A DNA stretch of 63,320 nucleotides, the filler included, from Folioceros fuciformis (lineage: Eukaryota), in NCBI GenBank assembly GCA_049999805.1. It is 8 parts of 8 records of this genome, joined end to end, with 100 filler letters (N's around TTAATTAATTAA, not from the genome) between each part and the next. Parts side by side here need not be neighbours in the genome. Positions count along the whole stretch, not along the records: positions 1 to 16,850 come from JBNGIO010003235.1; 7 more parts are not named here. One strand, 5' to 3'. This document shows, piece after piece, positions 1 to 63,320 of this stretch. How positions within the stretch are numbered: position 1 is the first letter of the stretch; each line of letters begins with the position of its first letter. A program made the translations under genes and the position numbers. Under the pieces are notes generated by a model. It had not been told where the DNA came from. It did not search any database and saw only the letters and a list, made by a program, of their open reading frames with translations.

Positions 1-97
1 CCACTCTTATAACCAAACCCACTATTTCCTGGTCAATTAACCCAATTAGCACAAAGCAAAATAGGAAAAATAACCAGAAAATCAAGGAAAATTAGGA

Positions 98-185
98 AAA
101 ATAAGTTGAAAAAGAAAACCAAACCATACCACTATTAACCCTTTTTCAACCAAAACAAACTACTACCCCAAACTTTGGAGGTTCA
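98..185. repeat. 88-bp dispersed repeat, exact reverse complement of 46721-46808; probable terminus of a young element
   Basis: Direct comparison; both copies stop at the same ...GGAGGTTCA / TGAACCTCC... boundary. Confidence 0.85.
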
Positions 186-276
186 CACCTAGTGTGAAAA
201 CGTGGATATGGTTGACATACTGTCACACCAAATATGTGTGGCTCCTGACTATTGTAATTGAGCTAAATGTTAGGAA

Positions 277-500
277 CTAGCTCTTCCACTCTAACTCTTT
301 GCACGTGTATATTAGGGCTTTATACTCAACTTTGGTGGAGGACATGGCCAGCAAAGTTTGCTTTTTATAAGACCAATTAATAGCCCCACTAGCCAACAAG
401 GAAACATAAGCAGATAGACTGCGCCCAAAGTCAAAGTGTGAAGCCCAGTTGGCATCCACAAAACCAATGAGTGTAAAGTTCTTGTTATCTAATACTTTAT
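277..500 (-). mobile_element. Ty1/Copia RNase H fragment
   Basis: GFVDANWAS...SLSAYV...GAINWSYKKQTLLAMSSTKVEYKAL. Confidence 0.9.
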
Positions 501-1889
501 AATGAAGACAATTAGAAGGGTTTAACAAACCACATTGGTTTGCAACCAACCAGGTTTGTCAATTAGGGCAGTAGATGTTATAGCTAGTTAGCTAGTTAGG
601 CAAAGGGACACACCATTGCATCTATAGCCTATATAAGGACCACCATCCTACACTCTTGATTTAACCTTTTATAAATAATAATAGAATTACAAAATTCACT
701 TCCGCATGCTTTTTTGAACTTGGTGTCATAGCCTTCATGGCTCATACCATGGTTCTTAGTATTAATTGCCATGATAAGTTAGACATGAGATCACTCTGAG
801 TGCTATCTCATGTTTATCGGTAAACCTAGGTTTGAATGTAGTGTTCAATAGTGATAGACGAAGGGCATAGACAAAGGATAGAAACTTATCCTTTCCTCTA
901 TATTAAAATTAATTAAGGGAGATTCATTGGGGCACATAAAACATAGGTATTTAAGCATGGCCTTGAGCCAGGGGGAAGGCATTCTACTTTGCCTTTCCCC
1001 ACACCTTGCTTACCTTTCAAAATGCATTTCTTCGATCCCAACAAATCTTGGATTTCTACACTACTATGGCAAAAAATCACTACAATATTGTGTACTCACG
1101 GCGCTTTGGTGATGAATATGAGTGTGCTCAAGGTCGAACCTCTCAATAGGGACACCACCAGGTTGTTGGGAGGCAGGGTGTACTTATCGACATTCAATCC
1201 CCTGGCGATAATTTCCTAAAAGCCTTGATTTAGGCTTTGGAGAGAAGAGGATGGTCTTCCCTCACACATGCTACTCTCAACTAGTGTGAACAAGGTTATG
1301 ATCATCGATTGTCTAAACCCAACAGCCATGAACATAGGAGATTGCAAGAACGTGCTCACTTGGAGACAACACACCCTCTTCCTCCAGATTCGGGCCACAA
1401 ATCAAGAACCATAAAGTTTCAAGCACATCTCGTGAAGAAAATCAGCTAAGCTTAACCATATCTTTGGGAAATCTTGAAGTAGAGGACAACGATGATGATC
1501 TAACTCCATCAGCAATCTCCCAATTTAAGGATCAATCTCAACTTATTGGATACCATACCACACTGAGCATCAACGGCGACTCAATTCCCAGCTTCCATTT
1601 CTCTCAGGATGGATCCTTGTCTTGACAATCTTTGCTTCAAGCAAGGCTAGGTGTGGAGGTTGAGAACGGTGCACGCAGGCGTGCTTCAATCCAAGAACAT
1701 GAAGCTGGTGTGTGAGCTGGAGGACAATACCTTCTGCTCTTAATATATTTGTGCTATTCTTAGCCTTGTGTCACAACACATTGCTCGCTTAACCTTGTTT
1801 TGAAGAAATAGATTATATATATATATATATATGTTAGGAACAAGCACTCCTTTAACAACGACCTCTCTTACTATGGCACCAAGTATGAG

Positions 1890-2548
1890 ATTTGGTCCAA
1901 AAGGATGAAGACAACTTTAAATACACGTGTTCTTCTCCTCTTGTAGAGGGAACTCTCCCTAAACCCACCGGTCCTCAGTTGGCTATCGATGCCTGGTTGA
2001 AGCTAGATCGTCAAGCAATGCACATGCTATTGTTAGTTCTTGACGAAACACTCTCCATCATATTGACATGCACCTTAACTATCACTAAAGCCTAAAAGTA
2101 GATCAATGACATTTATCAATCAACCAATGTCATGACCATGGTCACTGTTTGTCAAGAGTTCTACACTCTTCGGATGCAACCAAGAGATAGTATTGCTCAT
2201 CATATGAGCCGGTTTTGGTACAAGAGATAGTATTGCTCATCATATGAGCCGGTTTTGGTACAAGAGATAGTATTGCTCATCATATGAGCCGGTTTTGGTA
2301 CCTTTGGGCACAACTTGCTGCACTTGGGACTACTACGTCTGAGTTTCGTTCTGTTGTACAAATTCTAGCTAGCCTTCCGGCTAGCTATTAGTCGTTTGTT
2401 TATTCTCAAAACCAGACTATCTGGACGTCTCAATAAGTTGTGGCTGTTGGTGGTCGATCCACCTTAATAGTGTTTGAGCTTGCAAGTGCCCTTCTTCAAG
2501 AGGAAGCCTCCCAATACAACTTTGGCATGTCCAAACATGGTGGAGAGC
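1890..2548 (+). mobile_element. Degenerate Ty1/Copia gag (5' part); interrupted by the giant solo LTR and resuming at ~7315-7570
   Basis: UBN2/gag-like translation (..QEFYTLRMQPRDSIAHHMSRF..QILASLPASY..); CCHC knuckle CNWC*TLGHWEREC at ~7458-7500 beyond the insertion. Confidence 0.75.
2181..2300 (+). repeat. Perfect tandem repeat, 3 x 40 bp
   Basis: CAAGAGATAGTATTGCTCATCATATGAGCCGGTTTTGGTA at 2181, 2221 and 2261. Confidence 0.97.
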
Positions 2549-3395
2549 TGTGAAGGAAAATATTGTACCCGAGGGTACTGCGAGGTCCACACAAACCCTC
2601 TATGCCGTTGTAGCCGTAGGATTCGCTCCCAAGGGAATGATTTGAGCCAAATAACACAAGTTTCTTCTAAAAGTCGGTTCTAACCTAAGTTCATGCTTCA
2701 CCTACCCCTAGTTCCTCTACCTACAGGTTCCACTACCACTACCCTCTAGTGGCCTGGCTTCCACATCCCAACTTTACAACTCCCAAACTAGTTCCACCAC
2801 CGAGGTAAGGGTCTCTACAACTATTGGTTCTTCTACGACGGGTAGGGGCCTCCACAATCGGTAGCAGGTTCCACTTCCAGGGTGGGTCCCACCTCAGATT
2901 CCTAATTAACACATGTCGTTTCATATATTTCCCGGGTTTTGCTCGGGGTTTCCAAGTAGCAAGTCGAGGTTACTTACACCCCACAGGAACACACTCAAAC
3001 AATCTTGCTCCACAGGTGTTCGCACTCCACGCCAACATCCGCACAGTGCTTCAACACATACCCAGTCCGACCATACAGATTTACCTCGCGGTCGCCCTCA
3101 CTCCCAGTGACCGTTGCACTCCTTCAGCAGTCTTTGGACTTAGAACAATACTCCCGCAACTCACGTCCTCACAGCACAACTAGACCGCGTCCGTTCATAC
3201 AGACACCTTCATAACCACACTTAGCAACCACAACTCCTCAGACAGTTTTCTCACGGCGTCTCTTACCACAGATTCAGCAACATCTCCAAACACACTTACA
3301 AAGATCCTTCAGTATCTCCTCCATGACTTCATCACCACTCCAGCCCTCTCTTAGACACACAATGTTCACAACACGCTCACTCGCAGGCAATAGTT

Positions 3396-4050
3396 CGGGA
3401 AGTAAGGGAAGAAGAAACACTCCCTCCTCTCCGCCGTTGGTAGATTCGCCTCCCTCCTTGCAGACACCGCGGTCTCGCTCCTCCCCATCTCAACTCACAC
3501 ACTCATTCGATTCCTCAGCACCTTCTCATTCATCCATCTCTTAATCTCCCACTTACAGCACCACTCACATTGGTGATTAGCAGGTCGGGAAGTAAGGGAA
3601 GGAGAGTCACTCCTTCCACCCCGCAACCAGCGGATTCGCCTCCCTTCCTGCAGGCACCGCAAACTCGTCTCTTCTCTCTCGTTCTCCGCACTCACTCACT
3701 CATACTCTTCACTCGCTCAACTCTCCGACACTCACTTACACCGCCGTTATTAGCTCCAGGTTTACAGCCAACAGTCGGGAAATAAGGGTGGGGCGAGTTC
3801 TCCCTCCACTCCGTGGTTAGCAGATTCATCTCCCTCCCACGACTTCCACCCACAGCCCTTCTCCTCTCAACACACTTCTCCTGTCATTAATTTAAGTGTG
3901 GTCGGGCCGTCAGGGAATAAGGGAAGCGAGTACCACGTCCACTCCGCAGTCGGTGGATTTGTCCTCTTTCGCTCCCACCGCGACACACAACGGGATGGAA
4001 CCGGGAATAGCAGGGAAGTCGCCTTCCACTCGGTGAGGATTCTCCTCCCG
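3396..4050 (-). repeat. Array of ~59-nt two-hairpin repeats with unique spacers inside the giant LTR
   Basis: Units at ~3396, 3586, 3776, 3911 and a divergent one at ~4002; + strand consensus CGGGAA(G/A)TAAG-stem-AC-TCCGC-N5-GCGGA-TTC-G(C/T)CTCCC. Confidence 0.85.
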
Positions 4051-4399
4051 ATTTGTCCTCGAAACCTCCTTGTCGCGGAGCAACGAAACCGCAATGCCAC
4101 CACCCAGAAACGCTGCGCGCACTCGCCTGCCAAGATCTCCCTATCCGGCAGCGGTCGTCGCCAAGCTCCCTCGAGTTTGGAATGTCGATTTTTTTCTACT
4201 TTGTGAGGCGCCAACAAGCCTCTTGTACACGATGGTGGTGGGTCCACAGCCGCCATTAAGTTTGGTCCACGGACAAGACGCGCTCTTAATTACAAGCGGC
4301 ATCAGGTCCAAGAAAAAGCATCACCTCAAGATTCTATAGGATTCCATCCTAGGATGCAATTACTATCGTCTATCTTTATCGCCGCGCTTGCCTTCCATC

Positions 4400-6949
4400 C
4401 GGCCGTCTCACTCTTCCTCCCGCCTGCCAACCTCTGGCTCTCCTCCCTCGCTGTTGGTCATGCAGATCCTCCCAAAGGATCTCCACCTCACCACTGCTGC
4501 TGCTTGACCCTTCCAGTGGCGGCGTAGGTGGGTCCCGTCACGGGGGACTCTTCTTCTTCCGTTGCCTGTTGCTGAGGATTAACACTTGCTCCCATTCAAC
4601 CCACGCTTGTGCCTCCTCCTCCGTCAGCTTTTCCAAGACTGCCTCTAAATAGTAGGGAGGCAGTCCCCACACTCGGCAACAGTGGTAGAAGGACCCCCTG
4701 CGGGTCCTTAGCTGCAAGCAATAGCCCCTTGTTCCTCTTAATCCCACGCACATATACAGTCAATTTTAGCACACGGGCTCCATCCACATAAAGGCCAAGA
4801 ACATAAGTGGCCTCATCCTGATATTGCAACACAATTTGATCCTCCGTTGCAAATGAAGTGCTTACCCCCTCCTCCCGTGGGCTACTCCGGACTGTTTGCC
4901 CTTTGCTTTCCAATGGCACTGGAGGATCTTCCATCCCCCCAGCTGCTGCTCCGTCCTCCTGGTGCGAGTTGCCCTTCCAGACCTGCAAGTTGCAGGCTCC
5001 TCGACGGTTGCTTCTTCCACTACCTTGGTCGAGCTCTCCTCTACGGGCGTGGTCTCTCTCCGACCGATAGCTTCTTCAGCTACTTTCATTGCAGCTCGGC
5101 TACTTGGCCTGGCTCTACCCTTCCCTTTCACTCTGCTTCGGGCTTCGTCCCGTTCCCGCTTGTACCTGTCCGCCAACTTTTGCACTCTCTCCACAGCAGT
5201 CGCTTCCTATTCGTGGGCCTTCAATAATTCTTGTTGCATCTCCTGGTTAGTCCCATGGGCCTCTCTCACTTGAACTAGGATCGACTCCTGTTGCTCCTTC
5301 AGCGTCTGCACCTCCTCTCGAGCTTGGCAGCCTTCCTCCTCTGCTTGCTCCTTGGCCGCGCTCAGGGTCCGCCGGATTTCTTCCAGGTGCTGCCGACTTG
5401 CTTCGGCCTCAACCAATTTCTCCTGTGCTTCTGCCTCCTTCTGCCCTTGCATACTTAACCAGGTCAGTGCCCTGGCAGCCTGGTCCAACATGTCCACTTG
5501 AGCCTGCACCATCGCCGTAGTCAGTCATGGCAAGTCCACTCGCTGTGTCTCAACCCCAGAAGCCATCCTCCTGTCCAAGATCTGCCTTCCTAGCAATGCA
5601 CGAACTCTGTCCAGATCCTCCGCCTGCAGCCTAGTCACCAGAGGGATACCCCTGAAAATTCCTTCTCATCCTGGAAAGGGTTCCTGCTCTTGAACTTGCC
5701 CTAACTCGCCCACCACCTCAGCCGGGCCCGCTTCCACTTTTGGCACCTTCTCCTGAGGTGCCTCTGACTCCTTTTCAGTTTGCTCCTGGACGACCTCCTG
5801 TTGCGCCGACTCGCTCGTTTTCTTGGTGACCCGCCTGCCAATCGTCCTTCTCTTGGCATGAGTCCTTCGGCCTATTCCCGCCTTCCTCTTCCTACTGGTC
5901 GGGGTTTCCTCTTCTGAGCTCTCTGTGGCCCCTGACTCCCAACTGCTGGAGTTGACTTCATCCTTTGGCTCCTCCGGCTTCCACATGTGCAGCAAGGCAA
6001 TGACTTCAAGTTCAGGCTCCTGTTAGCTTGACAATACAAACGAAAGAGGAACGGAGAGATCATGGACGGTTGGGGAGAGGGGGAGGCCAGGTTCTACCTC
6101 TCCTCACTCAGCCTATCATACAAAATCCTTCCCCAAGCGACCCGACTGCTCTTGACCACCTTGTGCAAAAACAACAACATATGGTTAGAGAGGTAGTCCC
6201 GCTTCCGATTCTACAGGAAGCACAGGAGCCACCTCGCCAGCCCCATCAGCTGGGCAATCGCCATTTCTCTGGCCAACCATCTGTTGGCCTCTCCCGATTC
6301 CTGCCTTGAACAAGGCCGCCGCCGCTGCTGCAGTGCTGCGCTTCTTTAGCGACTCGAGGATGAGTCCTCCTTCCTCCTCCTGACTGCGCCCAAACACCTT
6401 CCGCACCAACTCCATGCTCCATTCCTGAGGATTGCCTTGGATTCCGTCCTCCTTTGCTGGGCTCCTCAGTCGCTGAGCGCATTCATGCACCAAGCCAGAA
6501 GCTGCGTGGTTCCAATGCTGGGTCATGAACCCGAGGCCTAGCTCTTCCACCAGCCCTCCGGCTCTTACCCGCTAGTGCTCCATGTTTGGCCAGAAGGCCA
6601 CCTTGACCCTCAGCATAGGAGCTTGCTCCCTCTCTCTGGCCACTTCCGCCGACGCCAACTGCGCAGCGCTTCTCTCCCACTTCATCTCGCCCTGTCTCTT
6701 CTTTGCTCCACCTGACTCCGCTGGTTTGGTCGTCCTCTACGTTGCCTCCGCCTCGCTTAGCCGCTATTGCCCCCGCTTGCTCGTTGCCGAGGTTGCGCTC
6801 TCCGCTCCACTTCCGCTCCCCAACTCCTCAATTGGGCTTCTTTTCGAAATCGCATCTGGACCCTTCTGCCTCTTACTTAGGGTTTTATACTTGTCGGGTC
6901 GTCCTGATTCCGCCACCGCCTAGAGCACTATTGCCGGTTGCCCTTCCAT
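4400..6949 (-). pseudogene. Decayed long ORF of unknown function (charged/coiled-coil) inside the giant LTR
   Basis: Collinear ORF pieces 6185-6550, 5666-5995, 5207-5512, 4862-5194 and 4596-4988; homologous peptides at ~50365-51982 (+), 54381-54830 (-) and 13631-13936 (-); 3' limit approximate. Confidence 0.65.
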
Positions 6950-7570
6950 GACGGTGGTTCACCTTCCACCACCGTTGCTGAGTCACGACATCCCTATTTT
7001 CTAGCCTAAGTCCACAACCTGCCTACTCTAAGGACCATTTCTTATTTCTAATATTTAGGGGGCGAGTCTGCATATATAGACTTCCTAGTGTCCCTTCCAC
7101 TACCAAATGCCAAGGACTACCCAGCCACCCTAGACACCTGGTCCGACTACTGGTTCACCCCAACCCTTCATGGTTCAAGGAGACCTTGGGTATAAATACC
7201 CCTGTCTTATTCTCAACCTAAGCCGTTTCCTTCACACTGTCACAAAAAAATCAAAGTCCACTCAATCTGTCACTCAAAAAGGGGTTTGCGCATATTTTTT
7301 TCCTCTAAAAGAGCCTATGATGTTTGTGACTTCTGGCTGGTGTCAACGTCAGTAACAAAAGAGAGGGAATAACCCCTGAAGGACATCACACTCCGGTCCT
7401 TCCAAGCTTGCTCCTCCTACCTCTCCCAATTCCAAGACCACCAAGTGTCAAGGGATGTGTAATTGGTGTTAGACACTTGGCCATTGGGAACGAGAGTGTA
7501 GGAACAAGCAAGACGATGAGGCCAAATGGGAGCCTACGACAGCTAATACAGTTGTTGTCTCCATAGCTAA

Positions 7571-7747
7571 TGTTAAATACATTACTTTGACCTAAGTAGA
7601 TATTGCTACCACTTAGGGTTAGTGCTAGTTATATACCGTTTCATTTTCTCGCTTCATATACTTTAGTTGTTTTCATTTTACCTTTGTGATATGATGCGCT
7701 TAAGGCCGTATGCGTGTTGATCACAAATCTCAACATGGTATAAGAGC
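7571..7747 (+). mobile_element. Copia 5' LTR (7571-7735) plus tRNA-iMet-type PBS (7736-7747)
   Basis: TGTTAA...TCAACA followed by TGGTATAAGAGC (canonical TGGTATCAGAGC). Confidence 0.8.
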
Positions 7748-7946
7748 TCAGGCTCTGGTTCCTCCTAAAAAATTTAATTTGCAATCTCTAGTTCTATGGA
7801 TAATAAGAAATCCCAATATAATAAGAAATCCCAATGTTTCTTTATTGGGTTCTTCATGTAAGTTCTAATGATTAGGAGGCACAATACCTCGCAAATCAGG
7901 CTTCAGGGATGCATGGTCCGACTCTGCCAAATTTGGCAGGTCAAGG

Positions 7947-8429
7947 TTGTCGGATCCCCGTGATCTGTTGAAATTTCAAGAGGAATTCGAACACTTGTAT
8001 TTCAAAAAAACAATTACACCAAACGAACAGCATGAGCGTGTTCGGTTCTTGAAATCTTTTATTGACTTCTATAATCCAGGTCCTCCTGGCCTTGAGTCCT
8101 CCACGTCTGTCAACATATCAAATAGGTTAGATAGAGTCAGTTGTTTAGCAAGTTACATTCCCGAATCTGTAAATTGTCCTCCCTATCACTCACCTCTAGA
8201 CCTTGAAAATTTTGATGCTATCTTGAACTCTCTCTTTATCATCAAATCTTCTATCCTTGAGTCTTCCAAAAGATTAGACAGTCTTTCTTCTTGTATAGAT
8301 GGTTTAGAGAATCAAAAGGGGTCAGATTCTTCATCATTGGTAGGCATAGAATTAGAGGTAAAAAAACACTTCAAAGAGATCACATACCTCAAGGAGCAGA
8401 TTGCTACCTTGAGTGTTCAATCCTCCTAG
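7947..8429 (+). CDS. 160-aa ORF of unknown function between Copia PBS and gag
   Basis: Open frame with a coiled-coil-like C-terminus; no recognisable domain; near-cognate TTG start. Confidence 0.4.
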   Translation: MSDPRDLLKFQEEFEHLYFKKTITPNEQHERVRFLKSFIDFYNPGPPGLESSTSVNISNRLDRVSCLASYIPESVNCPPYHSPLDLENFDAILNSLFIIKSSILESSKRLDSLSSCIDGLENQKGSDSSSLVGIELEVKKHFKEITYLKEQIATLSVQSS

Positions 8430-8452
8430 TTTCCTAACACATTGCAGGCACC

Positions 8453-11400
8453 ATGGCAGCGGGAGCGGCTGATTCATCTACATATTGACTTCAAGAGAAA
8501 GGCCGTCTTACCTCTGCAAACTTTGATGCCTAGAGTTTTAGGGTTAGGACAATTCTGGAGGAGAAGCTCTTGATGGATGTGACGGATGGAAGTGTTCCCC
8601 AATGAGTTGCTGGACAGCCCTTTGGCAGGTTGTCCCCTGGTGGCAGCTCTATACCATGGACAATTAAAGATGAATCAAAGTGGAATCATAAAGAAAGAAA
8701 AGCAAAGACAATTCTGATCTCTTTTGTGTCACATGAAATGATCCTACACATCAAGCTAACAAAACATGTACATGAAGTGTGGTTATTATTTTCAAACACC
8801 TACGAAGCTAATCACGTGATGACGGAAGTTGCTGCAACACTTAACTTCCAAAACTTGCACATAAGAGACTGATTTTGTCGAAGCACATGTTGCCAAGTTT
8901 CGAGCTGCAAGAGCTAAGCTTGCTTCGTGTGGTGTTATAATTACTGAGTCCAAGGCAGCCATTCAGTTATTGGCATCTGTCATGCTGTTGCTGTATGGGA
9001 AACAGAGCACCTAAGACTCTATGACTGGATACTGACTAGAGCATCCTGGGCATAAGCCCTGAATGCTGAAATGACTAGATACTGACTGGAGCATCTCGGG
9101 CATAAGCCCTGATGCTGAAGTGCTTGATGATGTCATGTACATGGCCCATGGATGGCCTGCACATGACATGTATGCCATATATGCATGTGTGCCATGTATG
9201 CATGCATATGGAGATGAAGGATGATATGTGATGTATGTGGACATGTGGCAGGTGATGTGTCATGGCGCATGCAACCTATATGCATGGTTGTGCATGAAAG
9301 GCGCGGTGCTATGCCGCATATATAGATAGCAGATTTATATTAGAAGATATTAGAAAATACATAAAAATCATAAATCAAGGAAAGTAGGATTATAAAGTGC
9401 CCACCATCGATACGGGTGGACACTTCATCGAGAACTCCTGGGGGTTTTTGCCTATATATGTAGGCACCCAGCCATGGATTCTCGGATTGTTGATGTTTGT
9501 CTTGTTCCAATAGACAGCCATACTTCGTCCCTGCTGTGTCTTTGTCTCCTAGAGGTTCTTGTGGTTCGTTGCATTGCCAGGTTGGGAGAATTTTCCAGCT
9601 TGATTTCACCATGTTGACGGGTCCCGGGTCTGCCTCTCTTAGGCAAACCTAGTCTCTTTTTGTAGCCTTGCTCTTGGCCATAGGTCAAGGACAAATTAAG
9701 GCTAGGATTGTTGCTCCTGGGCCGAAGGCCAAGGAGATCGCAGGCAGGCGGAAGCTTAGTGACCTAGCTTGGTAGACAGGCTAGGTAGGCATGCAGCTAT
9801 GCGGCTGCTGCGCGACACATCCCTACCACCGAGTTATGAACAGTGGAGCTTTAGCCAACAGGCTGCAGCAATCGTTGTACCAGCCACGGCTAGTACACCT
9901 GCTACAACAAACATGATAGTGCAAAGGTTAGTTGGAGCTTTATTACAAGTGGAGGCTAACAAAAAGCACACGCATAAATCAGGGTTTAATGGAGCAGGTT
10001 CTTCCCACAGACAAACTGATACTGCTTTGTTCTCGGGACGAGGACGAGGACGAGGAGGCTTTGGACGTGGTAGAAGCCAGTCATCCAATTATGGAAACAA
10101 CACTTCTCCTCAAGGTGGGAAGAAGCCAGGCAACTGCAATTACTACAACAAGCCAGGGCATTGGATTAAAGATTGCAGGAAACAGAAAGTAGATGAGGCA
10201 TCAAAGGGAAAGCAACCTAAAGGACATATTGCGAGAGTCTTGATGCCAGGGTTGCTTGTAACTTGTCTTAACTCAGTTGCTCGTGATTCACATCGATGGT
10301 TTCTTGACAATGGAGCATCGAATCACATGTGCTCATCTCGAAAGCACTTTGTTACATATGAACGTGTTCCGACTTGCCACAAATCAGCAGTTTCGTTAGG
10401 AGATGATTTAGAAGTCCCCATCAAGGGTGTTGGAACAATCCAAATTTCCTTGAAGGATGGAGGGACTTCAAGGCTAGAGAATACCTTACATGTACCCTTG
10501 CTTGCTAAAAACTTGGTGAGCACTATGGCACTTGGTAAGACTGGCCTTTATAGAATCACCTTCAAGGGTACCTTGTGTGTGATCTCTAGGCTGAATTCTC
10601 CCTCTAGGGTCATATCTAGGGGTTCTCCCTTGTACGATCTATATCTACTGGATTTTGTTTCCCCGTCTGCATCCAAGCCACACGCAGCAAGAGCGAAGTT
10701 AACAGCAAGTAAGGCTTTTCATTGGCATTGCCGGCTTGGCCACCCCAACTAATATTAAGGCTATGCGAAGGCTACTCAAAGAAAAAAATGGTAACAGGAT
10801 TTACAACATCCGAATTACCTGACTTGGATTTGTGTGTGGCTTGTGTACATGGGAAACAGTCTAAGTCCCATTTTGGTAGTGGTAAGCCTTGCAGACCCAC
10901 AGATGTTCTTGATCTCATCCACATAGACATCTGTGGTCCCATGTCTGTCACCTCATGGGGTGGAGCTCTCGTTACGTTGTTGTATTTGAAGATGATATGT
11001 CTCATTTCACAGTAACATAGCTTCTGCAGCATAAGAGCGAGGTATTTGAGAGTTTTAAAAGGTTCTTAGCTTATGCTGAACGACAAACAGGCAAGCAGTT
11101 GAAGTGCATACGTTCAGACAATGCGAAAGAGTACCTTTCTATAGCTTTTCAGCAGTTTTGTCAGGATAAAGGGATCACTCGACAGTAAAAAATGCGCTAT
11201 CACTCTGACATGAATGGAAGGGCTGAAAGGAGACATTGTACTATATAGGATACTGCTCGTTCCTTACTCTTTCAAAAGAGGCTATCAGTACGATTTTGGG
11301 TAGAAGTAGTGCAAGTGGCTACTTATCTGCAGAATAGGATTGCCATCTCTTCTCTTCGTGGAGTGACACCGTTTGAGGCGTGGACAGGTCTCAAGCCTGA

Positions 11401-12654
11401 TTTATCTCATCTTCATATCTTTGGTAGTGTAGCCTATGCTCACATTCCTGACAAGCTGCGGCATAAGTTTGCCTACAAGTCTAGAAGGCACATCTTCATC
11501 GACTATACTGCTGGAATTCATGGGTACAAGCTTTTTGACCGTACCTCACAAAAGGTGAGTCATGCTAGGACTGTTGTCTTTGATGAGCGCCCAGTCTTGA
11601 AGCCCGCAGAGGTGGTTGATCATGCAGATTATGAATATCCAGTTTTAGTACCTAAATCAGAAGAGAACTTACCTTCAGAGATAGATTTAGATGTTGTTGA
11701 ATTTCCTATCTCTGACCCTTCTTTTACTAATAACATTGTCCCATCTCTTGGCACATTTCCCACCTTTGAATTCCATACTAGTGATTATGATTTAACTAAT
11801 TCAAACTTTGTAATAGACTTAGAACAGCCCACTGAAACAGTTCCTATTCCTCCTACTATCTCCCTCGATTTACCTGATACAGACCTGGAGGTTGATGACC
11901 CGGTGCAGTTCGTAGTGCCTCCTCCTAATCCTCCTGTTCCCCTACATTGCTTAGTACGCCCTCACAGGCTCGAGCTGAATGGTTGGAGGAACCTTACAGA
12001 CCGAAGGCTTGGGCTGGATGCCGAGAGCAACAATCTATTTGTCGTTCGATTGCCTCTGGATCTGGTGAGATGGTCAGAGATAAAGCCCACGTTGTAGTCA
12101 ACCCCAGCTATGAGCCTCAATCCTATCATGAGGCACTTACCAATCCTAAATCCAAGCAATGGAAAGATGCTATCAAGTCCGAATATGACTCTCTGATTTC
12201 TAACAAAACATGGGAGCTCTGTAGACCTCTTCAGGGGAGGAAAATTGTGACGAGTAAGTGGGTCTTCAAGCTGAAATATCGAGTTGATGGTTCCATTGCC
12301 TATTACAAGGCCAGGCTGGTTGCTCGTGGCTTCTCTAAAGTCCTAGGGTTGGACTATCATGATACATTCTCTCCTGTGGTCAAGACTCAGTCCCTTCGAG
12401 TTCTATTCGCCATGTCTGTCTTCTTCTCCCTCTTTATACATCAGATGGATGTCAAGACAACGTTTCATCATGGCAAGCTAGAGGAGGAGATCTACATGCA
12501 ACAGCCCGAAGGTTATGAGATTGTTGGCAAGGAGGATTGAGTATGTAAATTGCTCAAGACTATTTATGGTCTAAAGCAAAGCCCAAGAGCTTGGTATGAG
12601 TGCATAGATGAGTTCTTACAAGGTTTGGGCTTCGTGAAGTCTTCAGCAGACTCT
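8453..12654 (+). mobile_element. Degenerate Ty1/Copia gag-pol (gag, CCHC, protease, GAG-pre-integrase, integrase, RT 5' part)
   Basis: RLTSANFDA*SFRVRTILEEK; CNYYNKPGHWIKDC; WFLDNGASNHM; WHCRLGH; LIHIDICGPM; KWVFKLK..YKARLVARGF; HQMDVKT; multiple stops and frameshifts. Confidence 0.93.
8978..9817. mobile_element. 840-bp solo LTR with 4-bp TSD CATC, inserted in Copia gag
   Basis: TGTCATGC...GCGCGACA termini; CATC at 8974-8977 and 9818-9821; removal restores gag L-A-S-L-P-P-S-Y; internal ~50-bp duplication at ~9022-9120. Confidence 0.85.
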
Positions 12655-12834
12655 TGTTAAGGGTTATTTACCCTTAACACAGATTAACTAGCATATACTT
12701 GATAAGTCTTCGGTTTAAGTGAACAGTCACTTTGGATAAGTATTTAAACACATACAAGTTTTGTAATTTATTCATTCTATTTACAACTTTTTGTTTGTGA
12801 GCAAGCTTCCTCTTTATTCACATGGTATCAGAGC
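12655..12834 (+). mobile_element. Copia 5' LTR (12655-12822) plus perfect tRNA-iMet PBS, nested in the RT of the preceding Copia
   Basis: TGTTAAGGGTTATTT...TTCACA then TGGTATCAGAGC; similar to LTR 43769-43926. Confidence 0.85.
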
Positions 12835-13066
12835 ACTAGGCTCTATGATCCACGATGCTCTCTATTTTTAGATTAATTCTAATCTAATCTCTATGCTACA
12901 TACTGTACATCTGATGAAATAGGGTTCTCAATGCAATTTAGAGTGCATCGAGATTGCACTTCTAGCTATGTTTAATTCCCTATTCCATCACCTGCATAGC
13001 ACGGTTAGCATAATAGAAATTGGATTGTATTAGAAAGTCTATATCGGTTCGTAGAGAGCATCAGAC

Positions 13067-13468
13067 ATGACGCGCAGGTCAAGGAACCGGTATCACGTGC
13101 CAACTGTAGGAGAAGCTGAGGTTCTCAGGCTCTCTACAGTTTCACGGCCTACCTCATCTAGATCTGGCCCATGCACGGCTCCACAAGGCCAATGCCAACA
13201 GCTTGAATTACGTGGTCCCAACGTCCACCTAGAGCTCGACGTGTGCCTTTGCTCCTATCACGCAAATCGCCGATTCCTACAAAGAATTGGAAGAGTGTAT
13301 CAAACTAACGACGATGAGGAACTTATCTACGACCAATCATACTTAGCCCTGGAGAATCAACTCATGGATATACAGGTCTTGGTGTTGTGCAAAACCTCAT
13401 ATATTGGCGCCAAACTTGAAGCAGCTCTTGACAAAATTGCTGAGGAAATGATCAGCCATGTGATCTAA
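13067..13468 (+). CDS. 133-aa ORF of unknown function downstream of a Copia PBS
   Basis: ATG-initiated open frame; no gag motif recognised. Confidence 0.35.
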   Translation: MTRRSRNRYHVPTVGEAEVLRLSTVSRPTSSRSGPCTAPQGQCQQLELRGPNVHLELDVCLCSYHANRRFLQRIGRVYQTNDDEELIYDQSYLALENQLMDIQVLVLCKTSYIGAKLEAALDKIAEEMISHVI

Positions 13469-13529
13469 TTTCTTACTCTGTAAGAAGCATAAAATCCATT
13501 TGGCTAACCCCACTCACTACCCTGAATTA

Positions 13530-14660
13530 AACTGTCGCACCACCCAGCCATTGTTACTTCTCGCTTCCCTAGGCTGCATGAGCGCAACTACTACAGTTTT
13601 CAAAGGTTTTTTCCGCTGCAGGTCGATGACTTATCCTCCCCGCTCCGTCTTCTCTTGCCCATAAACCTCCTCAAACAACTCCAGGCTCCAGCTTTGGGGC
13701 CTCTGCCTCATACTTTCTTTGGGTCCCATGCTCCTCAGAAAACGGACACACTCTTGCACCAGAGCTGGACTGTCATGACACCATTTCTTCTCCATAAACC
13801 CAAGGCCTAGCTCCTGCACCAGACTGCCCACCTTTATTTTCCAGTGATCTATGGTGGGCCACTGGGCGGTGGAAATCACCGTCTCCGCCTGAGCTGCCAT
13901 CTTGCGCCTTCTCTGGTCTTGATTTCCCTCAGACACCCGTTTCTGTTCCTTCCGCCACTCAATTCACCCCTCGCATCGTCCGCTGCGCCTCCCGCTTTTC
14001 CTCCAGGCTTCACGCCAATCCCGACACCCGTTACTCACTATCTCCTCTTGGCCCATGCTTCACTTCCTTCCTCCTGGTTGCTCCACCTTGGCGGGGGTTG
14101 CTCTTGTTTGTGGTGTCCCGTTGAGACTCTCCTCCAATTGCGCTCCGCAACTGGAAGTCTTCTTCACTCTCTGGCCGTGTCGAATCCGCTTCTAGGGTTG
14201 TTGGCTCCACCTTGGCCAAGTCGACGCACCCCTACTTAGCCACCATAGGGATGCGAGTGACCACCCCACCTGGACGCACCACCATGGTGGAATAGCCACC
14301 ACCCCCCGATTTATATAGGCTTTTGATTATTCCAACCTACCAAGGGCCAAGGAACTTCCTACAACAGTCCATCCTTATAGGCCATGAGCCAAGGATGAGT
14401 TATTGTAACAAAAATAATCCAGCCGCTGTCCAAGGAACTTCGAGTCCCACGCTTTGCAATTGTCAAGACCCAAAGACTTGTTATTGGTAACCGAAACCAT
14501 GCCGGAGAGTGAACTGCCATGAGCCAAGGAGACTCTTTGGTATAAAAGGAACCGCTCGGGCCGTATTCAGTCACTCTATTGATCAAAACCAAAAAAAGCT
14601 ACCAAGTTCCTATTGTTCAACTACTTAGAGGAGGGGTTTCGATACCTACGATTGTCTACA
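13530..14660 (-). mobile_element. Fragment of a divergent relative of the giant Gypsy LTR (5' end plus ORF start)
   Basis: Minus strand begins TGTAGAC at 14660; peptide WPTIDHWKIKVGSLVQELGLGFM..WCHDSPALVQEC..PQSWSLELFEEVYG matches LTR ORF WPNMEH*RVRAGGLVEELGLGFM..WNHAASGLVHEC..PQEWSMELVRKVFG. Confidence 0.75.
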
Positions 14661-16290
14661 TGGGGCCACTCTTTATGGAGGCCTTAGATGCAATATGGGC
14701 ATAAGGTAGTATGGGCAAGTGGTTCAATTTAGGAGTTATCTCCTTACTACCAAAGCAGGACGCTAGTGCTTCCATCTCCAATTGGCGCCTGATCACCCTA
14801 CTGACTACCACTTATAAGGTGATTGCAAAAGTCTTGGCCAATCGGCTCAAGCCTTTCTTGGATGAATGGATTGAGCGAGAACAAAGGGGCTTCATACATA
14901 ACCAATGCATTCTTGACAACCTGCTCCTCTTGCGTGAAGCTAAGTATGAAGTCCAGAGGCAGAGCAAGCAGGTTGTCTTCATTTCCCTTGATTTTCTCAA
15001 GGCCTACGACTCAATGGAGTGGCACTTCCTTGGGCGTTGACTTCGCAGTTTTGGGTTTGGCAACAATTTTTGCCGTTGGGTCATCATCCTTTGTGAAGAG
15101 ACTAGTGCCAAGGTAGCGCTGTTAATGGCTTCTTTATAGAGCGGTTTAACATCACCCGCTCCGTACAGCAAGGTTGTCCTCTTGCACCCCCTCTCTTTAT
15201 TATTGTTGCTGACTTCTTCCTTCGAGTAGTTAAACATGATCCACTTATCGAGGGCATTCAGGCCCCGGATGGAGCCCAACTTCGCATTTTTGCCTTTGCT
15301 AACGACAACCATGTTATTTTTCCTCTGCCACAGAATCCTCTTTGGAAGCTATGTTGAGGTAGGTACAAGTCTTTGGACAACTTTCAGGATGCAAAGTGAA
15401 TTGGGAGAAGACACGCATGATGTGTCTAAATATGAGGAATGAGATACCTCAATGCATTAGCCATATCACACAAGTGCATCAGGAATCTTCCCACAAATAC
15501 TTGGGCCTACCTTTTCAGGAGACTGAGGAGAACTGGGAGATTGGTAAATTTGTGCTTCGGAGATTTATCCACAAAGTAATTAGTTTTCAAGTCTTAGAGC
15601 TCAATCTGGCAGGTAGGCTGTGGTGATCAACCACATACTAACTGCCTCCTTGTGGTATTATGTCTTCTTTTGGGCTCCCTCGAAGGAGAAGTGTAAGAGG
15701 CTGCAACAAGTTCTGTCCAACTTCTTGTGGAATCGCAATTGCGAGGGAGCTAAGACTATGCAGAAAGTTGCTTGGCCGCACATGATCCAGCCTCGTCATA
15801 AAGGGGGTTTAGGGCTCATAGATCCTCTGAGCAAGTCTAAGGCACTTCATGCATAGTTTTTCATCGGAGGGATTGATCCATGTCCATATCCATGGAAGAG
15901 TTTCCTTACTCAACATTTGGAGTGCACACAAGCAGCTTCACAAGGGACACGACGTATGGACAACATTCTGGCGGACAAGCCTTTATTGGACACGAGCACT
16001 TGCTCCCTGCTATTCAAGGCAATTTGGTCTAGTTATGTGGAGGTTAAGAAGCTCCTACACCCTACCCAACCCCTTTTAGGGACAACGTGCTAGGACTCCC
16101 CCTCTAGGGCTTTCAGAGGCTGTGGCGCCAAGAGTACATCTCACGGACTTGTCATTCCCAAATACTTAGCAAAGCTGGCAGACAAGGTTTGCAGCGTGTG
16201 GGCCACCTGTGGGATAGGGCAGAAAATTGTTGGAAGGAGATCGACATGCTAACGGAGGAGTTTGCTATTTCTGCCTGTCACCTTGGGACC
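14661..16290 (+). mobile_element. Degenerate L1/Tx1-type LINE ORF2 (RT)
   Basis: ISLLPK..NWRLITLLTTTYKVIAKVLANRLK..QRGFI..LDFLKAYD; QGCPLAP; HKYLGLP; VAW..PRHKGGLGL. Confidence 0.92.
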
Positions 16291-16439
16291 ATCTTCAGGT
16301 GGTAACAAAACGGCATGGCACATAGCACCAGACTAGCACTGCTAGTACAATCAAACATAGGGGTGGACTTATGGGGAGCCTATGCGATGGACAATAGGGT
16401 AGAAAATGAAGACCTAGGGTGGGAGACAGTTCTTCCAAA

Positions 16440-16850
16440 GTATGACCGGGCAAGTTGGGCCAACAACACACAACTTGATGCAGTTTGCCACCATTACCTC
16501 TCTGTGAAGCCTGTGTGTTATCCAAATGCCATCAAGCAGCTTTCAAGAACAAAGCTCCTCATAGAGCTTCAAATGTTCTTGAACTTGTCCACATTGACAT
16601 ATGTGGGCCATTGTCCCAACCTTCAATAGGTGGTGGCAGATATTTCCTAACATTCATTGATGACAAAACCAGGTTTATCATGGTTTATATTACAAAGACC
16701 AAGAGTGAATGTTTCTCTCTGTTCAAGGATTACATGAAGTATCCAGAAAGATGGACCAACAAACAATTGAAAACCCTCCGTTTTGACAATGGTGGAGAGT
16801 TCATATCAAATGAATTTCAGGCCTATTGTTCAGAAGAGGGTATAGGAAGA
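16440..16850 (+). mobile_element. Copia integrase fragment
   Basis: CEACVLSK..LELVHIDICGP..RYFLTFIDD..LRFDNGGEF. Confidence 0.92.
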
Positions 16851-16950
16851 NNNNNNNNNNNNNNNNNNNNNNNNNNNNNNNNNNNNNNNNNNNNTTAATT
16901 AATTAANNNNNNNNNNNNNNNNNNNNNNNNNNNNNNNNNNNNNNNNNNNN
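16851..16950. other. Assembly gap with artificial TTAATTAATTAA linker (also 18614-18713, 37181-37280, 41208-41307, 46809-46908, 56111-56210, 61438-61537)
   Basis: N44-TTAATTAATTAA-N44 repeated identically seven times. Confidence 0.97.
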
Positions 16951-18450
16951 TAAAACCATAGATGCTTACCTCAAGTCCATTGGTTTCTTGCAGAATCTGG
17001 GTGATGCAAATGTTTACCTCTACTCCAAAGATGGCCGTATAGTGGTGCTTGCCCTTTATGTTGACGATGCGATTTTAGCATCCAATGATCCTGCATTACT
17101 GAGCTGGGTTAAACATATGCTTCATCAAAAGTTTGACATGAAGGATATAGGGCCTCTGACCTTTGTACTTGGTGTACATTTGGTTCGAGACCTTTCTTCC
17201 CATACTATTGTTCTACTCCAGGCTAAGTATATTATGGAGACTCTTCAGCGTTTTCATCTTGCGTCTGCCAAGCCTGTTTCTACCCCTGGTGTGGCTGGTG
17301 CTAAGCTGTCATCTGCACATTGCCCACAAACTGTTTCTGAGAAAGAGGCTATGGCCAGTATTCCTTACCGTCATGTTGTTGGGTGCCTCAACTATATCAG
17401 TTGCTGGACTCGCCTTGACATTCAATTTTCGGTGAGTGCTGTTTCTCAGTTTCTGGATAACCCCGGCAAGGAACATAGGGGCGTGGTTAAACGTATTCTT
17501 CGGCATCTGAAGGGTACTCTGCATCATGGGCTATGCTTCTGGGGGCGAGCAAATGACAAGCTTACCGTTTCTGGATGGGCTGATGCCAACTGGGCCACAG
17601 ATCCGGATGCACAACGAAGCATATCCGCATATTGCTTTACCCTTTCTGGTGCTGCAGTTCATTGGAGTTCCAAGAAGCAGGTTTCCATGGCACTCTCCTC
17701 TACTGAGGTAGAGTATAAGGCCTTGACGGAAGCCTCCAAGGAAGCTATCTGGGAGCATTCCTTTTTGAATGGTCTTGGGTTTCCGCAATTCCAGCCAACG
17801 CCCATTTATTGTGACAATATGTCGACAATTGCCATGACAGCTAATCCGCGATTTCACGCCCGCACTAAGCACATTGAGGTGCATCACCATTTTATTAGAC
17901 ACTCTGTGAAGCAGAAAGAAGTGCGAATTTAGCATGTGACTACAGATCTGAACGCAACTAATCTGCTCACCAAGTACCTGCCTGCTCACAAGCACCTGAT
18001 ACATATGGAGGCTTTGGGCATTAAGCCCTGTACTCAAACCTAGTTCTTCTGGTTACCTCAGCTGCAGGCATGGTGGATGAAACTTTTCCTTCAAATTCAG
18101 TCGCATCCTGCAGCACACAAGGTTTTCCAACTGCTATCTAGCTTCTTCACTGCAAAGAAGACTAGCAGCCGACACTCCCAGCTCGCGATCTGCCAACGCT
18201 GATCCGTCACGAATTCTTTCCAGGCATGGCGGTGCACCAGTTCAGCTCTGCCTCACGCCCTTTTTCTTTGCTTCCTGGCAAAGAAAAAGGGCGTGCTGGT
18301 ACAGCAGGAACACAACTATGACAAAGGCTCAGAGACTAAGGCACTATGACAGAGCTCCCGCCATTGCTCGTGGTTCGACGCTCGCAGCTAACAATCTGTT
18401 GTGTCTACGGGGGCGTGTTTGGAAGTAACCGGGTGCGGGTTTAGGGTTTA
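16951..18450 (+). mobile_element. Copia RT-RNase H, 3' UTR, PPT and start of a putative 3' LTR (18416)
   Basis: LYVDD; ADANWA; WSSKKQ; FHARTKHIEVHHHFIR; GGGGGCG|TGTTTGG. Confidence 0.9.
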
Positions 18451-18451
18451 G

Positions 18452-18613
18452 GTGCTCTATGGTGTGCGACGTGGAGGGCCTGCCAAGTGGTACAGGAGGG
18501 AGTACCTCAAGGCCGGCACATTTCCAGCAACTTTTGATGTGCTAAAGAGGGCCTTTTGTGAGCGATTCAGGGGGATAGACGTAGAGGGCTACATGCTGTC
18601 CCAGCTGGAGGCC
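18452..18613 (+). mobile_element. Ty3/Gypsy gag fragment
   Basis: GPAKWY..TFDVLKRAFCERF (Retrotrans_gag-like). Confidence 0.6.
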
Positions 18614-18713
18614 NNNNNNNNNNNNNNNNNNNNNNNNNNNNNNNNNNNNNNNNNNNNTTAATTAATTAANNNNNNNNNNNNNNNNNNNNNNNNNNNNNNN
18701 NNNNNNNNNNNNN

Positions 18714-19266
18714 CACGGAGCCGGTGCTGTTTGGAGTGGAAGCGGAAGACGACCAGGCGCAATTGGACATGCTCAACTCCGATTCAGACGACGACTCGGT
18801 GGAGGACGACAGGTGGATCCGGCGGGAGTCCGCAGCGGTGCAGAAAATGAAGCAGCCGGACCGACATCCCGACGCTGCAACAGCAGCCGGAAGGCGGAAA
18901 GTGAGGGACAGCTTTTCCCTCAATTCGCACACGCAGCAAACGTCCCGGAACCGGCCGACGTCGCTGCGGCAGCTCCCGGTGCGGAGGCGGACAGCGGATG
19001 CCGGATGCGCTGCAAACCCGTCCATCTGCCTGGATCCGTCCTACTACCCTGAGGGGCCGACATGCTGCGGTTCCAAGTGCGTCAACACGGAGTACGATAG
19101 CAATAACTGCGGCTACTGCGACAACGTCTGCCCCTTCGGCACCAGCTGTTGCATAGGCCTGTGCATCGACACGCAAACCGATTCTTCCAACTGTGGCAGC
19201 TGCGGCAATGTGTGTCCAGTGGGAAACACCTGCGCTTTCGGCTTCTGCGGCTATGGCTTCAGTTGA
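18714..19266 (+). CDS. STIG1-family cysteine-rich protein (5' end lost in gap)
   Basis: C..NPSIC..CCGSKCVN..D.NNCGYC.NVCPFG.SCC.G.CID..D.SNCG.CGNVC.....CAFGFCGY, the typical Stig1 Cys pattern. Confidence 0.9.
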
Positions 19267-20321
19267 ATTAACTTTCAAGTTACGTCTGCATCCGGCACAG
19301 CCTTCCACGGTACTGCGCTGACACAAATCTGGCCACGCAAAGCATTACCTTTGCAGCTCTGCACATCTTACTCCTCCCCTCATGTTTTCAAGTAATCTGG
19401 CCAACCTGACCTCACAGCTAAAAGACGGCTTTGAACGCTGTGATGTTCTACAGATGCATTATCAGACAAGTATGGTAGCAGGCAAGCAGCAGTCTTTGTT
19501 GAAAGCGCTCCTCGAAGGAGAATATCACCTGTGGCATCAAAACAAGTCTGTCCTGATTCGCACCCGGCGTGATGGCTACCTTGTTCGTTGCTCATTGCAA
19601 GGCACCAGCAGCTTCTCGAAAATTCGTCGGCCGCTAGACTATCTCATCCACGGTCGTCATTGTGATGCTGGCTCATAGAAACACATACAGTACCTACTAC
19701 TCCATGGCTAATTACAGCCCGTGTAACAATTTTCCGTGCAATTTCTACCACCAATATAAATGTGACGTTGATCATTCTCGATGATCGACCGACATCAAAA
19801 CAAAGGAAATTCTCCACAGTGGATGATATTGTTATGGATACCTTCCTACCTACCTCTATGCTTTTCTCAATTTCTAGATCTTAGATTATCCCTATATTAT
19901 CTAATATTTCATATTAAAACAAATAAAAGATCACAACTTTCAATAGGAAGTAGAGATAGAAACGAGGAGGAGAGGAGGAACAACTTCATAAATGGCAAAA
20001 ACAATTGATATTTATTTACTGTATCATTCAGAGATATCACTGCATATTAACAGACAGAGGTCAGCAACCGTTTGGAAACGATGTGGCGATCGTGAAACGA
20101 ATTTCATAGGCTATCGAGCATCTTGTGAGTCTTCACGCTTCACGATCGAAATCCGGGTGGACAAGCGTGCATGCGCTGGGACGTGAGACGGCTTCAGAGG
20201 ACAATGTTGGCTCCGTTTGAGACGTCTCAAAGAATCATTTGTGTATGTGCCTGGTTCCTCGTGCGTGTGATGTCGCAAGCAGCTGTGCTTAGGGACTGTG
20301 CTTGAGAAGAGCTTCAAGCCC

Positions 20322-22979
20322 ATGGCAAGCGCAACTACGGCCGAAAGCCTCACATACCTTGAACTCCCAGGGCCTACTGAAGACAGGCTGGCGAGGGAGG
20401 AGGCTGACACCAATGTCATGGCCTCTTACTCCACAATCTGGCATAACACAGCCCGAATGCCGGATCGCTATGGTGAGAACTTGTTTGTGGGAGTTTTCCG
20501 CCGGAGCAAGAACGATGAGGTGACAGCGGTGCCGTTCAATCCAGGCAATGTTGCCTACGATGAGGTGACGGGGATCTATTCCAGCAGGATGCCAGCCGCA
20601 AGACTGCCGCGTCGTTTCAATATGGGAATAGTGGAGTGCATTTTCTCCAAGAACCACGACCCGGGCCCGAACTGGTCGCACAGGCGGAAAAGTGTGGCCC
20701 TGGTGGACGGAGTGAAAGGTCTGGAGCTCACCTACGGTAAGATGGAGGAGCGTTCCACTGCTCTGGCCATGGGTTTGCTCGAGCTAGGAGTGGAGCCAGG
20801 GACACACGTGCTTCTGATGTCTCCAAACTCGGTGGAGTTTGTTCTGGTTCTGCTTGCAAGCTTATCTCTGGGAGCAGTGGTTGGCATCGCTAATCCGGAC
20901 TTATCATCGCAAGAGCTCGAGGAGCATGTTGGAAATGCGAAGTTCGCCTTGCTTTTGACTACTGCCGAGGTGGTCTCGAGTTGGCGGCCTTCCTCCGCAT
21001 TCTCCGGCCTCGCGAGGACAGTCTTGATCGGCCCTGACGACCATCTTCATTCTGAGGGGAAGGGAGACCTCCTCCTGTCGCAGCTGTATTCCCCGAATAA
21101 ACCAGGTACAAGCCCGGCTTCACGGATTCATATCCTGTCGGACGATCCCGCGGTGGTGCTCTTTTCCTCTGGTAACACTGGTTTAAGCAAGGGTATTGTC
21201 CTGACGCATCGCAACCTGATCGATTCTGCCACGATCTACAATGAGAATCCGCTCACCCAAGCTTCACCTAGTGATGTGTACGTGTGCGTTGTTCCTCAGT
21301 TTCACATATACGGGCTGGCTGCTGTAACAATCACTCAGCTTGTGAGGGGAAATAAGGTGGTCATCCTCCCCTGTTACAACCTGCAAGGTCTCCTCAGGGC
21401 TGTTGAGCGCTACCATGTGACACACCTGCCGGTGCTGCCCCCAATCCTATTCGACATCCTGAAGAGTGGTGATGAGATATCCAAGTATAGTTTGAGCTCT
21501 TTGACTCAGATCAGCAGCGGGGGAACACCCCTCCAGAAGACCACCATCGAGATTTGTGCTTCGCGGTTTCCCACTGTGAAGTTCATTCAGGTCTGCTGTT
21601 TCCTTGCTGCAGTCCCTTGTCGGTTTTCAGACTGTGCATGACTAGTTCACTCCCTGCACTGACCAAACTACGACCACAACAACTTCTGGTCTACACCGTC
21701 GCTAACTGTTAAACTGGAGTTCTCTTATGCATGGATGCCTGTGAACGAGTCCTCGAGCTTTCCGGCAAGCTTTTTGACTTCGACTGTGGAACGGCAGGGA
21801 TATGGATTGACAGAGACAACTGCCGTTGGAGCACTTTTCCCTGCCACTGATTACAAGACAGAATACTTCGGTTCCGTGGGCGTTCTCGCCTCGAACACAC
21901 AAGCTAGGATTGTCGCAATAGGGAGTGCACCGGTATTTCTGCCTCCATGCCGTCAAGGAGAGCTGTGGTTGCGTTGTCCTGGAACCATGGAAGGTAGAAG
22001 TTGATCCACAGGGTTTGCGTAAGCTTTCGTGCGCTAGCAGGCGCGATGTCCTTCATATCCTTAGAAGAGTTTCACAAAGTTTGCCACATTAACTAGTGTA
22101 CATGTGGGGTGTATTAGTACCATGATGGTGTTCTTGAACTGATGGTTGGGAACATTTGATGCAGGCTACTACAATGATCCTAATGCAACAAACGACGTTC
22201 TGGACAACGATCGATGGTTTCGAACAGGGGATGTCGCCTACTTTAACAACGATGGCTACCTCTTCATAGTTGACCCCGTGGGCGAGCTCATTAAGAACAG
22301 CGGCTTTGAGGTGTCTACTTTTTCTTCCTCAAGCCTTTGGACTGGGTCCTTCAACTTATATGATTTGTTGAGAGTGGAGTCCAAGTGGAGTCCAAGTGTC
22401 CCGTAAGTTCTCCTGTTATTTCCTGATGGACAGGTGTCGCCCTCGGAACTTGAAGCCTTGTTGCTAACTCACCCTGAAATCCAGGATGCCGTCGTTCTAC
22501 CGTAAGTTTTTGACACCCACATCGATGCGTTGGGTGACACTCTCAGTTTTGTACCCCTTGGTTGACCCTGTTAGAAATTTGTTGAACGTCGAACAAATCA
22601 CATTTTTGTGTTGTGGGCTTTTGACTTTATGAATGCAGATACCCTGATAAAACCGTCGGCGAGCTGCCTATGGCTTTCGTTGTTCGCTTCCCTGGGAGCA
22701 CCTTGACTGAAGAGGATGTGAAGAGCTACACTGCAGACGAGGTCATTTCAGATCCATTAGTCATAATGCCTTCAGAACTTCTATGCTCTAAACCTTCACA
22801 CTGTGCTCGCTGGAGCTTATCGTGTGCCTGTAATAACTTTCTGGCAGACTGCTTCGTACAAGAAAGTTCGAAAAGTGGCGTTCATTGACAACATACCAAA
22901 ACTGGCTTCAGGTAAAATCTTGCGGAAGAAGCTTATCGCCGAGGCGGTACGAGCCGGTTCCATAGCAGCAAAGCTTTAA
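20322..22979 (+). CDS. 4-coumarate:CoA ligase-like acyl-activating enzyme with peroxisomal PTS1 (AKL); exons 20322-21590, 21798-21993, 22165-22310, 22434-22501, 22639-22741, 22848-22979
   Basis: [56 protein letters not shown] introns giving a continuous frame; C-terminal AKL*. Confidence 0.9.
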
Positions 22980-23620
22980 GTATTGCCGCCCACATTTAGC
23001 TTGAGCCATTTAAATTTGCCCAATGTTGAATGGCAAGATTACAGGTTAGAGTTAGAGAGATGAACTGTAATACGAGAGAGAAAGTGCCCACTAGTGTTTT
23101 GGGAGCGATTGTGAGAACTATGCACATCTTTAAAGCATATTTTCCAAACGGTGATCATGAAGCTCGACAAATCTCGAACTATTTTTCAATCACCAACGCT
23201 GCATAAAGGGCCCAGTGTGGCCGACGTATCCTAGGATGGATCATCAATCCAAGTACGCAATCGGCTTTGTAGCATGCACGAAGTCAGTCGATGAGCTTAA
23301 TTAAGCTAGCGCATGAAGCTCCACCGTGGACAGCTAATCGACCGACAATGCATGCAACGAGTCGTGATAGCAGCAGTCGAAAATTCTGGTGCAAGAAACG
23401 AGTATTAACAAGTAACAATGCATGTGTACGTGGGCGTACATCATAAGAGTCTCGTCTCAACGACAGGGAGACACAGGTGACCTTGTGTGATGTGAAATAA
23501 TAATATCATCGTTTCGATTTGAGACGTCTCGTCCAGACCTGCAGGTGAGACGGGGAGCGTCTCGCATTGCTGCTGGCGCGGCCAGGGCCGCGATCGGATC
23601 GACCTGCCGCACCTGCAACC

Positions 23621-26139
23621 ATGACGACATTGAATGTTATAGCTCCTGGGAGCGGCTATGATGCGGCTACAGGGATCTACTCTAGCAAGCTGTCTGCGGT
23701 GGCGCTGCCGGATGATGCAGAGCTGGGATTGGTGGACTACCTTTTTGCAACCTGCGCCGGCCGGGCGCCAAGAGACAAGCTGGCCGTGGTGGACGCGGGC
23801 TACGGGACGCAGGCCACCTACCAAGAGCTGGAGGAGAGGGTGCGGGAGTCTGCGCTGCTGCTGGCGGAGCTGGGAGTTGCCAAGGGCCGCCAAGTGCTCA
23901 TCGCATGCCACAACTGCCTTGAGCTCGTTGAGATCTTGTTCGCTTGTCTGCAGTTAGGCGCCGTCGTCATCCCTGTCCCTTACCCGGACTACCTGCGGGT
24001 GGCGCCTGCCTTGGAGAACGATCTGTTGCATTGCAATGTCCGGGACCCCGTCTTGTTTGTCACCAATGACGCAATGGCGTATCTGTTCCGCTGGGACAAC
24101 AACGAGAAGCTTCCCAATCTTCTCTTCGGCGTGAAGACGCTCATCATCGGAGCGCGATCAGCAATGCCAGAGATCCAGGACAGTATGGTGCGGCGATCCG
24201 AGATCGGACCTGAGCAGTTCGTTACATGGTCGGAGCTGCGTGCTCGCGGGCCGGTTGCAAAGCATGGTGAGGAGAGTGGGCGGGCCCGGGAAACTGTGCT
24301 GCAGGATGACGCTGCTGTGGTGGTCATGACTCCGTCTGTTGTAACCGAGAGGACCTCGAACGGGAGAAACGAGTATCGGGACAAGGGAGCTGTTCTGACG
24401 CATCGGAACCTCATTGCGTTTGCCACCATCTACTCTGGTAACCCGCTGAGTGGATCTGCTGAGGATGATGTCTACCTCTGCTGCGTGTCGCTTGGCCATC
24501 TCTATGCGATTGCCGTCTTGATGATCGCGCCGCTTATGCGGGGGGCCACGGTTATCACCTGGAACTTGGACTACGACGCTCAGGTCGGGAAAATGCTTGG
24601 TGCTTTGCTGGATTTGCAGCCGCAGCTCACGCATGTGACTATGTTGCCGTCCACGCTGTACGAGATCGTGGCCAATGAGCGTAAGCTGCAGAACATTGAG
24701 ATCCGGCCTCCATACGAGCTGGTGGACGATTTGAGCAGGTGTGACCTGCCGCCCCTCAGGCAGTTTGGCTGTGGGCCTGCAATTGTGCCGCTGCGGACTA
24801 TACAAGGCTGCGCTCAACGCTTTCCTTCTGGTGGTCATCAGTTCGTACAGGTAGTGCCTCCCCTCCCTTTGTAAGGTGTTTAAGATATTTCTTTTGTTCG
24901 TCCTCGTTGTTCTGGGCTAATCTCATTCTACACGCGAACATTCCTGATCCAAGAAATGTCAGCAGGGTTATGGTTTGATTGAGACAACTCTCCTGGGAAC
25001 AACATTCCCTGCCGGCGTTCACTACAAGCCAGAGTATCTCGGATCTGTCGGCCTGCTTTCGATGAACTTCGAAGCCAAGATTGTGAATGTCAAGGCAAAG
25101 CCCAGTGAGATGTCCCCATACTTTGCAGGCGAGCTGTGGTTGCGTGGTCCCGGAATTATGGCAGGTAGAGATTTAAACTTTCCTCCAATTTTTTCCCCTC
25201 CTTGCTTGCTAATCATTCCATGCTGTATCGGTAGCTGAAGAGGACACTATGATGATATGCTTCTCAGCACCTATAGTTGCTAATCCATGGAATTTTTCTT
25301 CGACAGGCTACTTGAACAATTCCACGGTAAACGTCGATGCTCGGGACGCCGACGGCTGGCTCCATACCGGGGATCTTGGCTACTTCAATAAGGATGGCTA
25401 CCTCTACATTGTCGGCCGCATTAAAGAGATCGTCAATTGCAACGGTTTTCCGGTGAGTATTTTTGAACCAGTTGCAGATTCCGTGGATTTAACGAGATTC
25501 TTTACCTGTCCCTTGCAACTAGGTCTACACAACAATTTTCATGGGTGGCACTTTTGTCACTGTAGGTTTCACTTGACGAGCTGGAGGAAGTGCTGTGGCA
25601 CAGTCCTGATGTCGTCAATTGTGCCGTCATAAGGTGCTGACTCGTTCCCCGACTTTTGCCTACAGTTCACTATTATGCATATTCCAGAACCATCTTAGAA
25701 TCTAAAGTACTTGTAAACTTCCCGATTGTCATAGTGAAACCAAGCTAATAGAGCTCTTGATGTATGCAGCTACCCTGATGAAAGGAAAGTGGAGGCTCCG
25801 CTAGTCTTTATCGAAACTTTGACTCCAAACCTAAACTACAATGGTGTGTCGTGGTTAGAAGGTGATCAAATCGATTACATTAAGGAACGCGTAAGTTCCC
25901 TACCCCTTCCAAAGTCATTGTTGAGGCGTTTAAACTCCTTCACGTCTTTCAACTTGCTCTTTCCACCTACCCTTCCCAATTGATAGGTAGCGAGCTTCAA
26001 GGGACTTGGCCAAGCAGCGCAAGTTTCAAAGTTTCCAACTCTTCCTCAGGGGAAAGGCCTTCGAAGGGCTTTCACCAGTTTTGCACAGCATACGAAAGTC
26101 TTGCACAAGGGTCCTAAGCACTTGATGCTGGAAGCTTAA
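23621..26139 (+). CDS. Divergent tandem 4CL-like paralogue; exons 23621-24850, 24966-25164, 25307-25452, 25566-25633, 25770-25890, 25987-26139
   Basis: Same intron positions as the upstream gene; QGYGLIET, GELWLRGPGIMAGY, WLHTGDLGYF, IVGRIKE; P-loop degenerate; no PTS1. Confidence 0.85.
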
Positions 26140-27169
26140 TTTGACATGACCTCATTATGTAGACTGGAAGCACTGCAAATTCGTGTTATTATAGATCACT
26201 TGTGAATAAAATTCTTTACCTATTCTTAGCTACCACGACAATCACACAGCTCAATTAAGGGTAAATTAGAAAAACCGTCTTCAATATGCTTGCATTTATT
26301 GTGGCATATTGAAAAACCATATCTGAAAACTTATTTTCAATGGGAGTCAAGCTCTACATTCTCCATAGTGAGTTGTTCTATGCTCATTCCATGACCACAC
26401 TTCACAAAGTATAAAGTTTAAATTTATCAATGCTTCAAGTTTTGTTTGTTTGAGTTTTATTTTATGCTTGGGTGACTTGGTCTGGTACTAGACTTAGAAA
26501 ATGATACTCATCTAGGTTCAATCTATATCCTAATATCGTTAACATGCTTTTCAAGAGAGCATTAATAGTTTCTCTCATTTCTCTCATTTTAGTGATAGTG
26601 ATCATTTTTTCAATCTTGTTCTCCCTAGCCCTTTCCCAGATCACCTCCCTAAGAAGTGTATTTAGAGTTTTTTTAGCTTTATTCTCATAATTATAATTTA
26701 CTCCAACTTTTCACCTGCAATTTTAAAAACCATGGATGAAGATTATAAGGCTGGAGATTATCATCAATTAACACATTATAATGTCCATCCTTGGGCCACT
26801 TGGCGCAGCGTTACGGAGGAGCGGCGTTATGGCGAGGAGCGGGAACAAGCTATGCTTTGGAGGCAAGCTACGAAAGACTTGTGGCTATAGGGGCGGGGGC
26901 TGCAACGCCCCCGTGGCTCACTGGTGCCTGGCGGCCCTCTCTAGGACCAGGCTCCCTATGGGGCTGGTCCGGGCTTGATAGCGGGGCAAGGTTTGGCAGA
27001 CCTTGGGGGTTTGTCGCACTCCAATTTGCAGCCCTCCACTTCGGGGGAGTTGGGTTTGGAGGATCTTTTGTCTTTTTGTTATTTGTTTTATGTTATGATT
27101 TCTTCTGGGATTCGAAATTTCTGATTGGCCCAGAGATTTTCGGAGAGCTTCAGTTTTATAGTATTTCTA

Positions 27170-29750
27170 CGTTTTGGTATTCGAGGCTGGAAGCCGAAAT
27201 TATACCGGCAGGTTGGAGCTGGCAAGATGTTTACTATTAGACTCTCTACGACATTCTATTTTGTTCACTTATGGCACCTCATTCTTCCACGCAGCCAAGG
27301 ATACCCTATGTCCCAAATGCAATAGTTTGTTTAAAGGGGTGATGGGGGTTAGGTGTCACTTGGTTAAAGCACACAAGGACTTTAATCAGACTCTTTGGGA
27401 GCTACATGTCAGGGGTGCTTCTTCCATTGTTGCTACTCCTTCAACTTCTCCTCTAGGTGGGCTCTTTGCTCCCTCGCAGGAATCTTGGTTGTGGCTGGAG
27501 GCATAGACTCCCCATCTTCTGGCCCTTTATGAGACCCGTCTTCTGGGCCACGTTTGTTTCAACGTCTCCCTGGGCGTTAGCATGATGATGTTCGTCTTGC
27601 ATACAAGCTGTCATTGGAGAACCTTGCTTCAAACCCCCAGGACGAGTCAGCATGGACATTGTTCCTCTTTCTTCCCGGGTGGTGCCTTCGTTGTTCTAGG
27701 GGCGGCCTTTCGGGTCACAAGGAAGTGGCCTCCCACCTTCGTCAGTTTCGGGCAGGGGATTGGGAGGCTTTACAAGTGGAGGCCAGTTGCGCTGCGAAAT
27801 CAAGGTTAGAGTCCGCCAAGTTGGAGCAAGTCCATCAAGATCCCGCAAAGGCGCATTTCAAGAGGTGTCTCTTACTTAGTCGGGCGGGGGAGTTTGCTAG
27901 AGCCGCCAGGGCCCTTCGGCTGAAGCCAGTGACATCGCCCTCAGAGGAGACCATCGCTACCCTCCGTGCCTTGCATCTAGGCCCAGGTGATCCCATCCCT
28001 CAGGAGGTTCTGCAATTTGTCCCGATGAGCCTTTTTGCCTTGATCGGATTGTATTCAGTCGAGCCCTCGTCACCGCACCAAGACTTTCTTCTGGTGGCCT
28101 ATTTAGGACGGTCTATGACCACCTTTGGAACTACTTTGACACCCATCTCATGGGTCCCATGGGATAAGGTTAATTAAGTCTCATGGGATGACACCCATCT
28201 CCTAGGTCCAGGGGATAAGGTTAAGGAAGCCTTTGAGCTTTTCTCAAAGGAGCTCTCACGCTTGGACCTAAAAGTCAAGATTTCCAACTGTAAGATTTGG
28301 TCTCCATCTGGTATCACTCCATCTCTACAATTTTCGAAGGGGAACATCAATTCTCCATTGGGCATCCGCTTCCTAGGGGTCCCTGTTGGCCCCCCCGACT
28401 TCATTCGCAAATTTGTGGATGCAACTTTGACGAAGGATTTGGCGCACATTGAGGACCTTCATCAACTTGGGGACCCACTGGCGTACAACATCCTCTCCAA
28501 TTGCTTTGTGCGATGCCCCATGCACCTCATCCACACAATGCCTCCATCCCCAGATTTTCTTTCCAAATTGAGGGACTTCGACAAGCAGGTATTGAAGGAA
28601 TTAGGGGACATTGCTGGCCCGGGTTCATTCGATTGTACTACAAGTGATTTAGGTAGGAGGCATGCATCCCTACCCATTGCTTGAGTGGCATTAAACTACT
28701 AGCAATAGAGGCCTCAGCGCCAACTACTTTTCTTGGTAATTGGGCGCTCTTTATCCCAGCTTTAGTGACTCACTTCTCCATCGGAAACTTGAGCGTTTTG
28801 GAGGGTTTTGTCATAAGAGTTGAGGAGGGAGGAGCCATTCCCCTTCTAGAGTCCCTGAGGAGGGCCCACGATCTCTTATCCTCACAAGCTCGATTGGTCA
28901 TGCCTTCTTTTTCCTCCTTCCTTTGTGGGGGTATGGGGGGGCTTCAGACCACCCTCATGGAAAAGCATTATGGACAAGAGTTGTAGGCCCTCATGCTAGA
29001 TTCCTCCATTGATAAGCAGGTTTGGGCACACCTTCGATCTTGTTCGAGGATAGGCGCTGGCTCTTGGCTATTGGCCCGTCCATGCATCCAGGCTTTCTAA
29101 GTCGCACCCGCTTCTTTCTCTATTGCGATGAGGTTCTACCTAGGCTTGGTCCTGCCGCTGGCCTGGTCTCTCTCTTCTTGCAGCTATGGAGTCCCCCTCG
29201 ACGACCCTAGGAGCCACCTGGCGTGTTGCCTTATCGAGGGGTAGCGCATCACCACCCATAATGCACCATCATGCAGTGAGGGACGTTATGCTTTCTTTGG
29301 CCAAAGAGGGTGGCTTCTTCCCCTATAAGGAGCGCCCATATACCTTGCTAAACGGCGTCTCCCTCATTGCAGACCTTTTCTTGACTAAGGGGAACTAGGT
29401 TTCTGTAGCGGATGTGGTGGTCACAAACCCCACTCAAACAACCATTAGCAAGCATGTCATTATCAACCCCTCGGGTTGGGCGGCAAAAAGAAGCATGATA
29501 AAGAAGACTTGCAAGTACAAGCCCATGCAGCAGGGTCGTTTGTTCATCCCCTTGCTATTGAAACACATGGGGCCATGGGTAAGGATTTTTCTAGGTTTTT
29601 GAAGACGTGTGAAAGCTCATCACGTCAAGAGGAGCAGTGTAGGGCCTCCCCTATCCGAAGTGGTGGCATTTTTCTGGCAATGAGTTTTGATTATGTTATA
29701 AAAAGCCTTGGCAAATACAATCACAGTAGGCCACATAAGATGCCATAGCC
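27170..29750 (+). mobile_element. Degenerate CRE-like non-LTR retrotransposon (N-terminal C2H2 finger, RT remnant, restriction-like endonuclease)
   Basis: CPKC..CHLVKAH; GEFARAARAL; GIRFLGVPVGPPDFI; HHAVRD; ADL..DVVVTNP..K..KY..PLAIETHG.MG; RT core largely deleted near 28170. Confidence 0.75.
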
Positions 29751-29962
29751 AGTTACAAGCTAGACATAAAGGGGGTTAGGCCGCTTTCTTGGCGTTTCGC
29801 GTTGCGGTTGTTCCCTTGCCACGGGGTTAGATGGACTTCCTTTTTTCTTTTTATAAAGTCTTAACGTTCTCGCTCGGAAAGGTTCCATCAGTTCGGACTT
29901 GCATCGTGCCGGGAGACATGAAACTCGAGGAAAGCAAAAAGACTGTGTCTTAGTGCAGGTGC

Positions 29963-32020
29963 ATGCGGAGATGGGCAGCATGGGCCCAGCTGGAGCGTTG
30001 GAGCTGGGTTGTGTGTTCAGGCTTGCCTGCACAGGCTTGGAGCATTCCTCTGCCCTCCTTGGCTTCCTGGAGTGTCGCACTTCATTCACACGGCCTCTTG
30101 GGGCAACGGCTTCTCTGGACTACGAAAACATGGACTCCTGGCATCGCAGGTCTTGCGGGCACAGGTTGCGAAATGCTGGCTTCTACATGGCCGGATGGTC
30201 CCGGCGTAAGTGCGGGGACTGTGAACAAATTCTGCGAGCGAGGGCACGCTTGTGAGGCTGTTGAGGCTCTGGGAGCTCTGGTGCAGTCTGGATGTCTTGT
30301 CTCGCAGTCTCTTATCTACGCTGTCCTGAGAAACTGTGTCGGTAAGAGGGAGCTTGTTCTGGGTCGCCGGGTGCATGCTCTGGCAGTGCAGCAGGGGTAT
30401 GGATCGGATACGTTCCTGTGCAACCACATCCTCCGAATGTATGCTTTTCTTGGCATGTTGGAGGAGGCCATGCATGTCTTCAGCGTGGTGGCGGAGCCGG
30501 ATGTCTTCATGTGGTCTTCCATGATTTCTGCCCATGTTAAACATGGGCAAGGTGAGCAGGGCATAGCCTTGTATCGTCAGATGCGAAGGTCGGGTATGGA
30601 GCCGGATGGGCATGTGTACGTAGCAGCGTTGCAGGCTTGTGGCAGGGAAGCAGACTTGAGAACTGGGCGACAGGTGCACGTTGATGTCATGGCTTGTGGG
30701 GTTGAGCCTGACTTGTTTGTAGTGAACTGCCTGGTGGACATGTACGCAAAGTGTGGCAGGTTGGATGATGCTAAGAGAGTTTTAGATGGGCTTGGTAGGA
30801 AAGATGCGGTGTCATGGAATGCCATGATAGCAGGATATGCCCAGCAGGGCAGGGGGGAAGAAGCGCTTCATCTGTACAGGACCATGAAGGATGAAGGCGT
30901 GGCTGCACCTACTTCTGTGACGTACGTCAGCCTCCTTCAGGCCTGTGCGAGCGTGGGTGCGGGAGGTTTGGAGGCAGGGAAGGAGCTACATGCTCAGATT
31001 GATGCCGAGGGGCTGCTGGCTGATGCAGTTGTAGGGTGCAGCCTGGTAAACATGTATGCAAAGTGCGGCAGCATCGAGGATGCTCGCGGTGTGTTTGCCC
31101 GACTCGAGCGGAAAACGTTGGTCACTTGGAATGCCATGATGGCGGGATATTGTCAGCAGGGGATGGGCCAGGAAGCTCTTCTCGTTTACCAAGCCATGCG
31201 AAATGAAGGCATTTCTGCTCCAGATTCTACAACATTTGCCTGCCTTCTGCAGGGATGTGCAGATGTAGCAGCTTTGCATCCGGGAAGGTGGCTGCATGTC
31301 CAGATCGAAGAACATGGGCACCATGAAGACCCGTTTGTAGTTATCAGTTTGATAAACATGTATGCAAAGTCTGGGAGCATGGTGGATGCACAACAGGTGT
31401 TTGATGGGTTGCCTGAACCAGACAGTGTCGCCTGGAATGCACTGATTGCAGGTTACACCCGGCAAGGGGACAGTGAAACAGTCTTCCAGCTGCATTGCAG
31501 AATGCAAGAGCAGAGTGTACTGCCCGACAGCGTTACATTTCTCAGCGTTCTCAAAGTATGCAGTCATGCGGGCCTGGTGGACAAGGGGCGAGAGTACTTC
31601 GAGGCAATGAGCCAACACTATGGCATCACTCCAACCACGGATCACTACACATGCATGGTGGACATCCTGGGTCGGGCAGGTCTCCTCCACGAGGCTCTAA
31701 GGGTGGCAAGGAGCATGCCTGTACCCCCCGACACCGCAGTGTGGCACACACTTTTGGGTGCCTGTCAAAAGTGGAGCAACGTGGAGGTGGGACTCCATTC
31801 CTTCAAGGAAGCCCTGAAGCTGCATGACAAGGATGCTGCAGCCTATGTGTTGATGTCCAACATATATCGCAGAGCCCAGATGTGGGAGGAGGCACAGAAG
31901 TTGCAGAGGAGGAGGAAAGCGATCGGGGCATGGAAACAGCCAGGCCAGAGCTGGTGGGTAGGCATAGACGGGCTGGTGCACGTTTTTGTGGTAAGGGAGT
32001 TAACGCCATCTGCACGTTGA
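29963..32020 (+). CDS. PLS-class pentatricopeptide repeat protein with E/E+ extension and no DYW (candidate organellar RNA-editing factor)
   Basis: Repeated LVDMYAKCG..A..VF / VSWNAMIAGY motifs; HYTCMVDILGRAG; YVLMSNIY; KQPGQSW; single intronless ORF of 685 aa. Confidence 0.93.
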   Translation: MRRWAAWAQLERWSWVVCSGLPAQAWSIPLPSLASWSVALHSHGLLGQRLLWTTKTWTPGIAGLAGTGCEMLASTWPDGPGVSAGTVNKFCERGHACEAVEALGALVQSGCLVSQSLIYAVLRNCVGKRELVLGRRVHALAVQQGYGSDTFLCNHILRMYAFLGMLEEAMHVFSVVAEPDVFMWSSMISAHVKHGQGEQGIALYRQMRRSGMEPDGHVYVAALQACGREADLRTGRQVHVDVMACGVEPDLFVVNCLVDMYAKCGRLDDAKRVLDGLGRKDAVSWNAMIAGYAQQGRGEEALHLYRTMKDEGVAAPTSVTYVSLLQACASVGAGGLEAGKELHAQIDAEGLLADAVVGCSLVNMYAKCGSIEDARGVFARLERKTLVTWNAMMAGYCQQGMGQEALLVYQAMRNEGISAPDSTTFACLLQGCADVAALHPGRWLHVQIEEHGHHEDPFVVISLINMYAKSGSMVDAQQVFDGLPEPDSVAWNALIAGYTRQGDSETVFQLHCRMQEQSVLPDSVTFLSVLKVCSHAGLVDKGREYFEAMSQHYGITPTTDHYTCMVDILGRAGLLHEALRVARSMPVPPDTAVWHTLLGACQKWSNVEVGLHSFKEALKLHDKDAAAYVLMSNIYRRAQMWEEAQKLQRRRKAIGAWKQPGQSWWVGIDGLVHVFVVRELTPSAR

Positions 32021-32922
32021 ACCATGAAGGGACACATGCAAGGATTTTATTCCCCTCACGACTTCAACATCACTAACCTGAAAGCGCACAATGTAAGGCT
32101 TCTGGTTTTGTTTTTTGCTCCCTCTCGACTCCAACACCGAAAACCTGAAAGACTACATGTAACGATGAGCCAGGTTGTTCTCCACACCGCTCCACCAGTA
32201 TATCGTTGCTGTTTCACCACCCACCTCCCATGACATGCCGTCAGTGTGTTTGTCACAACTCCAATTCATTGTTGTCGGTAGTGCTTGCTAATAGGGATGC
32301 ATTCTTCTGACATGTTCCTTTAGAAAGCCGCGGCAAGGCTTTCTTTCTTTGTCGTCTGAGTACAGTACTTGTCCTGACTAACCAGAAGCAATCTCGTTGA
32401 GATCTCATCACCCATGATCAAAGTTGCCTACTGTGCGGTTTCCCCAATGGGAAGACGGAGATACCGAGTGCTGGTCGTGTGTGGGCTCCAAGCTCGGACT
32501 TCCAACAGCCCCGACTATTCGTTCGGTGCTAAGGGAAACCTATTGCTTGACACAGGGAAAAGCTGTTGTTAGACTATACTGTTCGCAAAAACCCTAAAAC
32601 TTTGTATCACCTTAATTTAACGCAACAGCAACAACAAATGCTAAGCCATCAACAGTCATAAACACCTATGTTTGCCACTGGAACGACAAATTCCTTGTCC
32701 CGAATTATAAAATCCATTTTAATTTTCGAAAATTTTAATTGCCTCTCCCACACCAATTAGTGCTTGAGAAGACAAAATAACGACAATGGATCATTGTTAA
32801 TGCCACTGCCAGCCATATTCTCACTTGCATAATCTCGTTGGATAATAATTTTTTATATTTAAAAAAAAATAAAACTACAGTGGTACACATTTAGGGTTTC
32901 TATGCCCTAAGTGTGCATACAA

Positions 32923-33034
32923 TGGGCATTGTGAGATTCGAACTCACGTCCTCTGGGTGAATAGAAGAAAGAAATAAAAAATAAAAAATGATGCAAATTA
33001 TTTGCCCAGCGTCATACCTCTAGACCAAATGCCC
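32923..33034 (-). tRNA. tRNA-like gene or pseudogene with a 40-nt insertion in the anticodon loop; identity unresolved (Pro-like acceptor/D arm)
   Basis: Acceptor GGGCATT/AATGCCC; D arm GTCTAGAGGTATGAC; anticodon stem CTGGG/CCCAG; T arm GTGAG-TTCGAAT-CTCAC; anticodon loop 47 nt. Confidence 0.7.
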
Positions 33035-33154
33035 TAGTCAACAAATAGTAACAGCAATGTCAACTTCATTTTTCTTTCACTTCCTCTTGTTCGAAAACTT
33101 TGTAATATTTCATGCTGTTTAAGTATCGTTATTTACATACCAAATCCCATGACA

Positions 33155-33570
33155 AAAATCCATCCTTAGTGGACTAATAGAATTCTTCTCCCTTTCCTTC
33201 AACTTTGTCTTCCATATGCATGCAACCTGGTCCTCTCCTATTCAAGTTAATGGCTCAAATCTATCCTTAGTGGACTCTAATAGAATTCTTCTTCTTCAAC
33301 TTTGTCTTACATGTGCAACTTGTCTTCTTCTATTCAAATTAATGGCTCAAATCCATCGTTAGTGGACTCTATTAGAATTCTTCTCTTCTTCTTCAACTTT
33401 GTCTTGCATATGCAACTTGTCTTCTCCTATGCAACTTGTCTTCTCCTATTCAAGTTAATAGCTCTCCTCCTCGTACTTAGTGGACCTTGATAGAATTCTT
33501 CATTCTTCTTCTTCAACTTCGTCTTCCATATGCAACCTAGTCTTCCTCCCTTCAAGCTAATGGCTCTACT
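33155..33570. repeat. Degenerate tandem repeat, ~4 units of ~95-120 bp
   Basis: Recurring TTAGTGGAC..TAGAATTCTT..CTTCAACTTTGTCTT..ATGCAAC..TTCAAGTTAAT. Confidence 0.8.
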
Positions 33571-34029
33571 CCTCACAAGTATGTCGAAGCCTCTAGGCAA
33601 CTTAGGTGTTTCCAATTTAGTCCTCCTCATCTTAGCATTGGGAACCTTCCCTCTCCACAAGTCTCCTTTGAACCATCTTTGATCTCCACAGCTCACCTTG
33701 TCTCCACCAAGATCCTTGAGCGCCGGGAGAACTTTCACTGCCCAGCTTTTGAACGCATTCCAATTTTCATACTCCATCATTTGTACTGTACGGATTTGTC
33801 GGTCCCATATTTGTTTTAACTTCTAGTATCCCTGGCTCTTACGATTCCCTTTCTCTCCTACCGTTTGTCTGTCATTTGAAGTTCTGCGGGTGATAGGGAA
33901 GCTTCGTCGTCGGAAGATGAAGGACCGCGAAGGCGCGCGGTTGAGCATGCAGATCGGCCATGGATGAGGTGGATGCCCCGTTCAAAAACCGGAAGACGTT
34001 CGTTCTTCCTGATGACGTGGCCCGACGGG

Positions 34030-35950
34030 CCGCGTTCGAACTTCGTTCTCGTGGGGAGACGTGACGCCCGAGGAAAATGACGGCTGTGTCGTGGAGCAGG
34101 CGGAGATGGGCAGCAGGGGCCCAGCTGGAGCGTCGGAGCTGGGCTTGGCGCGTACTGGTACTGGCATTCCCTCCCTGTGCTCAGATTTCCTGCACGGAGT
34201 GTTGCATTTCATTCTCATGGGCTCTTGGGGCAAACGCGGTTTTGGATCTCGTGGAAACGGGGTGCGGGGAAGGCAGTGAGCACAGGCTGCGAGGAAGGGG
34301 AAGTTTTTGTGTGGCTGGTGAGGCTCTGGCAGCCCTGGTGCAGACTGGATGCCTTGTGGAGAGGGAGCTGGTTTCGGGTGGCCGGGTGTAATGGCCTGGT
34401 AGTGGAGACGGGAGTGGGTCGAATGCGATCCTGAGCAACCATGTCCTCGGATGTATGGGGGAGGAAGCCCTGCCTGTGTTGACTGTGGTGGCTGACCCAT
34501 ATGTCTTCATTTGGGCTTGCATGATTTCTGCCCGTGCTTAGCGTGGGGCAAGGCGAGCCTTGTATCGTCAGATGCGGAGGCGGATGGGGATGTGTGTGTG
34601 CGCGTGCAGCATGACAGGGAGACCCTTGTGGCAGGGAAGGAGGTGGATGCTTATGTCATGGCTCGTGGGGTTGAGCCTGACGTGGTTGTTGTGATCGTGA
34701 ATGGTGGACATGTACGCGAGGGGCAGGGGTGGAGAAGCATTTCGTCTCTACAGGTCTACGGAGGAGGAGTGTTCAGCATACCTGTAGGTGTGATGGATTT
34801 AGGTTTGTAGACTTCCCAGGATGCAGGATGGTCGAAGTGTGGTTGCCCGACTCGGTGGGCAGACTTTGGTTGCATGACATTTGTGCGATGTTGGCGGGAT
34901 GCTGCCAGCCAGCTGGGGACGGGCCTACATGCCCTTCTTGTTTACAGAGCCATGGGAGATGGAGGCCTGCTCGGATCGGAGGACAAAAGCTTCATGCAGA
35001 CCTTTTTGTAGCCGTCAGTTTGATGAACGTGTATGCCAAGTGTGGGAACGTGATGGATGCACAGCAGGTGTTTGAAGGATTGCCTGAACCAGACAGTGTC
35101 GCTTGGGACGCTGATTGTAGGAGACGTCCGGCACGGGACACTGAAGTGGTCTTAACCCTGCTTTGCAGAATGCAAGCGCAGGGGATACAGCCGGAAACAT
35201 CACTTTTCTCAGCGTTCTGAAACTATGCAGTCATGCAGGCCGGTTGCAAGGGGCGCGAGAGTACTTGGAGGCAACGAGCCAAGCCGCTAACGATGGTATC
35301 ACTCCCACCAGGGAGAACTATACCTGTATGGTCGGGCTGGCCACCTTCACGAGGGTTTAGGGGTGGCAAGGAGCATGCCTGTACTCCCTGACACCGCTGT
35401 CTGCCATACACTTTTGGGTGCCTGTTGAAAGTGGAGCAACGTGGATGGAGGCGGGACGCCATTCCTTGAACGAAGCTCTGAGGCAGCATGACAAGGATGC
35501 TCAGAGCCCAGATGTGGGAGGAGGCACACAAGTTGCATAGGAGAAGACGAGGAGGACAGGGATCGGGGCATGGAATCAGCCAGCCTGAGGCCAGAGCTGG
35601 TGGGGAGGGCGTAGACAGGCTGGTGCACCCGCAACCTTTTGTGGTAAGGGAGAGATATCTGCCTCCATCTTTCTGCACTTTGAAACCGTGAAGCACACAT
35701 GCAAGGATCGTATTCCCCACCCCACTTCAACATCAAAACCTGAAAGCATACATGCAACGGTGAAACACGTTGCACCCCACACAGCTCCACTGCAATGTTG
35801 TCCCTGTGTGTCCACACGGGGTCCGATTCAATCTCATGTTGTCGGTAGTGCTTTCCTGCTGTGAGCGGGTACGTCGGCATGTGCAAATATGGGTGCATTC
35901 TTGTCACATGTTCCGTTTTAAAGCAACAGCAGAGCGTGCTCTTTTTGTCC
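34030..35950 (+). pseudogene. Decayed tandem duplicate of the PPR gene, including flanks
   Basis: Collinear similarity to ~29880-32340 (e.g. SLMNVYAKCGNVMDAQQVFEGLPEPDSVAW; ITFLSVLKLCSHAG) with many indels and stops. Confidence 0.88.
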
Positions 35951-36387
35951 TCCCCTTCCAGTACTCTGTTCATCAGAACAAGGACCAGCCTCCTTGAGAG
36001 GTCATTACCCGCAATCAGATCTGCTTAATCTACAGTTCGCGCTCTGTAATGACTTTGACAGACTTGACATAGGCTCTGCCGGTCGTGCGCTGGCTCCAAG
36101 CTTGAATAGCCCGACGGAAACGGCTCGATTACATAGCCGTTGCCCGCGCCGAGCAAGAGAGGCCAGGAAAGCCACCCAACGCGATGGCAAGAGAGAGAGA
36201 GGCGGACTCGGTCCAGTAGAGAGAGACGGAGCGACGGCAGCTGAACCCGATGAAGACTGATCCTCAGCCCCTCGAAATGCATTGTGGCTCTGCCGAGCTG
36301 CGTCCTGACTCCCCTCACCTCCGCTTCTCCCTCAACTCAAACACCCCGAGTCTCGGCGAGTCTCCACATTTCCCCGGAGTGGCGGCC

Positions 36388-37180
36388 ATGGCGGTCTCCA
36401 GGTCGCGGAAGGCGCAGGGAAGGGGCAGTGAGTCGCCAGCGGCGGTAGCTGTGCTCCTCATTCTCCTCGCGCTTCTGCAATGCGGCAGCGCCACCGACCA
36501 CCTGGTTGGCGGGGACGGGTCATGGACCTTTGCCCAATACCAGGCCTGGTCTGACAATACCACGTTTGTGGCCGGGGACACCATCAGTGAGTTTGAGCGG
36601 ACTGCTGTTGTCTGTGTTTTTCTATGAAGGGTGCTGCGTTTTTCCTCGTGAGCCTTTGTGCGTGTGGATGACGTCTCGGGAGCAGCATTGCATGGCCTCT
36701 CAAGAGTTTGGCGATTTGTTGATGTTTATGTTGTCACGGGAGCTGGCATGCTTCTCGTTGACGTGTTGTTTTTATCCTTGATCGGTTGTTGTGGTTCCCG
36801 CAGCGTTCAGGTATCAACGGGGCGCGCACGACGTTGTGACCTTGGTCAGTCAGAACGATCTCACGAACTGCAATGTAGGTTCTCCGACGAACACGTACAG
36901 CACTGGGAATGACGTCGTCCCTCTGGTTGAAGGAACGACCTACTTCACCTGCAGCTTTGACACCCATTGTCCTCAAATGCATTTTTCAGCTGTTGCTGCG
37001 GCTTCTGTTGCAGCTCCCAGCCTGCCTCCAACATCTTCATCGCCTCCTCCCACTTCCTCATCCCCTCCTCCGACTAACTCATCCCCACCTCCGACTACCT
37101 CATCTCCACCTCCGACTACCTCATCCCCACCTCCGACTACCTCATCCCCACCTCCGACTACCTCATCCCCTCCTCCGACT
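36388..37180 (+). CDS. Phytocyanin (plastocyanin-like blue copper protein) with Ser/Pro/Thr-rich tail; exons 36388-36586 and 36804-37180+, 3' end in gap
   Basis: Signal-like hydrophobic stretch; HLVGGDGSW..YQAW....FVAGDTI|TFRY...HDVV..C..YFTCSFDTHCPQMHF. Confidence 0.9.
37030..37180 (+). repeat. 21-bp coding tandem repeat (TTSSPPP)n
   Basis: ACTACCTCATCCCCACCTCCG-type units running into the gap. Confidence 0.9.
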
Positions 37181-37280
37181 NNNNNNNNNNNNNNNNNNNN
37201 NNNNNNNNNNNNNNNNNNNNNNNNTTAATTAATTAANNNNNNNNNNNNNNNNNNNNNNNNNNNNNNNNNNNNNNNNNNNN

Positions 37281-40200
37281 GTGCGTTGAAGGTTAGGGGG
37301 GTGTTTCTTAAACAGAATTTGATGTTGGTGGGGGGAAACATCTTGACACTTGCTCATGATACCTAATCATGTTACACACGCCATACAAAATTAAAAGAAG
37401 CTAGGTTGGTGAGCACTTATCACAGCCCGACTAAACACCAAATCAGCTTGCCTGAACACCAAATTACCTTGGTTGAACACTACATCAACTTGTCTAAACA
37501 CTACATCACCCTAGCTGAACACAAAATCAGCTTGCCTTGACACAAAAACAACCTAGCTGAACACAAGATCAGCATGCCTAAACACTACATCACCCTGGCT
37601 GAACACAAAATGAGCTTGCCTTAACACTACATCAGCTGAACACCATCACATCCTCATGAACACCAAATTAACCCCATACCCACCAAATTTGCTAAACACC
37701 ATCACAACCCCATTAAACACCAAAGTACCCCGGCTACACACTAACCAAGCACTTACATCCAACAAACAAAAACACAAACACCAAATGACCTGAATAACCT
37801 CCTCCCCCAACTAGTAGTGTAAATAAAACCACTACAAGGATCATGACATAGTAGTATCCTCCATAATTGCCAAGTGCCTTTCTTCTTCCTTGGCCGTGAC
37901 CGTTCTTCAATGCCTCTAAATCGTACCAGCCTGTTTGTTCCATCATTTGGGACCAACTCCTCTATCCTTGTTATTCTACTTAAGGCCTCATCTTTCTAAG
38001 CCGCAACTTCCCTAATACGATGTTGTGCTTGTTCCATTATTGCACAAACCTCAAACAAAATATCAGGCTATGCTTCGACCATGCTTGGAATACTCATACA
38101 TATTGCATCCAAGTCTCGACGTCTTTTCAACTTCAACTCTTCTAAGTTTTTGGGTTGCCTCAAATTAGGTGTCACACTATAAGTCGTGCTTTGCGGCATT
38201 ACTTTTATAGGTTATGCATTTCTATCACATTGGTCTCAACAACAACATTGATGTTAGGTAATGCACTACCTCCATCCTTTTTTTTTTGGAACAAAAAAAA
38301 TCTGATTATTCGTAGCCTAGGCTGCCGCAAGGATACAGCAGTTACGTATGCAATTGAATGAGAAGTTAGCATGCAAGCTAAATCTACTCTGCAAAAACGA
38401 GTACCTGATCTATTTTGTGGGCGAGAGATACCCATTCCTAATGGTGCTTACATGCCCCAAGGGCAGGCGTGGTCCCACTGGCCATTGTGCTAGAGGAAGC
38501 CTGCTAGCTTCCACTCTTTACTTTTGAACTTAGAGTGGGCGGAAGTGCGCATGCTTTCCGCGACCACAAGGGCCTACTCCCAAATGCGCCATAACAGAGC
38601 TTTCCCAAAAACCGGATCGTTTCTGCCATAGACCATTGCCGTCCAGTTTTGCCATAACAAGAAAAGAGACAAGGACCAAACCACTCCCTACCATTGGTAC
38701 TGAAGTAGCGACCCCCCCGACTGCCCATCTAGCCCGAATAAGGTAGTTTGCTTGGAAACCAGGATGGTCCTTTCAGGGAGAAGTTCGTGCAACCACCGGC
38801 CAACTTCGTTCTAGATACCTTGCGCATAGTCACACTGATAAAAAATATGTTGGCTTTTATGAGGGGCGCCAACACTGCATAGCCTACAACATTCCTGCCC
38901 CATAGCCACCAATAACCCATCCCAGCGGTCTATATCAAGCTACCTTCATCCTTTGCCCCAGCATGATATCGATTGGTACACCATGCAAGGTGCAAAACAT
39001 AAGAAGTATGTTCAAATACACCACAAACTTGTTGCACCTTCACTACATGTTTGCATAGAAAACCTTTTTGCCCCATTGCACAACCTCAAAATGCCCAAGG
39101 TGATTGTGCTGCCTCAATAAGATATATTTTCGCACTATCTTCAGAGGATATGCAATATGCCAAAGTAGACCCATTGTTTGACGGAAATGTGACAGCTGTG
39201 TCTGGAATGGTTCTTGCTGCAAATAAAACATGTTCATATACATTCTCTAGCTTCGAATTTAGCCTGTAACCACCAGCCTTAGTGAAATCAAGGTACCAAT
39301 AATGACGTCCTACCTCATTCACTAGTTGATGCAAAAGCCAATCCATACACCTTTTTGGTAGCACTGCTTAGTGAACGACACTCTTTCCTTCAAAAAGCAA
39401 TGAAAGGCCTCCAATGCGGATGTGACATCCTGTCCAGCGTGAGGATACAACCTGCAATTCTTCAATCACATATCTGCCAAAAAAAAAAAAAAAAACCATT
39501 ATACTCCTCACCCAACGTACGTCCAAGAACACAGCCCTTAAATTATGAAAACAACACTGCAACATAGAAGCAAAATACCTATAGATTCGTCCCACTGTTA
39601 CTTGAAGTACTTAACAAATGCTGGGCTTCCATGCCACTTCTTATAGAAGAACTCTAATAATACGCTACCCTTGCAACAGTATCCTCATATGTGCCATGGC
39701 CTTTCACATACATACTATCTGGAAGAGTAGCCCAAATTTTCTTCCTTGCAATACTACATTTCACCTTCCTCAAAAGGTTTCGTTGCCATGCCTTCCTAAC
39801 ATGCTATAAGCACAACACAACATGTATATGTGCCCCCCATACCTGTTTCAATGTACATATCTCTGCCAAACAATCATCAACTAAAAAACAACTAGGAACC
39901 CATGTTGCACATATGTTAGAGCTACTTGTTGCAGCGGCTTCAATGCTAAAGAAATGATAGTAGCCTCCTCTGCTAGTGCCCAAGCAACTGGAATACCATT
40001 TAGGTGTTGATAAAAAACCATCAGAGTGAATAAGTGGTACCGATACTTGTTCATACCAAATGTGGCATCCATGGCTAAAACACTATTCATCCCATGCTTA
40101 ACCAACATTTGCCGCATGAAAGGAGTTTGCAATCCTAAAACAAATGGTTCACCCGGTTCTGACCTATGAAAGATAAGGTCAGTATTCACTTTCAACCACA

Positions 40201-41207
40201 TCTTGGTTGACTTTGTATCATCTACATGGAGTTTCCACTCACCTGCTTCCACCTGCCGTTTCATGTTCAACACATCCTTGCGCTACAGGTAGTCGTCTCA
40301 AATGTCATCTCTAGGTCCATGTCCGGGATAGTGCGCCATCTTCTCGTACACAACTGCAATATGTCGATGCATAATCTCCGACATAGAAACCTTGCAATAA
40401 AGACAATGTTTCATCCAATCCTTCTTCTCCTTCGAAAGCCAAGGAGCTCTAGACATTTTAGGATGACCCCCACATATTGTGGGTCATGACAAACCTCACA
40501 CTCGGGATCTACATGCGTTCCTTCACGAAGGAGGATTTGAGCCACATCTGGAAATAAAAGCAACTTCTTCACAACAAAATTTGCCATACATTCAGTTTTC
40601 ATTCGTACATTCTTCAGTGTCGTGCCTTCTCTATAATCTTGTGGTCCATATGAGCACCAATATTTGCATAGGTAGTCAATATATTTAAGGCATGTGTACC
40701 CTTCAAATTGGTAACTACATCATGTTAGACTAAGTGGGCACATAACCTAGCAAAGAAAAAGCCTTGTCACACTTAAACACAGCAACTTAAAAACATGTGG
40801 TTAGAAAAAGCTATGGAGTGCAACAACTTGGAGAGGAAGATCTATCATACCTAATGTATGTGCTTGCAGTCTCCAGGGACGGCACAATTGGTATAGGCAA
40901 GGAATGTTCACTCTTCAAATCCTTCCAATAGAAGCTTGTAGCGCATCTCAAGCCTTCTCCAGAAACATAGTCATCCATACTACTCCAAGGAATATAAGCA
41001 ACCTTCATGTCATTCACCACCTGCCAGCTAAGATCATCTGCACTGAACTGCCCAAGTGTCGGCGATTGAATGAACAACGGACACTCCATGGTGTGCAAGC
41101 TCCGAAAATGAGGTTCAAGAGCTTCCTACTTTGCTGTGTTCATGTTTGTAGGGGATGATCCGCGCACGGTTTTCAATGCAGTTGGTGACCTGCACATGGT
41201 TGTAGAC
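37281..41207 (-). mobile_element. Degenerate Mutator-like (MULE) DNA transposon with short subterminal repeats (~37430-37740)
   Basis: MDATFGMNKYRYHLFTLMVF..GIPVAW (MULE domain); SWIM-like C...KGFLCKHV at ~39045-39090; repeated CTGAACAC/TAAACAC motifs; limits approximate. Confidence 0.75.
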
Positions 41208-41327
41208 NNNNNNNNNNNNNNNNNNNNNNNNNNNNNNNNNNNNNNNNNNNNTTAATTAATTAANNNNNNNNNNNNNNNNNNNNNNNNNNNNNNNNNNNNN
41301 NNNNNNNGCATTTCTTGTAGACGAATC

Positions 41328-41920
41328 CCTGGTGCCAAAATGTAATGTAAAAGTATTCCCAGGTTATCGAACAAAGGGACTCGCATGAAGAAGATGCAAG
41401 TTTTGTTCCAACGCCACAAAAGCACTCACAATCTCACAAACACAAGCACAACACTCTATTCTCTTATTAAACACTCAAGTTTATGCTCCTTCAACACTCA
41501 CAAAACCTTACACGGGTCACCAACATCTCTCGTTTTGCTCTCTCTATTCTTGCTCGCTATGCTCATAACTACTTCGAATCAACGAAAGGCTAGCTTATAT
41601 AGCGGCTAATCCCCGGCAACGGCACCAAAATGTAGAGCTAGGATAAGTACTCATGATATTGAACTCGAGGATTCACCACAACGATCTGCAAACACAAATC
41701 CAACATGCAATTGCATAATCTCACACAATTGCTGCACACACTCAATCTCTTATTAATCTCTAGCGCTTCTGTGCTCTTAATATCACAATCTCAAACCCTC
41801 CACGGGTCACCAATCTCTCTCTCTTATGCTTTCTGTGAAGCTCTCTCTCTGAGCTCACAATCTCATAATAAATTAAAACTATTAAAACGCTAGCTCATAT
41901 AGTAGCCAACCCTAGCTAAA
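41328..41920 (-). mobile_element. Two tandem related LTR-like units; one followed by an Athila-type tRNA-Asp PBS (41610-41627)
   Basis: Minus strand CTACA-TTT-TGGTGCCGTTGCCGGGGA; second unit TACA-TTT-TGGCACCAGG; shared CACGGGTCACCAA and GCTAGCT.ATATAG motifs. Confidence 0.6.
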
Positions 41921-42064
41921 CTGCAAGTTAAAAGTTAACCCAATGCGAGTTAATCTTAATCTAATTAAAGCAATTAAAATTTTATCTTCGCTTAATTCTT
42001 CCGCTTTAGCTTATTCTTGAACTTTATTCCGTTGCATTAGATCTTGCAAAATAGTGGTTAATAG

Positions 42065-43926
42065 TTCCATATGCTGAGGCTGAAGGTTGTTTAATTTTTT
42101 TGGTCAATTGGACTCACCCTGATATCAGCTACTCTATGAGTGTGGTCTCGCAGTTCATAAAGGCACCTGGCAAAGCACATTGGGGTACTGTTAAACGTAT
42201 CTGTCGCTATTTTCGAGGGACAATGCAATATGGCCTACACTACACTAGAACTAGCAAGCTTGAGTTTGACTTATCTACATTTGCTGATGTTGATTGGGCG
42301 TCTGATGTGGATACTAGGAAAAGCCTATCATCTCTTGTTTTCTTGATGGCACAAGGTGCTGTTAACTGGTCTTGTAAGAAGCAGACTTCTCTTGCATTGT
42401 CCTCGACTGAAGCTGAGTACAAGGCCCTGACAGATGCATGTAAGGAATTAGAATGGGAACGATAATTTCTAGATGTTGTTCACTTACTACAGAAGGAGCC
42501 AACTTTGCTGCTCTGTGACAATATGTCAACTATTGCCTTGGTGTCTAACCCCCGCTTCCATGCTAGAACCAAGCATATTGAGTTGTATCACCACTACATT
42601 CGAGATGTTGCTGAAAGGGGCATAGGCAAAGTCGAGTATGTCAGTACTGAAGATAATATTGCTGACATTCTCACAAAGGGCTTAAGTAAGCCAAAGCACT
42701 ACAAGCACCTTGCAGCCTTGGGGCTGAGGGTGTTCTCTATGCCTACTACAACCTAGAAATCCACTAACCTATGCCAGCAGGTGCTACAGCACAAGAATAG
42801 TTGCATGTCCTCGTAGGGATTACTTTACAACCTAGGTTGTTGGCACTCTCGTGGACAGGCATTCCTCTATGCTAGTACTATGTTGTATGTAGGTTAACGA
42901 ATATGTGTGGCACCAGGTGGTATTTTTCAGGTTTATGCAGCCTTTCCATCTACACACTTACGTAAACAGGATCACTCAGTGGATAAAGCTAATAGTACAA
43001 AATCCAGTCGTGAGCTGTTCCTGTATCAACTACCAACAGAAACAATGGCTTTGTCTTGCTTACTATGCTATGGAGGAAGGCAGAGTTTTTACGTTGCCCC
43101 TGTACCAGACTCGTTGTCTCCAAGTGTGCTCTCGAAGCCCATATTCTTCACCTCCTTGACCATCTGCTAGATCTCAGGGACTGTAAGTGGAAACATGCGA
43201 GGAACACGAGCAAGGATTCTACCCACCAGTTCCTTCAGCTCGAGTGACTTTAGTTTGGCCGACTAAAAATCGTGGTCAAGCTCCTCCATCTTCTTCAGGG
43301 TCAACATGAGGTGTGAGAGCAGATTTCTGTCTGCCTGTGTTGGCCACCCTACCGGATGCCTAGCTCTCTCTATGGCACAGTAAGGACTTGAGTCGGCCAT
43401 CACTGTCGAAATTCCTGAGTTCATATCCAAGAATCGAGCCACTCCAACCTTGGTGATGGTCATCCCCTCCTTGGTAGCCAGGTTCCGCTTGCGCCATTCC
43501 TCCATGCTGCTGCTTGCCGCTATGCTCTCAGTTGTGACGATGCACAGGACCACAAGAACAAGCTCACTATTTGTCTTCATGGCCAAACAGCCAGACATCG
43601 CCTGTTCCTTGCGATTATGTCCTAGCCTGTCTTGCATGCAACTCAACAGCCGCTCATGCTTTGCTTGCCTGCTCAGTCTTAATGACTCTGAAACTGAAGG
43701 CAAGAGCTAGCCCTAGACACTGTTTTTAATAGATCTCGTTATGTTAACCCTGTTCGGTTAAGAGGGAGTGTTAGGGTTATTTAGTGAAGACTAGTTAACC
43801 TCACTTGGTTAACGTTTGGGTTACATGAGTATTTAAGACAATTTTGTATTCTACATTTAATGAATTCGTTCATTCTCTTGTGCACTTGTGTGTTTGGTGT
43901 ACGAGAGCTTCTTTATTTTATTTACA
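42065..43926 (+). mobile_element. Copia 3' end: RT/RNase H remnant, ~1-kb 3' region, PPT and 3' LTR (43769-43926)
   Basis: FADVDWA; WSCKKQ; FHARTKHIE; ADILTKGL; AAGAGGGAG|TGTTAGGGTTATTT...TTTACA. Confidence 0.9.
43263..43703 (-). CDS. Antisense ORF of unknown function in the Copia 3' region
   Basis: 146-aa frame that continues in the same register past a stop (SAKLKSLELKELVGRIL..). Confidence 0.35.
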   Translation of the reverse strand: MPSVSESLRLSRQAKHERLLSCMQDRLGHNRKEQAMSGCLAMKTNSELVLVVLCIVTTESIAASSSMEEWRKRNLATKEGMTITKVGVARFLDMNSGISTVMADSSPYCAIERARHPVGWPTQADRNLLSHLMLTLKKMEELDHDF

Positions 43927-45640
43927 GGTTTTGGTACTCATCCTCCACCGCGAGTTGCCACTTGGAGGATTCAAGGCCATAGAAAGCTTGGGTAAGTGCA
44001 GTGGGCTCCTCCGGCAGTGAAGGTGGCGAGGAGTGAGCTGCAGACAGTTAGCCAAAAGAGGACTTGAAGTCAACTGATTGGTAAGGGGGCTTAGCCCACT
44101 GTGTTGGCAGCGGGCGGTGACGAGCATTGCGACGCAAGCCGGGGGAGACCCACCTTGAGGAGGCGACACCTCGTCAACAGGCAAGAGCTCAGTCGGTGGC
44201 TCATCTGCAACAATCTCATGTGGAGCAAGGGGATCAACTGGTATGGGATCCAAGGGCGCTTCAGCAGGTTATTGGTCGGTTGGGGGAACAAGGGCAGCGT
44301 CTTCTCCCTCCTCGTCCGGTGGAGACCAAGAGTCGCCGCCCTCGCCCTCAGAGTTAGTGTCCTCAAGAGGATCGTCATCGTCTTGCAGGAAATGTGAAGT
44401 GGAGTTAGGCTGGTGGTGACTCGCGTCGGGTCGTGAGTCGGACACAGTTCCCTTTGAGGTTGGCCGCGTGAGTTCCAGGAACATAACATTGCAGGCCAGG
44501 ATAATGCTGTGATCTTTAGGATCAAACAATTTGTAAGCTTTCACATTCTCGCTATATCCAACCAGCAAGAGCTTTCGCGACCTATCCTCCAACTTTCGGC
44601 GCTTGGTCTTTAGTATGTAGGCATAAGCTGTAGAACCAAAGACTCGAAGGTGGAGGATGCTAGGTTTTTGATTCCAGAAAACCTCATACAGGATACGCCT
44701 GGGGACAGCGCCAGTGATGACTCAATTGAGGATGTAGGTGGCAGTGACAATGGCTTCTACCCAGAAGCCCTGAGGAAAGCCAACCCACAACAACATGCTT
44801 CAGGTCATTGAGAGCAGGGTTTGATTTTTGCACTCTGAAACCCTGTTTTGCTATAGGGTATAAAATGCGCTGAGCTGCCTCTCAATACCTCGCTCCCGCA
44901 AGAAGTCATTAAAGATGTTATTCACAAATTCTGTAAAGTTGTCACTTCTGAGGATTTTCAGCAAGTGACCTGTTTGTCTCTCGGCAACCTGGAGCCAATC
45001 TCGGAAGTAAGTGAGCGTGTCACTCTTGAGGTGCATGGGATATGTCCATGAGTACCTACTAAAATCATCCGTAAGGGTGAGGTAGTAGCGTGCTCCCCCT
45101 AGTGATGGTTCATGGATCTTTCCAGAGATGTCTACGTGAACCAATTCCAAGGTGGTAGTTACCCTGTGAGCGTGCTTGGAGAAGGGGAGTTCTTTCTGCT
45201 TCGCAAACACACAAGATTCACACACGTGGAGGTGCCGAAAACACTTAGGTAGGGGCTCCATATACAAGTTTTGTGACCCATGGATGTAAGCTTTTTTTTG
45301 TTAATGTGTCCCAACCTTGCGTGCCACAAAGATGCTAGGTTGTCGGAGGTTGACGGCGACAATTCGGCAGTGAAGGCAAACAGTTTGCTCCCATCGGCAA
45401 ATGAGAGCCTGTACAGGCCGTCTTGAGGCACAACAATGAAGAGGCACAAGTCAGGATTTGTGGTCCTGGAAAAACAACATGACCTCCTTGAAGCGAGCAT
45501 CTCAAGATCGCCTTGCTTGAGCAGTTGGGTCATGGAGACCAGGTTCTTGCCCATCTGCGGGACGAGGAGCACAGGCTCCAAGGTAAGCACCGAACCATTT
45601 CGAAGGGGAAATTTGCAAGTGCCTTGTCCCATGATAGACT
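43927..45640 (-). mobile_element. Degenerate Copia pol (protease C-terminus, integrase, pre-RT)
   Basis: LWHARLGH; LELVHVDISG; LRSDN; LLVGYSENVKAYKL; WQLAVEDEYQNL truncated by the nested LTR. Confidence 0.9.
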
Positions 45641-45653
45641 TGATCTACTCTAT

Positions 45654-46660
45654 CGTGCTAAGGCAATGTTGTGATAAGTCGAGTATTGAGCCTAGCCAGC
45701 ACCACTTGAAGCTTGGGGTTCCGGCCTGCACATGCAGCATTTGTACCTGTATCCTAGTGTTGTTTCCCACTACTCTCCATGTCACAAATTGCAGCACAAT
45801 CTGCTGCAAGTGAGGACAGTCCATGTCCAGAAAATGGAAGATCCTGATTCGAAGAGATTGCAGCAAAGACTTGCAGCAATTTGGGTTTGAAAGGAGCTGC
45901 GTGACACACGCAGCTTGGTGAGTCATTAAGTTACACCATGAATTGCAACACTAGAATCAAAGGCACTGAAAATGTTCTTCATCCTAGCTCCCAATTCCGG
46001 AGAACACAAAAACATGGTTTGAGCTGCCTTCCCCAAGTTACAGCGCTACACGGCGCAACTTCAACAACTATCGACTTCTGCCTTGGCTGCCCCTTTTGCC
46101 TAGTGCCAGCCATCTTCACGATCTAGGGTCCAGCTAAGTTGGCTTCACGCCCTTCACGCCCTTTACGCCCTCTGAGCGCTGCTCCTTCCATGATGCCTTG
46201 CTAGTGTACCCTAAGTTCTATTGTTTTCCCACGTTTGGCAGCAGGGTTCCACCAACAACAAGTTGGGAAATATCCAACATGTGTTTCGACTCAACATGCC
46301 TAGAAACATCTAGCTATTTCTAAGCTAGTTTGCAAAATATTTAGCTAAGCTAGGTTCATTTATCCTAGCATTGGTTTACTTAAGACATATATTTGCTATC
46401 CTATTCTAAACAACATTGGCTGAGGGTTTCTTACCTTATCGGCGGTCACCTTCATGACAGTTGTCGTGCTAGGGAAATATTGTGATGAGTCGAGTCTTGA
46501 GCCTGGCCAGCACCACTTGAAGCTTGGGGTTCCAGCTTGCACATGCAGCATTTGTACCTGAATCCTAGTGTTGTATCCCACTACTCTCCATGTCACAAAT
46601 TGTAGCACAATCTGCTGCAATTAAGGACAGTCCATGTCCCAAAAATGGAAGATTCTGATT
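45654..46660. repeat. ~200-bp direct duplication (45654-45850 and ~46463-46660)
   Basis: Near-identical CGTGCTA..GCCAGCACCACTTGAAGCTTGGGGTTCC..GGACAGTCCATGTCC..GAAGAT.CTGATTC. Confidence 0.85.
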
Positions 46661-46908
46661 CCCCTCCCCCCAGCTGATTGTGCCATAGTTACAACTGGTG
46701 TAGCACAGCAAGGGTAGTTCTGAACCTCCAAAGTTTGGGGTAGTAGTTTGTTTTGGTTGAAAAAGGGTTAATAGTGGTATGGTTTGGTTTTCTTTTTCAA
46801 CTTATTTTNNNNNNNNNNNNNNNNNNNNNNNNNNNNNNNNNNNNNNNNNNNNTTAATTAATTAANNNNNNNNNNNNNNNNNNNNNNNNNNNNNNNNNNNN
46901 NNNNNNNN

Positions 46909-48514
46909 GCATGTACAAGAGGCATGATGGCACCTCACAACGTAGCAAAAACACGACATTCCGAACTCGAGGAAGCCTGGCGATGGCCGCTGCTGGATAG
47001 GGAGATCCGGGCAGGCGAGTGCACGCAATGTTCCTGGGCGGCGACATTGAGGTTGTGTTGCTCTGCAACGATGGTTTCGGAGATGAATCGGGAGGAGGAC
47101 CCTCATCAAGTGGAAGGCAACTTCCCTACTTTCTTTGTTATTTTCCGTTGTGTGTGGCAGAAGGAGGAAGAGGGGATGAATCCGCCGGCTGCGGAGCGGA
47201 AGTGGACATCTGTTTCCCTTATTCCCTGGCGCTTCAACTGTCCTTTAATCACTGAGAGGAGAAGAGAGTCAAGAAGGAGAGTGAGTCGAGTGTGGGAAGA
47301 AGATAAGAGGGTGAGTGAGAAGGAAGCAGAAGAGAAGTGAGTATGTGAGTTGAGGTGAGAGGGATTGGAACTGTGGTAAGTGTAGAGAGGCAGGCGAATC
47401 CGCCGACTACAGAGTGGAGGGAGCATTTGTCCTTCCCTTACTTTCTAACCTGCTAACCGTGAGTGAGAATGTTGTGAGGTTGTGTGGAGAAAATGGGTGG
47501 TGATGAAGTCGTGGAGCAGACCCTGAAGGGGCTGGGTGTGTGTGATAATGTCGTTGAGTCTGTGAGGAGAGGCGCCGTGAGAGACAGTTCGGGGAGTGTT
47601 GATGTGAGTGGTGCTGTGTTGTGTGGTAACCGGGTGCGCGCGTGTATTGGGGTGATCGCGAGTGCGTGCGCTGGAAATGTGGTGCGATTGAGAGAGCGTT
47701 ATGTCAGTGGTGAGGCTGCTGGAAGCACACTGAAGAAACTTTGGGTAAGTGTGGAAGGGGGTCGAGAGAGTTAGGCCTGCGAAATGACCAAGGCTTTGTC
47801 TAAGAGTCGTGGTTGATGAAGGGTTGTGAGAGGTACTTGTACACTGGAAAGGGACGTGTGCTGAGTGTGTTGTGGGGGTGGAATGTGAGGAGAACTGACT
47901 AGAGTTGGTAGAGGGAGAGAGTGTTGAGCGACGGCGGCAAGGTCGCGACGGTCGCTAGGGTGAGGGCGACCGTGAGAGTCATCGGCACGGCAATATCTGG
48001 CTTGTGTCGGAGTGCTGAGTGAGTGTTGGCGTGGAGTGTGAATGTCTGCAAAGTGGGAGTATCTAAGTGTGTTTGTGTGGGGTGTAAGTAACCCCAAATC
48101 GCCCCTCAGAAACTACGAGGGGAACCCGCGGAGAAATATTTGAACCACGAGTATTAGTTAGAAGCTGGAGGTGGGACCCACCCCGGTAGTGGAATCGACT
48201 ACTGGTTGTGGAGGCCCCACCGGTAGTTGGAAGGTCGGTAGTTGTAGATACCCCTACCTCAGTAGCTGAGTGAGTCTTGGGGGGTTGTAGGTTTGGGCTG
48301 AGGTAGTTAAGCCACCTGAGGATAGTGGTAGGGGAACTTGTAGGTAGTAGAACCGGAGGTAGGTAAGACCCGACCAAGGTAGAGACCGACTTTTAGAAGA
48401 AACCTGTGTTATTTGACACAAATCATTCCCTTGGGATCGAATCCCACTGCTATAACGACATAGAGGGTTTGTGTGGACCTCGCGGTACCCCCGGGTACAA
48501 TATTTTCCTCCACA
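46909..48514 (+). mobile_element. 3' part of a giant-family Gypsy LTR abutting the RNase H/integrase junction of a Gypsy pol
   Basis: Ends GGGTACAATATTTTCCTCCACA; followed directly by (N)ADYISRLQ..EDEFPDE rather than a PBS. Confidence 0.85.
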
Positions 48515-49995
48515 ACGCCGACTACATTTCACGCTTGCAGACTGAGGAAGTGATTCGGAACTAGGAGGATGAGTTTCCCGATGAAACTCTGTTCGCGACA
48601 TAGATGGAGGACGAAGCGGCCGCGCCCAACCAGAAACAATGTGAAGATGAAGGCATAGCAGGAAATGAGAAGGGGAGGGTCGGTTTCATCAGACCCACTT
48701 GCCAAGAGGTGTTTGAATTCCTGGAGACGGGCAACATCCCCATCGATTTATCTAGACAACAGTAATAGGCGTCTATGCATTATGCCTAACCGTTCATCTG
48801 TAATGGAAATGAATTGTATCGCGTAGGGCCCGATGGAAGGGAAAGGCTGTGGATAACAGAGGGAAGGATCGATCGAGTGCTTGCAGTGTTGCATGAGGAA
48901 GAGGCAGGTGGACACTTCGCTGCGCATATCACCTGCAAGAAAATTTTGGAAACAAGATACTAGTGGCCAGTCGTATGCTCAAGGACACCAGGGAATTCAT
49001 CAAGAACTGCGATACGTGTTAGAGGGTGGTAAACCAACTGCGACCACGCAATGGCCTTTGGTCCCGATTCTAGCTTTGGCTCCGTCCGAGAAATGGGGAA
49101 TCGACTTCGTGGGGCCTATCCAGCCAGAAACAAGGATCCGATAAAATCAGTAAATGCTTGTGGCCACATACTACTATACGCGCATGGTGGAAGCGTAACC
49201 CCTTCAGGTGGACACAACTCACGTGGTGGCCAAGTTTTTGTTTGAGCAGGTGATCGCCCGCTATGGATGTCCCTTAGAACTGGTGAGCGATCGAGGTACA
49301 CACTTTGTGAACGAAGTCATTTACCATCTAGCTGAGTACTTCAATGTGCGACACCAAAAGACGACCCCTTACAACCCGAAAGCCAATGGACTGACGGAGA
49401 AGGCGAATGGACTCTTGTGCCGGATTCTTAACAAGCTCACTGTGGAGTATGCTTACGAATGGGACCTCAAGCTTTATTCGGCAGTATGGGCATACAGGAC
49501 AGCGGAAAGGATCACCACGCAGAAGACGCCGTACTACCTCACCTATGGGCATCATTCTGTGATGCCAGTAGAATTTGTTAGAAGTTCCAACTTTACGTGT
49601 TCAGAGGGAGGAGTGCATGTTTGTGGAGGAGAGTCGACTGGAATGACTAGTAAATTTCGTAAGGCACACTAAAAACAAGGAACAGGCTAGTACTAGAGGC
49701 TATGCAGGAAATGCAGGTGAAACGAACGGAGTGGTATGACCACAAGTTGAGGAAGCAGGAGTGGGTGACACTCGAGGACTTAGCCCTGCTGTATGACAAC
49801 AGGTACATGCATTTTCCTAGGAAACTGCATCTGAGGTGGATGGGGCCGTACCGGGTAGTTGAGGTCTTTGCAAACGGATCCATTTCAATTGTAGCAGTTG
49901 GATGGGCAACTGTTGCCAACCAAAGTCAACGGTTGGCGAGTGAAGAAGTATTACGCCTAGGTTGGCGAGGGCACCAACAAATGAGAAGGGGAGTA
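48515..49995 (+). mobile_element. Ty3/Gypsy (Athila/Tat-like, non-chromovirus) integrase remnant plus PPT
   Basis: H...GGHF; KWGIDFVGPI; LVSDRGTHF; TTPYNPKANG..EKAN; RWMGPYRV; KVNGWRVKKYY; PPT GAGAAGGGGAG before TGTAGAGG. Confidence 0.92.
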
Positions 49996-52900
49996 TGTAG
50001 AGGAAAAAATATTTGCGAACCCCCTTCTTGAGTGACAAATATGGTGGACTTTGGTTTTTTTTGTGAAGTAGAGGAGAAAGCGGCTTAGGTTGAGAATAAA
50101 ACAAGGGTATTTGTACACAAGACCTCCTTGGACCATGGGTTTTTGGAGTGACCCAGTAGTCAGCCAGTTGTCCGGGGTAGCTAGTTCGTCCTTGGGTCTT
50201 GGTGGTGGAATGGCCACTAGGGAGCCTATATATGTAGAACCCCCTGCACCCACCCCCTTATATTAGAAATATGAACTGACCGCTAGGTAAGGCATGTCGT
50301 GGACTTAGGCTAGAAAATAAGGACGTTGTGACTCAGCAACGGTGGTGGAACATGAACCACCGCCATGGAAGGACAACGGGCGGTAGCGCTCCAGGCGGTG
50401 GCGGAACTAGAATGACCCGACAGGAGAAAAAACCTAAGTAAGGGCTAGGAGTGTCCAAAAGTGATTTCGAAAAGGGAGCGCAACCGAGGAGTCGGGGAGC
50501 GGAAGTGGTGGACGGGACGTGAGTAGGAGACAGGCGACGTGAGCAGGAAGAAGCAAGCGCAGCAGCTTCTGGGCGAGACAGGGGCAGCACAGGTGTCGAC
50601 CAGCCAAGGGGAAGGCGCGGAGTCGAGAGAAGGCTGAGAAGGATGAAGTTGGAGAGGTCCGTTGCAGAGCTGGCGCCGGTGATGAGGAGCAGGTCCTTGC
50701 GCCTTAGGTCGAGGTTGCTTTCTTGCCGAATATGGACCACTGGAGAGCCAGAGCCGGCGGGCTGGTGGAAGAGCTAGGCCTCGGGTTCATGGCCCAAGGT
50801 CGGAACCACGCAGCTCCTACCCTGGTGCAAGAGTGTGCTCGACGCCTGAGAAACTCGGCGGAGGAAGGAATGCGAGGAAACCCATAGGACTGGAGCGCGG
50901 ATCTGGTACGGACGATGTATGGGCGCAGCCAGGAGGAGGTAGGAGGACGGGCCCTCGAATCGATGAAGAAACGCAGCACCACGGCAGCAGCGGCGGCGCT
51001 ATTCAAGGTGGGAATCGGGAGAATAGCCAACAGTTGGTTGGCAAGGGAGATGGTGACGGCCCATCTCATGGGGCTGGCGAGGTGGTTCCGGTGCTTCCTA
51101 TAGAACAGGAAGCAAGACTACCTCTCTAATCAGATGCTTTTATTCCTGCACAAGGTCGTCAAGGGTAGTCGGGTTGATTGGGGAAAAATCTTGTATGATC
51201 GATTGAATGAGGAGAGGTAGAACCTGACCTCCCCCTCTCCCCGCTCATTGATGATCTCCCCGTTTCTTGTCCACTTGTATTGTGACGCTAACATCTTACC
51301 TGAGATCGAAATTGTTGCCTCGCTGCATATGTGGAAGCCAGTCAGGGAAGTAAAATGGAAGCCGGAGGAGACGAAGGAAGAAGCTGACTCTAGCAGTTGG
51401 GAATCGGGAGCCATAGGGAGCTCAAAAGAGGAAGCCCCGACCAACAGGAAGCGGAAGACAGGAGCAGGGCAGAAGACCCCTGCCAAGAAGAGGAAGGTTG
51501 GTGGGCGAGTCGCCAAGGTGACGGGCGAATCAGCGCAATAGGAAGTCGTCCAGAAACTGGCCGACACAACACTGGAGGCACCTCAGGAAAAAGTGCCAAG
51601 GGAGGAAGCGGGCCCGGCTGAGGTGGCGGGTGGTTAGGGCAAGTTCAGGAGGAGGAACCCTTTCCAGGATGGGAAGGGATTTTCAGGGGCATCCCTCTGG
51701 TGACCAAGCTGCAAGCGGAGGATTTGGCCACAGTACGTGTGCTGCTTGGGAGGCAGATCCTGGACAGGAGGTGGCTTCTGGGGGCGAGCCACAGCAGGTG
51801 GACTTGCCAGGCCTGACTACGGCCATGGTGTAGGCACAAGCAGAGATGTTGGACCAAGCTGCCAAGGCATTGACCTGGTTGAGTATGCAGGGGCAGAAGG
51901 AAGCAAAGGCGCAGGAGAAGATGACAGAGGCTGAGGCAAGTCGGCAGCAGCTGGAGGAGATTTGGCAAACCCTGAGTGCAGCTGTGGGGGAAAATATTGT
52001 ACCCGGGGGTACCGTGAGGTCCAACCAAACCCTCTATGTCGTTATAGCACTGGGATTCCATCCCTAGGGAATGATTTGTGTCAAATAACACAGGTTTCTT
52101 CTAAAAGTTGACTCTAACTTGGGTCAGGCTTTACCTACCTCCAGTTCCACTACCTGCTAGATCAACTACCCCTACCCCTTAGCGGCTTAGCTACTTTGGC
52201 CTGAAGTTACCACCCCCAAGACTCACTCAGCTACCAGGGTAGGGGTATCTACCACTACCAGCCTTCCACTACTAGTGAGGCCTCCACCACCGGTAGTCGA
52301 TTCCACTATCGGGGTGGGTCCCACCTCAAGTTTCTAACTAATACGCGTTGTTTTGGTTATCACCGCGGGTTCCTACTTAACTTCCCAAGTAGTAAGTCAG
52401 AGTTACGTGACTCCCCACTCAGACAATCAGGTCCCACGACGTCACTCCCTTTGTTGCCGCTTGCACAGCACTTCCATACACACCGGGTCCTACCCAACGG
52501 ATAAATCTCACGGTCACTCTCACCCCCTAGCTACCGTCGCGGCCCTTTGACAGTCACTCAACACACTCTCATGCCCCTGACTCTGGTCGGCTCTTCTCAC
52601 GGCTCTCACACACACACGGAACACTTGTCACACGCTGTTATCCAACGTACAAATACCCCCTTCCAGTACCTTTATTAACCACGGCTCCTCCACGGACTCT
52701 CAACCGTTCCAAGCTCTAGGCTCTCTCAATCATCCCCCACACACACTCACCCGCGGTCAACCCACACACACACACTAATGCCTGTGGAGAAAGCAAGAAA
52801 CGTGGGTGCCAGTTTTTGTTATTTGTAACACAGCTGGAGATGTTTTCTGAGGTTGCTGAACTGAGACTACATTGAAGGGAGCACATTGATTCAACGGGAG

Positions 52901-55900
52901 AGTATTGTCATGTATGTTAGCGAGTGATTCAGCTTCAAATTGTACCCTTGCTTTTTACTACCTGTCCACAACTAAGAAGGAGTGGGTGAAGTATAACTTG
53001 CTCCGTAAGACAACTGCTTTTCAGATCCTGATTGACCATGAGTGTAAGGTGTTTTTAAGGAAGTATCGTGATGTGCAAGCAATCCTTGAGCGGGATGTTT
53101 TTTTTCTGCCTAGAGACATAAGAAATTTGCAGGCAAGGTTGGATTCCAGGGTGTGGCGATTCCATGGAAATGATGAGGTGAGTGTCAAGCTATGGATAGA
53201 TGTCCATAGAGAGGAGGTATTTTTCCCTTTGCCAGGAGAAGAACTACATGCCAAGGATTTTATGTTAGACATCCAAACAGATTTTCAGTTACAGTCTATG
53301 TTGCGTTGGGGTCACAAGTCAGTGATATGTGTGGATGCTACATTTGGCACCAATAAGTGGAAGTTCCAGCTATTCACTCTATTGGTTTTTTACGATCATT
53401 TTAACGGTATCCCTGTGGCTTGGGTGATTACCAGCAAGGCTACGGCAGCCAATATTTCTCACAACAGCTCCTTCCACCGACTCAACAACATTTGCATACA
53501 CACCCACACATAGGTACCTCAGCGTACTTCCACAACTTCGTCACCATTCCAACTCTGTCACACATCATTCACAGCCCCCTTCCCTCAGTCAATAGATCAG
53601 GAAGTAAGGGAGGGAGAGGCACTCCCTCCACTCCGCGATCGGCGGATTTGCCTTCCTCCCCGCATTCTCGTTCCTTCACTTTTCCTCTACCACTTGCACT
53701 TGTTCTCTCAGTTCCTTCATCCACTCATTTCTCATTCTCTCGTCACAACACCCCTTCTTTACTTGCTCATTCCACCGTTCCACATTCTCGCTCTTCTCAA
53801 CGCTCTTCTCCTCTCAATAGTTAAAGCGCGGTCCAGACGTCAGGGAATAAGGGAAGCGAAGGTCGCTTCCTCTCCGCAATCGGCGAATTCATCCCCCTTC
53901 GCCTTCAACGCAACACACAACGAGTTAGAACCAGGCATAGCAGGGAAGTTGTCCTCCACTCGGTGAGGGTTCTCCTCCTGATTCATCCCTAGAGCCTCCT
54001 CGTCGAGGAGCAACCAAACCACGATGCCCCCACCCAGGAACGATGCGCGCACTCGCCTACTCGGATCTCCCTATCCGGCAGCGGTTGTCACCAAGCCTCC
54101 TCAAAGTCGGGGATGTCGATTTTTCGCTACGTTGTGAGGTGCCAACATGCCTCTTGTACATGCTGGTGGCGGGTCTGCTTCTGCCATTAAGTCTGGTCCG
54201 CGGATAGGAGGTGCTCTTAATTATGAGCGGCACGTGGTCCAAGAAAAAGCATCACCTAAGATCCTATAGGATTCTATCCGAGGATGCATTCACTTTCGCC
54301 TATTTTTATCGCCGCGCTCGCCTTCCGCCTGGCTATCGCGCTCCTCCTCTCGCTCTCCCGCCTCTGGCTCTCCTTCCCCGCTATTGGTCGAGCAAATCCT
54401 CCCAGAGGATTTCCACCTCACTGCTGCTGCTACTGGACGCTCCTGGCGGCGGCGTAGGTGGGTCCCATTGCGGGGAACTCCTTCCCTCCTCCCGTCGCCT
54501 GCTGCTGAGGACAAGCACCGGCTCCCATTTGACCCACGCCTGCGCCTCCTCCGTCAGCTCCACCAAGACTGCCTCTGAGTAGAAATGAGGCAATCCCCAC
54601 ACTCGGCAACAGTAGTAGAAGGACCCCTTGTGGGTCCTCAGTTGTAGGCCGTAGCCCCTCGTCCCTCCTAAGCCCACACGCACATATACAATCAACTTCA
54701 GCACACGGGCTCCTTCCACATAGACGCCAGGCACAAAAGTGGCCTCCTCCTCATAGCGCAACACAATCCAACCCTCTGTTGCAAAGGAAGCGCTTACCCC
54801 CTCCTCCTGTGGGCTACTTCGGGCTCTGAGTGCGTGCAGTGTTCTTGGGTGGTGGCGTGCGAGGTTTCTTTGCTTTGCGACGGGTGGTTCCGGGTACGAA
54901 TCGGGAGGAGGCTCCTCACCGAGTGGAAGGCAAACTTCCCTACTATTCATGGTACTTTGCGTTGTCTGTCGCAATAGGAGCGACGGGGGACGAATCCGCC
55001 AATTGCGGAGTGGAAGTGGGCACCTACTTCCCTTATTCCCTGGCGTGCCACCTGCTCTTCAAATAGCGAGTGAAAAGTGAGTTAAGGTGAAGGCGGGCTG
55101 CGTGTTGGACTCGGAGGAGGGAGACGAATCCGCCGATTGCGGGGTGGAGGGAGATTCCATCCCTCCCTTATTTCCCGATTGTTGGTTGCGACCCGATCCT
55201 AGTCGCTGAGTAAGTGTTCGAGTGAAACTAGGTGAGAAGGAGAAGCGAGTGAGTGAGTGTGTGAGCCGAGACGTGAAGGTGAGAGATCGCGGTGTCTGCA
55301 GGGAGGGAGGCGAATCCGCCAATTGCGGAGAGGAAGGAGTGTCTCTCTTTCCCTTACTTCCCGAACTGTTGACCGTGAATGTTGAGTGTCTGAGAGAATG
55401 TTGAGGCGGTGACGAAGTTATTGAGAAATCGCTGAAGGAACTTTGAACTGTGGGAAATATTGTCCCAAGTCTGTGATATGAGAGATTGTCGAAAGGCTGC
55501 TTGGGGGTCATGGATGTTGCTGAGGACGAGTGTGGGCTGTGAGGAGTGACTGTATGTCGGAATCGGCATGTGTGGAAGTGTTGTGTGGTTGTGGGTGTAA
55601 GGTGTGTACACCCGTGGAGTCAGACTGTCTAAGTGTGTAACTGTGGGGTGTTAAGTAACTTCGACCCGCTACCCTGGGAAATCGGGCAGAAACCCCCGAG
55701 TAGAAACTCGCAGTGATACCAGAAACAACACGTGTTAGTTAGGACGTTGGGGTGGGACCCACCACGGTAGCGGAACCCCCTGCTGGTTGTGGAGACCCCT
55801 ACCGGTCGACCGTAGAGGAACCAGTAGTTGTAGAGACCCCTACTTGGGTGGTGGGGTGAGGTCTGAAGCCACGGAGTTGAGTCTGTGGTAGCTAGGCCAC

Positions 55901-56097
55901 CTGAGGGGTAGTGGTAGTGGACCTGTAGGTAGTGGAATTGGGGTAAGTAAGACCTGACCTAGGTAAGAGTCGATTTTAGAAGAGACTTGTGTTACTTGGC
56001 ACAAATTGTTCCCTTGGGATCAAATCCCTCAGCTACAATGACATAGAAGGTTTGTGTGGACCTCGCGGTACCCTCGGGTATAGTATTTTCCTCCACA
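49996..56097 (+). mobile_element. Giant 3' LTR (49996-51982 and ~54827-56097) interrupted by an inverted copy of the same LTR family (51983-~54826)
   Basis: Starts TGTAGAGGAAAAAATATTTG and ends TATTTTCCTCCACA; inverted insert starts TGTGGGGGAAAATATTGTACCC at 51983. Confidence 0.82.
52780..53455 (+). mobile_element. MULE transposase fragment inside the inverted LTR copy
   Basis: CVDATFGTNKWKFQLFTLLVFYDHFNGIPVAWVI; homologous to 39881-40273. Confidence 0.85.
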
Positions 56098-56405
56098 AGG
56101 ACCCCCACCCNNNNNNNNNNNNNNNNNNNNNNNNNNNNNNNNNNNNNNNNNNNNTTAATTAATTAANNNNNNNNNNNNNNNNNNNNNNNNNNNNNNNNNN
56201 NNNNNNNNNNTAATGAAATAGTTAAGTCACCTAAGGTTAGGTTGACTATATGCTAGTGGTTTTATGAACAGTTATAACCACTTACATAACTTTTGCATAT
56301 ATGCTTGATTTTCCCATGAACTTAATAACCGTTTTTCATTTTCTGCCGTGCTCATGTGCTTTCGCTCGCACCCGCTCGTGCCCCCTTGAATGATCCACAC
56401 TCGTT

Positions 56406-59400
56406 TTAGAGCTCATGCATGGAAAAGGCAAAACAGTCCCTGTACTTAAGCAGCAAGTTTTGAATGCGGTCCTGTTGCTTCAGACCGAGTTCCGAGCCCT
56501 TCTTCCAAGGGAAATTAGCTGCAGACAGCTTGGGTGTAGCTCCTGGATCCTCCTTTTCTGCCTTGGCTTGATCAGATGCTGAGTAAACAGTACGTGATGC
56601 CAATACTGCGTACTCCACCCCCCCAGCATCTAGCCAGAAAGGCAGCTGTGTGTATTCTGGGAATGGGAGGTGAACAACATCTCGAGGGCACATGCTAGCA
56701 AACAAGCCTAGGAGTAGCATGAGAGTGACCTGAGTGTGCAGCAAAAAGGCAAGGCACAAACTCACCAACCATGTGATGGCATGGAGGTCCATGGCTCATC
56801 CTAGAGTGCCCTTGTGCTGCCGATTGGTGATAGTGGGGGCCGCTGTACTGTGGGTTTGAAAACCCATAAGTCGCTCTCGCTCCTCAGTTGGTTCTTCCCA
56901 CCACTGCGTTTCAATATTCAATAATAAGCCAGCTCCTTCTCCCCTGTAAGCGAATGAACCTGGAAAGCTTACTAGCGTGGGCAACGTCTGCCTTGGTTGA
57001 CCTGGAATGTTGGTCTTGAACCAAGGGGCTTTCTCACTGGCCATCACAAGTCGTGGCTGATGGTAGTTCTCCAATACAGTACAAAGTTGCGGCCCTGCAT
57101 CCCTACTAGTGTTCCAGAGAGCCAAGTCCAACACGGAGACAGGGACCAAATTGGTCCAGTAGTTACGAAGCCTGTGGGCATAGCTACCCACCTGCACAAC
57201 ATCCATGAGGAATGGTGGCCCTGCAAAATGTCGCACAATGGCCATATCCTGCTGCACCTGTGGCCGGGTATCAAACTGGGCTGGTGTGTTCTCGAGCAGA
57301 TATGCACATTGAGGGTTACTATCTTGTGCCCATGCCAAGATTTGTTGGAGATCTCTAAACAGACCAGAACGTGGGTCTGTCAATCCTGCACCTACCCCAG
57401 CTTGAGAGAAACCTTGGCATTCCTAGCCAACTATGACCATGTCGATGGGGCCCAAGGTTTGGATGTGGCCCTACTGTATACATTGGACGTCCTGAGGTAA
57501 GGACATGAATGTATTAGCTAGAGCCTCAGCTGACAGTTGCTGTGGAAAACGATGTTGTAGACCCTGCAGCCAAAATGCAGCAATTTGCCTGGCAATGGGG
57601 TCTTTGTCACAGTAAAGGTACCTTTGAATGCCCAAACCTGTCAAGAGCAAAGCTTCGAACCCGGTACAAATACCACCAAATAGTTCAACGACTGTAAGGG
57701 CTAGCGCAGCCGGTGCCCATATGATGACAGTATTGTACACATAAGATGTGGGACAAGATGACAGAGTCTCGGCTTCCAACAATTGTTGCACCTTGCTGAC
57801 CTGCTCTTGTGCCTTGGTCAGCAATGCCTCTGCCTGCTCTAGACAGTCAGGCTGAACTAGAGCTCGCTGCAAATTGGTACACCTCACTTGGGCCTCTACA
57901 ACATTGGTCTCTAGATGCTTGTCCACTCGGTATGTGTCTTGGACAAGCTCCACCACATTGCTACTTTTGATACCAACTACAGCCGGGCTTTTCACCAAAG
58001 TGGTTACATCAACCTCCACCCGGCCATGCAAATCTAACGGCAGATGTGCAATGCAACAACCTCCTTGCTTCCAATAAGGCCTATAGAAGGCATGCTCAGT
58101 CCAGTTATCCACACCAACTCTTGGTGGAAAGAGGAACTCTTGCCCCAACAGCAAATCATAGTTGGTGGCTGTGGTTACCAGGCAGGGCAAGGACAATGTC
58201 ATGGCATCTGGCGTGCCCGAGTTCAAGGTGATGGCCAGGGGTTGGACTTTCTCACCACAAACTGGTTCAATAGCCCCGGATGCCGTCCTGATGTTCCAGG
58301 GCGATGTATGCAATGCATTACCCTGAAGATGCAACCTTACAGCCAGAATCTTCCCAACGAGTACTGGTTGGGCTCTCATGTCCAGTAACACCACTTTGGG
58401 TGCATACCCATTAATTGTGACGTGCCCACCACAATTGTCAACAACTGCATTGCTGACACGAGCCTGCAGTCGATTGGTGGACTGCACTTGTGATTGGCTA
58501 TCAACTCCCTCAGCTAGCTGTACAGTGTAAGAGCCATTGCAACGACTTGGTGCAGTCTACCCATCTGTAGAGTGTGACACCGCTGTTGGCAACACCCATT
58601 GTGAAGTGTATGCTGCACCCAGGCTAGGGTCAGCAGATGCAACCGTGGCTTCTGCAGTTTGAAGAACTTCCTTCAGCCTGCTATGTGATGCCCATGTCCT
58701 GCAGTGTGAAAACTGGCACCTGAGTTAGCTTGGCAGCCAGTTGTGTGACTGTGGTGGCTTGAGGTAAGATATACACATGCTCTGGTGTTGGCATGCTCTG
58801 GCTAGCTGTTCCACACGCAGCGTTGAGTGCTCTTGGCCTCGTACCGGAATTGCAGACCCCTGTGGCATCGGGGAAAAGGACTTTGGCATGGTAGCCCTGG
58901 CCCCTCGATTCCTGGTGACAGGCCCTAAGGCAGGTGCTGTTGTTCCCATGACCACCTGTAAATTCTACCTCACCCATGTGGCTGGCAATTCAACCTCCAT
59001 GCTGTTGTGACCAATTCTGTCAACCGTACATACTTGGTGTGTTGGGCCATAATCCTCATCCTCTTGTACCGGTACCAACTTCACTGCATTGGTTGGTTTG
59101 CAAGAGCAGGTGATGCTGGACAGGTTGGCTGTCAAGACTCCAAGTTGAGCTGTCATGGCGGCCATGGAAGCCTCAAGGGAGCTAATCTTATCAGTAGTGG
59201 CGGCTGCCTTAGCCTTGGCCTTGTCACGTTGCTGCTTACTGCGGGACAACCCAACAGCGCTCCTCGTTCCTCCTGCTTCCACACTCGCAATTGTGGCTCC
59301 TGTAGATCCCATGGTACCAATCTTCTAGTATCTTTGTTCGAGGTGCTTTTGGAAGCACACAGTAACCAGTGTCCATTCTTCTAGCAATGGGTGCAGTAGA

Positions 59401-59959
59401 GTCCCTCCGGAGGACACTTGCATGCAGGGGACATGTGCTCAGGGCTGCCACAATTGTTACACATGGCTACCACTGCTGCCGCTGGAGCTACCTTAACTGG
59501 CTTAGTCTGACTAGTCTTGGCTCCTGCACCTGTGTTAGCTGCCCCCTTGCTAAAGAACATGGACTGGTAGTGCGTGAAGGCCTTGAAATGCCAAGAGGCA
59601 TAGGCCAAGAAGGCTACCTCCTTCTTCTCAGCTTCTTCATGCACTTGCTCCAAAGTGTACTTGTCCCCATATTTGTCCACCAAGGACGTAACCAGCTGGA
59701 AATGAAACAACGGGTCTCCTTCAAGTGCAGTCAAAAACCTCTGCGCTGCTTCCTGATTTGTTAACATCCTTGTACCTTCCCTTAATTTTTGTAGCCTCCT
59801 GAAGCACATCTGGACTGTCTCCCCCTTTTTGTGAGCAAAGGCAGCAAGTTTTGCAATTTTCTCTGGGGTCTTTAGTGGGAATGCCCTCTCCAAAATAGCT
59901 AGGAACTCCTCCACTGGGTTCAAGTACTTGCAGGTGTGTAGAAACTCCTGCACACCAGT
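56406..59959 (-). mobile_element. Ty3/Gypsy-type retrotransposon remnant: gag (CCHC), aspartic protease, C5-DNA methyltransferase, pre-RT linker
   Basis: Gag with CNNCGSPEHMSPAC and CTHC knuckles; protease VLLDMRAQPV..YDLLLGQEFL; DNMT motifs; QQDRIQNLLLKYRDCFAFSMHEL is typical of the segment just before Gypsy RT. Confidence 0.85.
56760..57700 (-). pseudogene. Dnmt3-like C5-cytosine methyltransferase domain embedded in the retrotransposon polyprotein
   Basis: Motif I VVELFGGICTG; IV GPIDMVIVG*ECQGFSQAG; VI YLLENT; VIII AHRLRNYWTNL; IX ERERLMGF; X TLG*AMDLHAITWL; one reading frame with 3 premature stops. Confidence 0.88.
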
Positions 59960-61437
59960 TGTCGCAGTGACGCGATTAGCACAACCGTACACACAATACA
60001 AAGTTGCATTAAAAGAAGATCACACACACAATAGTTCTTGGTAGGTTTTTGTGCACGCACGGTGACTCGACAGTTATTCGTGAAAAATGACTTCTAACCC
60101 TAACTACTTACATTTAAGCTAGGTATAGAATTTAACCCTATATAAAGAGGGCCGAATAAACATATCCAACACCCCCACTTGAGGTCCGACTTATACAGTT
60201 CCTAATCCTAATGACGCTCCTACGCTCCACACTCCTCCTGATGCAGCGGCAGCTGGAATTCCTTATTGCAGCACTCTCTTAGGTTATCACCATACTTGAT
60301 ATTGTCACTGCAGAACTTGGAGCTGCCCACAACGCGCTTGCTGAAGATGATCACCCGCCGCCACGCTTAAACCCAGCTGCCAGGCTTTCCAGTACAATTT
60401 AGGCAGAGGCCACCTTCTCTTTCTCTACCTCGCAGCTCTTAAGCCTGCATCAGTGGCGGCAGCTCCCAATCGGCACTAAAAACGGCTGCACACTTGTCTC
60501 CCGCGGCGCCGACTGGGCTCCGCCCTCCTTCATCTGCAGAAAAACAGGCCTTTATCTGCTGCGAGTAAGGATCGATGCCGAGTCCTCACCTGACACTAGC
60601 TGGAACTTCTACACAGCTGATAGTCTGGAGGTGGATGAGGCGTAGACAAGATGTTTGATGCTACTTCTCACAGGCGGCTATGCCCAGCCTAATTGCATGT
60701 TTATTATGCAGCTCTCTAGGCAGGGCTTTGGTCAGTAGGTCTGCAGGGTTCTCAGCTGTAGAAATATAGCTAATTGCCATCTGACCATTGCTCACCACTT
60801 CTCTGATAAAATAGTGATGTATTTCCATATGCTTCACTCTGGAGTGGAACACTGGGTTTCTTGTGAGCGCTATGGTGCCTTGGTTGTCACAGTGAAGGAT
60901 GGTGGCTTTTGACTGCTTCATACCAACATCAGATAAGTTTCGCCTAATCCAGATTGCTTCTTTAGCCGCTACTGTTAATGCTTTGTATTTAGCTTCCGTG
61001 CTGGAAGTTGACACAGTTGCCTGCTTCTTGCTTGTCCAGGCAATCGGACCTCCGGCCAACAAGAACACAAAAGCTGAAAGCGACTTCCTGCTGTCCAGGT
61101 CAGACGCCCAGTCTGAGTCATAGAAGCCCTTCAAGGTCAACAGCTCATCCTCTGTCCCGGCATACGTGATTCCATGCGTTGGTGTCGACTTCAAGTACCT
61201 GAATGTTCTTTTTACTTGGCTCCAGTGCTCAGGATGTGGTTTTTCCAAGAATTGTGACTGAATGCTAACAGGGAACGCAATGTCTGGTCTTGTGACATTT
61301 GACAAGTAGATCAAAGTCCCAACAGCATGCCGATATGGAGTTCTGGACATCTCTTCAGCTTCCTCAGGTGACATGGGATCTGAATTTTTCGTCAGCTTCA
61401 GCCCTGTGGCTAGAGGAGTGGCACATCCATTCGCATT
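59960..61437 (-). mobile_element. Copia 3' end (RT/RNase H 60661-61437, PPT, 3' LTR 59960-60171) inserted into the gag of the DNMT-Gypsy
   Basis: YDSDWA; WTSKKQ; FHSRVKHME; ADLLTKAL; minus strand AAGTGGGGG|TGTTGGATATG...CTGCGACA. Confidence 0.88.
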
Positions 61438-62029
61438 NNNNNNNNNNNNNNNNNNNNNNNNNNNNNNNNNNNNNNNNNNNNTTAATTAATTAANNNNNNN
61501 NNNNNNNNNNNNNNNNNNNNNNNNNNNNNNNNNNNNNTCTTCGATGAGATTTGGGGACTTCACTCCACTTTCCCGGCACCTCGTTAGTAGCTTTCGACCA
61601 TGTGAAACCTAGCAATTGCTTGTGCTTGGGGGAACTCAAGCCTCCAAATAGTACAGTGGTTGTGATTTCACTTGCCCCAGCACCATGACTCGTATCCACC
61701 AGGGTTTCCACATGCTGCATTGCTAGTCTCTCTCAGACCCAAGGAATGCCTTACTTGTTCACCAATGCTTGCACTAGTTGCTGGTTGTCCCTGTGCACAA
61801 CCACTGACTGCGGTTCGTGTTGACACGAACAATGATGTGTTTCGAATTCCACCAACAACATGGAAGAGACCCAACAGTAGACGAAAGGTATATTTCTCCG
61901 TCTTTTCCATTTTTTTTCACGTCAATACACATATCCTAGCATTAAAATCTAGTTGGTTTGCTTAAAAAGGAATTTCCTTTTGCACCTTTTTCGAGGATAA
62001 TGAATCAAAAGTTCAAAGGCTGAAAAGCA

Positions 62030-62617
62030 ATGGCTGTCACACGACAACAATATGCCAGAGGAATGCAACAATTACCTATGATGGAAGAGAATGAAATGGT
62101 TGAAGAGGGAGCGGAAGAAATAGACATTAACCGACGTCAGCGACGCATGTTTGCTAGGATGCTTGTTTGTTTTCAGCAAAAGGAGCGGCAACTAGTAGCA
62201 TTGTCACATGAAGGAGTCAGCATGGAGCAGCCATACCAAAATTCAACAGCTGTTTTTGCTCGACAATGGGTGAATGCAGCTTGCATCAGGATGTCTGATC
62301 TTGGTATGACTGTGAAGCAAGCACAACAATGGTTGACAAGGTGGCAAGGACACAGTGCACATGTTGTGATAAAAGAAGATGAGTGTGGAGGGTTGGAAGG
62401 AAAGCCAACTACGAGTCTAGCAGCTAGAAGAATAGCAAATGTAAATGTGGCATTGGTGGATAATCGTGCAAGGCATGTTGAGATAGAAGGGTTTGCACCA
62501 GCAAAAGTACTTATGGATATAGGTGCACAACGAGTGTTGATAGGAAGGGGGGTGGTGGAAGCCTTGCAGCTATATGGAGACAAGTTGAAACCATCAAGGT
62601 GGAACATAAGTTTGTAG
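62030..62617 (+). mobile_element. Fragment of a second Gypsy element of the same protease lineage
   Basis: VALVDNRARHVEIEGFAPAKVLMDIGAQRVLIG..L.L.G..L..S.WNI aligns with NAVVDNCGGHVTINGYAPKVVLLDMRAQPVLVG..LHLQGNALHTSPWNI at ~58290-58460. Confidence 0.75.
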
Positions 62618-63029
62618 TGCTCTGTGGAACTGTTTGATCAAAGATAGTGCTTTACTAATTGATAAAATTAATTACAAGAGGTGGGCTTTTATAGCATGTG
62701 TCTGAAGAGTTGTACCTCCTCAGTACTAGATACTAAAGGGTATGACCACGCTAGCTAAGTTACCCATAACCAACGCGGTTTGTACTTCTAACTCTCCCTC
62801 GCAAACTAGTTGGGTTATCTAAATCAAAGAACTAATAATCATTTGCCGCTATAGTATTGTATAAGTACTACGATCTTCAACTAAACTCAACTCACCGATT
62901 GTCACCGGCCGCAAGTAAGATTGAAGCAAGTGGTCTACTATAGCTTTCAACTTCAAGTAACTGAATGTTCTGTGATAAGATACGCCTCACCAAATGTGTG
63001 ACTGGTCTAGCTTCAAAAAGCTACTACAG

Positions 63030-63130
63030 TCAACCAATCCAAGCCTTTCTCTGTGGAAGCAGTGTTTAAACTTCGGCAGGGTTTTAGTTAGTATATCTGC
63101 TGTATTGTTGTCTGTGGGTACTGTGAACGA
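63030..63130 (-). mobile_element. Copia RNase H C-terminal fragment
   Basis: Minus-strand VPTDNNTADILTKTLPKFKHCFHRERLGL. Confidence 0.7.
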
Positions 63131-63320
63131 AAAAAACTTTCGGAACCCCCATTTTGAGCAACGGAATGAGCAGGTTGTAATCTTTTTTGTGAAGGGACAG
63201 GCGAATTGGCTTAGTAGGTAAATAAGACCAGGGTGTTTATGCCCAAAGCCCTCTTGGGCACCGGGGTTTGGGGTGTACTGGAGATCGGGACAAGGAGGGG
63301 GAATGAGCGAGTGCCTCCTT

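Follow-up and report, generated by a model that had tools for sequence, protein, structure and literature searches.

An apparently undescribed structured RNA repeat in the long LTR of an Athila/OTA-like retrotransposon of Folioceros fuciformis

The LTR and its host element

The stretch of DNA analysed, henceforth referred to as the window, comprises 63,320 nucleotides of Folioceros fuciformis and consists of contigs from an 87 Mb assembly (GCA_049999805.1) chained with N spacers. Its focal feature is a solo LTR on the minus strand (Table 1). A giant LTR had been proposed in a preliminary description of this DNA, and its boundaries were confirmed by the inverted ends and by the flanking GCTCT on each side. 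A second solo LTR, bounded by a CCTTT duplication, was identified at G000:C6314:564427-569038, and the family is represented by hundreds of pieces genome-wide; the first look returned 434 candidates for the LTR end (40 scored) and 665 for the LTR ORF (150 scored). Four further pieces of the LTR are located within 46909-56097; the stretch 49996-56097 is a rearranged cluster in which a 5′ part adjoins an inverted 3′ part that in turn faces another 3′ part head to head. A MULE/SWIM-type transposase piece was found within an LTR copy (52780-53460), and a sequence of ~42 nt is present in three tandem copies just outside the LTR end (2182-2310).

Table 1 Features of the LTR copies and repeat units in the window.
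Feature	Position	Strand	Remarks
Solo LTR, 4,761 bp	2549-7309	minus	inverted ends of ~16 nt; 5-bp target duplication GCTCT on both sides
TATA-like box (inferred promoter)	7070-7079	minus	231 nt from LTR 5′ end
Extra ORF inside LTR	4380-6800 (ends approximate)	minus (sense strand)	broken in the window copy
5′-most variant unit	3998-4064	minus	longer first hairpin; 6-nt last junction strand CUGCUA
Unit 1, three-way junction	3908-3970	minus	decayed
Unit 2	3773-3837	minus	
Unit 3	3583-3647	minus	best preserved of focal array; outer stem about 3565-3665
Spacer	3480-3555	minus	purine-rich, C-poor (C 3%, G 43%)
Unit 4	3393-3457	minus	second stem with two G-U pairs; first stem decayed
Second LTR copy, 3′ part	46909-48514	plus	units 47070-47151 (variant), 47168-47231, 47386-47450
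Integrase piece and polypurine tract	49199-49995	plus	before LTR start at 49996
LTR copy, 5′ part	49996-51982	plus	promoter region and extra ORF
LTR copy, 3′ part, inverted	51980-54825	minus	units 53918-53999 (variant), 53838-53900, 53595-53659
LTR copy, 3′ part	54828-56097	plus	units 54883-54964 (variant), 54982-55045, 55116-55180, 55302-55366

A tRNA-type primer binding site (PBS), which we take to be of the tRNA-Asp type, follows the LTR end at 18 genomic places. This reading of the motif agrees with PMC1142308. Of the 32 loci examined, 11, among them the window's own copy, have integrase and a polypurine tract (PPT) immediately 5′ of the LTR start. Together, the PBS at 18 LTR ends and the integrase and PPT before the LTR start in these 11 loci establish that minus is the correct LTR-sense orientation. 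The pol pieces have the domain order RT-RH-INT, and their nearest named RT-RH relatives are liverwort proteins with 49-65% identity. No added RNase H (aRH) was found in the RH-integrase interval of a 590-aa piece, and the native RH retains its acidic residues as judged by eye; Tat clades devoid of aRH are described for liverworts in the accessible part of PMC10508981. The host element is best described as an Athila/OTA-like member of Ty3/gypsy, an assignment made from PBS type, duplication length and domain order and not from a tree of RT, RH and INT. Athila features fitting these three characters are given in the available text of PMC6317226, and the env-less layout of the soybean element Diaspora in that of PMC1142308.

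Within the LTR, the motif TATATA was observed at +231 to +237 in eight LTR starts and TATAAAA at +339 to +399 in four starts of other subfamilies; many of the listed LTR starts are short or carry no TATA box. The embedded ORF is, by codon comparison, under purifying selection as a protein, since third codon positions among natural pieces from four copies are two to three times more divergent than first and second positions in all six pairwise comparisons. Further pieces of the ORF were recorded at L271:1089-2642 and L058:6623-7330, and pol ends right at the PPT. The ORF gave a weak match to PF20167 (E=1.8e-5, below the cut-off), no relatives at E≤0.001 in one database search and none in viral contigs, and three weak unnamed relatives with no informative Pfam matches. 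Atlas matches of 0.88-0.91 to plant hypothetical and PMD clusters serve as a lead only. No RNA-binding domain was recognised in the protein by the Pfam, atlas and relative searches. The ORF stop is followed after ~300 nt by the repeat array and then by 0.75-1.2 kb to the LTR end. Inter-unit spacers contain 3-7% C, the spacers at 3670-3745 and 3860-3885 (7% and 4% C) being similar in composition to the one listed in Table 1.

Several features unrelated to the LTR were also recorded in the window. The region 56799-60019 (minus) and L295:2209-9369 (plus), which equals G000:C5196, belong to a different Ty3/gypsy family with a single open frame of 2,386 codons, encoding in order a protease, a C5 DNA-methyltransferase-like stretch (PF00145, E=2e-4, just under the cut-off), RT, RNase H, integrase and a C-terminal PHD finger. 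At E≤1e-40 this family was matched 36 times, with six matches sharing 93-95% identity with the window piece, and the presence of a methyltransferase-like domain together with a PHD finger in a young land-plant retrotransposon is a notable combination. A tRNA gene match of 112 nt at 32923-33034 (minus) is longer than the model and probably contains an intron. Tandem AMP-binding (4CL-like) genes, and a PPR gene with an E motif followed by a degraded duplicate, occupy 20271-24874 and 29954-35790.

The repeat unit and its fold

The focal array contains five units of ~65 nt. Units 2, 3 and 4, their spacing of 190 nt and their placement on the minus (LTR-sense) strand had been described correctly, as had the further units starting at 47168, 47386, 53595, 53838, 54982, 55116 and 55302 and the four examples of second stems; unit 1 and the 5′-most variant unit of the focal array had been overlooked. 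Genome-wide, the number of units per LTR ranges from two to six, and at least two units are present in 48 of the 81 LTR 3′ ends fetched. The 30 listed among the remaining 33 are truncated, end at a contig edge or carry an internal deletion. At three loci, what looked like additional units close to the LTR end proved to be other hairpins. Five LTR fragments of one subfamily (L222, L224, L227, L228 and L230) have their start roughly 900-1,150 nt short of the LTR end, immediately 3′ of the last unit, which is possibly a hot spot of breakage or insertion.

Each unit reads as a 6-bp closing stem, the junction strand CGAA, hairpin 1, GU, hairpin 2 and CUUA. The conserved GAA of the first junction strand had been recognised earlier; the full unpaired strand is CGAA. 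The whole module consists of a longer outer stem, often a GA/GA loop, and then the closing stem with the three-way junction. The closing stem, which is the best-supported helix, and the outer stem beyond the GA/GA loop had both escaped notice. The loop is a 2x2 GA/GA in 36 of 80 units, with G-to-A variants in 23 more, and is lacking in two-unit subfamilies. In the 5′-most units the last junction strand has six nucleotides (CUGCUA, CUACUA or CAGCUA) and not CUUA; CUGCUA occurs in 7 of 26 parsed 5′-most units, two of the 26 being visibly misparsed, and CAGCUA is the strand of the 5′ unit throughout one subfamily. In unit 3 the predicted helix probabilities are 0.99, 0.98 and 1.0.

Hairpin loops vary freely and the junction letters CGAA, GU and C..UA are fixed, a conservation that is inflated by the use of these letters in parsing the units. 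Loop-loop pairing does not differ from shuffled sequences (1.98 versus 1.99), giving no contact between loops I and II. Because the loops vary and do not pair with each other, the constraint sits at the junction. Dimerisation through kissing loops finds no support in these variable loops, a 4-nt self-complementary run being present in only 27 and 22 of 124 loops. The outer stem is unit-specific: pairing with a unit's own flanks gave -14.75 kcal/mol compared to -12.9 kcal/mol for swapped flanks, none of 5,000 permutations was as good, and flank pairing was stronger on the sense than on the antisense strand in 75 of 80 units. Two other arrangements were considered by eye, one in which the upstream UGAGGG pairs with CCCUUA and one in which the closing stem is displaced by one position; both conflict with the observed pair types. 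A K-turn was rejected by eye for want of a 3-nt bulge at the GA/GA loop, and permuted HDV or pistol folds, compared by eye with their layouts, for want of a pseudoknot partner. The downstream complementarity that would form a pseudoknot with loop 1 is accounted for by the outer stem.

Conservation of pairing on the LTR-sense strand

The first parse yielded 84 units; four misparsed ones were dropped to leave 80 for the pair tally, and 81 were included in alignment A1. All 80 units have a Watson-Crick pair at the junction-proximal end of the closing stem (A-U in 68, G-C in 12), and over seven tallied positions of the closing stem 110 G-U pairs were counted versus 11 A-C. In A1, 92.3% of 1,437 cells are paired compared to 51-68% in slid registers, and 82 two-sided changes were observed versus 30.9±5.7 in shuffles (0/500). 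Two of five covariation measures were not above shuffles (pairs with a two-sided change, 181/500; further pair types, 65/500), and kinship among units inflates the remaining ones. Compensatory changes across subfamilies occur in all three helices. RNAalifold on the gapped alignment recovered the closing stem and misplaced the hairpins. A held-out set of 37 distinct units outside the training set was taken from the best 43 of 54 model matches, and its 666 cells comprise 500 Watson-Crick, 107 G-U, 18 A-C and 41 other or gapped states. New pair types in this set are C-G at the junction-proximal closing pair and A-U and U-A in hairpin 1. The three-way-junction topology with covarying stems that had been claimed from a few units is thus borne out by compensatory changes that extend to the held-out units. 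Since the stems change letters and yet stay paired, the comparison of copies indicates that the fold is important to the element.

A more inclusive parse yielded 158 units, of which 113 fall into 22 flank-defined classes of at least three. The 330 class-majority states comprise 290 Watson-Crick, 38 G-U, 1 A-C and 1 other, compared to 86 G-U, 49 A-C, 37 other and 18 Watson-Crick among private departures from Watson-Crick states. The classes are related, with one inherited position contributing 15 of the 38 G-U, so that the Fisher p of 1e-5 is overstated; at class level, six positions have G-U and a single one has A-C. The difference between class-level and private patterns reflects selection on one RNA strand followed by neutral decay after insertion. 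The class-level ratio of 38 G-U to 1 A-C points to RNA on the LTR-sense strand, as had been proposed from wobble pairs.

These strand-specific data bear directly on whether the array acts as DNA, through repeated transcription-factor sites or hairpins perfected by template switching, with no RNA function. Hairpins can acquire seemingly compensatory changes when template switching takes place between short inverted repeats, and the core sequence is well conserved, with a mean column identity of 71%. Tandem repeats beside extra ORFs are also common in Retand elements, with function unknown according to the accessible text of PMC11963269. A duplex DNA site, however, is indifferent to pairing within a strand, whereas G-U is kept and A-C avoided at class level on one strand only. 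Moreover, the closing and outer stems covary although they span 50-100 nt around two hairpins. An explanation at the DNA level is therefore considered highly improbable.

Occurrence by chance was addressed with a pairing descriptor, which gave 18 matches in 173,053 bases of 46 LTR loci, all LTR-sense, versus 2 in 519,159 shuffled bases; a reversed control pattern gave 0 matches versus 26 for the true pattern. The repeat is therefore not a chance arrangement. Six false parses were removed to leave 152 units for the energy and hammerhead tests. Energy models assigned all three helices a probability above 0.5 in only 29 of 152 sense folds and 12 antisense folds, the copies being mostly decayed. 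Single units gave shuffle z values of -2.07, -1.53, -1.25, -0.68 and +1.35 on the sense strand, and the best unit had a better z on the antisense strand (-2.95). Overall, the pairing patterns among copies show a strand-specific structured RNA module.

The chance that a peptide repeat encoded on one or the other strand explains the array is next to nil. Two open antisense stretches of 150 and 186 codons do overlap units. Unit spacings modulo 3, however, are evenly split (19, 21 and 23 of 63 spacings in 28 arrays), the focal spacings of 94, 133, 190 and 190 shift the frame at each unit, each of the six frames over the focal array contains 4-14 stops, and no Pfam match was found. The peptide reading that had been named as a refuting case was excluded by the spacings and the stops in all frames. 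Another such case, a known Rfam family, found no match: at the gathering threshold, Rfam 15 detected in the window only a tRNA elsewhere, and at a permissive threshold over the arrays the best matches had E values of 1.8-7.2, none of them relevant.

A pattern scan of viral contigs gave one stretch, a single match with no array, and metagenome contigs gave at least 119, of which the 80 listed were scored. The 81 viral and metagenome loci scored at most 18.8 bits and were single matches without arrays, and are read as chance. In one sequencing run of uncertain type, three contigs less than 90% alike cover the LTR ORF and the integrase-LTR border, and none covers the array; these contigs were given no weight on either side.

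Function of the array and likeness to known systems

The preliminary description had named packaging or dimerisation, translation and self-processing as roles, with no preference among them. Based on the properties above, the favoured reading of the array is that of a multivalent protein-docking site for the export, stability or packaging of the element RNA, which was given about an even chance of being correct. Transcripts from the TATA box near the LTR start would carry the ORF and then the array. Each unit would fold on its own because the spacers almost lack C and cannot pair, its fixed junction letters would form the recognition surface for a protein, and repetition would provide avidity. 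The array would thereby license an awkward RNA, with an ORF of ~2.4 kb and a leader of ~4.5 kb before gag, to leave the nucleus, escape decay or be packaged. The most probable ligand would be the element's own LTR-encoded protein or Gag; a host protein was also considered. Retroviral Rev/RRE, CTE and psi elements provide the model for this export and packaging analogy. A fixed junction combined with free loops, spacers that do not pair and a copy number that varies is more in keeping with a repeated docking site than with a catalytic or kissing element used once. Against docking, a signal inside the LTR would also mark solo-LTR transcripts, which would suit packaging poorly; in one LTR copy (G000:C6135, about 11330-11400) a ~1.4-kb deletion, whatever its age, has removed the array altogether; and the LTR-ORF protein, if it is the ligand, has no recognised RNA-binding domain.

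An alternative reading is that the units are slow or regulated self-cleaving ribozymes, derived from the hammerhead or of a new class, in which a cut made now and then would separate the ORF mRNA from the RNA 3′ of it and could allow gag-pol to be translated independently of a cap. The unit has about 60 nt, the type II hammerhead topology and fixed unpaired junction letters, with YGAA in the position of hammerhead G12-A14; the equivalents of G12, A13 and A14 in 124 short-type units are G in 106, A in 123 and A in 124, counts biased by the parse. The hammerhead core, C3 U4 G5 A6 N7 G8 A9 as defined in the available part of PMC3088659, was absent from 152 of 152 units on both strands, as anticipated in the preliminary description, which had noted the topology without the core. 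Most units have CUUA only, and thus no G8. The CUGCUA of some 5′-most units is close to CUGANGA, whereas CAGCUA characterises the 5′ unit of a whole subfamily. GAA is followed by U-A in 143 of 152 units and not by the A15.1-U16.1 that the hammerhead requires, and the cleavage-site strand is a two-nucleotide GU in place of the single H17 (A, C or U). With no CUGANGA, U-A after GAA, the GU strand and no loop contact, the units are by definition not hammerheads. Natural U15.1-A16.1 and C6 variants nevertheless cleave weakly (PMC3088659, in the portion available), hammerheads occur in retrozyme LTRs according to the accessible texts of PMC4918200 and PMC6765202, and self-cleavage alone induced cap-independent translation in plants as reported in the part of PMC13725137 at hand. 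Efficient cleavage of several units, in turn, would presumably cost the element its spacers and the terminal redundancy on which regeneration of the LTR depends, and the breaks of truncated copies are not clustered at the junction (1 of 21 listed breaks, with contig edges and masked ones excluded). Self-cleavage was accordingly rated as unlikely. The bolder version, also doubtful, is that a new self-cleaving RNA class or a hammerhead with a rebuilt core, arranged in tandem, would uncouple the LTR ORF from gag-pol, or else that array and protein would form a Rev/RRE-like pair.

The position of the array about 300 nt past the ORF stop raises a further reading, in which it would bind eIF4E/4G, in the manner of the Y- or PTE-type elements of plant viruses, as a 3′ enhancer of the LTR-ORF mRNA or aid ribosome entry or re-initiation at gag. 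A start at the 5′ TATA box would leave gag preceded by a leader of several kb that contains a long ORF. Capped Pol II transcripts have less need of a cap-independent enhancer, and the array ends far from gag, 0.75-1.2 kb before the LTR end. The PTEs of plant viruses likewise form three-way junctions (accessible text of PMC10484670), but the units have no G-rich asymmetric bulge, no C-rich junction and no conserved hairpin loop for long-range pairing. A PTE-type 3′ enhancer was rejected on the first two of these grounds, and a role in translation appears improbable, though worth considering.

Whatever its function, the array is a real, apparently undescribed structured RNA repeat, of the kind of cis-acting RNAs of LTR retroelements. 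No structured repeat in an Athila/OTA LTR was found described in full-text literature with few subscription journals covered. Precedents exist for long LTRs that have extra ORFs nearby (PMC3485330) and for arrays of repeats adjacent to such ORFs (PMC11963269); the available parts of these papers give them neither such a structure nor a function, whereas here an exactly defined fold lies beside a selected ORF. Natural compensatory variants in all helices make an RNA of 65-100 nt directly testable. Cleavage, if true, would add a ribozyme class, and binding by the LTR protein, if true, would demonstrate retrovirus-style RNA control in a plant element. The finding ranges over one genome.

The closest known elements are those of the Athila clade of non-chromovirus OTA Ty3/gypsy, with Diaspora of soybean nearest in architecture; they share with the present element a 5-bp duplication, a tRNA-Asp-type PBS a few bases past a long LTR, the order RT-RH-INT without added RNase H between RH and INT, and a pol that terminates near the PPT with no env-like gene after it. 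The LTR here, at ~4.7 kb, differs in itself containing an extra ORF and a structured array, and the available texts of PMC6317226 and PMC1142308 describe no structured repeat for those elements.

Retrozyme LTR hammerheads likewise place a three-helix junction of ~60 nt with a GAA strand and the open stem of type II within an LTR. The present units differ in having no CUGANGA, U-A in place of A-U after GAA, a GU strand and no loop-loop contact, and in occurring in two to six copies per LTR of an autonomous protein-coding element. The retroviral RRE, CTE and psi elements resemble the array, on the docking reading, as structured and partly repeated protein-docking RNAs in a non-coding part of an LTR retroelement, possibly paired with an accessory protein encoded by the element. 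There is no sequence or Rfam similarity to them, and the array lies inside the LTR of a plant element and not after the PBS or in env. Plant-virus PTEs and Y-shaped enhancers likewise set a three-way junction on top of a basal stem containing a purine loop, 3′ of an ORF stop; the loop here is a symmetric GA/GA, the junction is not C-rich, and the units are tandem copies in a retrotransposon. Finally, Retand/Tat arrays are, in the accessible part of PMC11963269, also repeats beside an accessory ORF at the 3′ end of an OTA element. The repeats described here differ from these in lying inside the LTR beside an ORF in sense orientation, with spacers unlike one another and a fold that is conserved beyond sequence.

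Follow-up and report, generated by a model that had tools for sequence, protein, structure and literature searches.

A decayed, very probably Ty3/gypsy-type gag-pol fragment with a Dnmt3-like methyltransferase domain, and its relatives in bryophytes and chlorophytes

KnitGypsy-Dnmt3, from the charophyte alga Klebsormidium nitens, carries an unrearranged, intronless Dnmt3-like domain in its Pol ORF, within a Gypsy domain composition (de Mendoza 2018, PMC5890265). Its repeats follow a DIRS-like A-coding-B-A-B arrangement (Fig. 4 legend, PMC5890265), and the text of that paper places its acquisition "in the K. nitens lineage". When assayed in yeast, the Klebsormidium domain gave no methylation; the authors deem this assay inconclusive, and human DNMT3B likewise failed in it, while the domains of another element, SymbioDIRS-Dnmt3, gave de novo CG methylation (PMC5890265). 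An earlier note on the DNA analysed here had pointed to such retrotransposons in dinoflagellates and charophyte algae (Klebsormidium), and this precedent is accurate.

The locus presented here lies on the minus strand, at 56409-59968 of a window of 63,320 nt (the whole stretch of DNA that was analysed). It is very probably a decayed, 5'- and 3'-truncated Ty3/gypsy-type copy, with a gag-pol polyprotein in which a Dnmt3-like C5 methyltransferase (MTase) is placed between protease (PR) and reverse transcriptase (RT), and of the KnitGypsy-Dnmt3 kind. As in KnitGypsy-Dnmt3, to which it is likened by published description, the Dnmt3-like domain is in a Gypsy-type Pol, and the A-coding-B-A-B layout is found in relatives of the window copy. 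The host, in contrast, is apparently a land plant and not a charophyte alga, and the relatives span bryophytes and chlorophytes. SymbioDIRS-Dnmt3, from Symbiodinium, also has a Dnmt3-like domain in a retrotransposon Pol and the same layout as the window's relatives, but it is a tyrosine-recombinase element of the DIRS type, its host is a dinoflagellate, and the authors consider it an independent acquisition (PMC5890265). In the main texts of the literature (including PMC6453930, PMC10952607, PMC11982613, PMC12344493 and a 2026 preprint), we found no account of land-plant Gypsy elements that carry DNMT3, although the supplements might hold some. The kind of element is already known; its presence in land plants, not found in print, is nevertheless visible in public proteomes.

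A doubly truncated internal fragment

Eight contigs make up the window, strung together by linkers of the form N44-TTAATTAATTAA-N44, and physical linkage to the fragment is therefore limited to the 5.2-kb contig 56211-61437, which contains no host gene. Below, X1 and X2 (2025) and X3 (2017) are runs of two studies under the same organism label, and numbers beginning with P or L designate relatives. The contig is composed as follows.

56211-56408, strand not assigned: AT-rich flank up to the contig end, unrelated to the element (no ORF, no family homology)
56409-59968, minus: internal fragment with part of gag, PR, DNMT and pre-RT linker (loose ends at 56409 and 59968 in X1-X3; X3 record 17; tblastn collinear with P0041, P0005 and P0040)
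56409-56687, minus: linker and conserved helix ahead of RT (aligns with P0003 and P0012; X1, X2 and X3 all have a loose end at 56409)
56688-57746, minus: Dnmt3-like C5 cytosine methyltransferase, motifs I-X in canonical order (PF00145, PDB matches, family profile over residues 5-357 of P0001, motif coordinates)
58131-58421, minus: retropepsin-like aspartic protease (PF13975 at E 0.022, sub-threshold; alignment with relatives)
58682-59368, minus: gag-to-PR linker with three frameshifting deletions (alignment to X3 record 17, frame arithmetic, stop list)
59294-59968, minus: gag remnant, its N-terminal ~124 residues gone relative to P0041 (P0041 residues 125-345, 36% identity, E 1e-33, tblastn)
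59969-61437, minus: Copia-like repeat flank (RT/RNase H-type ORF 60661-61437, running into the contig end)

The extent first proposed, 56406-59959, concerned the same element, and the loose ends on both sides correct it to 56409-59968. Family homology stops at about 56409, beside a TAA at 56406-56408. Cut at this point, the fragment copy contains no RT, as had been noticed earlier, and no RNase H, integrase or terminal repeat either, so its membership in Ty3/gypsy rests on its relatives. On the other side, about 690 nt of noncoding sequence abut the fragment and separate it from the ORF at 60661-61437. This ORF appears Copia-like from a reading of its translation, and a Pfam search at E 0.1 returned no match for it. 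The region 59968-61367 is covered by separate contigs of X3 and X4, and one X3 contig displays a GT..AG joint of 174 nt at 61133/61308.

Translation and tblastn both bore out the minus-strand order gag-PR-MTase-pre-RT that the earlier note had read: residues 632-1213 of P0041, a single protein unrelated to this assembly, align to 58691-56922 (E 2e-127), collinear with the gag match. In gag, the first CCHC knuckle is intact (59420-59461, by regular expression and alignment) and the second is interrupted by a stop at 59381-59383; the zf-CCHC Pfam score of the window is weak (E 0.042, under the cut-off). Gag is split from pol by deletions of 1 nt at 59368, 19 nt at 58803 and 2 nt at 58682/58684, all of them frameshifting. 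Being private to the window copy, they explain why gag is in a different frame from PR-MTase, and in the alignment of X3 record 17 to the window all 37 gap letters are accounted for. The proposal of one frame broken by three stops only was right for 56406-58556, where PR and MTase share a reading frame with stops at 57471-57473, 57423-57425 and 56796-56798 and a terminal stop at 56406-56408. It does not extend further, because more stops occur in the same frame, two within the linker (58965-58967 and 58725-58727) and the next just below its span (58557-58559), and gag is in another frame.

The protease has lost its active site. The triad at 58374-58382, within LLDMRAQ (58368-58388), reads D-M-R in the window copy versus D-T/S-G in relatives, and position 58378 has a different letter in other contigs. 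The PR of the window is homologous to that of relatives passing PF13975, such as Calypogeia P0005 (E 2.9e-7).

The methyltransferase domain is DNMT3-like

The motifs and stops of the MTase region, all on the minus strand, are listed in the order of translation.

57660-57683, minus: motif LFGGICTG (translation)
57471-57473, minus: stop 1 (TAG), between motifs I and IV (frame translation)
57405-57431, minus: motif VG*ECQGFS, motif IV with the catalytic Cys (translation)
57423-57425, minus: stop 2 (TAG), two codons ahead of the motif IV catalytic Cys; a sense codon in all aligned relatives at this column
57285-57296, minus: motif LENT (translation)
57156-57176, minus: motif HRLRNYW (translation)
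56859-56882, minus: motif ERERLMGF (translation)
56787-56804, minus: motif LG*AMD (translation)
56796-56798, minus: stop 3 (TGA), in motif X, private to the window copy (other letter at 56798 in the same-organism runs)
56424-56465, minus: pre-RT motif IQNLLLKYRDCFAF (translation)

Every MTase motif quoted beforehand is present at these coordinates. The numbering (I, IV, VI for ENV, VIII for RxR, IX and X) follows C5-MTase nomenclature. The catalytic Cys, ENx, RxR and motifs IX and X are all there, in canonical order; in motif IV, the residue ahead of the catalytic Cys is Glu and not the usual Pro (E-C, not P-C). For stop 3, the other letter at 56798 is carried by 244.8 of the 278 depth units of X1, 166.2 of the 195.4 of X2 and all 17.5 of X3.

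With stops read through as X, a check proposed from the outset, the domain matches PF00145 with 25.0 bits (E 1.5e-5), above the cut-off of 22. Taken by itself, the largest stop-free piece stays under the cut-off, at 16.5 bits, and the stop-free pieces generally give sub-threshold Pfam matches only. When the window domain was compared with the PDB by phmmer, the 29 best among 44 distinct sequences were DNMT3A, 3B or 3C (best E 2.6e-7), while DNMT2, M.HhaI and DRM are at E 0.3 or worse. A family profile (A2) built from 22 sequences ranks the PDB chains similarly: DNMT3A at 3.8e-19, DNMT3C at 8e-17, DNMT3B at 9e-16 and tobacco DRM at 4e-10, with weaker matches to M.HhaI (3e-8), DRM2 (1e-6) and DNMT2 (0.04), and no DNMT1 chain among those listed. 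The domain of the relative L002 was modelled by AlphaFold (mean pLDDT 74.6, about 90 over residues 10-320), and all matches listed by Foldseek for this model are DNMT3A, 3B or 3C (E 1.5e-16, target-normalised TM 0.74-0.81 against catalytic-domain chains). The domain is DNMT3-like, by sequence for the window copy and by fold for L002.

A DRM assignment was rejected, the motif order being unpermuted and the match weaker than to DNMT3. Compared to host DNMT3A/3B/3C and plant DNMT3/DRM, catalytic-domain sequence and fold are alike, DNMT3A being the best PDB match by profile and by Foldseek; the element's domain differs in its position inside a transposable element (TE) polyprotein, in a motif IV that is often E-C and, relative to DRM, in its unpermuted order. 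PR and the pre-RT linker flank it, and no Pfam match to PWWP or ADD, the N-terminal chromatin readers of host DNMT3, was obtained in the window or in relatives. It is therefore a DNMT3-like catalytic module and not a host-type DNMT3 protein. No intron was found in the window MTase region. In a protein-cluster atlas, one generic PF00145 cluster (commonest taxon Streptophyta) and phage clusters were seen, which we do not count as evidence.

Relatives and the place of the domain in Pol

Among 4,850 candidates, 38 relatives of near length were found, and 63 longer ones among 3,864; none of the relatives from these two sets is a Klebsormidium-named protein. The full order gag-PR-DNMT-RT-RNaseH-integrase is obtained from uninterrupted relatives, P0041 providing gag-PR-DNMT, and P0042 and P0040/L002 providing DNMT-RT-RNaseH-integrase. 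The Pfam series PR-DNMT-RT-RNaseH(-INT) is supported by P0040, P0041, P0042, Marchantia P0044 and Calypogeia P0005, and PF00145 scores of relatives range from 24.7 to 39.2 bits. A junction of the MTase with RT and integrase exists in P0042 and P0040/L002, and in Marchantia P0044 the MTase is joined to RT and RNase H; for X3 record 17, RT-RNase H-integrase is implied by the 3,370 nt that it adds beyond the fragment.

A short contig and a fragmentary copy surrounded by nested TE pieces are also what one might see with a host DNMT3 gene or gene fragment fallen by chance beside retrotransposon debris, with a local capture in the window copy only, or with a chimeric assembly. We consider these explanations extremely improbable. 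The order and frame of PR-DNMT-preRT recur in unrelated contigs and in named genomes, a 9,251-nt contig of another study spans gag-PR-DNMT unbroken, introns and the PWWP and ADD domains are absent, and among 598 metagenome-contig pattern matches 550 encode relatives. A captured host gene was rejected on these collinear relatives, and the uninterrupted ORFs of P0041, P0042 and P0040/L002 uphold the earlier view of the MTase as part of the polyprotein.

In named genomes, a retropepsin-type PR precedes the DNMT, as in the window, in Marchantia polymorpha P0044 (MARPO_0091s0058), Calypogeia fissa P0005 and Sphagnum balticum P0033, with 38-57% identity to the window domain over the aligned parts. 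In P0044, RT and RNase H follow PR-DNMT, and the two other proteins stop within or after the DNMT. All three are annotated as hypothetical or unnamed, and we found no paper describing them as DNMT-carrying elements. By tblastn, the closest named relative is the liverwort Calypogeia (42% over 498 residues). The domain is also present in chlorophytes: Chlamydomonas eustigma P0077 and Haematococcus lacustris P0064 are Ty3/gypsy polyproteins with a DNMT, a PHD finger and sometimes a chromodomain, and their DNMT is homologous to that of the window (35-37% identity, full-length profile match at E 1e-120 or better). Unlike in the window, it is located between RNase H and integrase rather than between PR and RT, with the PHD finger after integrase. 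The suggestion of a lineage specific to streptophytes is contradicted by these proteins.

A tree built from 69 DNMT domains places the window in a clade of 8 rows (SH-aLRT 99), made of 4 PR-DNMT-RT rows, Marchantia among them, 3 domain-only rows and the window itself, and outside the C. eustigma and Haematococcus rows. Motif IV is E-C in most of the family: in 5 of the 8 rows of this clade, and in the most common forms elsewhere. This departure from P-C, together with the negative yeast result for the Klebsormidium domain (PMC5890265), would fit a domain that does not methylate DNA cytosines in vivo and is perhaps a pseudo-enzyme, an RNA methylase or a module for binding DNA or chromatin. We regard this as unlikely for the family: the 69 domains retain the catalytic Cys, the ENx Glu, the motif VIII RxR and motifs I, IX and X, P-C and E-C alternate inside both architectures, human DNMT3B was also negative in the same assay, and the SymbioDIRS-Dnmt3 domains were active on CG sites (PMC5890265).

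The terminal repeats of the relatives are a split A ... B-A-B, in place of plain LTRs. A B..B repeat pair is found about 3 kb past the DNMT in 17 of the 29 metagenomic loci having at least 4.5 kb downstream, and when 6 kb or more upstream is required as well, half of the 14 remaining loci (7/14: L002, L010, L038, L042, L056, L063 and L066) exhibit a clean A-coding-B-A-B layout.

Copies in the same organism, host and possible role

Many diverged copies of the family are present in the same-organism runs. In X1, 166 contigs were aligned, 32 at 99% identity or above, 38 at 95-99%, 53 at 90-95% and 43 under 90%. X3 record 17 (9,251 nt) covers exactly 56409-59968, joins the gag-PR-DNMT part without a break, and continues 3,370 nt and 2,284 nt past its ends.

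The host of the contig is most likely a non-seed land plant. The basis for this setting is a PPR-E gene that lies on another of the eight contigs, and not linkage; the assignment is indirect, since contig 56211-61437 lacks host genes and has no repeat in common with its seven companions (blastn yielded a single 142-nt match at 68%). Such an isolated contig, in a chain whose land-plant marker is elsewhere, could derive from an associated green alga or another contaminant, all the more as homologous DNMT domains are abundant in chlorophytes, and there would then be no land-plant finding in the window. This origin is nevertheless very unlikely in our view. The family, long contigs included, occurs in same-label runs of both studies; the window groups with the clade containing Marchantia and not with the chlorophyte rows; and its closest named relative is a liverwort. 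Moreover, the Marchantia, Calypogeia and Sphagnum proteins put the family in land plants regardless of the window.

Beyond a land-plant host for the window copy, it is possible, though we put it forward only tentatively, that Gypsy-DNMT3 elements form an old, Viridiplantae-wide lineage with two orders, PR-DNMT-RT in streptophytes (land plants among them) and RNaseH-DNMT-INT-PHD in chlorophytes, of which near-full-length and possibly expressed copies remain in a land plant. If so, such a plant genome would contain many TE-borne putative de novo methyltransferase genes, and the enzymes could deposit CG methylation on the cDNA that encodes them and, now and then, on DNA of the host. Relatives in liverworts, a moss, a plant-like assembly and chlorophytes suggest a module much older, or repeatedly transferred, compared with an acquisition in the Klebsormidium lineage. 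For annotation, TE copies can inflate DNMT3 gene counts in bryophyte, lycophyte and fern genomes, and for methylomes, a TE-encoded contributor to de novo methylation in non-seed plants may have to be considered.

In live copies, the DNMT would be made within Pol and, in line with the proposal of de Mendoza et al., would act on CG sites in cDNA or fresh insertions of the element itself; by this methylation the element might come to resemble methylated host DNA. The window copy may have been silenced and then eroded by deamination of its methylated cytosines, and insertions of other elements would have cut it at both ends. It is itself only a dated, dead example: a live element was rejected on the number of its defects (seven stops in frame, three deletions that shift the frame, and the loss of the protease active site), and what is left is a dead internal fragment, doubly truncated and incapable of methylating anything. 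CpG is strongly depleted, with an observed/expected ratio of 0.31 in the fragment versus 0.58 in the whole window, with TpG at 1.60 and CpA at 1.38. Relative to the X1 copies, the window differs by transitions at 194 places and by transversions at 45; it has A/T where the others have G/C at 121 places, and the reverse at 73.

The fragment and its other copies

On the minus strand, positions 56406-58556 form a single frame that ends at TAA 56406-56408 and is interrupted only by the stops 57471-57473, 57423-57425 and 56796-56798. It encodes, in this order, a retropepsin-like protease (PR), a C5 cytosine methyltransferase (DNMT) domain, a linker, and the conserved stretch found ahead of reverse transcriptase (RT) in Ty3/gypsy polyproteins. 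Methyltransferase motifs I, IV, VI, VIII, IX and X are in canonical order, unpermuted, unlike those of DRM. A partial gag (59294-59968) lies upstream, with one intact CCHC knuckle and a second broken by a stop. With an X in place of each of the three stops, the methyltransferase scored 25.0 bits with Pfam PF00145 (cut-off 22); its largest stop-free piece scored 16.5 bits, below the cut-off. The single frame, the motifs and this score bear out the gag-PR-methyltransferase order described in the earlier note, with slightly corrected bounds (56409-59968), and the PF00145 match it anticipated once the stops were bridged was found.

Four coded sequencing runs (X1-X4) were aligned to the contig holding the element at a likeness of at least 85%. 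In X1, 166 contigs aligned (32 at 99% or more, 38 at 95-99%, 53 at 90-95% and 43 below 90%), and the summed word depth, which is not a copy number, was 267-529 over 56386-59885 versus 22-112 over 60061-61437. In X3, from another study under the same organism label, a contig of 9,251 nt covers exactly 56409-59968, with 190 differing letters and 37 gap letters, and extends 3,370 nt past the RT side and 2,284 nt past the gag side. X4, which bears a second organism label in the same study as X1, gave the Copia-like flank and short DNMT-core pieces. Given the contigs at graded likeness and the X3 contig running on at both sides, the family has multiple copies, in at least one of which gag-PR-DNMT is joined to several further kb on each side.

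Loose ends were found at 56409 and 59968 in X1, X2 and X3, and the window copy is therefore cut at both places. Read by eye without a tool, the RT-side loose end is open in the pol frame and resembles the continuation in relatives. The flanks are:

56211-56408: AT-rich stretch
59969-61437: Copia-like repeat adjoining the fragment, present in X3 and X4 on separate contigs

The fragment was probably truncated by nested insertions at its two ends. Within the Copia-like ORF, which is on the minus strand, one X3 contig lacks 174 nt (61133/61308); the skipped stretch has GT..AG ends when read on the plus strand and may represent either an antisense-transcript intron or a deletion variant.

With the 9,251-nt X3 contig as reference, the window copy lacks 12 letters at 59485, 1 at 59368, 19 at 58803, 1 each at 58682 and 58684, and 3 at 56886, which account for all 37 gap letters. 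The deletions of 1, 19 and 2 make 22 nt, the exact shift of the gag frame (1 mod 3, codon first bases) into the pol frame (2 mod 3), in agreement with tblastn using the relative protein P0041 (frame 1 at 59422-59294, frame 2 at 58925-58821). We thus infer from the indel arithmetic that gag and pol form one frame in the X3 copy, as in P0041. Besides the four stops already given, the pol frame of the window copy has stops at 58965-58967, 58725-58727 and 58557-58559, and its protease triad is D-M-R, against D-T/S-G in relatives. Most or all aligned contigs carry another letter at 56798 (third DNMT stop) and 58378 (protease triad), so that both changes are private to this copy. Observed/expected CpG is 0.31 in the fragment (TpG 1.60, CpA 1.38), 0.58 in the whole window and 0.70 in the 18-kb contig with the PPR gene. 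Compared with the X1 copies, there are 194 transition and 45 transversion places; at 121 places the window has A/T against G/C in the others, and at 73 the reverse holds. Together, these features agree with a silenced insertion whose cytosines were methylated and deaminated over a long time. The window copy is a relic without function.

DNMT3 affinity, architectures and repeats of the family

With the window domain alone as query, the best matches among solved structures were the catalytic domains of DNMT3A, 3C and 3B (E 2.6e-7), versus E 0.3 or worse for DNMT2, M.HhaI and DRM. A profile of 22 family members gave E-values of 3.8e-19 for DNMT3A, 8e-17 for DNMT3C and 9e-16 for DNMT3B, then 4e-10 for tobacco DRM, 3e-8 for M.HhaI, 1e-6 for Arabidopsis DRM2 and 0.04 for DNMT2. 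The AlphaFold model of an open relative from a metagenome contig (L002:10025-11401) has a mean pLDDT of 74.6, about 90 over the first 320 residues; among the Foldseek matches listed, it found DNMT3A/3B/3C chains only (E 1.5e-16), with TM normalised to target of 0.74-0.81 for catalytic-domain chains. No PWWP or ADD domain was found in the window DNMT polyprotein.

Word-indexed searches found 38 relatives of similar length among 4,850 scored candidates, and 63 longer relatives among 3,864. Pfam scans revealed two architectures. PR-DNMT-RT-RNase H(-integrase) is found in P0040, P0041, P0042, Marchantia polymorpha MARPO_0091s0058 (P0044) and Calypogeia fissa P0005; in Sphagnum balticum P0033, PR is joined to DNMT. 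RT-RNase H-DNMT-integrase-PHD is found in P0045, P0047, P0055, Chlamydomonas eustigma P0077 and Haematococcus P0064, the DNMT position in the latter being taken from the family profile because Pfam gave no PF00145 match. P0077 also has an SH3 domain and a chromodomain after the PHD finger. A script classed 102 proteins by order of probe matches, counting in P0001, the read-through window domain: 59 were RNase H-DNMT-INT, 13 PR-DNMT-RT, and 30 domain-only pieces, P0001 among them, were assigned neither order. A maximum-likelihood tree was built from the 69 domains with near-full profile coverage, leaving out 33 of the 102, including the Calypogeia, Sphagnum and P0041 rows. It places the window in an 8-row clade (SH-aLRT 99) with the four rows classed PR-DNMT-RT (Marchantia included) and three domain-only rows, the nearest being P0040 (47% identity). 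As the tree is midpoint-rooted only, we claim no direction of change.

Dnmt3-related domains have been described inside the Pol ORF of a Klebsormidium nitens LTR Gypsy element, whose repeats are arranged as in DIRS elements, i.e. A-coding-B-A-B (de Mendoza et al. 2018, PMC5890265). In metagenome contigs, our scan matched the pattern 598 times; 550 of these matches encode relatives, and 80 loci were kept. Only 2 of the 80 have a plus-strand ORF of at least 600 residues, so most metagenome copies are decayed. The L002 element, 9,316 nt in total (5663-14978) and close in size to the X3 contig, is laid out as follows:

5663-5954 and again 14511-14802: repeat A
7188 to about 14212: coding region, gag to integrase, between the first A and the first B
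14334-14509 and again 14803-14978: repeat B

A B..B pair is present in 17 of the 29 loci with at least 4.5 kb downstream of the match. Fourteen of the 29 have at least 6 kb upstream as well; the script flagged 8, and inspection found a second A between two Bs in 7 of the 14 (L002, L010, L038, L042, L056, L063, L066) and none in L026, which had been flagged. This unusual layout is common to KnitGypsy-Dnmt3 of Klebsormidium and these loci, and such likeness of layout is the strongest argument at hand for placing the clade in the same kind. Relatives with an integrase-type (DDE) pol carry split repeats, A ... B-A-B, in place of plain LTRs.

Proposed role of the domain and host range

Across the 69 domains, motif I (SAM-binding), the catalytic Cys, the glutamate of ENx and RxR are conserved, and this conservation, read from sequence, argues for a selected enzymatic role. 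Motif IV (57405-57431 in the window) is E-C-Q in most members and P-C-Q in others, both forms occurring in both architectures; in C5 methyltransferases generally, a Glu just ahead of this Cys is unusual. In open relatives, the DNMT is part of the gag-pol translation product. A Dnmt3-like domain has been proposed to methylate CG on the reverse-transcribed cDNA, making the new insertion look like methylated host DNA; in yeast, Symbiodinium DIRS domains performed de novo CG methylation and the Klebsormidium domain gave none, a result its authors call inconclusive (PMC5890265). Made within gag-pol, the family DNMT would similarly methylate the element's own cDNA or new insertions. We consider this its most likely role, with about an even chance of being right; a non-catalytic or RNA-directed role is a live rival to self-methylation.

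Gypsy-DNMT3 is already known as a kind of element, since "streptophytes (Gypsy-DNMT3)" appears among TE-borne DNMTs in a 2026 preprint (10.64898/2026.05.21.726589). In the main text of the literature searched, to which supplements and figures may add, we found no description of DNMT3-carrying Gypsy elements in land plants or chlorophytes, nor, in the literature searched, of chlorophyte RNase H-DNMT-integrase-PHD polyproteins. The public proteomes of Marchantia, Calypogeia and Sphagnum contain Gypsy-DNMT polyproteins, and the known host range is therefore modestly widened; there is also reason to doubt an acquisition limited to the Klebsormidium lineage.

Contigs of the window and other features

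The window has 14 runs of 44 N paired around the 12-mer TTAATTAATTAA, and thus consists of eight separate contigs chained by seven identical linkers, N44-TTAATTAATTAA-N44 (16851-16950, 18614-18713, 37181-37280, 41208-41307, 46809-46908, 56111-56210 and 61438-61537), across which neighbourhood carries no meaning. The element sits in contig 56211-61437, where we found no host gene and no repeat shared with any of the other seven; its assignment to a land plant is therefore indirect. A land-plant marker lies in a different contig:

29954-32020, plus strand: intronless PPR gene, 688 residues, PLS-type with E motif

The best named relatives of its product, likely an organelle RNA-editing factor, are from Diphasiastrum (lycophyte), Calypogeia (liverwort), ferns and conifers (35-43% identity). 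Other features are:

20271-21641 and 23549-24874, plus strand: two long ORFs, both with AMP-binding enzyme domains (PF00501, E 6e-53 and 3e-32), possibly exons of a single acyl-activating enzyme gene or of two
9763-12097, 16907-17932, 49037-49567 and 52890-53513, plus strand, and 60661-61437, minus strand: other TE debris

This debris comprises Copia gag/pre-integrase, SH3-like and RVT_2 pieces, a gypsy-type integrase piece, only 27-29% identical to that of the DNMT family, and a ZSWIM/MULE-like RNase H-like piece. The last contig holds another protease fragment of the DNMT-carrying family, a divergent one (62405-62608, plus strand, within ORF 62024-62617) that has about 34% identity to relatives and a D-I-G active site, and stops short of any DNMT; a Copia-like C-terminus follows on the minus strand (62987-63319). 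Finally, a 32-nt motif occurs three times at 54985-55336, in GC-rich non-coding sequence; the copies are 88-91% alike and spaced by 134 and 186 nt, and inverted matches lie at 53866-53903.
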